Source of the DNA: a virus
Direction: 5' to 3' (one strand)
Length of the DNA stretch: 64,000 nucleotides
IMG/VR virus record: IMGVR_UViG_3300045450_000145
Location: 32,001-96,000 of that record
Under the pieces are notes generated by a model. It made no database searches and was not told where the DNA came from. It worked only from the letters and a program-made list of their open reading frames with translations. Shown here piece after piece: positions 1 to 64,000 of the stretch (positions are counted from its first letter, which is position 1; each line of letters begins with the position of its first letter). The position numbers and the translations under genes are program-made.

Positions 1-201
1 GTTTCTAGCATGTATGGCGTCTTCAAGCCCGAGCGACTTGCACGATATGTTAAAGAAACTGAAGAACAGTTCTTGCCCCTCATCAAGGTCCACCGCCGCA
101 AGTTCCCTTATCAGGAAGCAGTGATGGAGAATTTAAAGCTATCGCTAGTGAATCAACTGCGTCTCATTAAGAGCAAGAGAGAAGAACATGACCCAACCTA
201 A
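1..201 (+). CDS. C-terminal part of a probable HD-domain, RelA/SpoT-hydrolase-like protein (5' truncated by window edge)
   Basis: Frame is open from base 1. VSSMYGVFKPERLARYVKETEEQFLPL resembles the helix following the DR-x-x-N motif of SpoT/Mesh1-type HD domains. Catalytic HD residues lie outside the window. Confidence 0.4.
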   Translation, partial: VSSMYGVFKPERLARYVKETEEQFLPLIKVHRRKFPYQEAVMENLKLSLVNQLRLIKSKREEHDPT

Positions 202-646
202 TGCTTTAGGTTTTCAAGATAACATTAGTCTTTCAGTTTATGAAAAGCTGCTTTTTCTGGAGTTTGAGGCAAAGAATCACTATTTCGATGCCAAGAAAAC
301 ACTTGCAAGCATTACTCCTGATAAGGAGGATGAAGGTATTGCATTCTTTGCACAAGATTCAATGGATCGGTGGGAATACACAGCACAAACTTTGCAATTA
401 ATGAATCTTCGTATTGGCGCATGGCATCTCAATAAGACTATGAATTTCTGCTCACAGTGCGAAAGACCAACTAATATTAAGGATTTTCTTCTGTTTTGCG
501 AAGGTCAGGTTAAGGCAGCGTATGCTTCTGTTTATGATGCCGAAGATAATGGAGACTATGAAATTAAGTGTCACAACTACATCTTTACTAAGTTCTACGA
601 GTGGCGAGATTTTTCATTCTTTGCGCAAGGCCTACTAAATGATTAA
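188..646 (+). CDS. hypothetical protein
   Basis: 152-aa ORF overlapping both neighbours; no recognisable motif. Confidence 0.7.
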   Translation: MTQPNALGFQDNISLSVYEKLLFLEFEAKNHYFDAKKTLASITPDKEDEGIAFFAQDSMDRWEYTAQTLQLMNLRIGAWHLNKTMNFCSQCERPTNIKDFLLFCEGQVKAAYASVYDAEDNGDYEIKCHNYIFTKFYEWRDFSFFAQGLLND

Positions 647-1193
647 GTTAATTGTCGCCGTAGACCAAACGAATGCCATCGGCAATAGTGATGGTTCATT
701 ACCATGGAAGTGCAAAACTGACATGGATAATTTTAAGCAGAAAACAAAAAATGGGGTCGTTGTCATGGGTAGAAAGACCTTTGGCACCCTTAAAAGGCCT
801 GATGGTTTGCCCAATCGTATTAATGTCGTAATTACACGAAATACGCATTTGCCATTTTCAGCTAGCATAGTTCAATGTTATGATATTGACCACTTGCATA
901 ATGCCATTAATAACGCTTTTAAAGGTAAAGATATTTGGGTAATCGGCGGGGCTGAAATCTACAAGCAATTTCTAGATCGAAAACTAGTAGATGAGATTCA
1001 CCTCAGTATCATTAACGTTGCAACTGACGCATCTGTTAAATTCCCATATAATCTGATTGATCATTCATCCAACCAGGGTTTCTTTAATATGCAGGCAGAA
1101 TTAGGTGTAAAATGGGACATCGCTGATACTTATCAGCCAGATGAAACATGCGCTTTTATAACGATCAAAAAGGTAAATGATGTCAGTATTTAA
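639..1193 (+). CDS. folA: dihydrofolate reductase
   Basis: LIVAVDQTNAIG, LPW, D..NFK..T, VVMGRKTF, LPNRINVV and WVIGGAEIY are canonical DHFR motifs. Confidence 0.95.
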   Translation: MIKLIVAVDQTNAIGNSDGSLPWKCKTDMDNFKQKTKNGVVVMGRKTFGTLKRPDGLPNRINVVITRNTHLPFSASIVQCYDIDHLHNAINNAFKGKDIWVIGGAEIYKQFLDRKLVDEIHLSIINVATDASVKFPYNLIDHSSNQGFFNMQAELGVKWDIADTYQPDETCAFITIKKVNDVSI

Positions 1194-1668
1194 AAACAAG
1201 GGGTTTGATTCCATTATTGGTAAGGGAATTGAGGTCTATGGCGGCCTCAATATTAGCAAGGGCCAAACTCTAATTATTGATGGCAACTGCTACATGACGC
1301 ATGTCAGGCAGACATCTCTAACTGATGAAGCAGGTAGGTCAGACTTTACGAAGCTGGTGGTAAATGGTATTCTATATCCACAAATTGCTTTAACTTCTGA
1401 TCAAAAGACAGAGCTAAATGTCGAAGTTGATAATGTTACTATTACCGGTACGGTATGTTGCAATCAACTCGTAGTGCCAGGAACTCTCGCCATTAAAAAG
1501 GGTGCAAATGTTTCTGCAAAGGTAATCTATTATCGTAATCTAATTATGGAACCGGGTGCGGCGGTTCACGCAGAGCTTCGTCACATTGACCATTACGTTG
1601 ATCAAGATAAAGTTAACCAGAGTGATAAAGAAGTTGCTGCAGTAAATGCATTAGGTCAGCCAGAATAA
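1177..1668 (+). CDS. bactofilin (polymer-forming cytoskeletal protein, CcmA/DUF583-like)
   Basis: DSIIGKGIEVYG..L.IDG at the start, VTITGTV and GANVSAKVIYYRNLIMEPGAAVHAEL at the end match the bactofilin beta-helix pattern (S.IG.G..I.G ... I.Y..L.IE.GA.F.G); start may be 1180. Confidence 0.75.
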   Translation: MMSVFKNKGFDSIIGKGIEVYGGLNISKGQTLIIDGNCYMTHVRQTSLTDEAGRSDFTKLVVNGILYPQIALTSDQKTELNVEVDNVTITGTVCCNQLVVPGTLAIKKGANVSAKVIYYRNLIMEPGAAVHAELRHIDHYVDQDKVNQSDKEVAAVNALGQPE

Positions 1669-1686
1669 CCGTGAAAGGTATTTAAA

Positions 1687-3651
1687 ATGAGTAAACTCAA
1701 TTCCTTAAAGGCATCCTTCACTGAGAAGTTTGCTAAGCCAGAAACAATGTCTCTAGAAGATTATCTAGAGCTTTGCAAAACCGACAACATGGCATATGCC
1801 ACCGCTGCAGAGCGAATGGTTGAAGCTATCGGTCAGCCTGAAGTTATTGATACGAGCGGTGATCCACGTCTCTCGCGCATTCACTCCAACAAGAAGGTTC
1901 GAATTTATTCAGCATTTAAGGACTTCTACGGCGCTGAAGAAGCTGTTGAGCGTATTGCGGCGTATTTCCGTCATGCCGCAGCTGGGCTGGAAGAATCAAA
2001 GCAAATTTTATATTTGAAGGGCCCAGTAGGCGGTGGCAAGTCCTCACTTCTTGAGCGCCTCAAGGCCCTCATGGAGAAGCACCCAATTTATGTACTGTGC
2101 GATCCAGCGGAAACCGACCCTGAACTAAAGGTATCACCTGTCTTTGAGTCACCACTAGGCCTATTTGACTATAATGACCCAAATCACCAGGAGCTTCTAG
2201 ACGACCTCGGAATCCCAGCGTCATATGTCAATCAAACCGTTCTGTCCGGGTGGGCCCAGCAGAAGCTGCAGGAATTTAATGGCGACGTAACTAAATTTAG
2301 CGTCGTTAAGCTGTATCCTAACAAGGATCGACAAATTGCGGTCATGAAGGTTGAACCAGGTGATGAAAACAACCAGGACGTTTCAGTTCTAGTTGGTAAA
2401 ACTGACCTTCGTAAGCTAGAGCAATACCCGCAAAACCATCCATTCGCATACTCTTATTCCGGCGGGTTGAATAGAACCAACCAAGGTCTGCTAGATTTTG
2501 CTGAAATGTTTAAGGCCAACATTAAGACCCTGAACCCGCTGCTAATGGCGACTCAAGAGCACAATTATAATGGCACCGAAGCTATCCCGTCAATGCCATA
2601 TACCGGCATTATCTGCGCTCACTCAAACGAGTCAGAATGGTTTGCATTTAGAAATAACAAAACAAACGAGGCGTTCTTAGATCGCGTCTTTATTGTTAAC
2701 GTCCCATACTGCTTACGTGTAGATGAAGAAGTTAAGATTTACGAGAAGATGCTCAAGGGCTCCAACCTGCGCGACGCACCAGTTGCACCTCACACCCTCA
2801 ACCTGCTTGCGCAGTGGATGATTCTTACTCGTCTAGTAGCACCGGAAAATAGCACCATCTATGCTAAACTAAAGGTCTATAATGGCGAGAACGTGAAGGA
2901 CACGATGCCAAATGCCAAGCCATACGAAGAGTATCGGGATGCAGCTGGTATTGATGAAGGCATGAAGGGCATGTCAACCCGCTTTGCATTCAAGATTCTA
3001 TCTTCGACATTTGACCTGCGCCCGGAAGAATTCCAAGCAAATCCAATTGACCTAATGTACGTCATTGAAGAGTCAATTCGTAAGGAAGCACTGGAAGAAG
3101 ACCTACTTCGCAAGTACCAAGACTTCATCAAGTCTCACCTCCAACCAAAGTACTTTGAGTTTGTTGAGAAGGAACTACGCACAGCGTATCTTGAATCATA
3201 CAGCTCATTTGGGCAAAATATGTTTGAACATTACGTTCTATTCGCTGAAGCGTGGATTAACGATGAGCAGTGCCGTGATCCAGAAACCCACACTCTGCTA
3301 AATCGCGAAACTCTGAATAAGAAGCTCGAACAAATTGAAAAGGCAGCTGCTATCACTAACGCGAAGGACTTTCGAAACGAAATCGTTAATTACGTCCTGC
3401 GTTATAAAGCTAAGAATGCCGGTCAAACCCCAAAGTGGGACCAGTATGAAAAGATCAAGAACGTTATTGAGAAGCGTATGTTCTCAGCAACTGAACAGAT
3501 CATGCCAGTCATCGCCTTTGGACCAAAGCAAGACAAGGACCTGGAAGAAAAGCACGCTGGCTTCGTGCAGCGTATGATAGAAAAGGGTTATACTGAGAAT
3601 CAAGTTAAGGTTTTAGTTAGCTGGTTTGCAAACAATCGCAAATCGTCGTAA
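1687..3651 (+). CDS. prkA: PrkA/YeaG-family AAA+ ATPase
   Basis: 654 aa; Walker A GPVGGGKS, EPGDENNQDVS.LVGK, YSGGLNRTNQGLLDFAEMFKA, AHSNESEW, GMSTRFA are YeaG/PrkA hallmarks. Confidence 0.95.
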   Translation: MSKLNSLKASFTEKFAKPETMSLEDYLELCKTDNMAYATAAERMVEAIGQPEVIDTSGDPRLSRIHSNKKVRIYSAFKDFYGAEEAVERIAAYFRHAAAGLEESKQILYLKGPVGGGKSSLLERLKALMEKHPIYVLCDPAETDPELKVSPVFESPLGLFDYNDPNHQELLDDLGIPASYVNQTVLSGWAQQKLQEFNGDVTKFSVVKLYPNKDRQIAVMKVEPGDENNQDVSVLVGKTDLRKLEQYPQNHPFAYSYSGGLNRTNQGLLDFAEMFKANIKTLNPLLMATQEHNYNGTEAIPSMPYTGIICAHSNESEWFAFRNNKTNEAFLDRVFIVNVPYCLRVDEEVKIYEKMLKGSNLRDAPVAPHTLNLLAQWMILTRLVAPENSTIYAKLKVYNGENVKDTMPNAKPYEEYRDAAGIDEGMKGMSTRFAFKILSSTFDLRPEEFQANPIDLMYVIEESIRKEALEEDLLRKYQDFIKSHLQPKYFEFVEKELRTAYLESYSSFGQNMFEHYVLFAEAWINDEQCRDPETHTLLNRETLNKKLEQIEKAAAITNAKDFRNEIVNYVLRYKAKNAGQTPKWDQYEKIKNVIEKRMFSATEQIMPVIAFGPKQDKDLEEKHAGFVQRMIEKGYTENQVKVLVSWFANNRKSS

Positions 3652-3660
3652 TTAGAAAAT

Positions 3661-3693
3661 GGGTCTCTGCTAAATAAAATTATGCAGAGACCC
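3661..3693. repeat. 10-bp perfect inverted repeat with 13-nt AT-rich loop
   Basis: GGGTCTCTGC (3661-3670) / GCAGAGACCC (3684-3693); loop TAAATAAAATTAT; no U-tract on the + strand. Confidence 0.8.
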
Positions 3694-3695
3694 AG

Positions 3696-3980
3696 ATGAA
3701 GGATAACATGGCTAAAAATTTACCTGTTTCAATTGCGAAGAAGGTTGCTGATGATAATAACTTGAAACAGGTTATTATACTCGGGTGGGACGGTGAAACT
3801 ACCCACGTCATAACATACGGTCAAACTATCAATGACTGTGATCAAGCTGCACAGGGTGGTAACAAGCTCAAGAGAGTATTGGGGTGGCCCGAATCATTGA
3901 ATGCAAATCCACCACGGGTAGAATCCTTATTAAAGAAAATTGCAGCGCTCGAGGTGCAGCTAAAGGAATTAAATGGCTGA
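3696..3980 (+). CDS. hypothetical protein inserted between yeaG and yeaH homologues
   Basis: 94-aa ORF overlapping the yeaH start; start may be 3708. Confidence 0.7.
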   Translation: MKDNMAKNLPVSIAKKVADDNNLKQVIILGWDGETTHVITYGQTINDCDQAAQGGNKLKRVLGWPESLNANPPRVESLLKKIAALEVQLKELNG

Positions 3981-5286
3981 TAAACCAATTTCCACAACAT
4001 TTATTTTCGTCGATCGTAGAAATACAGGTCGAGGCAAGTCTGTCAATAATAGGCAGAAGCTACTAAAGAGAATTAAAGATTCTATTCGACAATCTAAGCC
4101 AACCGACATCGCAGTTGGGGGTGTAGCCGACGCGGGTAAAGGCGGCGCTTCTAATAATCAAGTTAATCCAATTCGTGTTGCTAGAAATGCACTCGCTGAG
4201 CCTGTATTCCACTACACACCTAACATGGGTGAAAGAGAAATCGTTCTAGTTGGCAATGATAGGTGGCTGAAGGGTGATCAATTCCCACTAAGTGGCCAAG
4301 GTGATAGTGGTGGCGATAGTGATGCAGGGCATGGTGAAGACACTGAGGACGACTATATTGTTAATGTCAGTAAGAATGAATTCTTTGACGTCTTCTTTGA
4401 AGACTGCGAATTGCCAAACATGCAGGAGAATCATGAGAAGGATACGCCTGAAGCAACGTGGCAACGAGCTGGATATCAGAAAAGCGGTAATGCCGGTCAA
4501 CTTTCTGTCATTAGGTCGTTCAAGCAAAGCAAGATGCGTCGGATCGCTCTAACGTCAACCAACAAGAAGCTAATTGAAGAGCTTGAAGAGGAACTCAATA
4601 ATACTGCTGATAAGGATAAAATTGCTGAGATTGAAGCTGATATTATAAAACTCAAGATAAAAAATAACGCAATCAGCTTATTTGAGAATGTAGACTTGCG
4701 ATACTGCAAGCAGGAGAAGGTGCAAGTCAAGACTTCAGACGCGGCTTTCTTTATGTTGATGGACGTGAGTGGCTCAATGGATGAAGAAAAGAAACTTATT
4801 GCGCGGCGTCTTTTTGCATTGCAGTTTGCATTTATTAAGAGAGTCTATCCTAACATTGACATTATTTTTATTGCCCACACTGATGAAGCGCAAGAACTCG
4901 AAGAAGATGAGTTCTTTACAACTAAGCTAAGTGGCGGTACGACTGTTTCTTCGGCATTTAAGCTTATGCATGAAATCATTAAGGAACGATATGATGCAAA
5001 TATCACTAACATCTATGCATCCTATGCCGGTGATGGTGATAACTGGGTAGATGATAATGCAGTCTTAATGAATGAGATTGAAGACAGCGGTTTGCTTTCA
5101 AAGCTTCGCCACGCGGTGTATTCACAAATCAAGGAAGGATTCATCTCCTCATATGGCGGGCAGAATAACTTGTGGAATACTATGCAATCAATTTCTAAAA
5201 GCACAAAAAAGGTGTCAGTGATTAAAATAGCTAGTGAAGACGAAATTTTTGATGCGTTCAAAACTATCTACAAGAGGAAGGCCTAA
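3973..5286 (+). CDS. yeaH: YeaH/YhbH-family vWA-domain protein (DUF444)
   Basis: FVDRR...GKS..NRQK N-terminus; MIDAS MDVSGSM, GGT, YAGDGDNW. Confidence 0.93.
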   Translation: MADKPISTTFIFVDRRNTGRGKSVNNRQKLLKRIKDSIRQSKPTDIAVGGVADAGKGGASNNQVNPIRVARNALAEPVFHYTPNMGEREIVLVGNDRWLKGDQFPLSGQGDSGGDSDAGHGEDTEDDYIVNVSKNEFFDVFFEDCELPNMQENHEKDTPEATWQRAGYQKSGNAGQLSVIRSFKQSKMRRIALTSTNKKLIEELEEELNNTADKDKIAEIEADIIKLKIKNNAISLFENVDLRYCKQEKVQVKTSDAAFFMLMDVSGSMDEEKKLIARRLFALQFAFIKRVYPNIDIIFIAHTDEAQELEEDEFFTTKLSGGTTVSSAFKLMHEIIKERYDANITNIYASYAGDGDNWVDDNAVLMNEIEDSGLLSKLRHAVYSQIKEGFISSYGGQNNLWNTMQSISKSTKKVSVIKIASEDEIFDAFKTIYKRKA

Positions 5287-5287
5287 T

Positions 5288-6805
5288 ATGACAGAAAAAC
5301 TGTGGATAACAAGTAAGACGGACTGGACGCCAGAGTTAATTAAGCAGTCATACGAGGAAATTGAAAAGATTGCTTTAGAGGAAATGGAACTAGAGGTTTA
5401 TCCAAACTCAGTCGAAATTATTTCAGCTGAGCAAATGCTAGACGCATATTCAAGCATCGGCTTGCCAATCCATTACAATCACTGGTCATTTGGTAAGGAC
5501 TTTGAATCTAACTTTAACTCATACTCAAAAGGGCGTCAAGGTCTAGCGTATGAGATTGTAATTAATACTAATCCCTGTATTAGTTACCTAATGGAAGAAA
5601 ACAACATGATGATGCAGGCGATGGTGATTGCCCACGCTGCCTTCGGTCATAACGCCGTATTTAAAAATAATGAATGTTTTAAGCAGTGGACTGAAGCATC
5701 TAACATTATTGACTACATGATGTTTGCACGCGATTACATTCGACAGTGCGAAGAGCGTTATGGTGAAAGCGAAGTTGAGAAGGTATTAGATGCGGCTCAC
5801 GCCCTCGCCCCACATGGCGTGGACAAATTTAGTCGAAAGCATACCCCTCGACTCTCAGAAGAAGCCCGGTTGCAAAAGCTAATTAGTGAAGAGGATGCTA
5901 AACAGAAAGAGTTAGATATTATTCTAAAGCGCACCTCATACAAGGATGTCGACTTAAGTGAGCATGATGATGGGGATAATCCTGAAGAAGAGGAAAATCT
6001 GCTTTATTTTATCATGAAGAAATCTCCATCTCTACCTCAATGGAAAAGAGAAATTATTCGCATTGTCTATAAGATCAATCAGTATTTCTACCCACAGGGC
6101 CAAACTAAAAACCTAAATGAAGGTTTTGCATCCTTTACGCATTATTATATTATGACTCGAATGGAAGAGAAGGGCATGATATCTCCAGATGCATTTATGT
6201 ATTTCTTAGAGAGCCACAGTGGAGTTATCTTCCAGCCTGAATACCACCGCAGATATTATGGTGGCATTAATCCATACGCCCTAGGCTTTGCTATCTTCCA
6301 AGATATCAAGCGCATTTGCGATAATCCAACTGAAGAAGATAAGTATTGGTTTCCTCACCTCATTGGTAAGAGATGGCAGGATGCAGTTAAGGATGCTGCA
6401 TTTGAATACCGTGATGACAGCTTTGTAAGTCAATATTTGTCACCTAAGGTAATTAGAGACCTTAAACTATTTTCAGTTAATATTTTAGTTACTGAAGGTA
6501 AACTTGAAGATGCGGCAGTAATTCAAACTGATGCAGATGGCAATACTCACTCGGCTAGAGCAATTGTAAGTGACATTCACGATGAAGTTGGGTATAGAAA
6601 CATTCGTAATAACCTAGCTAAGAGCTTTGAACGTATTAATTTCGTTCCTCAAATTATGGTTGTTGGGGCAGACTTAGATGGTGACCGCGCACTTAAGCTA
6701 AAGTATAATTCATACATGGGAAGAACTTTAGATGTAGAGGACGCTATACTGGTTACATCCTATATTGATTCTCTCTGGGGCTATCAAGTAGATTTAGACT
6801 GTTAA
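5288..6805 (+). CDS. ycgB: SpoVR/YcgB-family protein
   Basis: HWSFGK, GLAYEIVINTNPCISYLME.N, IAHAAFGHN..FKNN, QTK..NEGFASF.H, NPYALGF; start moved to MTEKLW at 5288 just after the yeaH stop. Confidence 0.95.
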   Translation: MTEKLWITSKTDWTPELIKQSYEEIEKIALEEMELEVYPNSVEIISAEQMLDAYSSIGLPIHYNHWSFGKDFESNFNSYSKGRQGLAYEIVINTNPCISYLMEENNMMMQAMVIAHAAFGHNAVFKNNECFKQWTEASNIIDYMMFARDYIRQCEERYGESEVEKVLDAAHALAPHGVDKFSRKHTPRLSEEARLQKLISEEDAKQKELDIILKRTSYKDVDLSEHDDGDNPEEEENLLYFIMKKSPSLPQWKREIIRIVYKINQYFYPQGQTKNLNEGFASFTHYYIMTRMEEKGMISPDAFMYFLESHSGVIFQPEYHRRYYGGINPYALGFAIFQDIKRICDNPTEEDKYWFPHLIGKRWQDAVKDAAFEYRDDSFVSQYLSPKVIRDLKLFSVNILVTEGKLEDAAVIQTDADGNTHSARAIVSDIHDEVGYRNIRNNLAKSFERINFVPQIMVVGADLDGDRALKLKYNSYMGRTLDVEDAILVTSYIDSLWGYQVDLDC

Positions 6806-6808
6806 AAT

Positions 6809-6832
6809 AAAGGGGACCTAAGGTCCCCTTTT
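6809..6832. terminator. bidirectional intrinsic terminator
   Basis: AAAGGGGACC-TAA-GGTCCCCTTT between convergent genes. Confidence 0.85.
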
Positions 6833-7698
6833 CATTTATATGTTTCCGGCCAACCTTGAGTAATATCAAAAGAGGCTGGATTAACGCTGCTCATTAGTTG
6901 CAGCTTTAACTGCTCAGCATACCTGAAAATATTATTGTTGGCAATAATAGATGCATTGTAAATGTCATTGACCAAGCTCGGCGTTAAGGTTACAAAATCA
7001 CCAGTCATTGTCTTCCACTGCATGTTTGAGGGCAGATTTGACCCTGCCGCATGTAATGCTAAGTATCTAATTAGTGAATCAGTGTCAGTGTGAAACCACA
7101 TGTTATTCACCTTAATTCCACCTGCAACCTTCTTATCGCGTAAAGCCATAATTCTTTCCCACTGCTCGGCTTGAATTACGCTCATTGGTAACACTTGATT
7201 TGGTGCCTCAATAGTTTGTTTCAAGCTATCAGATAATGGAATGTCTGCCGGCCATTCATATGATTGAATGAAATTAAGTTGAGTTGGCCTAGTTGGCCAC
7301 TTTACATTGAATACGTCCTGCTTAGTAATATCTCTTAGCGCTTGTCTATATTCTGTAATTTTACGTTGTGCAACGACATCTAAGCTATTCCATCTATCAG
7401 CAGTAGCTGCAATATCTGTAATGGACAAGAGGTGGTCACGCTGAGTTCTAATATACTCTTCAACCAAAGGTAAAGCGCTTTGCTTGGCCTTAATTAAACT
7501 ATCTCTGCTCATTGCCCCCTCAGCGGCTTCAGGAGTTAAGAAACCACGATTAAAAACTGCAAAGCTTAAGTCGCTTAAAGTTTCATCTGATAAATCTTGT
7601 ACTGACCCCATGTTGCCATAATACTCAGGCAGTTGCATATATGAGATTGCGATCTTATTCTTGAGGTCGCACTCGTAATACCATTTAGAATTTTTCAT
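6832..7698 (-). CDS. tail fibre assembly/chaperone-like protein (Tfa-like segment plus DUF4376-like C-terminal domain)
   Basis: EYRQALRDITKQ..F.NVKWPTRP (Tfa-like); C-terminal GGIKVNNMWFHTD...WKTM.G.FV.LTP is paralogous to 57377..57892. Confidence 0.7.
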   Translation of the reverse strand: MKNSKWYYECDLKNKIAISYMQLPEYYGNMGSVQDLSDETLSDLSFAVFNRGFLTPEAAEGAMSRDSLIKAKQSALPLVEEYIRTQRDHLLSITDIAATADRWNSLDVVAQRKITEYRQALRDITKQDVFNVKWPTRPTQLNFIQSYEWPADIPLSDSLKQTIEAPNQVLPMSVIQAEQWERIMALRDKKVAGGIKVNNMWFHTDTDSLIRYLALHAAGSNLPSNMQWKTMTGDFVTLTPSLVNDIYNASIIANNNIFRYAEQLKLQLMSSVNPASFDITQGWPETYK

Positions 7699-8435
7699 TT
7701 GTCACCTCGATGATCATAAGGGCATTTCATAATAAAGGTCTTCTTTGAAGACAAGAACTTTCTATAATATCTTTTTATTCTTGACGGCATGTTAAACATA
7801 TGCTCGTCTATTTCTTTTATAGTCGCCTTATCACATTCAGCCGTGACGATTTCTCTTTTTAGAGGCAATACCTGTAATAATGGAGCCCCAGCCGGAATGG
7901 TAAATTCACATTCCTTTAAGGGACTAAAGATAAAATTGACTGTGTGGAATTTATCATAATCGACAATGCCAGGATAGACAAATATTTTATCCAGATAATC
8001 AGCATGCATTAAAGCCGGCATGACATATGCAGAATATCCTTCTTCAGCAATAATGCTCCATGGCAAAGGAATCTTCCACGCTGACTTTTCAACGTCAGGG
8101 GTATTTAGCATGCCATCTACAACCTCGTAATTAAATTTAGTTGGATTTAGGCGATGAGCTTGATCTGCAGGTACTGCAGTGCCTTCAACGACAATCATAG
8201 TGCCAGCACTATTGGCTTTAATGTGAATGTCAGTGTGCGCAGTGATGATATACCCAGCGTGAGAATAATCTAGCATGCCAGGGCAATCATGAAATTTTTG
8301 AGAACCTATTTGCTTTCTCAACCACTTAGGTTTAATCCTAGATGCATTCATGACTGGCGTCGCTACCGCAAAATTGCCGATATAAGATTTAAACTTAAAC
8401 GTCGGTTTCTTTTTAAAAATGTCTTTAAAGTTCAT
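7695..8435 (-). CDS. conserved phage protein, DUF6065-like (paralogue of 8432..9187)
   Basis: CPGMLDYSHAGYII, WKIPLPWSI, PGIVDYD, GAPLLQVLPLKR align with the neighbour's motifs. Confidence 0.55.
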   Translation of the reverse strand: MNFKDIFKKKPTFKFKSYIGNFAVATPVMNASRIKPKWLRKQIGSQKFHDCPGMLDYSHAGYIITAHTDIHIKANSAGTMIVVEGTAVPADQAHRLNPTKFNYEVVDGMLNTPDVEKSAWKIPLPWSIIAEEGYSAYVMPALMHADYLDKIFVYPGIVDYDKFHTVNFIFSPLKECEFTIPAGAPLLQVLPLKREIVTAECDKATIKEIDEHMFNMPSRIKRYYRKFLSSKKTFIMKCPYDHRGDK

Positions 8436-9187
8436 TTTCTGTTGGCTCTCACTTCATTAGTGTAGACATGACGGCGTGACTGCTGCTTCTTACCAAGAGT
8501 GTCTGCAAATTCAAACTCTTCTTTTGTCATTTTACGCGGGGTAGCTTTATATTCTAAATCATCACGATGAACAGGTATTACAGTTACTAGTGGTGTGCCG
8601 GCAGAAATAACATCATCGTGATTGTTTATATGCCAAATGGCTGGGAAGTTAACTTGTTTTGCGTATGCATCCGTGTCAACTAATCCTGAAAAACAAGTAA
8701 ATCTCTTCTCGAAGTGGTTTACCGGTGGCATGAAGAAACTTGAAATACCAGGTTTAGTTTTAATAATCCAAGGATTAATAAACTTTATCGCATGGCCCGG
8801 ATATGTCGGCGATGTCTTATTGCCAAGCTGAGATAAAGAGTGAGATTCAATAATAGGCCCTAGCGGATTCTTACCAGCATCGATAATGCTACAGTCATCG
8901 TTGGTTGCAACATTTACATCACCGAATAGCGGAATAATCCACCCGGCCGTCATTGCATCCAACAGCGGCATGCATTTTTTAGCAGACATGCCTTTTGCAT
9001 CAAACTGATCTCTACCAGTATCTACGATTGGTTTGATTGATTTAAACCATGGTGCAATGCATTTGCTGGCAGGTGTAGGGTGAGGAATGACGTCAAATAA
9101 AGCAGGGTCACAGTAGAATTGAATTAAATCATCTTCTGCAACCTTAACTAAGTTTTTAATAGATTTAGTTAAGTAATGCAGCATCAT
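8432..9187 (-). CDS. conserved phage protein, DUF6065-like
   Basis: KCMPLLDAMTAGWIIP, KFINPWIIKT.PG, SGLVDTD, GTPLVTVIPVHR. Confidence 0.55.
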   Translation of the reverse strand: MMLHYLTKSIKNLVKVAEDDLIQFYCDPALFDVIPHPTPASKCIAPWFKSIKPIVDTGRDQFDAKGMSAKKCMPLLDAMTAGWIIPLFGDVNVATNDDCSIIDAGKNPLGPIIESHSLSQLGNKTSPTYPGHAIKFINPWIIKTKPGISSFFMPPVNHFEKRFTCFSGLVDTDAYAKQVNFPAIWHINNHDDVISAGTPLVTVIPVHRDDLEYKATPRKMTKEEFEFADTLGKKQQSRRHVYTNEVRANRK

Positions 9188-9795
9188 CTAATCTTCTCAC
9201 CTAGCGCCCATGTAACTAATGCTAGTCGTGTGCCTTTTATAACTGGCTCGACATTATGCGGAATATGAGAGTAAAATAAGATCATCTCACCCTTCTTGAG
9301 CTTAACTTTTATTAAGTCCTTCTCAGCCCCACTTGCATCCAATACTAGTTCACCACCTTCGTATTCGTCTGGCTCGCTCAACATTACGCTCATGGATAAC
9401 TTACGATATAATCCGCCAGGCGGATTAATGATAATGTCGGTGTGTCTCTTGTAATGACCATTTAATTTATACTTGGAATATTGGAAGCCATCAAATGAAG
9501 TCAAGTCCATCTGAAAGTGCATAAAATTTAAGTAAGCAACGACCTCATTCATTCTATCAAATATCCAGTGATTTTGTGGTTCAGGCATAATCCAAGTGAT
9601 ATCAGTATTTCGATATTCTTGGTCCTCACGTCCTTCATTACTGCCCATCTTTGCCTTTTTAAATTCTAGCAGCTCACCAACCTGCTTGATTTTGTCGCAT
9701 TCTTCTGGCTCAAATGCCTTCCACGCCACATATGGCACCATTGGTGGAATGTAGGTATCAATCTGTCTTGTCATATATGAATTATGGTTGGCCAA
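9184..9795 (-). CDS. 2OG-Fe(II) oxygenase (prolyl-4-hydroxylase/PKHD-like)
   Basis: FQYSKY...HYKRHTD (HxD), RKLSMSVML, YEGGEL, PHNVEPV.KGTRLALVTW (distal His and Arg); true start probably 9774. Confidence 0.92.
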   Translation of the reverse strand: MANHNSYMTRQIDTYIPPMVPYVAWKAFEPEECDKIKQVGELLEFKKAKMGSNEGREDQEYRNTDITWIMPEPQNHWIFDRMNEVVAYLNFMHFQMDLTSFDGFQYSKYKLNGHYKRHTDIIINPPGGLYRKLSMSVMLSEPDEYEGGELVLDASGAEKDLIKVKLKKGEMILFYSHIPHNVEPVIKGTRLALVTWALGEKIR

Positions 9796-10384
9796 CTGGC
9801 GTAATAGTTACATACCCTCCAGATGGCACGGTAATAGAAATTCCGCTCTGTTGATATTTAAGATTAGATAAGGTGCTTGGGACAATCGGTGCTGGATTGC
9901 CTGCAGGTCCACCAGGAAACACGACTCCTCCAATCCCCACCATAGCACCGTCTGTCCCTGGATAATATGGGTTGTAATACACTGGATTGTAGTAAGTGTT
10001 GCCGGGCACGTAGTATGAAACAAAGTAGTTTACATAGGAAGAACCAGGCGCACCAGGGTTTGCATAATATACGTATGGAGATGGGGTGCTATAAGATGGC
10101 CCCCAAGGGTGGTCGTTGTTACTATATGCATTACCGCCATTAGTAAAGTCATAATAGGTGGTGTAGGCATTACCACCCATCAAGGTTGGGTTGGAAGATT
10201 GATTGCCTCCACTGGCATAGTTGCCACCAGTGGGTGAATTACCAGAAGCGCCTCTCCCACCAATTAACACCGTGTGCGTTGCATATGGCACAGGATAAAC
10301 CCCGGGCGCATACATAGTTACAGTATTAGCGAGGGCTTGAGCTAAGTTAGACTTGCGTCTGCGAAGTTTTCGTGCTACGTACAT
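9782..10384 (-). CDS. Gly/Tyr/Asn/Pro-rich protein, probably a fibre-tip or fibre-associated subunit
   Basis: Low-complexity core (GGNAY twice; YYVPGNTYYNPVYYNPYYPG), directly downstream of the 807-aa fibre. Confidence 0.6.
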   Translation of the reverse strand: MYVARKLRRRKSNLAQALANTVTMYAPGVYPVPYATHTVLIGGRGASGNSPTGGNYASGGNQSSNPTLMGGNAYTTYYDFTNGGNAYSNNDHPWGPSYSTPSPYVYYANPGAPGSSYVNYFVSYYVPGNTYYNPVYYNPYYPGTDGAMVGIGGVVFPGGPAGNPAPIVPSTLSNLKYQQSGISITVPSGGYVTITPVGQP

Positions 10385-10392
10385 TGCAAACC

Positions 10393-12816
10393 TTATCTAG
10401 CATCTAATACTGATAGAGAGCCGTAAATTATGCCGTTATCCAACACAAATGTCCAGATATCAACGGCATTAGCAGCTGTGGTTCTATTAGGCGGTTGACC
10501 ACCGGCCCATTTAATGATTGAATCCCAGCTTAACGCTCTTCCGGCAGTTCCATCATTCGTGATCTTTGTGGTCCACGAATAAACTTTATCTGTTGATGCT
10601 GGCAAATTAGCAAATGTAATTTTTGTGTTTGACTGCAACGATACTCTAAAGTACGAAACATCTCCACCCTGGATGATATTGATTGTTGTATCAGTTGTAG
10701 TCGCAGATATATTTGCAACAGTTTCAGATGGCATTGTAGGAATAACAATTGCCCTAGAATAGCTAACTAATATTGTTGTTCCTTTGCCATCCCCTACAAA
10801 TACACCGATGTCGTTTGGTATTACATTAATATTTTTCGCATTTGGCAAGAGCAAGTTTGTGCCATGAACTATTGTTGGGCTACCGGTAAATTTTACAATT
10901 CTTAGTGCGCCTTCATTCAAGTCCAGTGTTGTAATTCCCATATCACCAGTTATCGTGACATAATTACCTGTCGCAGCCTGCAAGTTCATATTTTTAGCGG
11001 ATGCAATATCTGCCCCCTTCTTAAAGTCCAAGTAGGAAGTTAAGACGTTTGGCACTTGAGATGCAGTTAACTTTGAGTCTGATCCTAACGTTGCCAAGCC
11101 GCTAGGAGCGCCTATAATTGCACTAGATACTGCATCTGTAATTCCATAACCCGCAATAGTTGTTGGCTTGTTTGTAATTTCACTAAATGCAACTCTACGA
11201 CCAACATTCGAAGTGTAGATATATCCTAGGGCGGTGTTGTCAACAGAAACTAATAATCCTTCAGCGCCAGTTGACCAGCCAATCTTTACTGCATTAGTTC
11301 CTTGATTTGCGCCAGTTCCTTGCTCAACCGGGGTATAACCTAATCCATTTACAACATTTGTTTTTGTAATCTCGCTTCTAATAGTATTGGAGGATTTATT
11401 TTCAACATTTCCTAAATTTACATCCACGTTGGTTAGTGTAATGTCTCCTACTCTTCCAGCCACACTTGTTACTTCTGTAGGCCCACCTTCTAATCTATCC
11501 CATGTAGAACCATCAAAAATGACCATGTCGCCAATTTGCCAATAAGATTGACCATCTAAAGTGGTAGTTCCTTTTGTGCTGACTTTATAAAACTGCCCCT
11601 TAGTACCAGTGCCAGAGGTTAAAGTCGGCGTGTTAGTATTAGCATCCCAAAGTCCTTGATATTGTAAAGCCCCGACTAGTGATGATGGGATTTGGTTAGT
11701 ATTAAGCTTGCCATTGCCATCTAAAGTCGCAACTCCATTATTTGCGCCGAGAAGGCTGGTATTAACTGCATCCCTAATACCATATCCAGCCAAGTTAGTC
11801 GGCTTGTTGGTAATATCGGCGAACGCGGGTGGCGCCACATCTTTTAAACTAATTGCAGTAATGCGGCCCTTTGAATCTACAACTAAGGACGGAATCTTAT
11901 CCGCCGCACCATAGGTGCCTGCACTTACACCAGAATTTGCGAGGGTGACGCTAATATTGATGTCTTTAGACCCATCAATACTCACTGTGCCTAGTGCATC
12001 CTGACTCATTGTAAGTAATCTAGAAGTTGTCCATTTGTCTGCAGTCGCAGATGTTGATAAGTTAAATGGTCTATTTGTCCATGAAGAGCCATTCCAAACT
12101 AAACTATCATTTATTGCCTTAGAATTAATTGCAACGTTTTTTAATTCGTCAAAATTGGGCATATTATGGACGTGGTCAGCTCTTGCTGCGGTTGTTGCTA
12201 CACCTACCGCAGCAGTACCTAAATTGGCGCCTGTGTTATCGCCTAATTTTAGGTCGTCAGTAATACCATAACCAGATAAAGTTGTCGGCTTATTTGTAAT
12301 GCTAGCAAATGTAGGGGTGATTAAAATATTGCTCGCACTCATGACTCTACCAAATGCATCGACGGTAAATGCACCTGTTTGCGTAGAGGAACCAAAAGTA
12401 CCTGGAGTAACGCCAGTGTTAACTAACCCAATTGTTGGGTTGCCTAATACCCCGTTTGCATTAGATATTGAGATGCCACCCGCATTTATAATTGCGCGTG
12501 TAGCAACTATGCCATCGCCTGTGCGAGCTAATAAGCCAGTGGATGTTAATTCAGCCAACGCGGTTAAATCAATATCTAGTTTTTGACCATCGGTAATTCC
12601 ATAACCACTTAGGGTATTAGGCTTGTTAGAAATGACATCCCACGCAACTGCCTTGAAATCAATCCAATCCAAATTACTGAAGAAGTAGAATGCATTTAAG
12701 TCAGTTCTAAAAAATAATTCTCCTGGAGACGGATCATCTGGGAATTTGTCGCCGCTCGCAACCGTAGCGTTAAGGATCGAACTGCCTTCTGTGATTTTTG
12801 GACCGTCAATTAACAT
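10393..12816 (-). CDS. tail fibre protein
   Basis: Four copies of the (F/W)..I.NKP(T/N).L.GYGI.D fibre repeat, GVATL..GKL...Q.P motifs, C-terminal W.GG.PP.RT......DIWTF domain. Confidence 0.85.
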   Translation of the reverse strand: MLIDGPKITEGSSILNATVASGDKFPDDPSPGELFFRTDLNAFYFFSNLDWIDFKAVAWDVISNKPNTLSGYGITDGQKLDIDLTALAELTSTGLLARTGDGIVATRAIINAGGISISNANGVLGNPTIGLVNTGVTPGTFGSSTQTGAFTVDAFGRVMSASNILITPTFASITNKPTTLSGYGITDDLKLGDNTGANLGTAAVGVATTAARADHVHNMPNFDELKNVAINSKAINDSLVWNGSSWTNRPFNLSTSATADKWTTSRLLTMSQDALGTVSIDGSKDINISVTLANSGVSAGTYGAADKIPSLVVDSKGRITAISLKDVAPPAFADITNKPTNLAGYGIRDAVNTSLLGANNGVATLDGNGKLNTNQIPSSLVGALQYQGLWDANTNTPTLTSGTGTKGQFYKVSTKGTTTLDGQSYWQIGDMVIFDGSTWDRLEGGPTEVTSVAGRVGDITLTNVDVNLGNVENKSSNTIRSEITKTNVVNGLGYTPVEQGTGANQGTNAVKIGWSTGAEGLLVSVDNTALGYIYTSNVGRRVAFSEITNKPTTIAGYGITDAVSSAIIGAPSGLATLGSDSKLTASQVPNVLTSYLDFKKGADIASAKNMNLQAATGNYVTITGDMGITTLDLNEGALRIVKFTGSPTIVHGTNLLLPNAKNINVIPNDIGVFVGDGKGTTILVSYSRAIVIPTMPSETVANISATTTDTTINIIQGGDVSYFRVSLQSNTKITFANLPASTDKVYSWTTKITNDGTAGRALSWDSIIKWAGGQPPNRTTAANAVDIWTFVLDNGIIYGSLSVLDAR

Positions 12817-12842
12817 AGGACCTCATTTATAATAGAACAGAA

Positions 12843-12850
12843 TATTTATA
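12843..12850 (-). promoter_or_regulatory. T4-type late promoter TATAAATA
   Basis: + strand TATTTATA, 26 nt upstream of the 807-aa fibre gene. Confidence 0.75.
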
Positions 12851-12866
12851 AGCATGCCAACTATAG

Positions 12867-12880
12867 TATAATGTAAATAG
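12867..12880 (+). promoter_or_regulatory. TATAAT overlapping a late-promoter variant ATGTAAATAG
   Basis: TATAATGTAAATAG upstream of SD GAGGA and the ATG at 12897; the same 10-mer is on the - strand at 35005-35014. Confidence 0.5.
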
Positions 12881-12896
12881 TGCTGAGGAAATACTT

Positions 12897-13796
12897 ATGA
12901 AACTACAAGACCTATTTGAAGCAAAAAGCAGCGGTAAATCGACCGCCCACCTTGGCACTGTAAAGGCAAATAAAGATGACATTTTAAAAGCCTTACAGTT
13001 CGTGTCTCAAGTCACAAACTTAAGCGTAGAAGACTTGAAAGACAGCTTACTTGGCTCTACTAAAAAGACACTTGCTGGGAAGCAAGAAGAGTCAGGCGAC
13101 ATTGACATTGCGATTCAAGATCAGGGAGAGGAGTATCGCAATAAGATCGTTAAGCTAATGCTCAAGCAAACTAATACAAATGAGATTCACCGGGCCGGCG
13201 ATGGCGTCTTTTCTTTTGCCGTGCCAGTCAATGATAAGAAGGTGCAAGTTGATTTAATGTTTGTCAAGTCAAAGGACTGGGCTAAGTGGTCATACCATTC
13301 AGACGTTAATTCAAAATACAAGGCTGCGGTTCGTTCCTTGCTATTTGTTAATGTAATGAAGCAAATCTTCGAGAAAGATAAAGATTTGGAGGTGAAGGAC
13401 GAGGGTGGTGATACTATTATTAGAGTCAGACGTTCTTTTAAGGCTGACGTTGGTCTAGAGCGTTTATTCAAAGTAAAGCCAATGAGGAAAGACGGTAAAG
13501 GCCGTACTAAAACTCTGGCCAAATCCACTGCAAAGGAAGTTCAAAAGGAACTTGATAAAATGGGGCTATCTCATAAGTTTGACCCAAACCCAGACAATAT
13601 TACTGACCCAGAAAAAGCGGCGCGGCTTATGTTTGGCAAGAGCGTAAAGGCTGAAGATGTAAAGTCAGTCGAGCAGGTTATTAGCTTAATTAAGAAACGT
13701 AAAGACGCCGATATTATTTTTAAGAATACCGCTGACGACCTAAAAGATGCGAAGTTTGAAATCCCTCCCGAGATAAAATCACATCTTTCCCAATAA
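12897..13796 (+). CDS. Pol-beta-superfamily nucleotidyltransferase-like protein
   Basis: LGS...SGDIDIAI (GS...DxD) and third acidic residue in VQVDLMF; N-terminus MKLQDLFEA. Confidence 0.7.
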   Translation: MKLQDLFEAKSSGKSTAHLGTVKANKDDILKALQFVSQVTNLSVEDLKDSLLGSTKKTLAGKQEESGDIDIAIQDQGEEYRNKIVKLMLKQTNTNEIHRAGDGVFSFAVPVNDKKVQVDLMFVKSKDWAKWSYHSDVNSKYKAAVRSLLFVNVMKQIFEKDKDLEVKDEGGDTIIRVRRSFKADVGLERLFKVKPMRKDGKGRTKTLAKSTAKEVQKELDKMGLSHKFDPNPDNITDPEKAARLMFGKSVKAEDVKSVEQVISLIKKRKDADIIFKNTADDLKDAKFEIPPEIKSHLSQ

Positions 13797-14276
13797 TTGC
13801 AGCTGTGCAATTTGCATCTCAAAAATTTCCATTTTGCGATTCCAATATTCGTAAAAAGCTTCTCTATTATCGGTCGTAATGAATGAAGTTTCAAAATCCA
13901 CAATTTGCAGTTCGCCATCATCACCAACAACAATATTGGTAATTTCTGGGCAATTCAACATAATGAAGCCATACCCGAATGTATTAAATGAATCACACGC
14001 ATTCCTGTATTTCTTCATAAAACAATCTAGTTGAGCATGCAGTTCTGGTGTGTAACTTCGAATATTATAGATAGTTTTACCGGGAATGACTTTGCGCTTT
14101 ATCTTTAAATTAAGCGCACCTTCTTCAAGTTGAAGGTATTTGTACTTAATGCAGCCATGTCTTTCCAACATCATAATTAGCATTTTAAGCTTAACCATGG
14201 TTTGAGTAAAAGGTTGCACCCTAACAATCAAGTTAGACGGTTCCTCCGGAGGTGTTAAAATTGTCGAGTCTTTCAT
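13779..14276 (-). CDS. small protein with partial kinase-like fold
   Basis: NIVVGDDGELQIVDFE resembles the catalytic-loop Asn plus DFG of kinase/APH folds; no clear catalytic Asp. Confidence 0.35.
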   Translation of the reverse strand: MKDSTILTPPEEPSNLIVRVQPFTQTMVKLKMLIMMLERHGCIKYKYLQLEEGALNLKIKRKVIPGKTIYNIRSYTPELHAQLDCFMKKYRNACDSFNTFGYGFIMLNCPEITNIVVGDDGELQIVDFETSFITTDNREAFYEYWNRKMEIFEMQIAQLQLLGKM

Positions 14277-14328
14277 AAATAATTTTGGTTATAGTAATCA
14301 TTATCATTTTATCATACCAAACAATGTT

Positions 14329-14354
14329 AAAAGCCCTGATTAATCAGGGCTTTT
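14329..14354. terminator. intrinsic terminator (perfect 26-bp palindrome)
   Basis: AAAAGCCCTGATT-AATCAGGGCTTTT just after the stop of 14358..14810 on the - strand. Confidence 0.8.
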
Positions 14355-14357
14355 ATT

Positions 14358-14810
14358 TTATTCCCAGGTTAATGCTGGTAATTCTTTCTCAATTTCCTTA
14401 AAGTTTGTAGGAGTTGGTCGTTTGCCACTTTCGGCTTCCTCCATAATGGTATATAATTGGGCCCAAGTTTCATCTCTTAAATCAACTGCACGTTGACCTT
14501 CCTTTGCAAACCTTTCAATTTTAGAGGTTGCATAAGTAGTCGCAGATAAAATGGAGTCGTAATTTTTAGTTTTGGCAAAGTTATCTAAACGCTCTTGAAC
14601 TTTAGCAACTACCTGAGCTTTAAAATCTACCATCGGTAAGTCGGACTTTGTAATAAAGTAATTTGGAGTTAAGCTTGTTGCAATAAATGCTCTTACTTCG
14701 TCTTCGCTATTAAACTTTTCTTGGGTTAGTGGATTAAAATTGCTTAAGCCGGCAATTGCCGTGTCAGTTTCAATCGTGCTTGATAAATCTTCCTTGATCG
14801 TTATTTTCAT
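14358..14810 (-). CDS. tail-fibre-locus accessory protein
   Basis: RLDNFAKTKNYDSILSATTYATS.....EG......RD..WA is a recurrent motif in proteobacterial phage fibre loci (recognised from memory). Confidence 0.6.
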   Translation of the reverse strand: MKITIKEDLSSTIETDTAIAGLSNFNPLTQEKFNSEDEVRAFIATSLTPNYFITKSDLPMVDFKAQVVAKVQERLDNFAKTKNYDSILSATTYATSKIERFAKEGQRAVDLRDETWAQLYTIMEEAESGKRPTPTNFKEIEKELPALTWE

Positions 14811-15112
14811 CTTTCTACTCCTAAAATATAAGCACTTCCACCATTACAGTAGGCAGTTAAAACCGTTCCAGCTACAAACTCAAAGTTTTCAGCCACCCCA
14901 TAATATCCACCTGACGCAGTCACCCATGGTGTTTGAATGCCATTTACATAGATGGCAGAGCCGGTCGTGCAGAAAAGCTTCCCAACAAACACTTTACCAG
15001 ACGGCACTGTGTAAAGAGAAAATTGGCCGGGACTACTAGAATTTGCGCCAACTGTCATTGCAATCTGTTTAGATATGGCTTCAGTTTGCGCGTAATTTTT
15101 AAATTCTAACAT
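14807..15112 (-). CDS. hypothetical virion/fibre-locus protein
   Basis: LYTVPSGKVF motif; position in late operon. Confidence 0.55.
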   Translation of the reverse strand: MLEFKNYAQTEAISKQIAMTVGANSSSPGQFSLYTVPSGKVFVGKLFCTTGSAIYVNGIQTPWVTASGGYYGVAENFEFVAGTVLTAYCNGGSAYILGVER

Positions 15113-15123
15113 TTTGTTTTTCC

Positions 15124-16473
15124 TTAAGTGGTCTTAATGCCAGTTACTCTAATACCTACTGTGCCAAAATCGTTCTTAGCCACACTTGCATTGGCGTCCT
15201 TGACGGTAATAGTTCCATCGAATGCAGGTAAAGTAGTTTTATTTAGTTGAGTAAAGTTTTTAGTTTCAATATCATAAATGCCAATCTGGCTTGTTATCTG
15301 GTCCTGTGATTTAGTTCCCAAGAAAACATACCTGTCTCCTTGAGCATTTTTTACAAATGGGGTATGAAAAATAAAACCATTATACCCGTAAGCATATTGA
15401 GAAATGTCATAACCATCGCTCTTCATGTATTGCTCAGTTGAATAAACTCTAAGCGTTTCAGAGATGGTAGTACCTAAATTAATTAGCTTTGGGGTAAACG
15501 CCGTAGTTGGGCCCGCAAGCAAGGCATAATACATACCACTAGAGTCTTTTAACGCGGCGATAAAGCTGGCGTCATATTTGTTTGTGTTATTATCTAGATT
15601 ACCTGGTGCAGCAAAGCTACCAATAAGTTTTTGGGTCTTGAAGTTAATCACGTAAACTAATGAGTTTACGGGAGTGTACACGAATACAAAATCTTCAATA
15701 GCTGAAACTGAAGCGCCCAAAATAGAATTATAGGGAGAAGGCGTAAATTCAAAAACTGTGCTGGTGCCAGTTGTTGTATCGTAGGAAGTAACTGCTATGC
15801 TGTTGTCAACGTAACTAAGCTTTAAACTTGATGTTGCGACGTGAATATATCTTTTTCCATCCCAGCAGAATTTTTGAGTTAATGGCCCATCATCATGGGC
15901 GGCAAGCTGAAGTGCCGTAGATTGAGTGCCATTAACCCCACCTTCTCTTCTGTACAACTTATTTTTTATGCCTTTCGCTGACTCAATTTGGCCTTGTTGA
16001 GAAGCGTTCGGCTGCAAAGCTGCGTAATAATAGTTATTATTTTTATCAACGCAGTTAAAATTAGGTGTAACCGTTGGTAAAGGACCAGTCACACTTTCAA
16101 ACAAAAAGCTATTACTTGACTTAACTACATCGTCAAAAACAGTATCTAGAGTTACTGTAGTTGCGACCAGGTTTGTAGCATTATATGTGTAGTAAGTATA
16201 TTGGTTAAAAATTGCTGCCGCTTTAGTATAAAGCTTTACGTCTGAGCTTTTCCCTACTAATTCCGTGCCTGTTAGTTTTGCGCTCGATCTAACCTTTACA
16301 AGCTCAGTTACCCCGTCTGTTAAAATTAAAGTTCTTTCCTTTTGCACAGAAAAGCTCACGTCCTTAATTACAGCTGTTTCGGATGAGGAATTAGATAAAA
16401 CTGTTATGCCTGCCTTTAGCGCGTCGTATGTCAAGTCGCTTCTATTAATGAAGGTGGTAATGGTATCTGCCAT
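15124..16473 (-). CDS. putative virion protein, beta-rich (possible propeller)
   Basis: 449 aa, Thr/Tyr/Ser rich, TAVIKDV N-terminal motif, inside fibre operon. Confidence 0.55.
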   Translation of the reverse strand: MADTITTFINRSDLTYDALKAGITVLSNSSSETAVIKDVSFSVQKERTLILTDGVTELVKVRSSAKLTGTELVGKSSDVKLYTKAAAIFNQYTYYTYNATNLVATTVTLDTVFDDVVKSSNSFLFESVTGPLPTVTPNFNCVDKNNNYYYAALQPNASQQGQIESAKGIKNKLYRREGGVNGTQSTALQLAAHDDGPLTQKFCWDGKRYIHVATSSLKLSYVDNSIAVTSYDTTTGTSTVFEFTPSPYNSILGASVSAIEDFVFVYTPVNSLVYVINFKTQKLIGSFAAPGNLDNNTNKYDASFIAALKDSSGMYYALLAGPTTAFTPKLINLGTTISETLRVYSTEQYMKSDGYDISQYAYGYNGFIFHTPFVKNAQGDRYVFLGTKSQDQITSQIGIYDIETKNFTQLNKTTLPAFDGTITVKDANASVAKNDFGTVGIRVTGIKTT

Positions 16474-16481
16474 GGTTATCC

Positions 16482-16952
16482 TTAGTTGTACTTTAGGTGA
16501 GTTGCGTAATCTGACGAAATGGCAGAAGAAGCATCTAAGCCTGTCATCTGCAAGACGGAAGTTTTATTTCTAAAGTACAGTTTGCCGTCGGTTGTATTTA
16601 TAATTATTTCGCCCTCTTCCATCTCATTAAATGAAGGAACTTTATCCTTTATATCTGTTCTTTTTAGCTTGAGCTTGGTTGAATTTGCATCAACAATGCC
16701 ATTAACGGTTAGGTCGCCATTAATAACACCACCAGTTAATTTTAAATAAAGCCCATCTCCACCCTGATCTAAGCTAATAACTTGCCACCCTTGCGTCACT
16801 TGATCACCTAAAGCGGCATTACCATCTTGTCTAAAGGCGTAGATGTATAAGCCTCTGGCACCTTCAGTTAGATAAAATAGTGAACCGATATTTGCAAATA
16901 TTGGTAATACAGTGCCGGTATCAATTGAACTTGTAGTATTAGTTTTAAACAT
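16482..16952 (-). CDS. fibre-associated protein sharing an N-terminal module with 17459..18877
   Basis: GLYIYAFRQDGNAALGDQVTQGW vs GLYVFGFIQDSNANALGDQVRQGW; GEIIINTTDGKLYF motif. Confidence 0.65.
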   Translation of the reverse strand: MFKTNTTSSIDTGTVLPIFANIGSLFYLTEGARGLYIYAFRQDGNAALGDQVTQGWQVISLDQGGDGLYLKLTGGVINGDLTVNGIVDANSTKLKLKRTDIKDKVPSFNEMEEGEIIINTTDGKLYFRNKTSVLQMTGLDASSAISSDYATHLKYN

Positions 16953-17191
16953 TATTCAAGCTCCGGAAATTGTAATGCCTGTAGTTCTTCAAGAGTTTTT
17001 ACATCATTAATTTTCAATGGCAAATCTCTTAAAGTTTGCTTCTGAGCAATAATATTATCTTTCTTCTTGCGATCAGTGCCCTCAAGAGCGCGCATAAACT
17101 CAACATCAAGTTGAGCCAATTTAGCATCTCGTTGAGTCCTAATACTGTTTGCAAAAATTGCCTTGGCTTTATCTAGGTTAATTTTAATCAT
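16952..17191 (-). CDS. tail fibre assembly-like small protein
   Basis: IRTQRDAKLAQLDVEFMRALE...KQTLRDLP. Confidence 0.65.
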   Translation of the reverse strand: MIKINLDKAKAIFANSIRTQRDAKLAQLDVEFMRALEGTDRKKKDNIIAQKQTLRDLPLKINDVKTLEELQALQFPELE

Positions 17192-17193
17192 AA

Positions 17194-17448
17194 TTAGAAT
17201 TCTTTATTTGCACGTTCGCCGGAACTTATACCATCAGATTTACTAAAGTCTACCTCCCATGCACCCAAATATTTTAAATCTTTAGGTATATCTTCTCTTT
17301 TTACGAACTTGTACTCTGCTCCCTTAGGTACATCCTGATTTGCTACTTGCAAAAGGTTTAAACCACTATTAGGATTTGGATTGCATAATACTAATCCAAT
17401 ATCATCTTTATAAAATATGACGTAATCTTTAATGTCTAGTTGTGCCAT
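17194..17448 (-). CDS. tail fibre assembly-like small protein
   Basis: QDVPKG..Y..V...D.P.D..Y..AW motif typical of fibre-associated genes. Confidence 0.6.
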   Translation of the reverse strand: MAQLDIKDYVIFYKDDIGLVLCNPNPNSGLNLLQVANQDVPKGAEYKFVKREDIPKDLKYLGAWEVDFSKSDGISSGERANKEF

Positions 17449-17458
17449 ATTTTTATCC

Positions 17459-18877
17459 TTAATTTGAAATAATAGCGATAGATAATGTAGAAATATTTAC
17501 CGCACCGATTACGCCACTTCTTGACTGCGTTAAGTAATATGATTGAAATGACACGCTATTTTGCGATTTTCCTGATGATATAATCGGAGCGTCTGAAACG
17601 AGCGCATAATTTGAAGTAGGAATAGCAACAACAAAATTGACAGTAATTGTTAATCTATCTGTTTCTTCACCAGCCCCGCTATTAGTAGCTCTTGAAGAAA
17701 CAGACGAAATATTATTACCTTCTAAATAGTTACCATCAACAATAGAAACCCAAGCTTTAACTTTTCCAAACGAATTTGCTACATTACCCGCATTATCGGC
17801 ATAATCAGCGGCTTGCGCTCTACTTGCATTGCCCGCACTATCTGCAAATCCAGCAGTAGAAGCCCTATTGGAGTTAGTTGCGTAGTTTGCATTACCCGCA
17901 TTATCGGCATAATTAGATGCTAAGGACCTATTTGAGGTGTCTGAAGTGTTAGCGTAATTAACGCTCAGTTGGGATGGGGAATAAACATACATGTTAGTCC
18001 CGTCGACACCGCCCCATAGCCAGTTTGGATTAGTTTTCGCATCCCAAGTAAAAATTAAATTTCTATCATTTGGATTACCAGCATTTCTAATACCACGGGC
18101 AGAAATAGCGTTGGCTGCATTTGCTGCATTTTGCGCAGTAGCAGCATCGCCGTTAATGTCGATTGGCCATATATTGTTAAATGGATTAGTGTCAACAGAA
18201 ACTAACAATCTATTAGAACCATTCCAGCCAATATTGACTTTGTTATTTTGTTGGCCAGGGCCCCCACCCTGCTGGACAGGTGTAAATGGCAGCCTACTTA
18301 AATTGATTGTGCCAGCATTAATATTGCTAGCATTTGTGAAGTAAGCTGCATCTAATCCATCAAGCAAATCAGCATCTAAGCCACTGCCTTGCCCGTCATT
18401 TAAGCTGGTCCAAACTTTACCATTGCCAATGCCAGTATTCAAGGTTAGATTGCCACCGACGTCGAGGGTCATCCGGCTCTCATTGCCTGTGATAAAATTA
18501 ATTGGGCCGCCTTCACCACTGAGGGTAATACCACCAGCAGTTGGTGTATTAGCGCTAATGCTACCGCCTCCATCGCCCTTCATATTCACGACCCGTAATC
18601 CGCGAATAGGACCAGGTGATTGGACTGTGATATCACCAGTGACTACGCCGCCAGCTTCCTTATTGATAAACTGCTCAGATGGGGTTGTTGCGACCCAGCC
18701 CTGCCTAACTTGATCACCTAATGCATTTGCATTACTATCTTGGATGAAGCCAAAAACATACAGCCCTGAACCGGGATTAGATGTCTTATAAAATAGCGCG
18801 CCGTCATAAGCGGTTGATGGATCAGGTAGCTCAGCACCGTAATTTATGAGGGCATTCCCGGAGAGATTTTTGTGCAT
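17459..18877 (-). CDS. tail fibre protein
   Basis: DGQGSGLDADLLDGLDA motif, A..A..A heptad-like NYADNAGNA repeats, VKAWV C-terminal domain. Confidence 0.85.
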   Translation of the reverse strand: MHKNLSGNALINYGAELPDPSTAYDGALFYKTSNPGSGLYVFGFIQDSNANALGDQVRQGWVATTPSEQFINKEAGGVVTGDITVQSPGPIRGLRVVNMKGDGGGSISANTPTAGGITLSGEGGPINFITGNESRMTLDVGGNLTLNTGIGNGKVWTSLNDGQGSGLDADLLDGLDAAYFTNASNINAGTINLSRLPFTPVQQGGGPGQQNNKVNIGWNGSNRLLVSVDTNPFNNIWPIDINGDAATAQNAANAANAISARGIRNAGNPNDRNLIFTWDAKTNPNWLWGGVDGTNMYVYSPSQLSVNYANTSDTSNRSLASNYADNAGNANYATNSNRASTAGFADSAGNASRAQAADYADNAGNVANSFGKVKAWVSIVDGNYLEGNNISSVSSRATNSGAGEETDRLTITVNFVVAIPTSNYALVSDAPIISSGKSQNSVSFQSYYLTQSRSGVIGAVNISTLSIAIISN

Positions 18878-18901
18878 GATTCAACTCGAATTTATAGACC
18901 T

Positions 18902-18909
18902 TATTTATA
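18902..18909 (-). promoter_or_regulatory. T4-type late promoter TATAAATA
   Basis: + strand TATTTATA, 24 nt upstream of the fibre gene start at 18877. Confidence 0.75.
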
Positions 18910-18960
18910 TCCTTTCACGTCACCCGAAAGTATTACAATTTAACATTCTGAAGGACTTAC

Positions 18961-19905
18961 ATGGAACAAACTGGACACCTCAACAACGACTTTCGGCTGT
19001 GCTTGAAGCACCTCATGGATCATGGCTATACTGCTAATCCTCGTGGCACGACTAGCAAGGAAATCCTTAACTACAACATCACCCTAACTAATCCTCGTAA
19101 CCGCGTCATTACCTTCAAGGACCGCAACGTCAAGACAGAATACTTGATGGGTGAACTAATCTGGTATACTAGCGGCGAAGACACCCTTGACGGCATTCTT
19201 CCTTACTCCAAGTTTTGGGCTAACATTACTAACTCTGGCAGTGAGCATCAGTACGATGCCAATACTGTCAATTCCAACTATGGCAACCGTCTCTTCGGCG
19301 TTACTAAGTTGGCTGCGTTCTCGGGCATGAATCAGTGGAACAATACTATCAATATCTTGAAGAATGACAAGGATTCTCGTCAAGCGCTGATGAACATTCA
19401 CGTGCCATCTGACCGCCATACCGGCAACAAGGACGTACCATGCACCATCGCGCTCCAGTGGTTCATTCGTGACAACAAGCTATCTCTCATTACCTACATG
19501 CGGTCTAATGACATCATCTTAGGTTTTACCAACGATGTCTTCCAATTTACCATGCTACAGGAAGCAATGATGGTAAATCTTCGTGAGTTCTATCCTGACC
19601 TTGAACTTGGCTACTACTATCACAACGCAGGATCGATGCACGTCTATGATCGTCACTTCGAGATGGCAGACAAGATCATCAATGCTGAGAATGCATTTGA
19701 CATGAACATGATTCCGATGGATAAGTTCAACTTGGATATTGTTAATGCTCTAGTGAGTGTCGAGTGTGAGTGGCGTAACAATCACGTTAAGTTCGAGAAC
19801 ACCGTTGATTGGGAGCAACTAACTCCATACTGGCAGCTGTGCATGAAGGCCTTCATGGAGAAAGATGAAGAAGCAATGCACCAAATCTTCGGCATTGAGG
19901 ACTAA
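18961..19905 (+). CDS. thymidylate-synthase-fold dCMP hydroxymethylase/hydroxylase (T4 gp42-like)
   Basis: DSRQA, catalytic VPCT, MRSNDIILGFTNDVFQF with Asp at the position where dUMP-specific ThyA has Asn, AGSMHVY..H; a canonical ThyA exists separately at 44088. Confidence 0.85.
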   Translation: MEQTGHLNNDFRLCLKHLMDHGYTANPRGTTSKEILNYNITLTNPRNRVITFKDRNVKTEYLMGELIWYTSGEDTLDGILPYSKFWANITNSGSEHQYDANTVNSNYGNRLFGVTKLAAFSGMNQWNNTINILKNDKDSRQALMNIHVPSDRHTGNKDVPCTIALQWFIRDNKLSLITYMRSNDIILGFTNDVFQFTMLQEAMMVNLREFYPDLELGYYYHNAGSMHVYDRHFEMADKIINAENAFDMNMIPMDKFNLDIVNALVSVECEWRNNHVKFENTVDWEQLTPYWQLCMKAFMEKDEEAMHQIFGIED

Positions 19906-19913
19906 AAATAATG

Positions 19914-19951
19914 TATAATGGCAAGTTAGGGATAAAGCTTCCTAACTTGCC
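19914..19951 (+). promoter_or_regulatory. TATAAT followed immediately by an 11-bp inverted repeat
   Basis: TATAAT 19914-19919; GGCAAGTTAGG (19920-19930) / CCTAACTTGCC (19941-19951); SD AAGGA just after. Confidence 0.55.
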
Positions 19952-19963
19952 AAAAGGAACTAA

Positions 19964-21715
19964 ATGCGATACGAAAAACAAATTCTTGAAGCCTACGAGC
20001 GAATCGGCTTTAAGCCACGAGATAAGCAAGTTGAGCACATTAATAAGATTCTGATCGCGTTTCTTGACGAACAATTCAAGAACGTTATTTTGTCTGCGCC
20101 GACAGGTACTGGTAAATCCATCATCGGGGCGGTGGTGGCCGATGTAGTTCAAACCATCAAGAATCCTGGCGTAAATCGCGGCGCATCATTTCTGCTCACT
20201 GCGACTAACGTATTAGCTGAGCAATACCACGAAACTTTCGTTGACGACGATGCCCCACACGACGAGGTCTTCCACATCATCAAGGGCGCCGGCAACTATG
20301 AATGTGCCGCATTGTCTGAACCACAAGAGCCACAATCTGCCGAAAATTGCGCCATCATGCTTTTCAAGAAGAGCGGCATGGATGACATTATCAGCCAATA
20401 TTGTGATAGCTGTGAATTCCAATTCAGCCGGAAGATGAAGGAAAAGGCGCGGCACCTAATCACAAACTATTCATACTATTTCGTTGACCGCATGTACTCG
20501 CAGCACCCAATGGAGAAGCGAGCAGTTTGTGTCTTCGACGAAGCCCACCTATTGAATGACCTTTTCACTGAGCATAATGCAATTTACTTTAGTGAGAAAA
20601 GGCTTCACACAATGGCTGACGAGATTTCTGAAAGCTTAAAGTTGGGCAACACTGACATCTATAAAAAGATCAAATTAATTAAGGACCACCTCGTCGCCAA
20701 AAAGATCACCGAAGATAACTACAAGACATATCTGAAGACGCTACTTGAAGTGTACAATGACATCTCAGATGCAGCAAAGAAGGAAGCAGAGCGTAACGTC
20801 CGCTCTCAAAGCACCTACTTGAAATTAAACAAGCTCAGCAAGAAGTACTTCAATTTTGGGTGCAAAATTGATGACCTATTCATCTTTGACTATCCTCACG
20901 TCTTTGAATTCAAGGAAAAGGATGTCAAGAAGGGCAATAACGACAACGAGATTTCTGTCAAGCCCATCTTTATTGGTGAGATGTTCCAAGCGCTAGATAA
21001 TGCCGATCACAACTTGCTAATGAGCGCCACCATCAGTGAGCAGTATGCGAAGAGAACCATGGAGTTACCTGGCACTACGAAGCACATTCGGCTTGAGCCA
21101 CAATTCCCACCTGCAAACAAGAAGGTAATCTTCTTCAAGACGCAAAACTTGAACTACACCTCGATGAAAGACCCAGTTACGACCAAGAAACTGTGTGCGA
21201 CGACTTATCAGATTGTGAAGCACCATACTGACAAGGGAGAGCGCGGCATTATCTTGGCTCCGTCCTTCAATGTAACTCAGTCTTTGGCTGAAACTTTGCG
21301 CATGATGGGAAATGAGTATAAAGTGTTTGAGCATGAACGTGGTCAGAAGCTGGCCGACATTCTTGAGGACTTTAAGGCTTATACTGGAAAGCCTGCGGTA
21401 TTGCTGACTCCATCAGGCTTCGAAGGTGTTGACTTGCCAGGTGACTTGAGTAGATTCCAGATCATTGTCAAGATGCCATTCGCCTCACTTGGCGATAAGC
21501 GAATTGCGCACATTTTAAGTGTATATCCTGACATTTATGGTCTAACTGCGCTAATGAAAGTCGTGCAAGGTGCAGGCCGGTCGGTAAGATCACATGCAGA
21601 CTGGGCGACCACTTACATTCTAGATAACGCAGCTCAGCGATCTTGGGCCGCCAAAAACAATGAATGGACTGACGAATTTTCCACCAGTTACACTTCACAA
21701 TTAACGCAGGATTAA
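19964..21715 (+). CDS. DinG/XPD-family SF2 helicase
   Basis: APTGTGKS, four spaced Cys (YEC..ENC..CDSC; possible Fe-S), DEAH, EGVDLPGD..R..IIVKMPF, QGAGRSVRS..DW. Confidence 0.9.
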   Translation: MRYEKQILEAYERIGFKPRDKQVEHINKILIAFLDEQFKNVILSAPTGTGKSIIGAVVADVVQTIKNPGVNRGASFLLTATNVLAEQYHETFVDDDAPHDEVFHIIKGAGNYECAALSEPQEPQSAENCAIMLFKKSGMDDIISQYCDSCEFQFSRKMKEKARHLITNYSYYFVDRMYSQHPMEKRAVCVFDEAHLLNDLFTEHNAIYFSEKRLHTMADEISESLKLGNTDIYKKIKLIKDHLVAKKITEDNYKTYLKTLLEVYNDISDAAKKEAERNVRSQSTYLKLNKLSKKYFNFGCKIDDLFIFDYPHVFEFKEKDVKKGNNDNEISVKPIFIGEMFQALDNADHNLLMSATISEQYAKRTMELPGTTKHIRLEPQFPPANKKVIFFKTQNLNYTSMKDPVTTKKLCATTYQIVKHHTDKGERGIILAPSFNVTQSLAETLRMMGNEYKVFEHERGQKLADILEDFKAYTGKPAVLLTPSGFEGVDLPGDLSRFQIIVKMPFASLGDKRIAHILSVYPDIYGLTALMKVVQGAGRSVRSHADWATTYILDNAAQRSWAAKNNEWTDEFSTSYTSQLTQD

Positions 21716-21734
21716 AAATTGTTATAATTCACTT

Positions 21735-22913
21735 ATGAATTACAAACCCGACCCGTTGGCTTCCCGCCGAGACCAAGCAATTGACAAAGCACTCGGCATT
21801 AAGCGGCGAAAGAGAAACAAATCTATGAAAATTCGAAGAAAGGTTATGCCCATGTCACATCCAATCCGCTCATACGAAGCAATGGACGACACCCACGTTT
21901 ACAAGCAGGGTGTTCGTCGAGATGAAGTCGTGTTGGGAGTTTACGGCACCGAGGAATGGATCGTCAGCGACTTCGCTCGTGATCAATACCTAGCAGGCAG
22001 CCGGTGTGTTCAGATCGACAACATCTACATTGTCCCGGCCGGCTTCAATCTAGCTGAGTGGGTGATGAGTATTACTGACGACCAGTTTAACTTCTTCTCC
22101 TCAAACCGCGTGTTGATCCGCAGCACCAATGCTGATGGTAAACCAGACTGCCTAATTAAGGTAACTTCAGGTCGTGGTAAGATGGAAGTCGAGCTGCTAG
22201 GTGAAGTCAGCAAAGTCAAGCAGTGGGATGGTAAAATCAGCGCCATGTTCAAGAAGGCGCAAAACCTAATTCAGTGGGTTTACAGCCAACGTGGTGATGA
22301 AATTAGCGTGCCACTAAATTACCGCCCACCGGTCGAAGGCGCATATCCATTCCTCGATAAGCCAATCATGGACTACATCGATGACTACCTCAACAGCAGC
22401 GCCAGCATCTTGATCCTGCAAGGTCCACCAGGTGTGGGTAAAACCAGCTTAATTAAAGCGCTCATTCACCGTAGCGCCGCAAATGCTAAAGTTGCATACG
22501 ATGAGAAGGTGATGGCAGATGATAATCTCTTCGCGATGTGGATCGAAGATGACAGCCGCTTCATGGTTCTGGAAGATGCTGATGCATTCCTGAAAACTCG
22601 TGAAGATGGAAACACGATGATGCACAAGTTCCTCAACGTGTCAGATGGATTGATTTCAGCTGCAGATAAGAAGCTAGTTTTTTCCACCAACCTGGACAAC
22701 ATTAAGGACATCGATTCAGCTCTAATGCGACCAGGCCGGTGCTACGACGTTGTCGAAGCCCGCGCCCTAACTGCTAAGGAAGCTCAGAATGTATGCGATC
22801 TAAATCCGGACGCGAGAATGCGCAGCGACAAGTCATCATACACACTAGCTGAACTGTTCTCCGAGATTGGTTCGTCAGAAAAGAAAAAGGACCGCAGAAT
22901 CGGCTTCCTATGA
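21735..22913 (+). CDS. AAA+ ATPase
   Basis: LQGPPGVGKT, VLEDAD, LNVSDGL, FSTN, DSALMRPGRC; start codon uncertain. Confidence 0.9.
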   Translation: MNYKPDPLASRRDQAIDKALGIKRRKRNKSMKIRRKVMPMSHPIRSYEAMDDTHVYKQGVRRDEVVLGVYGTEEWIVSDFARDQYLAGSRCVQIDNIYIVPAGFNLAEWVMSITDDQFNFFSSNRVLIRSTNADGKPDCLIKVTSGRGKMEVELLGEVSKVKQWDGKISAMFKKAQNLIQWVYSQRGDEISVPLNYRPPVEGAYPFLDKPIMDYIDDYLNSSASILILQGPPGVGKTSLIKALIHRSAANAKVAYDEKVMADDNLFAMWIEDDSRFMVLEDADAFLKTREDGNTMMHKFLNVSDGLISAADKKLVFSTNLDNIKDIDSALMRPGRCYDVVEARALTAKEAQNVCDLNPDARMRSDKSSYTLAELFSEIGSSEKKKDRRIGFL

Positions 22914-23206
22914 TCTTGTCATCACGCACCAAGTCATACACCATGGGGGAGGGCGAATACGCTCTTCACCTTAATGCCGCACAACTTGAACTAATCACTG
23001 CATATTTGAATAATACCATCTTAGGTGATAGTGGTTATAAGGGTGCGGCATTTGATTTAGCACTAGCCATTGAGAAGAAAATGGGGCCTGATTTCTTCGA
23101 CCACAGCACCAAACAGGTAATGCTGTGTGTTAACACGTTAGACAAAAATGGTGTTATAATTGACACTATTGATGGATGTGATGCTGCAATTGAGGTAAAA
23201 GAATGA
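22910..23206 (+). CDS. hypothetical protein
   Basis: 98 aa, ATGA-coupled to both neighbours. Confidence 0.7.
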   Translation: MILSSRTKSYTMGEGEYALHLNAAQLELITAYLNNTILGDSGYKGAAFDLALAIEKKMGPDFFDHSTKQVMLCVNTLDKNGVIIDTIDGCDAAIEVKE

Positions 23207-23778
23207 AGAAGATTTTTGCAATCGAAGGGCTTGATCGACTTGGTAAGTCAACTTTAATTAAGAACATCCAACATAAGCTTGGCTTTTACCAAGTCATTCA
23301 TTTCTCTAAGCCTGTGGTTCTAGACTGCAAAATAGCTCTTTATAAAAATTTAGGTGGTGACACGCTAGAAAATCGGCGCGAAGCACTAGCAATGTATCAA
23401 AGCGAGTCTTTTTGTAATTCCTTTGTTTTAACTAAAAGTTGCGCTAATATTATCTTTGATAGGTGGCACCTAGGTGAAGCTGTATATGCAAAAAGGTATC
23501 GCGGGTATGATGGTGATTATGTCTTTTGTTTAGAACATATCGGCGATTTAGATAAAGTTAGGCTTATCTTACTAACTGAGAACTTTGACGTGAGCAACCA
23601 TTTCATTAGTGATGGTGAAAGCTTTGATGATAGCAAACGTCTAGAAGAGCAGGAAGACTTTAAACGTGCATTTAATATGTCGCGTATTAAAGACAAGCGA
23701 ATCATCTGCGTAACTGACCCACTGACGGGCTTATTCAGATCAGAAAAAGATATTTTAGCGGAAGCACTGGCGGATTAA
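23203..23778 (+). CDS. thymidylate-kinase-like dNMP kinase
   Basis: IFAIEGLDRLGKST P-loop; IIFDRWHLGE.VY. Confidence 0.85.
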   Translation: MKKIFAIEGLDRLGKSTLIKNIQHKLGFYQVIHFSKPVVLDCKIALYKNLGGDTLENRREALAMYQSESFCNSFVLTKSCANIIFDRWHLGEAVYAKRYRGYDGDYVFCLEHIGDLDKVRLILLTENFDVSNHFISDGESFDDSKRLEEQEDFKRAFNMSRIKDKRIICVTDPLTGLFRSEKDILAEALAD

Positions 23779-23919
23779 GATGAATGCTGATACCTGGATT
23801 TTACTTATTGCGGCGGTTGTAATTTTCGGGTTTATGTATTCGATGGAATACATCCGGCATGACGTCACTAAGCCGATTATTTTAGTCGTTTTAATTACAA
23901 TTTTGTTAATAATTTTGAT

Positions 23920-24429
23920 ATGAGCTTATTTGGAAAACAATTCGATAACTTAGATCGTGACGTGCAGTCAAAATATAGTCGCATGCTTCGTATTAGAATG
24001 CTAGCATATATGCAGGCGCTGCGACGAGGATATAATGCTGATATTAAGGCGGTAATTATCGGTGATACTCCCGGACCGGGTCGGCCTACTGACCCAAACT
24101 ATCACCACACGCCATTTTACTCAACTAAGAATTCTTCATTCTGGTTGAATAAACAACTCATTGAAAATGGTATCGATGAAAATAAGCTGCTTTGGTATAA
24201 TGCACAGCTTGCAGATAATTCATACCTCGATAAGGTACATGTTGAGGACGTGCTACGTTACAAGCCACAATTTATTGTATTAGGCGGCAATGCAGAAAAG
24301 TGGTTCAAAAAGGCATTACCTAATATGCCTTATGTTAAGGTGTACCATCCACAATTTGCTAAGCGCTTCAAATCTAAGGAACAATACCAACTCATTGAAG
24401 TATTAAAGAATGCCCTATCCTCCTCATGA
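23920..24429 (+). CDS. uracil-DNA-glycosylase-superfamily-like protein
   Basis: VIIGDTPG motif A-like, PF, N, FIVLGGNA and terminal YHPQ motif B-like. Confidence 0.6.
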   Translation: MSLFGKQFDNLDRDVQSKYSRMLRIRMLAYMQALRRGYNADIKAVIIGDTPGPGRPTDPNYHHTPFYSTKNSSFWLNKQLIENGIDENKLLWYNAQLADNSYLDKVHVEDVLRYKPQFIVLGGNAEKWFKKALPNMPYVKVYHPQFAKRFKSKEQYQLIEVLKNALSSS

Positions 24430-24643
24430 GCTGAATGAAAAGGAGCTGATGGAATATCTTACGAAGTATGAAAATGGTGAGATTATTCCAGCTCTAATTA
24501 TGCATCAAGTGTTCATGCTTGCAAGAGCCGAACTAAAAAACAAGGAGTGGTTAAATTACCTAACCACACGTCACATTTCACAATATGGAAAGCCTCTAGA
24601 TGATGTCGCAATTTACCCCAATGACCGAAGACGAGCTCGATGA
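24410..24643 (+). CDS. hypothetical protein
   Basis: 77 aa; a short similar ORF (MTEDELDEWIAYYNAG...) runs at 24621..24746. Confidence 0.55.
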   Translation: MPYPPHELNEKELMEYLTKYENGEIIPALIMHQVFMLARAELKNKEWLNYLTTRHISQYGKPLDDVAIYPNDRRRAR

Positions 24644-24742
24644 ATGGATTGCGTATTATAATGCCGGCAATGAGCTTGAAGATGACATCATGATAAAGTT
24701 ATTTGCCAGTTTGAAATATTACCTAAACAGGGAAAATGTAAA

Positions 24743-25030
24743 ATGAGAAGCATTGACATTCCACCAGGCGCGCTAAAGGTGACACGTTTTAAGCAATATG
24801 ACGATCACCCTGAAGTGTGGGAAGATTATATTTCAAGTTGTGGCGGTGACACTGGCACGGGTGAATACTATATTACAACCGCAGATGAAGAAGTCACATA
24901 CAATGGAGGAAACTCCTATACAACAAAAGAAATTAAGAGACACATTCGTGTTAATAAAGGTGACTATATTTTTGACATGCCAGGTGGCAATTATATTGTA
25001 GTGCCTAAACCGAGAAAATCTAGTAGTTAA
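24743..25030 (+). CDS. hypothetical protein
   Basis: 95 aa; VNKGDYI motif. Confidence 0.65.
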   Translation: MRSIDIPPGALKVTRFKQYDDHPEVWEDYISSCGGDTGTGEYYITTADEEVTYNGGNSYTTKEIKRHIRVNKGDYIFDMPGGNYIVVPKPRKSSS

Positions 25031-25049
25031 TTTAAGGTATTGATGAGGA

Positions 25050-25433
25050 TTGAGAATGGAAGAAAATTTTTCATATATGGAAGATGCCGCAGATAAAATT
25101 TGCCATGCTCTTATAAATGACCCTGATAGGTGGATAGTCTCAACATATTCTCTTTTGGATATTAAAACTAAAATTGACTACTGGATCGGCAGTCCTGAGG
25201 GATACATCATCAATACTTGGAATGGCAACTCAAATGATCGGGTTTTCTCGGATAAACAAGGAAAACGAATCTATGATGCCTTCCAAGCTATGCTAAAGTA
25301 CAAAGAAAGCGAGGCGCAGAAAAGGGTTTTAAAGGGGATGTGCTCTAATACTTCATTAAAAAATCTAGACGATTCTACTTCTAAGCAACCTAATAAAAAT
25401 AAAACTAGTTTTTGGAAGTGGCTCTGTAGCTAA
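25050..25433 (+). CDS. hypothetical protein
   Basis: about 125 aa; start codon uncertain (25050 or 25056). Confidence 0.65.
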   Translation: MRMEENFSYMEDAADKICHALINDPDRWIVSTYSLLDIKTKIDYWIGSPEGYIINTWNGNSNDRVFSDKQGKRIYDAFQAMLKYKESEAQKRVLKGMCSNTSLKNLDDSTSKQPNKNKTSFWKWLCS

Positions 25434-25469
25434 GATAAGTAAAAGAGTTAAACTCATTTAGGAATAAAG

Positions 25470-26348
25470 ATGAAAGTTTTGGTGACCGGCGGAAGCGGGT
25501 ATATTGGCGCTCATGTGTTGATGGAATTAACAAAGCGGGGCGTTAATTATATTGACGTTATTGATAAGAAATTAACTACGTCACCAAATGACATTTCTTA
25601 TTTGGCAACTAATACTTATGATGGAGACATCTTGAGCGAAGGCGCTCTCAGTATGCTAAGAAAGGACTACGATGCAATCATTCACCTTGCTGCGTATATT
25701 TCAGTTGAAGAGAGCGTGAAGGAGCCAGTCAAATATTGGCGCAATAATTTACTTTCAACGAGCAAAATCATTGATCATGCCAAAGGTGCACATTTAATAT
25801 TTGCATCTACAGGAACTGCATTTAACCCTAATAACCCTTATGCATATTCTAAGTTAGCGTGTGAGCTTGAAATTATTAAAAGGCTTAAAACCAACTATAC
25901 TAATTTTAGGTTCTATAATGTTAGTGGCATGCATTATGTTTTCAAGCCGACTGGTGAAGCTACTCACCTTATTCGACGGGCTGCAATGGCCGCTCGAGGT
26001 CTTATTCCAGAACTAACTGTATTTGGTAATGACTGGGATACTTTGGACGGCACGTGCGTTCGAGACTACATCCACGTTAAAGACCTAGCAGCATCTATCG
26101 TAAATGCGGTCTTTGAAGGTCCAGCTAACACCCCATATGAATGTTTAGGCACTGGTGATGGTTATACCGTAATGCAAGTTATTCAATCGATGAAAAAGGT
26201 AAGCAATACGGATTTCAAGGTTAATGTTTCTGACAAACGACCGGGCGATGTGGGAAGTATGATCTGCGATTCACAATACAAACACATCCGTTTGCATTAT
26301 AATTTAGATGACATGTGCAAAAGTGCATATGAAACTATTGGAGATTAA
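25470..26348 (+). CDS. galE: UDP-glucose 4-epimerase-like extended SDR
   Basis: VLVTGGSGYIG, IIHLAAYISVEESV..P.KY, YAYSK (YxxxK), FRFYNVSG, FGNDWDTLDGTCVRDYIHV.DLA. Confidence 0.92.
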   Translation: MKVLVTGGSGYIGAHVLMELTKRGVNYIDVIDKKLTTSPNDISYLATNTYDGDILSEGALSMLRKDYDAIIHLAAYISVEESVKEPVKYWRNNLLSTSKIIDHAKGAHLIFASTGTAFNPNNPYAYSKLACELEIIKRLKTNYTNFRFYNVSGMHYVFKPTGEATHLIRRAAMAARGLIPELTVFGNDWDTLDGTCVRDYIHVKDLAASIVNAVFEGPANTPYECLGTGDGYTVMQVIQSMKKVSNTDFKVNVSDKRPGDVGSMICDSQYKHIRLHYNLDDMCKSAYETIGD

Positions 26349-26350
26349 AA

Positions 26351-26542
26351 ATGATCAGAGCATTTTTTACAACATATGTGATTATTGGGATTATCACTTT
26401 AATTGGCTGGATTGCAAATTTAGTGCAACTAGTAAATGGGCCTTCAGTTCTGAAAGACCCTTCCAATGTTACTATCGTTAAAGTGATTGGCGTTCCAGTG
26501 CCGCCAATCGGCGTTATCATGGGTATTATTGGGCTATTTTAA
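26351..26542 (+). CDS. small membrane protein
   Basis: GWIANLVQL...IGVPVPPIGVIMG; two hydrophobic segments. Confidence 0.7.
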   Translation: MIRAFFTTYVIIGIITLIGWIANLVQLVNGPSVLKDPSNVTIVKVIGVPVPPIGVIMGIIGLF

Positions 26543-26544
26543 AA

Positions 26545-27702
26545 ATGAAAATTTTAATTACCGGTTTTAATAAAAATCAGTGCACTAGAAAATTTTACCT
26601 GCGGCAGCAGCTGAAAGTCGTGCCTTCACATTACAGCCTTTTTAACTGCTTGACTGCGATGGGGCATGAAGTTGAACAGCGCCAAGCGCAGATCGGTGAG
26701 GACCTCTCTGCATATGACGAGGTGATAGTCTTTATCGCAGGTCCTCGTCAACTTGTCGCAACTACAGTATTTGAGGGGCTATGGGCCATCTCACAGAAGC
26801 CAGATTGTATCTTGGCTTTTGATGACTGGCAAGTGCCTGACTTATTCAAGGGCGTCGCAAAGTGCCAAGATCAGAAGGAACTATTTGCGCAGTTTATCTT
26901 AGATGTGAATAAGAAAACCGTAGATCAGCTTGAGCCATATGCAGATGCATTTAGTAAGGCGATTGATGTAATTGTCAAGAAGCAGAATCGAATGCTAATA
27001 TCAGCATTTAAAACTGATCATCTAAATGACGACTCATTTGGTGCCCATCTGCTATTTGACAAAATTGATTACCCAAAAGATCGGCTCTTTGTCTATAATC
27101 CAAATCCATATCACCGCAATCGAAAATGGAATGATGAAGATCATGAGGGTGAAGAAGACCCAACATTTAAGCCATCTTTATTATCAGCAACTTGCAATCC
27201 TCGACCAGGCAAGGAACGACGATTTAACTTTGCAAGTTTAGTACAATCTAAAACGCAGAAGTGGTTGAAAAAGCAAGGCTATACTGGCAATCCAAAGAAT
27301 GACGAAGAAGGTGATATTGGTGGGTGGCCGGTTGATTTGTATGGTTCAAAGTCAGATACACAAAAACGTCTAACTGAAGATCAGATGGTGCAGGTGTTTA
27401 CGAGGGATTGGGCATGTCTAATGCCAGCATATGATCACGCTGGTTCTGGCTGGTGGAGAGCGCGCCCATTACAATGCGCGGATGCTCGTTGCATTTTGAT
27501 CGGAGATGACAAGGAACTTGCAGTGTATTATGGTAAAAACTACCCCCTATTTGGCTTAACTGCGAAGGATATTGTTGATATTTCCCTAAATGATTTGAAG
27601 GAAATTACTGACATTCAAGGTGCTCTTTTATATCAAAATCACCCGCTAGATAAACAAATCCAGCAAAAAGAAATTTCAGAAGTTTTAAAGGCGCCAAAAT
27701 GA
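26545..27702 (+). CDS. GT-B glycosyltransferase, probable DNA/base glycosyltransferase
   Basis: MKILITG N-terminal Rossmann strand, LAFDDWQ, C-terminal LMPAYDH.GSGWWRAR..Q.A....ILIGD; size and layout like T-even beta-glucosyltransferase-type enzymes; flanked by galE and glf. Confidence 0.65.
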   Translation: MKILITGFNKNQCTRKFYLRQQLKVVPSHYSLFNCLTAMGHEVEQRQAQIGEDLSAYDEVIVFIAGPRQLVATTVFEGLWAISQKPDCILAFDDWQVPDLFKGVAKCQDQKELFAQFILDVNKKTVDQLEPYADAFSKAIDVIVKKQNRMLISAFKTDHLNDDSFGAHLLFDKIDYPKDRLFVYNPNPYHRNRKWNDEDHEGEEDPTFKPSLLSATCNPRPGKERRFNFASLVQSKTQKWLKKQGYTGNPKNDEEGDIGGWPVDLYGSKSDTQKRLTEDQMVQVFTRDWACLMPAYDHAGSGWWRARPLQCADARCILIGDDKELAVYYGKNYPLFGLTAKDIVDISLNDLKEITDIQGALLYQNHPLDKQIQQKEISEVLKAPK

Positions 27703-28256
27703 ATGTATACACCCTCGAAGAGATGAATGACTTACCGGCAGGCACATGCATTCAAGATGCAAAGCTAAAATTAATTAATAATATTGAATACTATGAAGGT
27801 ACAGTATCATTTCGAGGGTGCTCATTTGAAACTTCAGTCTTAGCGTCAATGTGTGAAGAACGTAATAACACGCCTCATAAAGAACTACTAGAAAAAATGA
27901 GTGTCGCTAGAACGAATAGCGCAATAAAAACATTAAAAGACCTTTCACTTAAGAACAAACGCGAGCGGTTAACAACCTACATTGTAATTAATAACACTGG
28001 CTTGGGCGGTTTACCTATCGGCACAAAACTTATCGACTGCGTGCAAGATACCAGCGATCAAAATTTTATTGTTGGTAAAGCTGAACACACTGGCAGCACG
28101 TGGTGTATTGCAAAATCTAAAGTTCGGCCGATTGCAAATGACACAGCGCAGGAAAATATTTCAGTTCTTCTTAAGCAGGTCATTATTGACTTGGCAAAGC
28201 TACAAGCTGATATACAATATATTGCTGATTTAAATCGCTCATATTATGGAAATTAA
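27699..28256 (+). CDS. hypothetical protein
   Basis: 185 aa, coupled to the GT gene; possible internal duplication (LPAGTCIQD / LPIGTKLIDC). Confidence 0.65.
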   Translation: MNVYTLEEMNDLPAGTCIQDAKLKLINNIEYYEGTVSFRGCSFETSVLASMCEERNNTPHKELLEKMSVARTNSAIKTLKDLSLKNKRERLTTYIVINNTGLGGLPIGTKLIDCVQDTSDQNFIVGKAEHTGSTWCIAKSKVRPIANDTAQENISVLLKQVIIDLAKLQADIQYIADLNRSYYGN

Positions 28257-28265
28257 AGGATAAAG

Positions 28266-29525
28266 ATGAATATTTTAGTTGTGGGAGCGGGCTTCTCCGG
28301 TGCAGTTGTGGCCCGTGAACTTGCAGAGGCAGGGCACAAAGTTACAGTAATTGATAAACGTGATCACATTGCAGGCAATGCATTTGATTACGTAAATGAA
28401 CACGGCATTCGAGTTCACAAATATGGGCCCCACCTGTGGCACACAAACAGCGAAGAGGCGCATGCTTGGTTTAGCAAGTTCACAGACTGGCTTCCATACC
28501 GTCACAAGGTGCAAGCATTACTGCCTAATGGTAAGTATACTCCACTACCTATCAATAACCAAACTATTTTGGATATTTTTGGTGAGGAATTCAGTAAGTT
28601 TGTTGATTGCGGCAATCCTAATACCCAAAAATATTGGGGCTATCAGGATGAAGAGGCTGATAACTTGTATTATTACAAGCAGCTCGCATTTAATGACTTC
28701 ATGATGATAAAGAGCGTAGATCATGAAGAAGTCACTAACTCACGTGAGCATGTAGAAGTTTCAGTCGGTAGAGAGCTGTGTGAGCTATTCTTTGCGCCAT
28801 ACACAAAGAAAATGTGGGGTATGGACTTGTCAGAATTGCCAGCTTCTGTTGCTGCGCGTATTCCTACAAATCCTAGCTTCCAAAACGAGTACTTCCCAAA
28901 AGATAAGTTCCAGGGAATGCCGGCAGAAGGTTATACTAAAGCATTTGAAAAAATCTTTGATCACCCAAACATTAAGGTTTTACTTTCTACTGGTAGAGAG
29001 CAATTCTTAGGTGGTAATTTCTATGAAGATCACCGTCGATCTGCTGAAAAGTTCGATCATATCTTCACAGGCGAACCGATCGATACGTATTTTGACTGCA
29101 AGCTAGGTGAACTACCATGGCGTTCCATTAAGTGCAATGTTTACTCAGTGCCATACCCATTAGTATTGCCAGAGTCAGTAGTTAATTTTACGCATGATGG
29201 TCCATATACTCGCATTACAGAGTGGAAGCAACTACCTGGTCATGGTGAGAACCCTTATTGGACTACTTTAACTGCAGAAGAGCCATGCGATTACAAGGAT
29301 AATAGAAATGAGCGCTATTATCCAGTCAAGACCTCGCAGCGCGATGATCCACACCGCAAGTTATATCATGAATATGTAGAATTGGCAGAGAAGGAAGAGA
29401 ATGTCACCTTCATCGGCCGGTGTGGCACATATCAATATTTAGATATGTGGATTGTCATCATGCAGACCCTAAAGATCGTTGAACAATTTAAGGCCCAATT
29501 TAAGGGTCAATTGCCTGTAGTATGA
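28266..29525 (+). CDS. glf: UDP-galactopyranose mutase (flavoenzyme)
   Basis: VVGAGFSG FAD motif, HIAGNAFD, HKYGPHLWHT, FFAPYTKKMWG, QGMP..GY, RYYP, GRCGTYQYLDM. Confidence 0.95.
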   Translation: MNILVVGAGFSGAVVARELAEAGHKVTVIDKRDHIAGNAFDYVNEHGIRVHKYGPHLWHTNSEEAHAWFSKFTDWLPYRHKVQALLPNGKYTPLPINNQTILDIFGEEFSKFVDCGNPNTQKYWGYQDEEADNLYYYKQLAFNDFMMIKSVDHEEVTNSREHVEVSVGRELCELFFAPYTKKMWGMDLSELPASVAARIPTNPSFQNEYFPKDKFQGMPAEGYTKAFEKIFDHPNIKVLLSTGREQFLGGNFYEDHRRSAEKFDHIFTGEPIDTYFDCKLGELPWRSIKCNVYSVPYPLVLPESVVNFTHDGPYTRITEWKQLPGHGENPYWTTLTAEEPCDYKDNRNERYYPVKTSQRDDPHRKLYHEYVELAEKEENVTFIGRCGTYQYLDMWIVIMQTLKIVEQFKAQFKGQLPVV

Positions 29526-29552
29526 TATAATTCCTGACATAGGAGATAAACT

Positions 29553-29858
29553 ATGTCAGGAATTTTTGACGCAGACGTAAAAAGGCGAGCGTTAGTTCGC
29601 AAGTGGCACTCACAACGCTACGGCACAGATATTAACGAGTGGGAAGTCATTGAGCTCAATACCTGCAATAATCAACCATTAAAACCTGGTGATGTGCCAG
29701 ATATTGTGTTAGGGAGTCGCAATCATGATGACGATGTGTGGCTCTATATTACTGGCAACTTTGACTATAAGCAGAAGCGTTGGGTTGCTGATGAGCTCTG
29801 CGCGCAACTTAACATGATCGAAAACCTTCAAGCCGAGAAATTTAAAGATGAACTTTAA
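29553..29858 (+). CDS. hypothetical protein
   Basis: SD AGGAGA; extended -10 TGATATAAT upstream. Confidence 0.7.
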   Translation: MSGIFDADVKRRALVRKWHSQRYGTDINEWEVIELNTCNNQPLKPGDVPDIVLGSRNHDDDVWLYITGNFDYKQKRWVADELCAQLNMIENLQAEKFKDEL

Positions 29859-30474
29859 TAAACCAACCCTTATTACCTTGACTGGGCCTACTTGCTCTGG
29901 TAAGTCACACATGCTCACAAAGCTCATTCAGGAAGGATTTACCCGAATTGTTTCCACTACCACCCGTGAATGTCGATCTGGTGAGAAGGAAGGAGTAGAT
30001 TATTTCTACATCAGTGAAGGTGAATCAAATGAGATGGAATTAAATGGCGAGTTTGCAGAACTGGTTACGTTCCTAGGGGTTAGGTATGGTGTTACAAACC
30101 AAGAAATGGCTGGTAAAATGTCGCAAGACACTCCACCAGTTGTAATTCTAGAGCCATCAGGTTTAGAGATGTACAAACATTATTGTAATGCTCACGGTTA
30201 TGGCATCTACTCGATTTATGTTCATACACCAGAAGACACACGAATTACTAGAATTAAGCAGCGTGCTTACAATGACTTGACATTTGGTAAAGCGAACTTT
30301 AAAACCGTAGATGTACTTGCATCACGCATCATCTCGGCGGTGGGTGTAGAGCGCACTTGGATTAGCCAACATAAGTATGATTTAATCGTTGATGGCACAA
30401 ACGAGCAGAAGGCCTTACAAGACATCTATCTTGGGATTGAGCAGCGCAATAAGAGGCAATCAATTTACTCATAA
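29848..30474 (+). CDS. gmk: guanylate-kinase-like NMP kinase
   Basis: LTGPTCSGKS, VSTTTRECRSGEKEGVDYFYIS, YG. Confidence 0.85.
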   Translation: MNFNKPTLITLTGPTCSGKSHMLTKLIQEGFTRIVSTTTRECRSGEKEGVDYFYISEGESNEMELNGEFAELVTFLGVRYGVTNQEMAGKMSQDTPPVVILEPSGLEMYKHYCNAHGYGIYSIYVHTPEDTRITRIKQRAYNDLTFGKANFKTVDVLASRIISAVGVERTWISQHKYDLIVDGTNEQKALQDIYLGIEQRNKRQSIYS

Positions 30475-30505
30475 ATAAAACCTTTGATGACAAGGGAACG
30501 ATGAC

Positions 30506-30964
30506 ATGATTAATTCCTCCTTAGGAGAACTACAACATACCAAGCGCGTCGGCTTCACGTGCTCCTGCTTTGATCTATTCCATGCAGGCCACGTGTTAAT
30601 GCTAAGAGAGGCACGGAGCAAGTGCGACTATCTACTTGTTGGAATGCAAACTGACCCAACGATTGACAGGCCAGAAAAGAACAAGCCAGTGCAAAGCGTC
30701 TTTGAGCGCTATGTTCAGCTTGACGCATGTAAGTACGTCGATGAAGTTGTGATGTATGCAACTGAAAAAGACCTAAAAGATATTTTACTTGCATATCCAA
30801 TCGATGTTAGAATTTTAGGCGATGAGTATGAAGGTAAGCCATTTACCGGCTTTGACATCGACATGGAATTCTACTTTAATTCCCGTAAGCATAGCTTCTC
30901 AACCAGCGAACTTAGACAGCGGATCGCTGAAATTGAAAGGCAGAAATTAGAGAAGATGAAATGA
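30506..30964 (+). CDS. cytidylyltransferase (TagD/glycerol-3-phosphate cytidylyltransferase-like)
   Basis: FDLFHAGH (HxGH), LLVG.QTDP, KPVQSVFER, KYVDEV, RKHSFSTS. Confidence 0.88.
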   Translation: MINSSLGELQHTKRVGFTCSCFDLFHAGHVLMLREARSKCDYLLVGMQTDPTIDRPEKNKPVQSVFERYVQLDACKYVDEVVMYATEKDLKDILLAYPIDVRILGDEYEGKPFTGFDIDMEFYFNSRKHSFSTSELRQRIAEIERQKLEKMK

Positions 30965-31092
30965 CACCAATTGTAGCCGCATTGTTAACACCAGTTCCAG
31001 GTTTAGGGGGCATGCTAGGTAGTTATTTGCTGCCAGTTTTGATCTTGGTTGGGATTGTATGCTACTTAATTGGTAAGGGTAACAAAGGGTAA
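30961..31092 (+). CDS. small membrane protein (43 aa, below ORF-track cutoff)
   Basis: ATGA-coupled, hydrophobic, ends at a terminator. Confidence 0.55.
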   Translation: MTPIVAALLTPVPGLGGMLGSYLLPVLILVGIVCYLIGKGNKG

Positions 31093-31108
31093 TATTATTA
31101 CCCTTTTT
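31084..31108 (+). terminator. intrinsic terminator
   Basis: AAAGGGTAAT-ATT-ATTACCCTTTTT. Confidence 0.8.
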
Positions 31109-31147
31109 CTTTGTTTAATTTTATAATTTAATTTTATAGGACTTTGT

Positions 31148-31339
31148 ATGAAGCAAATTAACACGGTTAAGAATTATGAGGTGTCTTTTATCAATATGCG
31201 AGAACTGCTGGCTGAGAAGCTGGGCGTCAAGGCAAATCAAGTCAGTTTTCATATGACTGTAGAGCATGTCGGCTACGGACTGCCTGGATCAGATGATGAA
31301 GGATATGCACCAGTAATGAAAGTTAGCGTCGAAGAATAA
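31148..31339 (+). CDS. hypothetical protein
   Basis: 63 aa, SD AGGA. Confidence 0.6.
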   Translation: MKQINTVKNYEVSFINMRELLAEKLGVKANQVSFHMTVEHVGYGLPGSDDEGYAPVMKVSVEE

Positions 31340-31353
31340 GTCGAAGAATTTTC

Positions 31354-32823
31354 ATGATTAATGAACTCAACACTGGCCTTAAGGTCTTTTCTCAGCTATA
31401 TGTCGGCATTACACCCACCGCTAAGACGCTAAAAAGCCATAACCATCGGCAAGTTGAAGATGACTATGTGCCACTTGGCTTTGCGACGCCATACGAAGAC
31501 AATACTGCGGGTCGTAAGCGACAGGACACTGTCAATAATTGGCTTAAGAGTAATAGCCAGATTAATGGCAAGTACATCAATGGGCGGCATGTATTTGAAT
31601 ACATGAAGACTGAAATTAAAATCATTGACAACGAACCGCTTGAAGGGTTTAAAGTTACTGATGACGTCAAGCGAAAATACTATGGTGGCGGTAATGTGGT
31701 CTTCCGCATTGCAGACCCACGCGGATTTGAAGTAGAAATTGAAAGCCAAAATCTAATGGCTTTAATTTTATTTGCAGGAATTCAACCAGGTGGTATTATT
31801 AATGGCAAGTGCTGCTGGGGTAGGGATGCTGGCAAGAACATTCTTATTCATGAGTCCAGTCAAGAATATAAGAATGCTAGAATGGCGGCAGAAACTATTA
31901 AGCCTCTGTCTGGTCTTAAGAAGAGCAGCTTGCAACGCGGCAGTAAAGTTTTGCTGACAAATGGTAAAATTGGAACCTATCTTGGTCGCTTCTATTGCTA
32001 CTCATATAGCGCGTCTTACCATGAGTATGATAAATCACCAGTGCGTAGAATGTCTAATGTTGCATTCACAAACCCATTTAACAACACTATTACACCCACC
32101 AGGGAAACTGCATATCAGTTAAATGACCCAGTTCAATTCTACATCATGCAGATTGATGGGGATAAGGAGCTTGCGCTCTATCGTGACTTGAAAGTACATG
32201 AAACTCGCGAAACTATAAATGTTGAAATGAGCGTTGAAGAGGCACTCAAAATTATTGATTCAACACGGTTGCGACCGATTTCTTCAACCAATAGAAGTTA
32301 CAGCACTACTTGGTTCAAAGCAAGTGAAAGCAAAAATTTAAAGCTTAAGTGGGCAGAAGTTCCCCTGTCAAAAGACGAATTTAACTTTGCTACTAAAAAC
32401 AGGAGCTCATACAATAAACATATTGCCACTATTGCCAATCAGTTATCATTTTACGAGCTGAAGCATCCTATTGCGATCCTTATAAAGTTTAACGATAAGT
32501 TGCTAAAGTTTGCCGAGGATGCAGGAAATGCCTCATACTACATTGATAGTCAAGACTCAAATTGCAGAAAAAATAAAGATTTATCTTTGACATCCCTTGT
32601 AAGGCATACAGATAATCTAATAGTAGTGAACTCACCAGATCGGCTGTATAATTACGACCGCAGTTATTACATGTCTAATAGTGCGCAACTTGAGGTCGCG
32701 ATTAAGGACGCTGAGAGGATGGAACTTGTAATGTTCCGTGAAGACACTGTAGAAAGTAGCATGGAGACATTGCAGCTGCTCTTTGATGAAGGTAGGCTCG
32801 TGAAGCTCATTCCTCAGTGCTAA
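31354..32823 (+). CDS. conserved-looking phage hypothetical protein
   Basis: LGFATPYEDN...RQDTV..W and FRIADPRGFEVEI.S.NL motifs recalled from large phages; function unknown. Confidence 0.75.
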   Translation: MINELNTGLKVFSQLYVGITPTAKTLKSHNHRQVEDDYVPLGFATPYEDNTAGRKRQDTVNNWLKSNSQINGKYINGRHVFEYMKTEIKIIDNEPLEGFKVTDDVKRKYYGGGNVVFRIADPRGFEVEIESQNLMALILFAGIQPGGIINGKCCWGRDAGKNILIHESSQEYKNARMAAETIKPLSGLKKSSLQRGSKVLLTNGKIGTYLGRFYCYSYSASYHEYDKSPVRRMSNVAFTNPFNNTITPTRETAYQLNDPVQFYIMQIDGDKELALYRDLKVHETRETINVEMSVEEALKIIDSTRLRPISSTNRSYSTTWFKASESKNLKLKWAEVPLSKDEFNFATKNRSSYNKHIATIANQLSFYELKHPIAILIKFNDKLLKFAEDAGNASYYIDSQDSNCRKNKDLSLTSLVRHTDNLIVVNSPDRLYNYDRSYYMSNSAQLEVAIKDAERMELVMFREDTVESSMETLQLLFDEGRLVKLIPQC

Positions 32824-32827
32824 AAAT

Positions 32828-32851
32828 AAAAGGTCCGTAAAGGACCTTTTT
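32828..32851 (+). terminator. intrinsic terminator
   Basis: AAAAGGTCC-GTAAA-GGACCTTTTT. Confidence 0.85.
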
Positions 32852-32853
32852 AG

Positions 32854-32882
32854 TGTACAAAACTAGCAACACGCAGTATAAT
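32854..32882 (+). promoter_or_regulatory. sigma70-like promoter TGTACA-N17-TATAAT
   Basis: -35 at 32854-32859, -10 at 32877-32882. Confidence 0.75.
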
Positions 32883-33019
32883 TACCATACCAAATATTAT
32901 TTAGCAACTAATGCTTATAACTAACGAGTGAGAGTTTATCATGTAAATGTCTTATTCATCTTATTGATGTTTAGAATCGAACAAACTTTTAATCTTTAGG
33001 GAATGCATGAAAGAAAACA

Positions 33020-33511
33020 ATGGCAAACAAATTCCGGTTCTATTCCTTCGTCGCGGGTCTCTATCTCAGCCCTCTGCAATGCGGACTGCAAACAGCCCAC
33101 GCAGTCAGCGAAATGGTCAATGCGCTCTCGTCCGCCCCGGAGGTTGGCCGCGAACTTCGTGTCTTTGATGAATGGGCGCAGAAAGATAAGACCATCATTA
33201 TCTTGAATGCGCTGAATAACGAGGGTGTTTATACAGTTTACCATATGTTGAAGCCTTTTGCCATTGAAATGGGTCTGCCTTTAACTATCTTCCATGAGGA
33301 TGAACAGAGCATGAATAACATGGCAACTGCGACTGGAATTATCGTGCCGGAGAAATTTTACAACGTGAAATATACTCCTCGTAGGTTCTTTATTTTGGGT
33401 GAGCAATATACGTATGTAAATCCTGATGATCCAACAGACATTCAAGAATATCTTCAAGATAGCCCTGAATTTAAGTTCATTAAAATCTTGAAAGGCTACA
33501 AGCTAGTATGA
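33020..33511 (+). CDS. peptidyl-tRNA hydrolase type 2 (Pth2)-like protein
   Basis: GLQTAHAV, W....KTIIILN, FHEDEQSMNN.ATATGI follow the Pth2 pattern (AQ..HA / K.VV / D...T..G.). Confidence 0.65.
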   Translation: MANKFRFYSFVAGLYLSPLQCGLQTAHAVSEMVNALSSAPEVGRELRVFDEWAQKDKTIIILNALNNEGVYTVYHMLKPFAIEMGLPLTIFHEDEQSMNNMATATGIIVPEKFYNVKYTPRRFFILGEQYTYVNPDDPTDIQEYLQDSPEFKFIKILKGYKLV

Positions 33512-33684
33512 CACACATCCTAATTGCTTTGTTTATTGCTAATAGCGGCGGTGGGTGGTCTGGTGGAGCCTCTTCTTTCAGCCAAGAATTTACAAGCAAA
33601 GAAAGGTGTGAAGCTGCTAGGGAGAACCTGAGAGAAGGTGCTAACAAGATTAATATCCTTTACCTTAAGTGCGAACCTAAGTAA
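33508..33684 (+). CDS. small exported/membrane protein (58 aa)
   Basis: Hydrophobic N-terminus then QEFTSKERCEAA...C.PK; ATGA-coupled to the Pth2 gene. Confidence 0.6.
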   Translation: MTHILIALFIANSGGGWSGGASSFSQEFTSKERCEAARENLREGANKINILYLKCEPK

Positions 33685-33758
33685 TTAAATATAGAGTCCA
33701 TCGTGGCTCTATATTTTTGTTTATTATGAGTGGATAAAAATATAGAACTAGGAAATAT

Positions 33759-33935
33759 ATGAAACCTACTAAAAAGCCGATGTCCTTTGTAAAGAAGGTA
33801 TGGCTGTCTTTGCTTCTCTTTATACTATCCATATTACTGACAGTAATATTTTTAGTTATAGTTATTCAACATAAGGTTGATACACATGTAACTCCTCCGA
33901 TCATCGACTACGAAATTGCTTTTATGCCACGATAG
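33759..33935 (+). CDS. small single-pass membrane protein (58 aa)
   Basis: SD AGGA, basic N-terminus, one long hydrophobic helix. Confidence 0.55.
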   Translation: MKPTKKPMSFVKKVWLSLLLFILSILLTVIFLVIVIQHKVDTHVTPPIIDYEIAFMPR

Positions 33936-33993
33936 TATAAATACAATTGAGATGGATCACGCCATCTTATATTTCGATGACTTGAAAGGAAAG

Positions 33994-34296
33994 ATGATGA
34001 GAAAACTATTTCTAATTGGCGCATTAGCAGCTTCAGTTCTAGCAACTGGCTGTGCAGGCCTAGATTCCCGTGACCAGCGTATTCTATCTGGCGCAGCTAT
34101 TGGCGGCGTTGCAGGTAATGCACTTGGCGGTGGTGTAATCGGTACCGTTGGTGGTGCTGCTGTTGGTGGCTTAATCGGCAATGAAGTTGACCGTAATTCC
34201 CGCGACCGCGATGCGCGTCGCTACTACGATCGCAATGATCGCCGTTATTATAATGATCGCTACTACCAAGATAGACGCTACGACCGCCGCTACTAA
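33994..34296 (+). CDS. glycine-zipper lipoprotein (OsmB-like) with Arg/Tyr/Asp-rich tail
   Basis: SD AAGGA; signal peptide with lipobox LATGC; GAAIGGVAG...GGAAVGGLIG zipper; tail DRDARRYYDRNDRRYYNDRYYQDRRYDRRY. Confidence 0.8.
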   Translation: MMRKLFLIGALAASVLATGCAGLDSRDQRILSGAAIGGVAGNALGGGVIGTVGGAAVGGLIGNEVDRNSRDRDARRYYDRNDRRYYNDRYYQDRRYDRRY

Positions 34297-34300
34297 AATA

Positions 34301-34323
34301 AAAGGGACCTAGTGTCCCTTTTT
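34301..34323. terminator. bidirectional intrinsic terminator
   Basis: AAAGGGAC-CTAGT-GTCCCTTTTT between convergent genes. Confidence 0.8.
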
Positions 34324-34979
34324 CAATCATTGTGCTTAGATAGCTTAGATGGCAAATCTAAGATGCGAAGCACTTGGTCACAGAAGGCGGTGCCTAACTT
34401 TAAGCCGTAGTATTTTTCGCCAGTGATTAATATGTCCATGTAATCATTTTCAAGAATTTCGCTTAGGCCGGCAGCGTCATTGAACTGATGCGGCTTTAGC
34501 CCACTTATAATTTTCTTAGCCTCACTATATGACTTCTGGTATAGTCTTTCAATGTCGTAGAATGCATAATCACTTTTGCGCGCCTTGAAGACTGTGCCAG
34601 ACCAACCATTTGGCACGAAAATTATGTACACATTACCCCAATCTTTTGCAGTCTCCATGTCTGCAGAGCAGAATATGCTGTTTGTTCTACGGGCTTTTAT
34701 GTCTAAGTCCTTCATTGCTACTTCTGCCTTTTCATGTGATCCATAATTTAACTCGACTGGCTTTCTATCCTGCCTAATTGGCTTTTCTAAAAAGTCTGTT
34801 GTTGAGCCTGTGCTACCACGATATAAAACTTTAGATTGTTGTTCATAAGCATTTAGCATGATGCTGCATTCTGTCGCAATCATTTCTGCTACTTCACTTG
34901 CATGCTTTTCATCTACTAATGGATTATTTTCAGCCTTATCTTTAGGGTGACGTGTCTTAACTACTTCCTGTAATTTCAT
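34323..34979 (-). CDS. putative ADP-ribosyltransferase-fold protein
   Basis: Start reassigned to MKLQEVV at 34979 (SD AGGA); KVLYRGS, NSIFCS, WGNVYIIF resemble ART strands; no clear catalytic Glu identified. Confidence 0.45.
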   Translation of the reverse strand: MKLQEVVKTRHPKDKAENNPLVDEKHASEVAEMIATECSIMLNAYEQQSKVLYRGSTGSTTDFLEKPIRQDRKPVELNYGSHEKAEVAMKDLDIKARRTNSIFCSADMETAKDWGNVYIIFVPNGWSGTVFKARKSDYAFYDIERLYQKSYSEAKKIISGLKPHQFNDAAGLSEILENDYMDILITGEKYYGLKLGTAFCDQVLRILDLPSKLSKHND

Positions 34980-35004
34980 TTTTATTCCTAATTTTAAAGT
35001 ATTG

Positions 35005-35036
35005 CTATTTACATCCTGCATTGTCCTTGTTATAAT
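35005..35036. promoter_or_regulatory. overlapping divergent promoters: late-type ATGTAAATAG (-) and TTTACA-N17-TATAAT (+)
   Basis: CTATTTACAT at 35005-35014; TTTACA 35008-35013; TATAAT 35031-35036. Confidence 0.65.
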
Positions 35037-35065
35037 TCATCTATCAAATCAAACTAAGGTCAAAC

Positions 35066-35620
35066 ATGCTCAATCTTACCTTTGCAGAACTTCAAGCCAA
35101 GTACAACAAGCTGCAGCGCTTCCGCGTTAAGTCGAAGGACGTGAAGGCTGGCATGTATGTTCGCTTTGGCCAAAATCACCTGGGAGCTCTTCACTTTCAA
35201 GAATTGACCCTTATTGGCAAGACTTTTATTAACAAATCTAAGTACGTGAAGACGCGAGTCATCAAGCAAGTATTTCAAGGTTTCCGCGGTGATTCTATCA
35301 TTAACGAATATTATGTTAGCGATCTGTGCAATCATGCAGATTGCTACCGCTTTAATTTCAAAACTCAGCAATTCATGAATGAGCTTTATGAGCTCAACAA
35401 GGAAAAGGCTTACTGGGTATATTGTCTGCTTAACAATGAAATCCCCTCTGAAGAAGCCGAAGCAGAATATAACCTGAATGTGGAAGCTGATAACCGGTTT
35501 GAGGACATGATAGATGACCATTATCGTGATTCGCTTTACATGGATGAAGACGTTGAAGCAGCAGCTCCTGAGTCTGAGGATATCTATGCTGATGCGGGTG
35601 AGCCTGAACCGTGGCGTTAA
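35066..35620 (+). CDS. hypothetical protein with acidic C-terminus
   Basis: SD AAGGT; promoter upstream. Confidence 0.75.
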   Translation: MLNLTFAELQAKYNKLQRFRVKSKDVKAGMYVRFGQNHLGALHFQELTLIGKTFINKSKYVKTRVIKQVFQGFRGDSIINEYYVSDLCNHADCYRFNFKTQQFMNELYELNKEKAYWVYCLLNNEIPSEEAEAEYNLNVEADNRFEDMIDDHYRDSLYMDEDVEAAAPESEDIYADAGEPEPWR

Positions 35621-35632
35621 AATGCAAGCCAG

Positions 35633-35661
35633 TTTACTTTCAGCATATTAGTAGTTATAAT
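35633..35661 (+). promoter_or_regulatory. sigma70-like promoter TTTACT-N17-TATAAT
   Basis: Spacing counted as 17 nt. Confidence 0.6.
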
Positions 35662-35681
35662 TAACTTTTAGTAAATTTTCT

Positions 35682-35864
35682 ATGACCTGTGACGAGCTCA
35701 AAGCTAAGCTGACCGAAGACCTTGAAATCTACACAGTGGTAGTAATGGCAAAGTTGGACTTGGAGAAGGGCAACTTTGAAAGCGCCATTAAGCGACTTAA
35801 GGTAGATGCGGACAAGATTCGCACACACGACATGGACCTTTATAATCTAATCATGAGCTACTAA
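35682..35864 (+). CDS. hypothetical protein
   Basis: 60 aa, helical. Confidence 0.6.
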   Translation: MTCDELKAKLTEDLEIYTVVVMAKLDLEKGNFESAIKRLKVDADKIRTHDMDLYNLIMSY

Positions 35865-35865
35865 G

Positions 35866-36303
35866 ATGAATCCCATCAATGAATATGTAATTTTTACCTT
35901 AGTTGATGTTAAGCCATTTAAGACGACATATTACTATAAGGAAGGTGAATTAGTTGCAGTTGAAAAATATCCAAACAAACCTGGCTTTAAAGATGGTGTA
36001 GTAAGAGACTTGTTTGGCTACGTTAGAGAAGAAGTTTTTGATGATGTAGCATTTAAAAATGCCTTGAATGAAAAAAACGACGAGCAGATGGCTCTTTACG
36101 AGCAATTTAGGAAAGACATAATAAAGCATTTAGGCATTTCAAATTACAATAAATTTGACGAGCTGATGGATGAATTCATGGAAGTGGCGTTTGCTGCCAA
36201 TGACGTTAAATCACTCGGCTTCAATGTGAATGACACTATAAATGCTTTACAAGCAGGAGTTGCCTTTGCTGAGAAGTTAGCAAAGGCTCTAAAGTCTGTC
36301 TAA
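35866..36303 (+). CDS. hypothetical protein
   Basis: 145 aa. Confidence 0.7.
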   Translation: MNPINEYVIFTLVDVKPFKTTYYYKEGELVAVEKYPNKPGFKDGVVRDLFGYVREEVFDDVAFKNALNEKNDEQMALYEQFRKDIIKHLGISNYNKFDELMDEFMEVAFAANDVKSLGFNVNDTINALQAGVAFAEKLAKALKSV

Positions 36304-36420
36304 AAGCTCATGACTCGGCTTATCAGGTCGAGGCACGACTGTTCCTGCCAATATACATAGTAATGGAGTGTAACAATGTATAATGTTACAACTTAACATG
36401 GGCTGCGTGACGCTCCATAA

Positions 36421-36449
36421 TGTACAAACTTTCTAAAGCAGTTTATAAT
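36421..36449 (+). promoter_or_regulatory. sigma70-like promoter TGTACA-N17-TATAAT, 5 nt before the ATG
   Basis: TGTACA 36421-36426, TATAAT 36444-36449, TACCT, ATG 36455; no SD. Confidence 0.8.
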
Positions 36450-36454
36450 TACCT

Positions 36455-38395
36455 ATGACCAAACATATCGAACAAACCTACCAAGTCCTCGACGAAATCG
36501 ACCACATCCGCAAACGGACTGGTATGTATGCGGGCAGCACCAGCATCCAGACCACCGACGAATGGGTCTACAATGTTGATACTAAAAAGATGGAACGGAA
36601 GACCCTCAGCGTTATTCCTGCATTCATTAAAATCTTCTCCGAAATCCTAGATAATGCAATCGACGAAAGTCGACGGGCACCTGATGTCTTGGATAGTATC
36701 CGCGTTGAAATTGGAGATGATGGCATCATCTCTGTTATTGACAATGGCCGAGGTATCCCTGTCGAAATTCATTCCCAAACTAATAAGTACATCGCTGAAA
36801 CTGTCTTCTCGAATCTGCGAGCAGGTAGCAACTTCAACGACGAAGATGACCAGATGCTGATTGGTACGAACGGTGTCGGTAGCACTCTTACTAACATCTT
36901 ATCTACTTCCTTTAAAATCGAGTCGTGCGACGGCAAGAAGCTCTTTAGGCAGGAGTTCTTCAAGGGCATGCGTGAGCGCACTGAGCCGAAAATCCGCGAT
37001 CACGACAAGAACCACACTCGTATCACATTCACACCTGACTACGAATTCTTTAAGCTGGCCGGATTGGATGTGGACCACAAGCTGCGCATGATCAAGAAGG
37101 TCGTCGATGCAGCTGCAACTAACCCAAAGGTGAAGTTCTACATCAATGGTGACCGCATCATGACTCGGTCCTTTGACGACTACATTGCTATGTATGCCGA
37201 TGAGTATGTGTATGATGACACCCCTGACTGGAAGGTTGGTGTTAGCAAGTCCGACGGCTTCGAGCAAATTAGCTTCGTTAACTCAGTCGAAACGTATCAA
37301 GGTGGTAACCACGTTACCTACGCAATCAATCAAATCGTTGATGAGCTCCGCGCCATCATTAAGAAGAAGCACAAGGTAGAAGTATCTCCTGGCGATATCC
37401 GCGGTCACATGCGCATCTACATCAGCGCGAATGTGAATCGTCCTCGCTTCTCCTCACAAACTAAAGAAAATATGATCTCGCCGGTTGGTGAGTGGAAGAC
37501 CTCGTGGACGGTAAGTGATAAGTTCATTCAGAAGCTGCTAAAAACTGAAATCATTCAGTCGATCTTGGACTGGGCAGAAGCAAAGGCAAATCAACAGCTT
37601 CAAGCTGATCTGCGTAAGGCAAACAAAGAGCAAGGCAAAGCTGATCCTCGCAAGGTGAATAAGTTCTCTGATGCGATGGAAAAAGTGCAACGCCACAAGT
37701 GCATCTTGTATCTTGCCGAAGGTGATAGCGCAGCAAAGTCCATTCAAGGTGGTCGTGGTAAGAACCCATACATTGCCTCCTTCCCTCTAAAGGGTAAACC
37801 CCTCAACGTTCGCGACAAGGACATTGCACGTGTTCTAGGATTAGATAAGAAGGATGACAAGAAGAAAGAGCCCAATGAAATCCAGAAGATTCTAACCATC
37901 ATTGGCTTGCAGATTGGAGTGCCTGTAAAATCCCTCGCTGAGCTTCGCTTCGGTGGGGTCGCTCTATCGACCGATGCTGACGTTGATGGCTTCCACATCG
38001 GTGGCCTCCTCCTCAACTTGTTTGAGAAGTACTGGCCAGAGTTACTCGAGATGGGCTTCGTGCACATTTTGCGGACTCCAGTAATTGTCGTATCACTGAA
38101 GGACAAGAGCAAAATCGAGTTCTTCACTGAGCTTGAGTTTAATATGTGGGAACAGAACGAAGGCACGAAGCTTAAGGGTTGGTCTAAGAACTACTACAAG
38201 GGTCTGTCGAAGTGGAAGACCGAGCAATTTGCACAGTTCCTATCTCAGCCTGAGAAGTACCTCTTCAAAATTACCATGGAAGACGAGGAAGATAGCGACG
38301 CGATCGATCTGGCTTTCAACGGTGAACGCGCAAACGACCGTAAAACCTGGCTCGAAACCCCAGCCGAAGACTTTGAACAATTTGTTGTGAGGTAA
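36455..38395 (+). CDS. type IIA DNA topoisomerase, ATPase+TOPRIM subunit (T4 gp39+gp60-like)
   Basis: RKRTGMYAGS, EILDNAIDE, DNGRGIP, GSNF, GTNGVGS, YLAEGDSA, PLKGKPLN, TDADVDG, YYKGL. Confidence 0.95.
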   Translation: MTKHIEQTYQVLDEIDHIRKRTGMYAGSTSIQTTDEWVYNVDTKKMERKTLSVIPAFIKIFSEILDNAIDESRRAPDVLDSIRVEIGDDGIISVIDNGRGIPVEIHSQTNKYIAETVFSNLRAGSNFNDEDDQMLIGTNGVGSTLTNILSTSFKIESCDGKKLFRQEFFKGMRERTEPKIRDHDKNHTRITFTPDYEFFKLAGLDVDHKLRMIKKVVDAAATNPKVKFYINGDRIMTRSFDDYIAMYADEYVYDDTPDWKVGVSKSDGFEQISFVNSVETYQGGNHVTYAINQIVDELRAIIKKKHKVEVSPGDIRGHMRIYISANVNRPRFSSQTKENMISPVGEWKTSWTVSDKFIQKLLKTEIIQSILDWAEAKANQQLQADLRKANKEQGKADPRKVNKFSDAMEKVQRHKCILYLAEGDSAAKSIQGGRGKNPYIASFPLKGKPLNVRDKDIARVLGLDKKDDKKKEPNEIQKILTIIGLQIGVPVKSLAELRFGGVALSTDADVDGFHIGGLLLNLFEKYWPELLEMGFVHILRTPVIVVSLKDKSKIEFFTELEFNMWEQNEGTKLKGWSKNYYKGLSKWKTEQFAQFLSQPEKYLFKITMEDEEDSDAIDLAFNGERANDRKTWLETPAEDFEQFVVR

Positions 38396-38400
38396 TATAC

Positions 38401-38655
38401 ATGCAAGATAACCAAAATAATCTATGGAAGAGCTTTGAGGTTAGCTTGCCTGTGGTGGAGTACAAGCCCATCATGTTCAAGGCACGCGATGAAGCGGACC
38501 TCAAGGCGCAAATTGCAAAGCGAGAGCAGGCGGTGAGAGACACTCAATTTAAGACGCAAATTAAGCGGGATAAAAAGGGTAATATCATCAGCCATGATCT
38601 TGGCCGCCCACACCAAAATGGCTATCATTGGACAGAGGAGATTAAAAATGGCTAA
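38401..38655 (+). CDS. hypothetical protein
   Basis: 84 aa between the topoisomerase subunits. Confidence 0.6.
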   Translation: MQDNQNNLWKSFEVSLPVVEYKPIMFKARDEADLKAQIAKREQAVRDTQFKTQIKRDKKGNIISHDLGRPHQNGYHWTEEIKNG

Positions 38656-38908
38656 GATTGAAGACCTCGCCGACGCACAATACTTAATTTTGGAAAATGC
38701 TACCGCGGAGACAGATGACGGATATGGGGACGTATTTAAAGTCAATTACATCGATGTCACACCATGTAAAACGCAAACAGAAGTGACTGACTGGCTCAAG
38801 CGACATAATCCATATGGCAATAACAAAAACCTACGCATCTTCCAAGTAGCAGAGGTTTTTGTTGAGGTGAAAGTAGAAGTCTTTTTGAAGGGAGAAAAGC
38901 GTGCTTAA
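38648..38908 (+). CDS. hypothetical protein
   Basis: Start reassigned to MAKIED (SD GAGGAG). Confidence 0.65.
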   Translation: MAKIEDLADAQYLILENATAETDDGYGDVFKVNYIDVTPCKTQTEVTDWLKRHNPYGNNKNLRIFQVAEVFVEVKVEVFLKGEKRA

Positions 38909-39137
38909 CATGATTCAACAATACAAGCGCGGGCGCGTCGCTTTTGAGTGCTACAAGGCGTGCTCTGATTATTCAATTAAGCTAGTAAGTGACTACTTTA
39001 ATAAGCACAAGTTGACTGACCTGGAGTCAGTGAATAAATTTAATCAAAGTCCAGAAGGTAAAAAGGCCACCTTCTGGGCTCGAGCTGCCCTGCGTTATGG
39101 ACGACTTGCCCGCGGTGGCAATCCATGGCGCAAATAA
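38901..39137 (+). CDS. hypothetical protein
   Basis: GTG start, SD GGGAG, 78 aa. Confidence 0.6.
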   Translation: MLNMIQQYKRGRVAFECYKACSDYSIKLVSDYFNKHKLTDLESVNKFNQSPEGKKATFWARAALRYGRLARGGNPWRK

Positions 39138-39138
39138 A

Positions 39139-39167
39139 TGTACATTAGTTTGAAAATAAAGTATAAT
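39139..39167 (+). promoter_or_regulatory. sigma70-like promoter TGTACA-N17-TATAAT, 5 nt before the ATG
   Basis: TGTACA 39139-39144, TATAAT 39162-39167, AACCT, ATG 39173; no SD. Confidence 0.8.
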
Positions 39168-39172
39168 AACCT

Positions 39173-40543
39173 ATGAAAATTTCTACCGCACCAACATACT
39201 CTAACGACTCGAAGCAGTCTATTCGTGTTAAGAACTTCATGAATAGCGCCTTCAAGACGTTCTCGTTGTATGACAACGTTCGATCTATTCCAGCCATTGA
39301 TGGCCTGAAGCCATCTCAACGCAAAGCGCTATATGGTGTCTCTCTTCGTGGTGAGAACGCAGGCTTCATGCAAGTCGAACGTCTCTCGGCGCATGTCGCA
39401 TCCACCACAGACTATCACCACGGCGTCGGCTCGATGGAAGGTACTATTGCAGGCATGGGTGCCACTAAGTATCCAGGCTCCAATAACATGAATTTGTTTA
39501 TCCCTGAAGGGCAGTTTGGTTCTCGCCTCACCAAGGAACCAGGAGCTGGTCGTTACATCGAAACTGCACTCAGCCCATTCTTCCGCCAGCTTATGCGCAA
39601 GGAAGACGATGCAATTCTAGAGCACAACATGGTGGACGGGGAAAAGATCGAGCCTAAGCTTTACTTGCCCATCTTACCACTTGCACTTATCAACGGTGCA
39701 AGTGGCACGGGTACTGGGCATGCATGCGAAATTAAATCCTATAAGCCACATGACATTCGTGATGCGGTGCTTAAGGTGCTAAATGGCAAGAAGCTTGTCG
39801 AAGGCACCCTCATTCCTTGGTTTAGGGGCTTTCACGGTGACGTAGATCGCAACCCTGAAAATGGCCAAGTTATCATGACTGGTAAGCTCGAGGTAAAGAA
39901 TAGCACCACTATACTAATCACTGAGCTGCCCGTCGGTGTCTTCCTAGATGATTACAAAGATCACCTCAACAAGCTCGAAGAGAAGGAATTCATCAAGGAC
40001 TGGAATGACGCATCCACCGAGGAGTCCTTCGAGTTCACAGTTACTGTTCCTCGCACCACGACCGCCCTCGATGAAGTTGAACTCTATCAGAAGTTTAAGC
40101 TTATTTCCCGTGACACCGAGAACTTCACGATGTGGAACTCAAAGGGCTTGCTGCAGCGATTCACCAGTGCAGAGGCAGTGATTGAGGAGTTCACAACCTG
40201 GCGGCTTGGCTTCTATCAGAAGCGACTAGACAAACTAATTTCTGACACACGTGAGAACATTCGCCTACAGAGTGAAGTCGTGCGGTTCATTAAGTTCTAT
40301 CTAAAGAACGTTAACTTATTCCGCGACACATCGAAGAAGGACATTATTAACGTTCTGACTGAGAATGACTTCGTTGACTATGAGAAGCTTCTCTCAATGC
40401 CAATCTGGAACCTGACACGCGATCGTATAGCTGAACTGGAAAAGAAGCTCGAGGCCTTGATCGACCAGCTTGACACACTGCTTTCAGACACCGCGTCAAG
40501 CATGTATGAGCGCGAACTAAAGCAATTTAATTACGTCGGGTAA
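39173..40543 (+). CDS. type IIA DNA topoisomerase, breakage-reunion subunit (T4 gp52-like)
   Basis: RSIPAIDGLKPSQRKALY, YHHG..S, GQFGSRL...GAGRYI (catalytic Tyr), INGASGTGTG, ITELP. Confidence 0.95.
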   Translation: MKISTAPTYSNDSKQSIRVKNFMNSAFKTFSLYDNVRSIPAIDGLKPSQRKALYGVSLRGENAGFMQVERLSAHVASTTDYHHGVGSMEGTIAGMGATKYPGSNNMNLFIPEGQFGSRLTKEPGAGRYIETALSPFFRQLMRKEDDAILEHNMVDGEKIEPKLYLPILPLALINGASGTGTGHACEIKSYKPHDIRDAVLKVLNGKKLVEGTLIPWFRGFHGDVDRNPENGQVIMTGKLEVKNSTTILITELPVGVFLDDYKDHLNKLEEKEFIKDWNDASTEESFEFTVTVPRTTTALDEVELYQKFKLISRDTENFTMWNSKGLLQRFTSAEAVIEEFTTWRLGFYQKRLDKLISDTRENIRLQSEVVRFIKFYLKNVNLFRDTSKKDIINVLTENDFVDYEKLLSMPIWNLTRDRIAELEKKLEALIDQLDTLLSDTASSMYERELKQFNYVG

Positions 40544-40548
40544 CATAT

Positions 40549-40591
40549 TACTACATGGCCTGCCTATGTTATAAAAGCAGGCCATGTAGTA
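40549..40591. repeat. 15-bp perfect inverted repeat with 13-nt loop
   Basis: TACTACATGGCCTGC / GCAGGCCATGTAGTA; loop CTATGTTATAAAA; no U-tract after. Confidence 0.85.
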
Positions 40592-40623
40592 CAATAAAAA
40601 AATTCCAACATCGAAAGCATTAG

Positions 40624-41007
40624 ATGAAAAATAAGCAAAAAGTTAGCACGCCTAAGTCGATTATGGGCAACTACCAGATTGTGTTCTATTTTGCATTGGT
40701 TGGATTGTACGCGGCAACTCAATGGGTGATCTTTCTAGCGCCGCTTTATTTGCTTACCGGCTTTCTAATTTTAGTATCTGCGTTGGCCATTATTGGCGCA
40801 CTGTGCCTATTCCCTGAAAAGATCAAGCATGAGAAAAAGCTAATGAATGCCCGTGAAACATTCAACTATTGGGCAATGAAGCTAGTCGGTGTATTGCTTG
40901 CTTATCTGTGCTTTGCAGTGGGGCACCCAATTCTATCACTGCAATTCCTAATCTGCCTTGCTATCTCCAGCGGGATGCGAGACGTAAATCTTGAGCAGCC
41001 AGTATGA
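40624..41007 (+). CDS. multi-pass membrane protein
   Basis: 3-4 hydrophobic segments. Confidence 0.7.
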   Translation: MKNKQKVSTPKSIMGNYQIVFYFALVGLYAATQWVIFLAPLYLLTGFLILVSALAIIGALCLFPEKIKHEKKLMNARETFNYWAMKLVGVLLAYLCFAVGHPILSLQFLICLAISSGMRDVNLEQPV

Positions 41008-41363
41008 CTAAGTTAATCCCTGTTTCTCTTGCGACCGTAATGTGCTTAATCTTGGTATTGGCCCATGCAATGGAAGTTAAAAATCTCTTTGTACCTCTAA
41101 TATTTGCATATTTTTCAGTTATAGCATATCTATTTTCTGCTCTAGCTGGAATTCTAATGATCATCAGGGGTTTTCCAGTAGTTGAGAAAATCACCGAGTC
41201 ATATAATCCTATACAGTTCTGGGTGTTAATGGTGGGAGGAGTAAATATGGCATGTGCTCTAATTAGAAATGACATCTCCTCCATACTAGCAGGAATGCTA
41301 ATTGCTGCAGTATGTATCCAGTGTGCAATGCGGCACACTCACTTTATTGGAGAAAATCAATGA
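41004..41363 (+). CDS. multi-pass membrane protein
   Basis: Hydrophobicity pattern similar to neighbours. Confidence 0.7.
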   Translation: MTKLIPVSLATVMCLILVLAHAMEVKNLFVPLIFAYFSVIAYLFSALAGILMIIRGFPVVEKITESYNPIQFWVLMVGGVNMACALIRNDISSILAGMLIAAVCIQCAMRHTHFIGENQ

Positions 41364-41734
41364 AAGAAAAGCTTAAGAAGTTCAATCTAAATTGGATTGT
41401 TATGGCTTTACTAGTATTAGTCGTATGGTTCGATTGGTGGCTTTTGCTAATTCCTGTGTATATTTTAATGGTGCTCACCTTTATAGTGTTCTGCTTTGCG
41501 CTAATTGCGCAGTTAAGCAAAGCAGTTAAGTTTAGACATCGTGTAATTGCTCGCACAAATAGAGAACTCTTCATATATTGGAGCAACATCCTTGCGTGGG
41601 TAGTTAATCTTTATGCAGTCATTCACCTTGGGCATATCTTTTTAGCCACCCTGATGGGTTGTGTAATTCTTTACACCCTATCTTTGTATAATAGTGAACC
41701 TATCCCTGATAATGGTAAAAAGGAAGCGCTATGA
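41360..41734 (+). CDS. multi-pass membrane protein
   Basis: Start reassigned to MKEKL (SD GGAG, ATGA overlap). Confidence 0.7.
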   Translation: MKEKLKKFNLNWIVMALLVLVVWFDWWLLLIPVYILMVLTFIVFCFALIAQLSKAVKFRHRVIARTNRELFIYWSNILAWVVNLYAVIHLGHIFLATLMGCVILYTLSLYNSEPIPDNGKKEAL

Positions 41735-42096
41735 TTGTTTTTGCTATCGCGGCCATTGCAATTATGTGGACAGCAGTAATTGGAATTGTTATGGCTCACC
41801 TTGGAGAAAAAAGGTTACAGAAAGAAAATGTAAAGGAGGAGCAAGCCTCACTTAACGTGTTATCAGATGATGCCCCAGTAACCTCTAACGTTTCGTCGTT
41901 TAGGGTATATGAAGGTAGCAATATCTATGAATCCCTCGGGAGCCCAACAAAAGTAGGTCAGCTAGTTGAGACAAACATGGAAAGTGGTAAGGCTGCAATC
42001 TTCGTGTTAGCAAAAATTGCGCCCGAACGAATGGGGTATGTTACAATTAATTGGCTCGAATTTAAGTTCGTAAAATACGTAGAACAAAATGAATAA
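41731..42096 (+). CDS. single-pass membrane protein
   Basis: N-terminal hydrophobic helix. Confidence 0.7.
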   Translation: MIVFAIAAIAIMWTAVIGIVMAHLGEKRLQKENVKEEQASLNVLSDDAPVTSNVSSFRVYEGSNIYESLGSPTKVGQLVETNMESGKAAIFVLAKIAPERMGYVTINWLEFKFVKYVEQNE

Positions 42097-43006
42097 TCCA
42101 TACAAGACTTTAGGTGTGCCTGACAACTGCAGCAAGGATGAAGCTCGAAAGGCATATCGAAAGCTTGCAATGCAGCATCACCCTGACAGGGGAGGAGACG
42201 AGGCTGTATTTAAGGAGTTGAAGCTGGCATGGGAAAGCATTGACACTGGCTGGAAGCAACCCCAGCAAAGCGCATATAGTAAACCTAAGCGCAGCACTTC
42301 ATTCAGTGAAGAGTTTAATAAGACAAATCAGGCAAAGCACAATGGGGAGCATGCGGCTTTTAAACGTAAGTTCTACAACACTGACGACATCAACGACATC
42401 TTCAATGACTTTAAGACCAACACTGGCCCAAAGTCAACTCGCTTTAATCAAAATGAGGGATTTTACCAAGAATATGGTGCGAAGGTCTCAATGAGGCAGG
42501 CATTCTTAGGGTTTCACTTCCAAATTCCTAAGATTGTGAATATTAACGGCATGACAACAAATAATATCTTTGTTCCAGGTGGTGCATTCCCGGGTCATAG
42601 CATGATAGTTGCGCCTGGCGTCAAGGTTAATGTGCAATTCACTGACACTAATTTTAAGATGCGAGGGTTAGATAGTGAATTTGACAGTCCATTTACTGCA
42701 TCACTTCTAGCTGGAGATATCGAGGTAGAGAAGCATATTGATGCAATAGACTTAATCACCGGTGCGTGGATTACTATACAGGACTTTTTAGGCGAGGACC
42801 TACGTGTTAGAATCCCAGAAGGATTTGACCCCCAACGTCGGCTTAAGATCGCGAATAAAGGCTATGCAAGTTGGAGCGTCGACACTGGCCCAAACACCGA
42901 ATTTAGGCAGCACATGTTTGTAAAGGTAATTCCTGTCTTTAACAAGCCATCTAATATAGAGCGTGATAAAATTATCAACTTATACAAGTCAATCCAGGAA
43001 AAATGA
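42089..43006 (+). CDS. DnaJ/CbpA-like J-domain protein
   Basis: NPYKTLGV...KAYRKLAMQHHPDRGGD (HPD); C-terminal GDI.....ID.IDLITG...LRVRIPEG..LKI..KG resembles the DnaJ C domain; no Zn finger. Confidence 0.88.
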   Translation: MNNPYKTLGVPDNCSKDEARKAYRKLAMQHHPDRGGDEAVFKELKLAWESIDTGWKQPQQSAYSKPKRSTSFSEEFNKTNQAKHNGEHAAFKRKFYNTDDINDIFNDFKTNTGPKSTRFNQNEGFYQEYGAKVSMRQAFLGFHFQIPKIVNINGMTTNNIFVPGGAFPGHSMIVAPGVKVNVQFTDTNFKMRGLDSEFDSPFTASLLAGDIEVEKHIDAIDLITGAWITIQDFLGEDLRVRIPEGFDPQRRLKIANKGYASWSVDTGPNTEFRQHMFVKVIPVFNKPSNIERDKIINLYKSIQEK

Positions 43007-43539
43007 TCTTTTACGAACCTCCATACCGAGGTCTCAGCAAACTGATCTCCGGCGGGCAGTGCGGTGCTGACTTTGGCGGGGTGGACGCTGGCTTACATTT
43101 CGGAATTAAAACTGGTGGGCACGTGCCATATGGCTGGAGGACCCACTTTGGGCCAAAGCCAGAATTGGCTTTGCATGGCTTAGTTGAACACCCATCAGCC
43201 GCCTATCAGCCACGTACGAGGGTAAATGTAAAGCACGCCGATGCGACTGCCATTATTGGTACTAACCTACAATCCCCAGGGTGCAAGTTAACTTTAAAGT
43301 ACTGCAAAGAACTAAACAAGCCCGCGTTGCTCTTTCCTATACCGGGAATATTCGATGAGAACTTGCTAAATGAATATACACTGCAACTCACTAATGATAT
43401 AATTGAAAGACAAATTACCACCCTTAACGTGGCTGGAAATCGTGATAAGTACGGTACATTGCACTATGATTTCACCTTCAGCCTAATTTTGAAAATGCTT
43501 TTATTGCTAGAAGAACAAAATCTAGTAGTTAGGAAATAA
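43003..43539 (+). CDS. SLOG-superfamily protein ('putative molybdenum carrier' type)
   Basis: KLISGGQCGADFGG, TGG..P.GW, Y..RT..NV..ADAT, G..LT, LNVAGNR. Confidence 0.8.
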   Translation: MIFYEPPYRGLSKLISGGQCGADFGGVDAGLHFGIKTGGHVPYGWRTHFGPKPELALHGLVEHPSAAYQPRTRVNVKHADATAIIGTNLQSPGCKLTLKYCKELNKPALLFPIPGIFDENLLNEYTLQLTNDIIERQITTLNVAGNRDKYGTLHYDFTFSLILKMLLLLEEQNLVVRK

Positions 43540-43540
43540 G

Positions 43541-44098
43541 ATGAATTTAGAACAGAAATCTAAGATGCTGTCGTACTTGCTCAGACATAAACCTGAGAAT
43601 GCAAACTTATCTATTGACAGTCAAGGTTATGTGCCTGTGGATGAGCTAGTATTAAATGCTAAATTTACTATTAATGAGCTCAAGCAAATCGTCGCAGAGG
43701 ACAGCAAGCAACGCTACTCATTTGCAAATGGCTTTACCCTTATCAGAGCCAATCAGGGTCATACTACTTCTAAAGTAAAGATGCAATTCAACATTGCTTT
43801 CCCTCCTCTGGTGCTTTACCATGGCACTTCATATAAGTCATATAATGACATTATGAAAGAGGGTCTGATTCCAATGTCACGCCACCACGTTCACCTCTCT
43901 GAAAGCCTAGATGTTGCAAAGCAGGTAGCAACTCGTAGATTCAAACGCCCAAGTTCCAACCTGCCATCATACATTATTTTGAAGATTGACTCTGGCCAAA
44001 TGCGCGCAGATGGGTTAAAATTCTACAAAAGCGACAATGACGTTTGGCTTGTCGACCATGTTCCACCACAATATATTAGCATACATAATGAATTTTAA
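43541..44098 (+). CDS. kptA: RNA 2'-phosphotransferase Tpt1/KptA
   Basis: SK.LSYLLRH, K.RY, IRANQGH, LYHGT, RHHVHLS, N.VWL...VPP. Confidence 0.93.
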   Translation: MNLEQKSKMLSYLLRHKPENANLSIDSQGYVPVDELVLNAKFTINELKQIVAEDSKQRYSFANGFTLIRANQGHTTSKVKMQFNIAFPPLVLYHGTSYKSYNDIMKEGLIPMSRHHVHLSESLDVAKQVATRRFKRPSSNLPSYIILKIDSGQMRADGLKFYKSDNDVWLVDHVPPQYISIHNEF

Positions 44099-45029
44099 AA
44101 CAATCTGGCAAGGCGTTAAAAAAGCATTCCGCAGTGACACCTGGGAATACCAATACATCGACTTGGTACGTGACATCCTGGAAAATGGCGATGACCGCAT
44201 GGATCGAACTGGCACTGGCACGCGTTCAGTCTTTGGCCGGCAGCTTGACATTCCACTCTACAATGGCTTTCCAGCGGTTACCGGTAAAAAGCTTGCTTGG
44301 CGTTCCGTTTTAACTGAAGATTTATTTTTTGTTGAAGGTTCTAATGATGAACGGCGGCTGGCTGAGCTTCTGCACGGCACGCGTGACCCATTGAAGAGAA
44401 CCATCTGGACAGATAACGCGGAAGCAAATTATTGGAAGCCTAAAGCCAAGTTTGAAGGTGACCTAGGTCGGGTTTATGGCGTTCAATGGCGCCACTGGAA
44501 CACATATCAGCCTGTGGATGGTAGCAAAGATGGCGACCTGTTTACGCCGGGTAAAGAAATTGATCAGCTTGCCGAAGCAATCAATAAGATTAAAAATAAC
44601 CCAGCCGACAGGCGAATTATCGTCAGTGCCTGGAACGTTGGTGAACTAGATCAAATGGCTTTACCACCATGTCACATGCTATTCCAACTCTACGTTGAGA
44701 ATGGTAGACTTTCCTGCCAAATGTATCAACGGTCGGTTGACACGATGCTAGGCTTGCCATTCAATATTGCATCTTATGCTTTGCTTACTCACATGATTGC
44801 TAAAGTTTGTAATCTAAAAGTTGGTCGGCTAATTATGTGCTTGGGTGATGTTCATATTTACAAGGACCATCTTGATGGAGCTCGCGAGCAAATTAAGCGT
44901 AAGCCATACGATCCACCAGCTTTAATTATCGAGGGCAATCAACAAACAATTGATGATTTCAAGGAATCAGATTTCTGCTTGAGTAACTATACTCACCACA
45001 AGAAAATCGAAATGAAGATGAGCACTTAA
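44088..45029 (+). CDS. thyA: thymidylate synthase (canonical, dUMP-specific)
   Basis: DRTGTGT.S.FG, LGRVYG.QWR, MALPPCH, QRSVDTMLGLPFNIASY (Asn specificity residue), GDVHIY..H; start reassigned to 44088. Confidence 0.95.
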   Translation: MNFKTIWQGVKKAFRSDTWEYQYIDLVRDILENGDDRMDRTGTGTRSVFGRQLDIPLYNGFPAVTGKKLAWRSVLTEDLFFVEGSNDERRLAELLHGTRDPLKRTIWTDNAEANYWKPKAKFEGDLGRVYGVQWRHWNTYQPVDGSKDGDLFTPGKEIDQLAEAINKIKNNPADRRIIVSAWNVGELDQMALPPCHMLFQLYVENGRLSCQMYQRSVDTMLGLPFNIASYALLTHMIAKVCNLKVGRLIMCLGDVHIYKDHLDGAREQIKRKPYDPPALIIEGNQQTIDDFKESDFCLSNYTHHKKIEMKMST

Positions 45030-45030
45030 C

Positions 45031-45282
45031 ATGACTATTGAAAATCTTAATGAGCCACCTGAGAGGTGGGTAATTGATACATTTAGCTTTGAAATTAAGC
45101 TAGTTAAAGAAGATTGGTATCAAGCGCTCTTTCCAAAGTATCTGTTAAGCGGCAGGCTGGCGGGTCCTTATGACAACCACGAATTGGCAGTTGAACAGTC
45201 GCATATTATGATTGTTCAAAAAATCAAGGAGTATGAATTTGAAATCATGCGCCTTTACAAACTACTGGACACTGACAAATGA
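45031..45282 (+). CDS. hypothetical protein
   Basis: 83 aa in operon. Confidence 0.6.
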   Translation: MTIENLNEPPERWVIDTFSFEIKLVKEDWYQALFPKYLLSGRLAGPYDNHELAVEQSHIMIVQKIKEYEFEIMRLYKLLDTDK

Positions 45283-45806
45283 AACCCATCACCACATTTT
45301 ACCGCTACATCAGACCTCTGAAGTTTGACTTATTCAGACGGACAATGGTGCCTCGGAAAAATGGTGGTGTATGTCTGCATATTCAAGAGCTTGTAGATGA
45401 CTACGTTAATGAGCACGATGAAGTTTACCCAAAAGCTTTTGCCGTAAGGTTTGATATATGTGGCAATAATACTAAATTTATCAAGCCGATCGCAAAGTTT
45501 AATGCTGAGCGTGGAAATACATTCCACGTCTTCTGTGAAAACAAAGACATTAAGTTTGATGTTGAAGCTTTTCCACAGATGGTCAATGATCGAATTGAAA
45601 CAATGCGCATGCTAGAAGTTGAATTTCCAGATTTAAAAGGTCCACGTGTAAAGTGCGGCCACTACACGCTTCTTGCAAACGCACTTAATCAAATTGTGGA
45701 CAATAACATTCTAGAAGAGCATAAGATGCGGCAATACAATGATGTTATTATGGCATTGCATCTTACAAAGTTATACGCTCATAAGAGCACTGAGGTTCAC
45801 GAGTAA
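45279..45806 (+). CDS. hypothetical protein
   Basis: 175 aa in operon. Confidence 0.65.
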   Translation: MKPITTFYRYIRPLKFDLFRRTMVPRKNGGVCLHIQELVDDYVNEHDEVYPKAFAVRFDICGNNTKFIKPIAKFNAERGNTFHVFCENKDIKFDVEAFPQMVNDRIETMRMLEVEFPDLKGPRVKCGHYTLLANALNQIVDNNILEEHKMRQYNDVIMALHLTKLYAHKSTEVHE

Positions 45807-45818
45807 AAGGATAAAATT

Positions 45819-46367
45819 ATGAAGACTGTTTTTGGTGATATTACTACTGCCAAGAAGGGCATTATTGTGCATCAAGTAAATGCGCAGGGTGTTATGGGTT
45901 CTGGAGTCGCTAAAGCCCTCCGTGATAAGTGGCCTGAAGTTTATATGGTTTACAAACAGCACCATGATGAAAATTATAAAGCTCAGGATAAAGGCCGAAG
46001 CTTACTAGGTGATGTGTCATATGCGATCGTTGGAGATGGTTTAGCGGTTGCTAACTTGGTAGGGCAACAATTTTATGGTAGAGAGAAAAACCGTAAGTAT
46101 ACCTCGTATGACGCCCTTGACAAAGGCTTTGCAGATATTGCAAATATGGCGAGAAATTGTATTGAAATAGGTAATAAAGATATCGAAGTCCACTTTCCAC
46201 TTATCGGCGCAGGGCTTGGTGGTGGCAACTGGACCACAATTAGTTCGCTCATTGGGTTACACTTTGATAAAATACCTCATGCACTATGGATTAAAATCCA
46301 TAGTGATAACCTCTATACCCAAAGAGCCCTAAACAAAGCTAACCACGCCCGAGATATTTTATGCTAG
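45819..46367 (+). CDS. macrodomain ADP-ribose hydrolase
   Basis: GDIT, IVHQVNAQGVMGSGVAKALR.KWP, ANL.GQ, FPLIGAGLGGG.W. Confidence 0.9.
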   Translation: MKTVFGDITTAKKGIIVHQVNAQGVMGSGVAKALRDKWPEVYMVYKQHHDENYKAQDKGRSLLGDVSYAIVGDGLAVANLVGQQFYGREKNRKYTSYDALDKGFADIANMARNCIEIGNKDIEVHFPLIGAGLGGGNWTTISSLIGLHFDKIPHALWIKIHSDNLYTQRALNKANHARDILC

Positions 46368-47255
46368 ATGTCTTTAATCCTAGACACTTCATCCTTATTA
46401 GTAAAAGCTAAATTAAGACAATACATTCTCCACCACTTTAATAAAGAGTCGGTGGATTTTATGCAACTAAACTTAGAGACTTTCCAAGCTGATTACAACA
46501 ACTTCATCGAAATGAATTTTGACTTAGCATCTAAGCTAGATAAACTTAGACCAGCAGGTGTTGGGCCAGGAGAACTTATCTTGTGGTTTCTATTTGATGA
46601 AATCACGTTAGGTGGTAAAAATTCTAGCATTGACTTGTTATTCAATGGCTTACCATTTGCAGAGGTGAAGGGTGGTGTCTACATTAAGAAAGACAACGCA
46701 ATTACTGATTTTAAAATCAGTAAAGATGCAGACCCAGCGGTGCATCTGATTTTGAGGGATTTAGAAGCATTCAATAATAAGTATGAGGAAATTACAGGCA
46801 GCAAACTGGCTTATTGGAGAGATGGTGATATAAGCAAAAACACCCTCAACGCATACAGCCACATCGACTTAGAACGCCTTGCAAGGAAATATTCTGGTCC
46901 TATTCGTGGAAACATCTCGCTGCTATTTTCGTCTAACGGTGAGATTTACCAGAATGGAATCATGAAGTCCATTGCAAACTGGCATGATGATACCTTTCAC
47001 GACAAAATAGCCGAATTTATGGTGTCTGATGTGCAAATCGCTGTAGATAATAATATCAGCACCATAAAGAAAATTGTTGGACGTTGGCGGGCTCAGGCGT
47101 ATCTGGACTATATTAAGGGTAAGAACTTTGTATTGATAGATAGCAAGAAGCTCACCATGTTACATTTTGGTGCGATAAAGAAGAATGCAGTTGACTTAAA
47201 TAGAATCTGCAGAAACCAACCTCAGGCAAGAATCTTACTTAACAAGGTACATTAG
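46368..47255 (+). CDS. putative PD-(D/E)xK nuclease-like protein
   Basis: GPGE....... then IDLLFNG...AEVKG (E...D...ExK arrangement). Confidence 0.4.
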   Translation: MSLILDTSSLLVKAKLRQYILHHFNKESVDFMQLNLETFQADYNNFIEMNFDLASKLDKLRPAGVGPGELILWFLFDEITLGGKNSSIDLLFNGLPFAEVKGGVYIKKDNAITDFKISKDADPAVHLILRDLEAFNNKYEEITGSKLAYWRDGDISKNTLNAYSHIDLERLARKYSGPIRGNISLLFSSNGEIYQNGIMKSIANWHDDTFHDKIAEFMVSDVQIAVDNNISTIKKIVGRWRAQAYLDYIKGKNFVLIDSKKLTMLHFGAIKKNAVDLNRICRNQPQARILLNKVH

Positions 47256-47262
47256 GAATATT

Positions 47263-47439
47263 ATGGGTGAACATGTAGACAACAGAAAGAGCGTTAAGCG
47301 CCATAAGAAGACTTATGAAGGCGATGCTGGTAAAAGACAGCAACGAGTCTCTTTCAAAAACTATCTTCGCCAAGTTGAAGAAGAACTGCTTGAAGATGAC
47401 TTGAATAGTTTAGAAGAAAACGGCGAACAAGCTAGTTGA
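47263..47439 (+). CDS. small charged protein (58 aa)
   Basis: SD AGGA; basic N-half, acidic C-half. Confidence 0.6.
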   Translation: MGEHVDNRKSVKRHKKTYEGDAGKRQQRVSFKNYLRQVEEELLEDDLNSLEENGEQAS

Positions 47440-47468
47440 ACCTTTATGGCGAACATAAGTTGAGCGGT

Positions 47469-47476
47469 TATAAATA
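47469..47476 (+). promoter_or_regulatory. T4-type late promoter TATAAATA
   Basis: Exact match 21 nt upstream of 47498. Confidence 0.75.
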
Positions 47477-47497
47477 TGAGTAAATTTAGGACCGCAA

Positions 47498-47992
47498 ATG
47501 CTAGTTGTACCGCTAAAAAGAGACAAGATTGAAACCAAAGACGGCGTTTCATTTCAAGTATTATCATACACCAATTACCGGGATAAGGGACCGGCAGTCT
47601 ATGTAGAGCACACGCCTGCTGTACCATCTGACGCCGTGTATTTCTTTGACATTGCCAAAATTAATGGCAAGACAGTTGAGTTTATTCCAGGTGCAAAGGT
47701 ATTCAGATCACTTGGCCCACTTGGTAGAAAAATTCAACTTCCACAGCCAAATGACACCATCGTTTACCGTGATGGTTCAGGTGCACACACAATTACTGTC
47801 AAGAACTTAAAGCTCCACAAACGAGGTGATCTCGCCAAGGGGCTTTTAGTCATTGGCGTGGATGGTGTCACTGAAGAGCAAGTAACAGTTAGAATGGCAC
47901 AAATTATTGACATTCAACGCGACATTGGCAATGACATGTTCTCGAAAGATAAATTCTTATCCTTGTATAGCGATTACCTTGGGAGCCGTTAA
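47498..47992 (+). CDS. hypothetical late protein
   Basis: 164 aa, SD AGGA. Confidence 0.7.
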   Translation: MLVVPLKRDKIETKDGVSFQVLSYTNYRDKGPAVYVEHTPAVPSDAVYFFDIAKINGKTVEFIPGAKVFRSLGPLGRKIQLPQPNDTIVYRDGSGAHTITVKNLKLHKRGDLAKGLLVIGVDGVTEEQVTVRMAQIIDIQRDIGNDMFSKDKFLSLYSDYLGSR

Positions 47993-48198
47993 TGTCTTTG
48001 CTGAAGCAGTTAGATAACGTCGCCGACAAGGTGGCATATCAGAAATATAGTTTGCAGTTCGGTATTGAGACAATCGATTTAATGGTACCTCTTAAGAATG
48101 CAAAGATGTTTGAGGCTGAAATTAACAAGGCTTCTATTCAAAACAAGAAGCAGCTCTTGGATGTAATTGATTCGTATAACGGTGAAGTGAAGAAATAA
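47992..48198 (+). CDS. hypothetical protein
   Basis: 68 aa, TAATG-coupled. Confidence 0.65.
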   Translation: MSLLKQLDNVADKVAYQKYSLQFGIETIDLMVPLKNAKMFEAEINKASIQNKKQLLDVIDSYNGEVKK

Positions 48199-48839
48199 TG
48201 GCCTTAAAACAACTCTTTACTAACAATGCCGTCTCGCTGTTAAAGTTCCCAATCACTGCAGATGCAGTTAGCTTGCAAGTTTTGGACGGCCATGGCGACA
48301 TGTTCCCAACCCCTCAGGAAAATGAATTCTTTACAGTTACGCTTGAGAATCAAACTGCATCCGCCCGAGAAATTATTTTTGTCACTCAACGTCAAGGTGA
48401 TATTTTCACTATTGTTAGAGGGCGTGAAAATACGTTTCCTCATGCATGGAGCGCCAGCGCGAGCAATGATACTCTAGTTGACCATCGTTTAACTGCTGAA
48501 ACGTTGTATAGGTTAAGCAATGTCTACAGCAATGAAGACTTTCCAAATCTAACCGATTATAAAGATGCACTAGATTACCTATTAGCTCAAAAGCCAATAT
48601 CAGGCGAGCAAATGGTTGATGCGCCATACACGACATACACACATGATGGTAAGCTAAGATTAATTACACTTAATCCATACAAGCTAGAAACAACCGTCTT
48701 ATTTGTCGGTGGCATGAGACAAAAACGTAACTTAGACTTTATAGAAATAAATAACACTACCCTCCAACTTCAATATCCAATTTCAAGTGACGACATAGCT
48801 AGAGGGCAGAATATCGTAGTAGACTACGTTATTGCATAA
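48198..48839 (+). CDS. virion structural protein (fibre N-terminal-type domain)
   Basis: FTNNA.S.L, G.GD.FP, FF.VTL, EII.VT.R.GD.FTI.RG.E.T motif common at fibre N-termini. Confidence 0.7.
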   Translation: MALKQLFTNNAVSLLKFPITADAVSLQVLDGHGDMFPTPQENEFFTVTLENQTASAREIIFVTQRQGDIFTIVRGRENTFPHAWSASASNDTLVDHRLTAETLYRLSNVYSNEDFPNLTDYKDALDYLLAQKPISGEQMVDAPYTTYTHDGKLRLITLNPYKLETTVLFVGGMRQKRNLDFIEINNTTLQLQYPISSDDIARGQNIVVDYVIA

Positions 48840-48844
48840 CATAT

Positions 48845-48852
48845 CATAAATA
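48845..48852 (+). promoter_or_regulatory. late promoter variant CATAAATA
   Basis: One mismatch to TATAAATA, upstream of a virion gene. Confidence 0.6.
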
Positions 48853-48889
48853 CAGCATCCTAGCGTTCAAATATTAACTCACTTGAGAG

Positions 48890-50314
48890 GTGATTATGGC
48901 TTTTACCAAAATTCGTGGTAATGTACAGGTTCAAGACCTGTCACTTACAAACTCCCAGATTGCTCTGCCAGATGCGGCTAATCCAAAGGGTATTTTACTA
49001 ACAAAGATTGAAGACGGCGCACTTCTAGTCAAGAGCGATGGCTCAGTACCATTCACTGCTCCTGTTTCTGGCGTTGAGCCAACACAAGCTTCCCACCTAG
49101 CCACCAAGGCATACGTTGACGCTACTGCTGAAGGTCTTGACGTTAAGCTTTCTGTTCGTGCAGTTGCAACTGACAACGTTGCTTTAAGTGGCACACAAAC
49201 CATTGACGGCGTTTCACTCGTTGTTGGCGACCGTGTCTTACTAACCGGTCAAAGTAACCCAGTAGAAAATGGTATCTACGTTGTCGCTGCTGGTGGCTGG
49301 ACGCGCGCGGCCGATGCAACTACAAACGCAGACGTCACACCTGGCCTTTTCACATTCGTTGAAGAAGGTACTTACGGTGCAGGTACTGGTTGGGTTCTAA
49401 CCTCAGTTGGTCCTACCACTCTAGGCCAAACTCCACTACCATTTGCACAGTTTTCCTCTGCAGGTGTTGTTCAAGCGGGTGACGGTCTAGCTAAAAATGG
49501 CAATTCACTCAGCGTTGTCAGCGCTAATGGCGGTATTGCAGTTACCCCTGCAGGCATTACTCTAACTTTAGACGGTTCTACTCTAGCAGTTGGTCCAAAT
49601 GGTCTAAAGCTAGCTGATTTAGCTGAAGGCCAAATCCTAGTCGGTTCTGCAACTGGTGTTGCGACGGCTCGTACCCTAAGCGGTGACGTCACTGTTAATG
49701 CGGCCGGTGTAGTTACTCTTACTGACGGCGCGGTTAGTGGCGATAAAATTGCTGATGGCTCACTAGAGCTAAAGAAGCTTGACACTGACGGTGCTGTTGC
49801 CGGTTCAGTTGCAGTTATCGGCCAAGATGGTGTTGCAAAGTTCGTTCCAGTTTCTGGAGATGCTACATTATCAGAAACTGGCGCTTTTGAGCTAGGCACT
49901 GGAGTAGTCGGTACTGCCGAACTTGCAGACAAGTCAGTCACCTTAAGTAAGCTTGCTGACATCCCAGCTGGTCAACTAATCTTAGGTTCTACGGCTGGTA
50001 ATAAGACTGTCACATTGAGCGGTGACGTCACCATCGATGAGAACGGCGTTGTAACCATCAACCCAGACACAGTTATTAGAGTCACTGACTTTGTGACACG
50101 TGAAACACCAGCTGGCGCACTTAACGGCGTCAACGACACCTTCACACTAGCTAATGATGTTAAGCTTGGTACTGAAAGTGTTTTCGTCAACGGCTTACTC
50201 CAAGACGCAGGCGCAAGCAATGACTACACAATCAACGGTTCTACCATCACCATGCAATATGCACTAACTGCAGAAGATAAGATCCGCGTCAGCTACATCG
50301 CAGACAAGGCTTAA
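48890..50314 (+). CDS. tail fibre/whisker-like structural protein
   Basis: HLATKAYVD..A.GLDVK.SVRA, GTQTIDGV....GDRVLL..Q.....NGIY, W.RA.D, repeated LSGDVT; C-terminal GALNGVN..FTL..VFVNGLLQ domain; start may be 48896. Confidence 0.8.
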   Translation: MIMAFTKIRGNVQVQDLSLTNSQIALPDAANPKGILLTKIEDGALLVKSDGSVPFTAPVSGVEPTQASHLATKAYVDATAEGLDVKLSVRAVATDNVALSGTQTIDGVSLVVGDRVLLTGQSNPVENGIYVVAAGGWTRAADATTNADVTPGLFTFVEEGTYGAGTGWVLTSVGPTTLGQTPLPFAQFSSAGVVQAGDGLAKNGNSLSVVSANGGIAVTPAGITLTLDGSTLAVGPNGLKLADLAEGQILVGSATGVATARTLSGDVTVNAAGVVTLTDGAVSGDKIADGSLELKKLDTDGAVAGSVAVIGQDGVAKFVPVSGDATLSETGAFELGTGVVGTAELADKSVTLSKLADIPAGQLILGSTAGNKTVTLSGDVTIDENGVVTINPDTVIRVTDFVTRETPAGALNGVNDTFTLANDVKLGTESVFVNGLLQDAGASNDYTINGSTITMQYALTAEDKIRVSYIADKA

Positions 50315-50324
50315 TTATAAAAAT

Positions 50325-50353
50325 AGGGGTATGGATATTATTTCCATACCCCT
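50325..50353. repeat. 11-bp inverted repeat between fibre genes (terminator or processing hairpin)
   Basis: AGGGGTATGGA-TATTATT-TCCATACCCCT. Confidence 0.7.
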
Positions 50354-50368
50354 CACTAAGGAAATAGT

Positions 50369-53300
50369 GTGAGAACCCAAGTACCAGGAAAACAGATCCT
50401 TGATGACGGCATCGAAAGTGAAGACATCAAAGACCAGGCAGTTACAGACCCAAAATTAAGCAAGACCGGAGTTGCTCCAGGTGCATATACAAAGGTAAAT
50501 GTAAATGACACTGGGCGTGTTGTAAGCGGCGAAAGCCCAAACACATTAGCTGGATTGGGCATTACAGACGGGCTATCTAGAAATGATAACGATTTATCAT
50601 TGGTAGTTGCGTCTAGAAATTCATCATCACCTGTAGCATCAAGAGTATTAACAGGTGAAACTAATCAAATTAAAGTTACTGACAATGGTGGTGGGAAAGA
50701 GCTAAAGCTATCATTGCAAGATAATGTAAAGTTCCCAGGTAATGGCGCAATCACTTTACCGCACGGCACAACTGCTCAGCAACCAGATAATGCAGCCGCA
50801 GGTACCTTACGTTTCAATGACACAACTAATTACATTGAAACATTCTCAAATGGCAAGTGGGTTAATCTAGTCAATGACTTGGATCCACGCCTAAATCCTA
50901 TTACGACTCTAACAGTGCAGCCAAATCCTGGTCCAGGTCAATTTGGTAGCATTAAGCAGGCGGTGGATTCCATCACTGACGCGGGTCAGCTTAAGAGATA
51001 CACCGTTTATGTGAAGGCTGGTAGGTATAATGAAGACCCCATCACCCTAAAGAGATATGTTGCGGTCGTCGGCGAATCTGCGGCAAGCGTCTTTATTGTT
51101 GCAAAAAACCCAAGCGCGGACATTATTACTGGTGCAAATGATGCTGCACTTACATCAGTCACACTATCTGGCGCGACTGGTGAAAATAAGAGCGCGATCC
51201 GTTTTGACAATGCGGTTGAAAATGAAACAACCCGCTCATTTACCGCGACCGATATTCGCTTCGGCCAAAATGATAGATTAGTCACTGTCACCTCAAGCGG
51301 TAACTCTACCACTATCTTCTTATTTAACCCGCAGTTTGGCGGCACAATGGTCTACAGGCAGGGCTTGGTTGTCGAGAGCCAAAATAACGGACAAGCCCGC
51401 ATTTTAGTTAGATCTGGTACAACTCGTGGTGCATCTGCCCCATACCCAACTGATTTTGCATTTGCGTCTGGCCGCGGTGCAGAAATTTTTATTAACGCGA
51501 CTCAAATTAGAACATCTCTTAACACGCCATCTGGAAATGGCATTCGAGTTCGAGATGGGGCTTTAGCTAGATTACTAAGCGTTTCATTTAGAGGTTTCAA
51601 CAATGCGATCTACGCAGAAAATGCGGGTGTCGCACCTCGTATTTTAGGCTACAATGTATCACTCGAGTCAAACGTTACTGACTTGAAGTTAGACCACCCT
51701 AGCACTACAGGCACGTTCCTTGGTACGGCGGCAAAAAATAAAGTTACATCCGCCTCTACAGCAATCTCACTTTTCTTTTTAGACCCAGAAGATGCAGGTG
51801 TTAACATTGCGGGTAAGTTTAACTTAGGTAAGAACGTCAATGAAATTACAAACGTTACAAACCTAATTATTGATACTGCACCAATGGGATTATTATCTGG
51901 TGGTTCAGTGACTAGAAATGGCGGTACTTCGATTAGAATTTCTGCAGGTGTTGGGTACTTAAGAAATGCTGACAATCTAGTTAAGAGAATTGAATTTACT
52001 GGGGCTGACCTTCAATTAGCACCAGGCTCTTCTCCATACATCTACATTAACAATGCTGGCTCTGTCATGACAGCGGATACCGAGCCAGATCACGCCAGCA
52101 ATATAGTTCTTGCTCGGGCACTTGTGGGCGCAGATAGCGTCTTACAAGTCGGTGATCAGGCTCTTCATATAGACCTAATTAATAACAAAATTGACTCATA
52201 CCTACGTCAGACTATAGGTGGAGTTTTTGTCTCAGGTTCTATCGTAACTGAATCTAGTACCGTTAACCGCGGCTTGAATGTAACTGCCGGTAAGTACTAC
52301 TATGGCACGTTAAGCAGAACACCTGGTGCATTTAATAACATTACGTTTTTAGATGGATATAAAACAGGCAACTCTGTTACTATTGTTCCTCGTACGCAGG
52401 TTCCAAACAACACCCTTCTAATTGACGGTGGCTACAAGCCAATGACTCATTTGTACTATGCTAAGCATGCATTGTATGAGACGGGTTCAGGCACAGATGT
52501 ATTATTTCCACTCGCCCATGCGCAGGTAGAATATGCAACGTTTGCTGAGGCTTTGGCTGCGCCAATTCCAACGCCTGTTATTAATCCAGATGGCACGCCT
52601 AGAATTGCAGCAATTATTGTTCAAGAGGGCAATGATAAAATTGTATCTATCTTAGATATTAGACCCCGCCACTTTCAAGGAGGTGGGAGCGCAGTAGGTT
52701 CAAGCGGAACAAACGATCACGGTGACTTGCTAGGATTAGCTGACGATGATCATACCCAATACTTACTCGCAAGCGGAGTTAGAGCATTAGTTGGCAATTT
52801 AGATTTAGGTAACAATAACATTGTCAATGCAAAGCTAATTAATAACATTGACGTTGCGGCTCACGCGTCTCGTCACACTCCAAACGGGGCTGACCCACTA
52901 CCTACCGCGCCGGCTGTTAGCTTAAATGCGTCTAGCACAAACACTACGGGCATTTCTAACTCTTTTGCTCGTGCTGATCACACGCACTCATTGAGCGGCT
53001 TACAGCCACTGAGCGGTGAATTAACCGCGCTGGCGTCATTTACATCCACCGGAATACCTGTCAGAACAGGTACTAACACTTGGGCTATTCGCTCTATTAT
53101 TGGCAATAACATCAAGGTAATTAATGGCAATGGAGTTGATGGAAACATCACGATCTCTCCAGACACTGTAGGTGTAGCTGGTACATATCAAAGCGTTACG
53201 ACTGATCAATTTGGTAGAGTTACTGCCGGCACAAACACCGTGCCGTGGAGCGTCATTACAAACACTCCAACAACTCTTAATGGTTATGGCATTACCGACG

Positions 53301-55846
53301 CACAACCGCTAAATTCAGACCTAACTGCGCTAACTAACGTAACTACCACTGGCATTTATATTAAAACTGGTGCGGGCACTGCAGTTACTAGAACTCTAAT
53401 TCAACCTGCGGCAGGTATTAACATTGCTAATCCAGATGGCATTAGTGGCAACATTGCATTTACCTTATCTAATGACTTGCTAGGATTAGAAAACCTAACA
53501 GGAACAGGTATTCCTGTTCGCACTGGCAATGATTCATGGGCAGTTAGAACTTTTGTAGCACCATCTGCTGGTATTACTATTACTAATCCAGCAGGTACTG
53601 CTGGCAATATCACATTAGCACTAGCAAATGATTTGCTAGGTTTAGAAAATCTTGCCACAAATGGATACGCGGTACGAACCGCGAACAACACCTGGGCAAC
53701 CAGATCAATTACTTCCACTACATTAACTGTCACATTCGGTGATGGTGTTGGTGGAAATACAGATATTGGTTTAATTCCAATCATCACTGCGGGCAACTTT
53801 AGATCAGTTGCTGTTGATCAATATGGTAGAGTCACCTCAGGTACCAACCCAACTACCCTAGCTGGGTATGGCATTACTGACGCTATTAATGTAAATCAAC
53901 TTGGCGCCAAGAATGGTGTTGCAACTCTAGATAGTAATGGTCAGCTATTAACTTCCCAAGTTCCAGCGATTGCTATCACTGACACGTTTGTTGTCAATTC
54001 TGAATCTCAGCAAACTAGCTTAGTGGCAGAGGTAGGCGACGTTGCAGTTCGGACCGACTTGAAGAAGTCATTTATCTTAAGTGCATTACCTGCAAGCAAC
54101 TTTGCAAACTGGCAAGAATTACTAACCCCGACAGACTTAGTTACATCCGTCAACGGGCAAACTGGTAACGTCGTAGTGCCCGCGGGATCAGTCACCTCAG
54201 TTGCAGCGCAAGCCCCTGCCGCGGGCTTAGTTATTAGTGGTTCCCCAATTACCTCAAGTGGTACGCTCTCATTCAGCTTAGCAAATGACCTGGCCGCGCT
54301 AGAATCTTTATCTGGTACTGGCTTTGCAGTTAGAACTAATTCTGATACATGGGCAAATAGGCAGCTTGTGCAGGGCGCTGGTATTACTATTACAAACCCT
54401 GATGCTGTTACTGGAAATCCTAACATCAGCTTGACTGCAGTCGGTACGGCAGGAACTTACAAGTCCATTACTACTGATCAATATGGACGTGTAACGGCTG
54501 GCTCTAATCCAACGACATTAGCAGGTTTTGGTATTACCGATGCGCAAGGATTAAATTCAAACCTAACCGCGTTATCTAACACTACCCAAACTGGCATCTA
54601 TGTAGTTACCGGCACTGGAACATCAGCTGCTAGAACTTTAACTCCAGGCACTGGCATTAGTATCACAAATGCTAACGGCGTTAGTGGCAACCCCACAATT
54701 AATAATACTGGTGTTACTTCAGTCGGCTTATCTTTACCTAGCATTTTCTCAGTTTCAAATACCCCAGTCACCACCACTGGCACTTTAACTGCGACCCTCA
54801 ATAATCAAGGGTCATCTGCAATTTTAGCTGCACCTATTGGTGGTGGCACCCCAGCATTTAGAACTCTAGGGCTCGGTGAGTTAAGTAATGTCGTATTAAC
54901 TTCACCATCTCCATATCAAGTGTTAGCATATTCTGGTACTAACTGGGTTAACACAAGCGTTAACACTGGTGCTATATCAGGTATTCTAAATGCATGGACT
55001 CAAATTGCTGGCACAAACCGCTACTATCAAGACTTCACACACAACTTAGCAACTGCAAATCTAGTCATTAACTTGTATGACACGGCGGATAACTCAGTTG
55101 TTACTGCGGATAGCGTGGTCTTAACTTCAGCTAACGTGGTGCGAGTTACTGTTATTGGTAATAGCCGCAATATTCGTATTGTCGTGTTAGCAAATGGCGC
55201 CGGCTTAGTTGCCGGCGGTTCAACTCCGTCTTCAATTATTGTTAGCAAGGACGGCGTCACAGTCAATAATAATGTCACCCGTCTAAATGTCCAGGGTCAA
55301 GCAGTTTCAGTAACTGACTCTGGTAGTGGTGTTGCGACTTTAACTGTCGGTTCTAGATTTACCTTCTTCGCTGGGTCATTAGATTCCCCAACAAGTGCAG
55401 ACTGGGCAATTAACGCACTTGCGCCTACAGTAACTGACCCAACATTTACCTCTCTAACAAATAGGCAATTTAGCTCTACAGTTGAGCAAGGCGTAGGCTT
55501 CCTATTATCAGTTCCACCTGGCACAACTAATATTACCTTTAAGTTTAGAGGTCGACCTCAAGCTGTACCAACTGCAGCTTCTGTTGCGGCATTTAGATTG
55601 TATAACAGGTTACTACCTAATAATGCAGCTGTCGCGGCATGGTCTACAGCGAGAGAAATTGGTGAGATTGCAATACCAACTAATGCAAACTTCCAATATG
55701 CAACATTCACCATTCCACTTGCTAACTTAACGATGGTAGCTGATCGTTTATATCAAGTTGAATTAACTAGAAGGGTCTCTGGCACTACAGGTGCTAACCT
55801 AAATGCCAACTTCCTATTAAGTGAAGTGACTGTGGAGCTTTCCTAA
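50369..55846 (+). CDS. very long tail fibre (1825 aa) with a putative beta-helix domain
   Basis: GTG start, SD AAGGA; FGSIKQAVD.I....YTVYVKAGRYNE is a pectin-lyase-like beta-helix entry motif; repeated PTTL.G(Y/F)GITDA, VTTDQ(F/Y)GRVT.G and DL..LE.L..TG. Confidence 0.88.
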   Translation: MRTQVPGKQILDDGIESEDIKDQAVTDPKLSKTGVAPGAYTKVNVNDTGRVVSGESPNTLAGLGITDGLSRNDNDLSLVVASRNSSSPVASRVLTGETNQIKVTDNGGGKELKLSLQDNVKFPGNGAITLPHGTTAQQPDNAAAGTLRFNDTTNYIETFSNGKWVNLVNDLDPRLNPITTLTVQPNPGPGQFGSIKQAVDSITDAGQLKRYTVYVKAGRYNEDPITLKRYVAVVGESAASVFIVAKNPSADIITGANDAALTSVTLSGATGENKSAIRFDNAVENETTRSFTATDIRFGQNDRLVTVTSSGNSTTIFLFNPQFGGTMVYRQGLVVESQNNGQARILVRSGTTRGASAPYPTDFAFASGRGAEIFINATQIRTSLNTPSGNGIRVRDGALARLLSVSFRGFNNAIYAENAGVAPRILGYNVSLESNVTDLKLDHPSTTGTFLGTAAKNKVTSASTAISLFFLDPEDAGVNIAGKFNLGKNVNEITNVTNLIIDTAPMGLLSGGSVTRNGGTSIRISAGVGYLRNADNLVKRIEFTGADLQLAPGSSPYIYINNAGSVMTADTEPDHASNIVLARALVGADSVLQVGDQALHIDLINNKIDSYLRQTIGGVFVSGSIVTESSTVNRGLNVTAGKYYYGTLSRTPGAFNNITFLDGYKTGNSVTIVPRTQVPNNTLLIDGGYKPMTHLYYAKHALYETGSGTDVLFPLAHAQVEYATFAEALAAPIPTPVINPDGTPRIAAIIVQEGNDKIVSILDIRPRHFQGGGSAVGSSGTNDHGDLLGLADDDHTQYLLASGVRALVGNLDLGNNNIVNAKLINNIDVAAHASRHTPNGADPLPTAPAVSLNASSTNTTGISNSFARADHTHSLSGLQPLSGELTALASFTSTGIPVRTGTNTWAIRSIIGNNIKVINGNGVDGNITISPDTVGVAGTYQSVTTDQFGRVTAGTNTVPWSVITNTPTTLNGYGITDAQPLNSDLTALTNVTTTGIYIKTGAGTAVTRTLIQPAAGINIANPDGISGNIAFTLSNDLLGLENLTGTGIPVRTGNDSWAVRTFVAPSAGITITNPAGTAGNITLALANDLLGLENLATNGYAVRTANNTWATRSITSTTLTVTFGDGVGGNTDIGLIPIITAGNFRSVAVDQYGRVTSGTNPTTLAGYGITDAINVNQLGAKNGVATLDSNGQLLTSQVPAIAITDTFVVNSESQQTSLVAEVGDVAVRTDLKKSFILSALPASNFANWQELLTPTDLVTSVNGQTGNVVVPAGSVTSVAAQAPAAGLVISGSPITSSGTLSFSLANDLAALESLSGTGFAVRTNSDTWANRQLVQGAGITITNPDAVTGNPNISLTAVGTAGTYKSITTDQYGRVTAGSNPTTLAGFGITDAQGLNSNLTALSNTTQTGIYVVTGTGTSAARTLTPGTGISITNANGVSGNPTINNTGVTSVGLSLPSIFSVSNTPVTTTGTLTATLNNQGSSAILAAPIGGGTPAFRTLGLGELSNVVLTSPSPYQVLAYSGTNWVNTSVNTGAISGILNAWTQIAGTNRYYQDFTHNLATANLVINLYDTADNSVVTADSVVLTSANVVRVTVIGNSRNIRIVVLANGAGLVAGGSTPSSIIVSKDGVTVNNNVTRLNVQGQAVSVTDSGSGVATLTVGSRFTFFAGSLDSPTSADWAINALAPTVTDPTFTSLTNRQFSSTVEQGVGFLLSVPPGTTNITFKFRGRPQAVPTAASVAAFRLYNRLLPNNAAVAAWSTAREIGEIAIPTNANFQYATFTIPLANLTMVADRLYQVELTRRVSGTTGANLNANFLLSEVTVELS

Positions 55847-56532
55847 TGGCAGTTCTGTGCAATACAACTGATATTCACTTGACTTCAAGTATGGCGAATT
55901 TGCCACAGGCTGGGACGCCAGTTACGATTACTACTTGGATGGCAGCTAACTGGACAACTACCGCAGGAAGCTTTGTTGGATTATACGGGCCATCACCTAA
56001 TCCATCCACTGCAATTCAGATTGGGTGCCGTAATACCGCGGGCTCATGTCAGGTTTGGACATGGGGCGGTGGCTTGTTAGTTGCTACTGCGGGCAACATC
56101 ATGACTAACGGTAAGGTGCACTTCATTGCTTACACTTTTGATGGTAACACAAATCGCCTGTATGTCGATGGTGTCTTGCAAGCTACTTCAACTACCGCAA
56201 ATTTAGCAGGAAAGTTTGCAATGTTTTACATTAATGGCTTTCCAACTGGTGGTACCGCCGAAACCTCTAATCACATGGTTGATACCGTAAGACTTTATAA
56301 TAGAGCCTTATCTCAAAATGAAATTACCACCATTTTTAATTCAACTGGCGCAAGACATGGCATAGTGAATGGATTAATGTCTTATTATGAGTTTGACGAG
56401 GCGGCGCAAGGCGCTAACGTAAGTTCAGTTATTGATCAGTATCAAGGTGCAAACTTAATGCTTGCAGGCAGTGGGACTGCAATGACGTATACATATTCTA
56501 ATGCAGAATCTAAATTGAGGCCAGTATTATAA
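55846..56532 (+). CDS. LamG/concanavalin-A-like lectin-domain virion protein
   Basis: HFIAYTFDG....LYVDGVL, VDTVRLYNRALSQNEI. Confidence 0.8.
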   Translation: MAVLCNTTDIHLTSSMANLPQAGTPVTITTWMAANWTTTAGSFVGLYGPSPNPSTAIQIGCRNTAGSCQVWTWGGGLLVATAGNIMTNGKVHFIAYTFDGNTNRLYVDGVLQATSTTANLAGKFAMFYINGFPTGGTAETSNHMVDTVRLYNRALSQNEITTIFNSTGARHGIVNGLMSYYEFDEAAQGANVSSVIDQYQGANLMLAGSGTAMTYTYSNAESKLRPVL

Positions 56533-57380
56533 TGTCAGTTCACTTAGGAAAAATTTCGTTCTTAGATATACCAGACGTCAATGGGGTAAATTTATTACCT
56601 GCTACTGGTATTTCTACAATTACCGCGGATGCATTCTCAGCTAGACCCGCCGCGGCGGTAAGTGGCAGATTATTCTTAGATACTACTAACAATGTAATCT
56701 ATAGAGATAATGGCAGTGGGTGGGATTTGCTATCTCCTGCAGTTGGAACTGACAATCAAATTATTACTGACGGCAGTAAAATTGGGTTAGCTAATAACCC
56801 GGTTATCCCAGGTAGTGAAGGCATCACTATTCCAAATGGAACTACTGCACAGAGAGTTAGTAATAATGTTGGGCAAATAAGGTATAACACTTCTAACACC
56901 GAAGCTGAGGTATTTTCGGGCGGTAATTGGCTACCACTTGGTAAGCTAATTCAATCTCAAGCCGGCAATATTGCCCCTGTTTCTGGCGCATCTCAAAAGG
57001 CCAATACGACAGTGCCCACCACATCTGAGGGTATTTCTGTATTTTCAACTACCTTCACTCCTAAAGTGATAGGCTCATCAATCGTTGTGCAATACACATA
57101 TAGCGCTTATCACGGTACCGCTGGTAGAACGGTTTTCACTTCTTTATTTGCAAACACTACATGCATTGGTTTGACGACGGACGCAGTTGCAGTTGCGTCT
57201 GGCGCGGCAACCTTAACTATGCAGGCTGTAGTAAATACTACTTCACTTAATACGTTAACTATTTCCTGCCGCGCTGGGACATTAAATGGTACTGGAACCT
57301 TGTATGTTAATCAAACTCCACTTGGCGTCACATATGGTAATTCGCTAACAACTGAATATAGAATCTTGGAACTAATATGA
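56532..57380 (+). CDS. tail-fibre-related protein
   Basis: RPAA...GRLFLDT, IPNGTTAQR....GQIRYNT...E.F.GG.W. Confidence 0.75.
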   Translation: MSVHLGKISFLDIPDVNGVNLLPATGISTITADAFSARPAAAVSGRLFLDTTNNVIYRDNGSGWDLLSPAVGTDNQIITDGSKIGLANNPVIPGSEGITIPNGTTAQRVSNNVGQIRYNTSNTEAEVFSGGNWLPLGKLIQSQAGNIAPVSGASQKANTTVPTTSEGISVFSTTFTPKVIGSSIVVQYTYSAYHGTAGRTVFTSLFANTTCIGLTTDAVAVASGAATLTMQAVVNTTSLNTLTISCRAGTLNGTGTLYVNQTPLGVTYGNSLTTEYRILELI

Positions 57381-57892
57381 TTTTTGTTTCTTACATTGAT
57401 GCCATAAGCTCAAAATATCCTAACATGCAGGTGCAGAGCGAGGGTGATGGCACGAACTATGACAAGTTAGTTTCTCTTTCGGCTGCGCCAATTCCTCCTA
57501 AAGCTGAGCTTGACGCAGAAATTCTGGCCATTAAACAGAAGGAAATGTGGAAAGATATTCAAGAAGAGCGTGATGCACGCAAGGCTGGTGGTGTGAATGT
57601 AAACAACAATTGGTTCCACTCAGACGATTCATCACGCATTCAATTCATCGCCTTAGTTGCTTCGGGTGCAAATATGCCAAAGGGTATTATGTGGAAGACG
57701 ATGCGAGGTACATTTGTCGAGATGACCCCTCAGCTTGCAGCTCAAGTATTCTCTGCTATTATTTCCACTGATATTCAAATCTTTGCTAAAGCTGAACAAC
57801 ATAGAATGGCAATGGAAAAGTTGGAAGATCCAGCACAATACGAATACTTAAAAGATTGGCCAACTGTGTATAAGGACGTGAAAGATAACTAA
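57377..57892 (+). CDS. DUF4376-like tail fibre assembly protein
   Basis: GGVNVNNNWFHSD...WKTM.G.FV.MTP; paralogue of the 6832..7698 C-terminus. Confidence 0.75.
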   Translation: MIFVSYIDAISSKYPNMQVQSEGDGTNYDKLVSLSAAPIPPKAELDAEILAIKQKEMWKDIQEERDARKAGGVNVNNNWFHSDDSSRIQFIALVASGANMPKGIMWKTMRGTFVEMTPQLAAQVFSAIISTDIQIFAKAEQHRMAMEKLEDPAQYEYLKDWPTVYKDVKDN

Positions 57893-58320
57893 TGTCCATT
57901 AACGCATGTACAATTTCTGAATCTACATTAGATACCTTCTGTGGTAGAAGGCGATCTATAGTCTTGACGCGCCTAATTAAAGAGGCAGGTCATGAGATTG
58001 TATTGCCTCCTATCATTGATCCACCAACTCCACCAAAATATACTGGAGGAGGTCATGGTTCAACTGGCATTAGATTTAATCCAGGTATTCCATTACCATC
58101 TAGACAGCCACCACAATTTATCTCGCGGGCGTCAGAAACTGAATTTAACACAAACATTAGCATGGCCGAGCTACCATACATCATGCTCGATGTTGAGCTC
58201 TTTAATATGCAAGGTAGAGGCACCGTTGAGAATAAGCGCACAAATGAGTTTGTCACACTCACTGACTTAGAATTTACCATGTCAGAAATAACAATAAATA
58301 TTACTGATTTGGAGATTTAA
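57892..58320 (+). CDS. hypothetical late protein, Pro-rich middle
   Basis: 142 aa, TAATG-coupled. Confidence 0.6.
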   Translation: MSINACTISESTLDTFCGRRRSIVLTRLIKEAGHEIVLPPIIDPPTPPKYTGGGHGSTGIRFNPGIPLPSRQPPQFISRASETEFNTNISMAELPYIMLDVELFNMQGRGTVENKRTNEFVTLTDLEFTMSEITINITDLEI

Positions 58321-58322
58321 TA

Positions 58323-58847
58323 ATGCTATACATTGGAAAAAGCAACGAGGTCAAATTTAAGTTAAATATCTTTGGAACTCAAAGCAAACCTGACGTTCGT
58401 ATTATTATTGAAACCGAAGATTCTGATTTAGGATTTAAGGCCGAAGAAGTTAGAGATGAGCCGGGCAGATATTATGCTGAAATTTCAATCGACGAAGCTT
58501 TAAGCCCGGGAACCTACAAGTTTAGAGTTGAAGTCATTATTAATGACCGCCTAATAGTACCACTCCGCCGTACAGTAGAAATACAATATGAAGAGCCTTT
58601 AATGGCCGCGCCAGAAGTTACTCCACCAGTTGAAGAGCCAATTGCGCCAGAACTAGATGCAGTTCGTAGTGAGGAAGTAGTTCCTAAAACTACAAAGCCT
58701 GAAGTTTCTAAAATATCAATTATTGATATTGCAAAGGAAGCTGAGAAGGTGCAAGTTGTAGTTAGGGAAAATATTTCAAAGCCAAAAATTAAAATCACAC
58801 CTCGAATCCCAATTAAACTAACTAAGGGAGAGGTTGTTTACAAATAA
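58323..58847 (+). CDS. hypothetical protein (Ig-like N-half, Pro/Glu-rich C-half)
   Basis: PGTYKFRVEVII beta-sandwich-like segment. Confidence 0.6.
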   Translation: MLYIGKSNEVKFKLNIFGTQSKPDVRIIIETEDSDLGFKAEEVRDEPGRYYAEISIDEALSPGTYKFRVEVIINDRLIVPLRRTVEIQYEEPLMAAPEVTPPVEEPIAPELDAVRSEEVVPKTTKPEVSKISIIDIAKEAEKVQVVVRENISKPKIKITPRIPIKLTKGEVVYK

Positions 58848-58854
58848 GGGATAT

Positions 58855-59010
58855 ATGAGAATTCTTAGCGACAACACGGTGTCTAAGTCCGACTTAGACA
58901 GCATTGACGAAAAGCAGTCACGTCAAATCAAACAGCTTAGAGTTGCAGTTGGTGCAAGCTTCGCTTTAAATTTAGTAATTACGCTGGTATTATTCTTAAT
59001 CTTAGTATGA
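58855..59010 (+). CDS. small membrane protein (51 aa)
   Basis: C-terminal hydrophobic helix; ATGA overlap with next gene. Confidence 0.55.
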   Translation: MRILSDNTVSKSDLDSIDEKQSRQIKQLRVAVGASFALNLVITLVLFLILV

Positions 59011-59318
59011 GAGGCATTCAAGTAATTGGGTGTCTATTTCTAGTGGCGTGCGCGCCCCTCGTGACTGACACTGAAAAGAAATACCCCATCACTGATGCAT
59101 ATTGCAACACGATGGCCAGAGCTGCATATCCTCGTAACATACAACGCACCGTCGTGAAAGAAGAGGAAGTTGGTGGCGAAGACATTAGCTGTAAGTTGGG
59201 GGAAACCATTACGTGCGAGGTGGTTACAAAGAGCAAGGTACCAGCAACCTATTCCAGGCAGGACTTAAACTTAACAAATAGAAGACAATACGTCACTGCG
59301 TGTCTTGGCATGAAGTAA
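59007..59318 (+). CDS. putative lipoprotein
   Basis: Signal peptide ending LVAC; several further Cys. Confidence 0.6.
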   Translation: MRGIQVIGCLFLVACAPLVTDTEKKYPITDAYCNTMARAAYPRNIQRTVVKEEEVGGEDISCKLGETITCEVVTKSKVPATYSRQDLNLTNRRQYVTACLGMK

Positions 59319-59347
59319 TGTACATCCTTCGATAAGTTTAATATAAT
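59319..59347 (+). promoter_or_regulatory. sigma70-like promoter TGTACA-N17-TATAAT
   Basis: -35 at 59319-59324, -10 at 59342-59347, then SD AAGGA. Confidence 0.8.
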
Positions 59348-59373
59348 GATCGTATCTACAGAAAAGGACGATC

Positions 59374-60516
59374 ATGAGCAAATTCCCGACTATCCGTCAC
59401 CTCAATGACCTGCTGCCTTACATCCAGGGCAACCCTCAATTCCGTGTGGCATCTGACGAGAACGACTTCACTGTCGTGTGTTATATGCTGCAGGACGAAG
59501 ACACCTTCCGCGGCGAACACCCTGAAATGTATCGCGAGTGTCGTGGTATCACCTTTGATCCTGCTGGCTTCATTGCTTCTCGCACCCTTCACAAGTTCCA
59601 GAACGTAGGTGAAAATGAAGAAACCCAACCGTCCATGATTCCGTGGGACAAGATTGACCGCATCATGGATAAGCGAGATGGCTCGATGATCACACCTGTC
59701 CATATGACTGATGGCTCTATTAAGTGCAAAACTAAGAAGACCTTTACTTCTAACGAGGCGATCGCCGCAACTGAATTTCTTAATAAGTCTGCTGAAAACG
59801 TAGAGTGGGTTATTAGCATCTTGAAGGCGGGATTTACTCCTACCTTTGAGTGGACTTCGCCGCGATTCCCTATCGTTTTGACGTATGATAAGGATGAGCT
59901 AACTTTGCTACAAATCCGGGAAAATTCTTCTGGCAAGTACATCTCTAACCTCGGCGATGGTGGTCGCTACACTCGCGATTGCCCGTTTCCCATTGTCGAG
60001 AACCTAATGAATAAGTTCGAAGACCCGCGAGAACTCCTAGAACTTGCAAAAACTGAAACCGGCATCGAAGGGTGGATCATCCAAGCCGAAGATGGTCAAA
60101 TGTGGAAGATCAAAACTAAGTGGTATTGCGATCTGCATCACGCAGTGACTTTTACCCGCTGGCGTGACGTTGCACGTTCGGTGCTAGATGAGCAATCTGA
60201 TGATCTGAAGGCGGCATTTTCTATGACTGGGCGAGACACCTCGGCTATCGTTCAAGTTGAGAATCAAATCCACAACCAGATTGCGAAAGTGCAGCTGCTA
60301 GTTGAAGAGTTTGCTGGAAATGGTAAGCTCCTTAATCAAACTGCAAAGGATATGGCTCTAGCTCACAAGGGCCGAGAGCACTTTGGCCTAATCATGAATC
60401 TATTCAATGGTAAGCAGATCAACTGGTACGACTGGTATAAGAAGAACTACCTAGATAAGTGGTCGCTTGAAGTTATTCCGCTAGAAAATCCGGTTCTGCC
60501 GGCATTGGAGTCATAA
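59374..60516 (+). CDS. RNA ligase, T4 Rnl1-like
   Basis: RECRGITFD, RTLHKFQNVGE, KRDGSMI (motif I), TPTFEW.SP..PIV, LLQIREN.SG.Y, EGWII, KIKTKWY. Confidence 0.92.
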   Translation: MSKFPTIRHLNDLLPYIQGNPQFRVASDENDFTVVCYMLQDEDTFRGEHPEMYRECRGITFDPAGFIASRTLHKFQNVGENEETQPSMIPWDKIDRIMDKRDGSMITPVHMTDGSIKCKTKKTFTSNEAIAATEFLNKSAENVEWVISILKAGFTPTFEWTSPRFPIVLTYDKDELTLLQIRENSSGKYISNLGDGGRYTRDCPFPIVENLMNKFEDPRELLELAKTETGIEGWIIQAEDGQMWKIKTKWYCDLHHAVTFTRWRDVARSVLDEQSDDLKAAFSMTGRDTSAIVQVENQIHNQIAKVQLLVEEFAGNGKLLNQTAKDMALAHKGREHFGLIMNLFNGKQINWYDWYKKNYLDKWSLEVIPLENPVLPALES

Positions 60517-61136
60517 TGTCAACTCAACAAAATCAGGGAGGGGGGAACATCTTCGCCTTCCTTTTTATTCTGCCCATTCTAATTATAACGTGCATTTCCT
60601 GTTTCATTGCCTGGGTTGCTGCATGCGGTAAGGCTGGCTATCGAACAGTAAAATTACTGAGCTTCCCAGCTACTTTTGCTTTAACTAACATGGTTGGCAT
60701 CTTGTTCTTTATCCCAATCGCCCTCATCTTGGGGGTGTTTGTGGATAAGGACGTTGCAACCTATGCATTTAGCTCTCTTCGAGACCTAACTATGTTCCCA
60801 ATTTGGGGTCCCATAATCTCTGGATTTTGGAACTTTGGTGTAACTGACTTTACTCCTCAGATTCCATTCTGGCACATGGCAGTTTATCAAATTGCTTTGT
60901 ATTTTATTTTTGGCCGCGGCATCAGTCGTCAAGTCAACATGGCGGTGATGGACTCAGCAATTCAACACATCGCACGAAATAATAATGTTAATGCGATTGA
61001 TTACCGTGAGCTGATCATTGAGACTAACTCAGCATATGCTAAGCACGCAAACTATTACCGTGTTAGGGGTAAGGCGCCCCTCCTAGGAATTGCATCAGTG
61101 GCTTTCTCAGGTGGATCACCCTTCAATTATTATTAA
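60516..61136 (+). CDS. multi-pass membrane protein
   Basis: 3-4 hydrophobic helices. Confidence 0.7.
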   Translation: MSTQQNQGGGNIFAFLFILPILIITCISCFIAWVAACGKAGYRTVKLLSFPATFALTNMVGILFFIPIALILGVFVDKDVATYAFSSLRDLTMFPIWGPIISGFWNFGVTDFTPQIPFWHMAVYQIALYFIFGRGISRQVNMAVMDSAIQHIARNNNVNAIDYRELIIETNSAYAKHANYYRVRGKAPLLGIASVAFSGGSPFNYY

Positions 61137-61182
61137 GGTTACAAATTTGTGTATAATGTTCTCATATTAACACGGAGAACAT

Positions 61183-61833
61183 ATGACCGAAGAAAGCCCC
61201 GACCAAATTACATCAGTACCATATGAGCTCATCACGTTGCAAAACCTGGGTGCTCATATGTTATTTGGTGAAATCAACCAAGTTAGTGCTCTGCAAACCT
61301 GCGAGTTTATTATTAAGGCAAACATGCTGCGCGCCTCGTCCTCACCTTTAACTTTATTAGTTAATTCAGAGGGCGGTAGTGTTAATGACGGTTTTGCGAT
61401 CATTGACATTATGGAAACATCTCGCCTACCAATCCAGACTGTTGGCACTGGGCTAATTGCTTCGATGGGCTTGCTCATCTCTACTGCAGGCCACAAAGGC
61501 ACTAGAACCATTACTAAAAATACTGAAATCATGGCTCACCAGTTTATCGGCGGCGTCTATGGTAAGCATCACGAGCTAATGGCAGTTCAACACGAACACC
61601 TTCGCCTTGAGCAGCTCTTTATTAAGCATTTCGTCCGTCACTCTAACATGACCGAAAAGCAAATCAAGGACATTCTATTCTCACCATCAGATAGATGGCT
61701 CTCACCTGACGAAGCCAAGAAATATGGCTTGTGCGACCGAGTTACTGAGTTTCTAGATATCCCAGACGAGAAGCCTAAAGCAAAGCGGCCTTCTCGTGCA
61801 AAACCTAAGGCTGCAGAATCAGAAGCTGATTGA
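61183..61833 (+). CDS. clpP: ClpP-family serine protease
   Basis: VNSEGGSV.DG.AI.D, IASMG (Ser), IMAHQ (His), DRWLSPDEAKKYGLCD. Confidence 0.92.
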   Translation: MTEESPDQITSVPYELITLQNLGAHMLFGEINQVSALQTCEFIIKANMLRASSSPLTLLVNSEGGSVNDGFAIIDIMETSRLPIQTVGTGLIASMGLLISTAGHKGTRTITKNTEIMAHQFIGGVYGKHHELMAVQHEHLRLEQLFIKHFVRHSNMTEKQIKDILFSPSDRWLSPDEAKKYGLCDRVTEFLDIPDEKPKAKRPSRAKPKAAESEAD

Positions 61834-62043
61834 ACTTTTAAATGCAATCAATGACCCCGCATGACCAATCGCCTCAATAAGCGGTTTGGACATTGCGGGG
61901 TTCTGTCTGTAAAAGAATAGCTTCTCTTCCAAGTAATTTTTAATTTCGATTAGTTCATTAATTGACAAATCCTGCCACGTTTCACGTTTCGCAAGATTAA
62001 CCGTTGGTACATCTGTAAAATACTCGCCTGAACCTTCTTGCAT
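61819..62043 (-). CDS. hypothetical protein
   Basis: Strong SD AAGGAG on the - strand. Confidence 0.65.
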   Translation of the reverse strand: MQEGSGEYFTDVPTVNLAKRETWQDLSINELIEIKNYLEEKLFFYRQNPAMSKPLIEAIGHAGSLIAFKSSISF

Positions 62044-62092
62044 ATTGTCTCCTTTTATGTGTGTATGTTAATATATATTTTAGTAAGACACA

Positions 62093-62100
62093 CATAAATA
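62093..62100 (+). promoter_or_regulatory. late promoter variant CATAAATA
   Basis: Upstream of 62128; part of an 11-bp inverted repeat with 62054-62064. Confidence 0.55.
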
Positions 62101-62127
62101 AACTTAGAAAAACTAAGTCACCTAACC

Positions 62128-62487
62128 ATGAAACTTCACCAAGCAGTAATCCATGAAATGACAGGCCCAGTTCCTTACGAACTAACCCTGCAAAACATCA
62201 TTGATCGTGGTGACACAAATGATGGCTACGAAATCTTCGTGCTGTCAGCTTTATCAGAACATTTCTCGGGTCTTCAAGCTACAAAGCCATTTGAAGGTTC
62301 GATTCCCTCCTCTTCTGGTGCGACCTCGGTCGTCGCCATTGAGTCCATCAAGAGCCTATCTCCCTCCGAAAAGGTGAATCTAGCCCAATATCTCCTAGGT
62401 GCAATAAACTATGGGTATAGTGCTACTCACAGCTCACAACTTAGCTCCTCTGATTGGATCCGTTACGTCCTGCAAAGACAAGATTGA
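62128..62487 (+). CDS. hypothetical protein with MKLHQAVIHE N-terminus
   Basis: 119 aa, follows a late-type promoter. Confidence 0.65.
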   Translation: MKLHQAVIHEMTGPVPYELTLQNIIDRGDTNDGYEIFVLSALSEHFSGLQATKPFEGSIPSSSGATSVVAIESIKSLSPSEKVNLAQYLLGAINYGYSATHSSQLSSSDWIRYVLQRQD

Positions 62488-62526
62488 AGGACGTGTTTTT
62501 ATTCATCCCATTTAAGGAGGAAAATA

Positions 62527-63309
62527 ATGGGAAGAAAGCTCGCCACCGCAAAACAGAAGTATCCACAACCAATTAACCCAGAGGGCTCAACAGCGATTAG
62601 ATTAAAGTGCCGCACCCAGCCAAAGAATGAATCTCAAGGCTTCTACATTGAAGCGTTGCAGTCATCTAAAGTTACAATCGGTACTGGGCCAGCCGGATCA
62701 GGTAAATCATTCTTGGCAATGATGGTCGGTTTAGATAAGTTACTCAACAATGAGGTATCTAAGATCGTCATCACTCGTCCTATCGTCGAAGCCGGTGAAT
62801 CTCTTGGATTCTTACCAGGTACCTTCGAGGAAAAGATTTCACCATATCTTCTACCTCTACTCGACGCGCTCAATGACTTGGTCGGTCCAACTGCTGCAAA
62901 GAAGCTGCTGGATAATGGAAAAATTGAATTTGCGCCGTTAGCCTACATGAGAGGCCGCACATTCAACAACTGCTACGTCATCTTAGACGAAGCTCAGAAT
63001 ACCTCAATCGAACAGATTAAGTTGTTCATTACTAGAATTGGTGAATATTCACAGTTTGTTATTAATGGAGACGTTTCACAATCTGACTTACGAGGAGTGC
63101 CAGAAAACGGTTTAGAGTGGATTACACGTAAGCTTAAAGGTCGCGATCGCAACATCAACGTAGTTGAATTTACTTCAAGCGACGTTGTTAGATCTGAGAT
63201 TCTAAAAACTATTCTCACTCACATTGAATCTCCAGATGTGCGAAAGGAGCCACAGCGAAGAGTGTCAAATGGCAGAGTACATCACGAAGCTGCAATTTTC
63301 AGAAGTTAA
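62527..63309 (+). CDS. phoH: PhoH-family ATPase
   Basis: GPAGSGKS, ITRP.VEAGESLGFLPG, PLAYMRGRTF, ILDEAQN, GD..QSD, DVVRS. Confidence 0.95.
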   Translation: MGRKLATAKQKYPQPINPEGSTAIRLKCRTQPKNESQGFYIEALQSSKVTIGTGPAGSGKSFLAMMVGLDKLLNNEVSKIVITRPIVEAGESLGFLPGTFEEKISPYLLPLLDALNDLVGPTAAKKLLDNGKIEFAPLAYMRGRTFNNCYVILDEAQNTSIEQIKLFITRIGEYSQFVINGDVSQSDLRGVPENGLEWITRKLKGRDRNINVVEFTSSDVVRSEILKTILTHIESPDVRKEPQRRVSNGRVHHEAAIFRS

Positions 63310-63311
63310 AT

Positions 63312-63337
63312 AAAAGGGAAGCTTAGCTTCCCTTTTT
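63312..63337 (+). terminator. intrinsic terminator
   Basis: AAAAGGGAAGC-TTA-GCTTCCCTTTTT. Confidence 0.85.
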
Positions 63338-63424
63338 AATTCCCGCTCCGCAATAAATAAAGTCGTGCATCATTTAGATAACTGGGCAGATGTGCAAATT
63401 ATTTTTACCCAGTAGGAGCATTAT

Positions 63425-64000
63425 ATGGCATACATCTTAAGATGGAAAAACCCTAGTGTCAACTCACAGAAGGCAACTGAAATTTCAGTTCCTGTTGGTT
63501 CCATCGTTTCAGACAAGGCGTCCCTTCGTTTTACTGGTAAGGGCGCATCAAATTACGGCACCGTGCAGCAAGAAAACTTGCTGTGGCTATTGGAAAATTT
63601 TGCAGGCCCAGATTCACCGAATAACCCAACTGTTGGTCAAATTTGGTTTGACACCGCAAACAGCGTCTTGCGAGTATGCACATCAACTACACCTTTAATT
63701 TGGCGTTCATTTACAGGTGCTCAAGTCACCAACGTTGGCTCTGACGCCCCAACGCCAGCAGTAACTGGAGATGAATGGATTCAAAAGACGGGCACTGCCT
63801 CCGCCATTACTTACATTTACACCGGCTTAGGTCGCTACCCAGAAAAAGATGGTGTAATTGGTGGGTGGGAACAAACCTTCCCTAATGTCCAAATTGCTGG
63901 CGGGCGTGAAGAGTTTGACAATGCGCAGGAAATGGTCTTAAAGTTAATTGGGGATACCACCACTGGCGGTAATGGCGCATACGGCAAGTTAATTACTAAC
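63425..64000 (+). CDS. virion structural protein (3' truncated; absent from ORF track)
   Basis: SD AGGAG; MAYILRW...GKGASNYG..QQENLLWLLENFA....P.NP..GQIWFD is a baseplate/fibre N-terminal motif of large phages; AATAAATA at 63352-63359 upstream. Confidence 0.8.
   Translation, partial: MAYILRWKNPSVNSQKATEISVPVGSIVSDKASLRFTGKGASNYGTVQQENLLWLLENFAGPDSPNNPTVGQIWFDTANSVLRVCTSTTPLIWRSFTGAQVTNVGSDAPTPAVTGDEWIQKTGTASAITYIYTGLGRYPEKDGVIGGWEQTFPNVQIAGGREEFDNAQEMVLKLIGDTTTGGNGAYGKLITN

Follow-up and report, generated by a model that had tools for sequence, protein, structure and literature searches.

The locus described here is best explained as a cytosine hypermodification of the two-stage T4 type in which the sugar has been swapped, that is, as a post-replicative galactofuranosylation of 5-hydroxymethylcytosine (5hmC), a reading to which we give a probability of about two in three. 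It lies in the window, a stretch of 64,000 nucleotides (positions 32,001 to 96,000 of IMG/VR record IMGVR_UViG_3300045450_000145), and the contig represents about half (51%) of the genome of a jumbo phage related to RsoM2USA. In the proposed pathway, a thymidylate synthase (TS) paralogue would convert dCMP to 5-hydroxymethyl-dCMP, and a thymidylate-kinase-like (TMK-like) kinase, together with a host or phage NDP kinase, would carry it on to hm-dCTP, which would take the place of dCTP in replication, probably helped by a MazG/PRA-PH-type dCTPase encoded in the missing half of the genome. GalE would turn host UDP-Glc into UDP-Galp, Glf would turn this into UDP-Galf by ring contraction, and a glycosyltransferase (GT) with the fold of BGT, the glucose-attaching enzyme of T4, would place Galf on the hydroxymethyl group in DNA. 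The resulting galactofuranosyl-5hmC could protect the genome against restriction and against nucleases adapted to glucosyl-hmC. What we observe are the gene identities, the active-site signatures, the fold, the co-occurrence and the exchange with BGT; from these we infer the chemistry of each step, which sugar is used, its anomer and how far the modification extends. The pathway is predicted to be a variant of a known DNA camouflage, with relatives holding the T4 enzyme in the same slot.

The eight co-oriented genes named in the initial annotation are all present on the + strand. They start with the TS paralogue, a predicted dCMP hydroxymethylase of a MilA-like clade and deoxy-type (18961..19905, 314 aa; PF00303, E 4.5e-25), followed by the thymidylate-kinase-like nucleotide kinase, a candidate hm-dCMP kinase (23203..23778; weak PF02223 match, phrog_761), a UDG-fold protein (23920..24429; PF03167, E 0.001), a GalE-like UDP-hexose 4-epimerase (25470..26348; TIGR01179 best), the BGT-fold GT-B glycosyltransferase, a predicted hmC-DNA furanosyltransferase (26545..27702, 385 aa; phrog_14998), the UDP-galactopyranose mutase Glf (28266..29525, 419 aa; PF03275, E 3e-54; TIGR00031), a guanylate-kinase-like kinase (29848..30474; PF00625) and a HIGH-family cytidylyltransferase-like protein (30506..30964; PF01467, phrog_7878). 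Order and strand agree with the single 12-kb block described earlier, but the block also holds seven small ORFs and a pair (19964..22913, + strand) formed by a DinG-like helicase (19964-21715) and, directly after it, an AAA ATPase (21735-22913), none of which had been mentioned. The TS paralogue sits 6.6 kb upstream of the GT, the block is not a compact operon, and a promoter and terminator scan gave about the levels of shuffled sequence. The helicase and the ATPase are synteny markers of the clade, outside the pathway, and are absent from marine GT-Glf loci. A canonical ThyA is encoded separately from the TS paralogue, at positions 44037-45029 of the window.

The strongest evidence for galactofuranosylation of hmC is the exchange of BGT and GT-Glf at one slot. 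In a search anchored on TS, and thus free of GT bias, syntenic relatives show the order TS-DinG-(AAA)-TMK-slot, in which a true BGT (9 loci) or GT-Glf, with or without GalE, fills the slot, and never both. D100, R191, R195, R269 and E272 are present in all nine slot BGTs, and E22 in eight of them. The genomes carrying BGT are without GT and without Glf genome-wide, while one genome with an empty slot carries the GT-Glf pair elsewhere; the exclusivity corresponds to only 2-3 changes on the DinG tree, which, like the Glf tree, is a quick tree. RsoM2USA, the nearest cultured phage, combines the same TS clade with BGT, and the paper describing it contains no DNA-modification data.

The co-occurrence of GT, Glf and gp42-like genes, proposed in the initial annotation as a check, extends well beyond this clade. 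Among the 137 loci whose flanks are long enough, 135 have Glf after the GT, and TS is nearby in 73 of 74, an association far stronger than chance would give; the GT-Glf adjacency spans jumbo, marine T4-like, Straboviridae and actinophage lineages. Neither Aeromonas phage 25 nor Erwinia phage FBB1 has a BGT, and both possess gp42 and the Glf-GT pair; the motA slot of FBB1 holds no BGT in Erwinia phage Cronus and thus shows no positional swap. In Gordonia phage Phendrix, the GT occurs with a D177 TS and without Glf; this agrees with a host supplying UDP-Galf, a donor that Mycobacteriales produce themselves. With marginally less assurance than for the pathway, we consider it probable that a virus-specific family of BGT-fold furanosyltransferases makes galactofuranosyl-5-hydroxymethylcytosine, swaps with BGT as a cassette, and is widespread in soil/freshwater jumbo phages, marine T4-like phages and cultured Aeromonas and Erwinia phages. 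The contig avoids RGATCY and GATATC sites, which suggests that the modification may protect incompletely.

In regard to the GT, Pfam and NCBIfam searches gave no match, and the protein was placed by fold search alone. With its model (pLDDT 89.7), T4 BGT occupied ranks 1-4 (Z 17.7, rmsd 3.9 over 304 residues) and the next family followed at Z 15.8, so that BGT leads by about 2 Z units at 12% identity. Similarity in sequence is weak, since profile comparison with BGT (hhalign) reached a probability of 10-18% and a match to the T4 BGT family (GT63, PF09198) fails. Residues D94, R305 and R307 are 97-100% conserved in the family; D94 (97%) ends the strand matching the Asp100 strand of BGT and R307 aligns with BGT R269, a pairing of strands and aligned positions rather than of superposed residues, and BGT E22 and E272 have no clear counterpart. 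The family comprises 729 clusters at 90% identity and is 93-100% viral in Atlas.

Among the enzymes for the donor, Glf scores 289 with TIGR00031, just under the cut-off of 304, matches UGM structures in the PDB (E 1e-74), contains the FAD motif and keeps the active-site residues H56, H59, W184, R198, Y209, R316, Y351, Y391 and D393, assigned by the UGM reference numbering. GalE has an intact T114/Y124/K128 catalytic set and G7 of GxxGxxG, and scores 208 with TIGR01179 (cut-off 262), with GalE matches in the PDB too. A heptose route (RfaE domain II plus HldD) was rejected, as the cytidylyltransferase falls far below the RfaE/TagD cut-offs and the epimerase agrees much better with GalE (E 1e-61) than with HldD (E 2e-20). 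GalE is optional in relatives: it is not beside the GT in five loci (L005, L006, L008, L010, L096), and a second SDR family stands in for it in 35 of 63 neighbours. Such optionality fits a donor that the host can supply (UDP-Gal). The earlier proposal that the phage makes its own UDP-furanose is supported in its main point, and Galf is favoured over Araf, because the arabinose-5-phosphate isomerase (SIS), already reported as missing from the window, was found neither in this contig (G000) nor in two 97-100% complete relatives (G001, G002), and UDP-Glc dehydrogenase was found neither in G000 nor in its nearest relative, G001.

The same hmC pathway could instead use a furanose other than galactose (L-arabinofuranose from UDP-Xyl/UDP-Arap, GalfNAc or another) or build a di- or oligosaccharide, which we consider rather unlikely. 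The shortened substrate loop of GalE with Met at the gatekeeper position, the second SDR family and a UDP-Glc dehydrogenase in two relatives would fit this, as would Morganella phage Rgz1, where the GT-family member, gp40, lies inside an arabinose pathway cluster with a D169N synthase. There, gp32, beside the TS, is probably a separate priming transferase, and this context suggests that the GT family may also act in elongation or with Araf. Paralogues of Glf do act on other sugars. On the other hand, the isomerase missing from G000, G001 and G002, the dehydrogenase missing from G000 and G001, and the optional GalE speak against it, and Glf has H59 and A197, unlike the Arg pair of the C. jejuni GalNAc mutase.

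We regard it as improbable that the GT attaches a pyranose (Glc or Galp) to hmC in DNA while Glf serves another use, such as a second, bacterial-type GT4 at positions 21461-22630 of the contig. The BGT-like fold would agree with this, the GT4 is glf-linked in 36 of 67 bacterial loci, and GalE and Glf remain in L294, a 71% complete relative in which no GT was found. However, G002, a complete relative, carries GT and Glf and no GT4, the window Glf groups with phage GT-linked Glfs and not with the GT4-linked bacterial ones, and gains and losses affect GT and Glf jointly. Equally improbable is a role of GalE, GT and Glf in decorating virion proteins or the envelope of the host, for instance in superinfection exclusion, with hmC left bare. 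Galf is normally an envelope sugar, jumbo phages have surface-polysaccharide gene clusters (PMC7824862), and some relatives (G014) have TS and no recognised GT; yet the GT exchanges with a true DNA BGT at one slot and has BGT as its best structural match, and its family is overwhelmingly viral and almost always near TS.

As for the base, D158/C161/D184/D192 of the TS paralogue correspond to L143D/C146/D169/N177D of E. coli ThyA, giving the features of gp42-type enzymes: the catalytic Cys (C161), N177D (D192) and an acidic residue at 143 (D158). The D143/D169/D177 signature, shared by the window TS and all 84 distinct TS neighbours, agrees with T4 gp42, whereas RL38J1 and Rgz1 have RSQN in place of RSND at the D169 motif. 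Retention of D169 marks hm-dCMP synthases and D169N marks 5-hydroxy-dCMP synthases (Lee et al. 2026, PMC13326640), and the D169N change of the RB69 gp48 and RL38JI gp216 type is absent from the window TS. By this rule, the base is predicted to be 5hmC rather than 5-hydroxycytosine, so that of the two bases initially considered the first is retained and the second set aside. The best PDB match is MilA (E 2.7e-32), and R140/S182 stand at the positions of MilA K133/A176, a deoxyribose-type pair that flips preference to dCMP (PMC5175136). A 5-hydroxycytosine base, as in RB69 and RL38JI, is very improbable: the TMK-like family profile does match Rgz1 gp31 (2.5e-8) and RL38J1 gp214 (5.6e-6), kinases of arabinose/galactose cytosine clusters, and Glf is common to RL38JI, but D169 is kept throughout and the RL38J1 transferases gp215 (E 49), gp151 and gp237 do not match the profile of the window GT family, the only family compared. 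No dCTPase occurs in the 51% of the genome covered by the contig and none of the genomes searched yielded a member of the T4 gp56 family (PF08761); both near-complete relatives have a PRA-PH/MazG-type candidate.

The remaining genes are less closely tied to the sugar. The top 16 matches of the UDG-like model are UDG-superfamily proteins plus a phage polymerase (Z 5.6-8.1). The protein occurs in both BGT and GT-Glf alleles and is fused to the TMK-like kinase beside TS in actinophage DSL-LC01. That of the window does not align with marine UDG-like neighbours; it is an accessory tied to the hmC locus and not to the sugar. The guanylate-kinase-like kinase and the cytidylyltransferase-like protein, initially listed as pathway members, are not core: the former is a conserved clade neighbour found in BGT, GT-Glf and empty-slot loci alike, and the latter is an accessory found close to the GT in just 21 of 74 loci.

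If correct, our reading would add a new base to phage DNA, give a function to a large viral GT family, and reveal a single locus at which phages alternate between glucose and galactofuranose. Such a pair would be a natural system for learning which nucleases (GmrSD/BrxU, PvuRts1I, CRISPR) each sugar blocks, testable at once in the cultured phages with the GT-Glf pair (Aeromonas phage 25, Aes012, Erwinia FBB1), and an hmC-specific furanosyltransferase could be used for labelling alongside T4 BGT.

The principle of adding a sugar to hmC is an old one, and a precedent has been proposed for Galf on phage cytosine. The initial remark that no Galf-cytosine was known holds for Galf-hmC, of which no report was found in the literature searched, which took in few subscription papers; it does not hold for cytosine in general, as Glf-made UDP-Galf was proposed for the 5-hydroxycytosine of Rhizobium phage RL38JI (Pootjesviridae; Lee et al. 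2026, PMC13326640). That phage also shares a homologous nucleotide kinase, but differs in its base (D169N), its transferases and its glf, which is unlinked and outside the window Glf group, on a long branch of unsure placement. RB69 and DLP3, with arabinofuranosyl-5-hydroxycytosine, likewise combine a furanose on cytosine with a TMK-like kinase, and Rgz1 gp40 places one GT-family member in such a cluster; the present locus differs by hmC, by a furanose from ring contraction and by having no arabinose-5-phosphate isomerase. The subclass II GTs of Pyle et al. (10.1101/2023.12.21.572611) also pair an epimerase with a GT for a non-glucose sugar on 5hmC, but in that system a methylase and a dioxygenase produce hmC on DNA, and the main text mentions no mutase or furanose. 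MilA, a CMP hydroxymethylase (PDB 5B6D), is the nearest solved relative of the TS and differs in its ribose residues. Compared with the T-even pathway (gp42, gp1, gp56 and BGT; PDB 1QKJ/1NZD), the TS belongs to the MilA-like clade, the kinase is TMK-like and not gp1, the GT lies outside PF09198, and GalE and Glf are encoded for the donor; what the two have in common is the dCMP hydroxymethylase signature and a GT-B enzyme structurally closest to BGT, the true form of which fills the slot in relatives.

The window (bases 32001-96000) belongs to a viral contig of 183,546 bases with an estimated completeness of 51%, whose DNA polymerase finds its closest match, at 47% identity, in the Ralstonia jumbo phage RsoM2USA; contigs bearing close relatives of the glycosyltransferase (GT, 26545-27702) are 330-376 kb long. 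All eight genes of the modification block named in the initial annotation were found, all on the plus strand, and the same block also contains a DinG-like helicase and an AAA ATPase (19964-22913) as well as small ORFs. UDP-hexose 4-epimerase (GalE, 25470-26348), a 63-aa ORF, GT, a 185-aa ORF and UDP-galactopyranose mutase (Glf, 28266-29525) follow each other with successive gaps of 2, 2, -4 and 9 bases. Elsewhere in the window, DHFR is followed by a PrkA/YeaG gene (PF08298) and two genes resembling its YeaH and SpoVR partners (639-6805), while a YpsA SLOG gene, a Tpt1/KptA RNA 2'-phosphotransferase and a canonical ThyA are consecutive at 43003-45029.

The cassette is a conserved, genuine system. 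Judged from sequence, its best explanation is the attachment of galactofuranose (Galf) to 5-hydroxymethylcytosine (hmC) of phage DNA after replication, to which we assign roughly two chances in three. The best sign that it performs the job of T4 beta-glucosyltransferase (BGT, PF09198) using a different sugar is an exchange at one position of the locus. A search with the thymidylate synthase paralogue (TS, 18961-19905) alone gave 28 loci, and the window's clade keeps the order TS, helicase, AAA ATPase (in most loci), TMK-like kinase (23203-23778 in the window), an exchangeable slot and guanylate-like kinase. True BGT fills the slot in nine loci, with D100, R191, R195, R269 and E272 present in 9/9 and E22 in 8/9, and GT-Glf, with or without GalE, fills it in five loci, including a near-identical pair, and in the window. 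No locus of this search holds both, and genome-wide the BGT carriers, including RsoM2USA and three genomes at least 90% complete, lack GT and Glf alike; in one genome with an empty slot the GT-Glf pair sits elsewhere. Two to three changes on the helicase tree explain this distribution, and therefore few events rather than many. A UDG-fold protein, which we would guess removes deaminated bases, accompanies both alleles.

Other contents of the slot were also seen. A possible third sugar variant is at L330:17202-20864, where a BGT homologue precedes a 620-aa CofD-like protein (PF01933) and an ORF resembling a nucleotidyltransferase. A complete 360-kb relative (G014, locus L329) has a dCMP-type TS, a slot without BGT and a genome without GT or Glf; it may carry bare hmC or a transferase that goes unrecognised.

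Co-occurrence across phages, proposed earlier as a check, bears out the association. The loci fetched by GT, though partly redundant, come from jumbo and marine T4-like phages alike. Of the 137 with sufficient flanking sequence, 135 contain Glf; TS was seen in 73 of 74 and GalE in 49. The guanylate-like kinase and the cytidylyltransferase, initially listed in the block, are not core, the latter occurring in only 21/74 loci. Among cultured phages, Aeromonas phage 25 with its kin, Erwinia FBB1, C48C1 and actinophage DSL-LC01 are carriers; Aeromonas phage 25 and FBB1 have gp42 and lack BGT. In DSL-LC01 the TMK-like kinase is fused to a UDG-like domain beside TS (L187:3089-4084), and a second GT-family paralogue follows glf. 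A dCMP deaminase lies near GT in 116/163 loci and a C5 cytosine-methylase-like gene (PF00145; L018:7000-8199 and kin) in 117/163, both mostly marine; the methylase is an odd neighbour, unexpected should cytosine be wholly replaced.

As to the base, the TS sequence DVPC...MRSNDIILGFTND gives D143, C146, D169 and D177 (E. coli ThyA numbering). According to Lee et al. 2026 (PMC13326640), dCMP selection comes from N177D, non-methyl products go with an acid at 143, and 5-hydroxy-dCMP synthases are recognised by D169N. RSND is found in T4 gp42, in the window TS and in 84/84 distinct TS neighbours of GT, and RSQN in RL38J1 gp216 and Rgz1 gp33. The TMK-like kinase of the window has homologues among the kinases encoded in the clusters of these two phages. 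The best solved relative of the window TS is MilA; at the positions of its K133 and A176 the window TS has Arg and Ser, a change that reverses the MilA preference to dCMP (PMC5175136). Since a canonical ThyA (44037-45029) is also present, TS is a dedicated paralogue, and its predicted product is hm-dCMP. Of the two bases first suggested, the retained RSND favours 5-hydroxymethylcytosine, and the absence of D169N makes 5-hydroxycytosine unlikely. The TS that serves the cassette is of the T4-like clade in some phages and of the MilA-like clade in others, close relatives included.

The mutase active site of Glf is retained across 97 homologues and the GalE catalytic triad is intact; the simplest donor route would be UDP-Glc to UDP-Galp to UDP-Galf. 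A SIS isomerase was found neither in the contig nor in two relatives with 97% and 100% completeness, in agreement with the initial annotation, which saw no arabinose-5-phosphate isomerase. UDP-glucose dehydrogenase was found in relatives G002 and G005, and not in the contig or G001. The AlphaFold model of GT (pLDDT 89.7) has T4 BGT as its top match in Foldseek and also in VIA-align (Z 17.7; next family 15.8), at 12% identity, and GT falls outside PF09198. D94, R305 and R307 are near-invariant in 107 diverse members, and D94, from its place, would be the D100-like base. The three nearest Atlas clusters are nameless and 93-100% viral, and three RL38J1 transferases gave no match to the GT family profile.

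Several observations speak against Galf on hmC. A GT-family member of Morganella phage Rgz1 sits within an arabinose and 5-hydroxycytosine cluster, and therefore the family may elongate or use arabinofuranose (Araf). This gene, gp40 (L165:7001-8068), lies between arabinose-5-phosphate isomerase and an NTP transferase in the D169N cluster and is a candidate further arabinosyltransferase. Homologues also occur in Providencia phages PSTRCR_121 and 127. Locus L294, the closest relative on the helicase tree, retains GalE and Glf (16244-18664), with no GT found in this 71%-complete genome. The contig also avoids AGATCT (3 sites vs 19 expected), GGATCC (4 vs 10) and GATATC (21 vs 40), which suggests a host nuclease still active at RGATCY and GATATC sites; relative G001 shows no such avoidance. 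No dCTPase was found in the 51%-complete contig, although each of the two near-complete relatives encodes a PRA-PH candidate. Finally, Glf could serve the GT4 encoded with a GH1-like gene outside the window (contig G000:C1:20298-22630; L180:2799-5131), as in bacteria glf accompanies GT4 in 36/67 GT4 loci and the GH1-like gene does so in 24/67, and G001 has the pair, but the complete G002 keeps GT-Glf without it and the Glf of the window clusters with phage Glfs that are linked to GT.

Among known systems, T4 glucosylates hmC, and RB69 and DLP3 place Araf on 5-hydroxycytosine. RL38JI carries galactose on 5-hydroxycytosine, with UDP-Galf from a phage Glf proposed (PMC13326640), and epimerase-paired GTs place other sugars on TET-made hmC (Pyle et al., 10.1101/2023.12.21.572611); no report of Galf on hmC was found in the literature searched. 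The window system would work like the T4 pathway of gp42 and BGT, with a transferase that, unlike T4 BGT, belongs to no BGT family.
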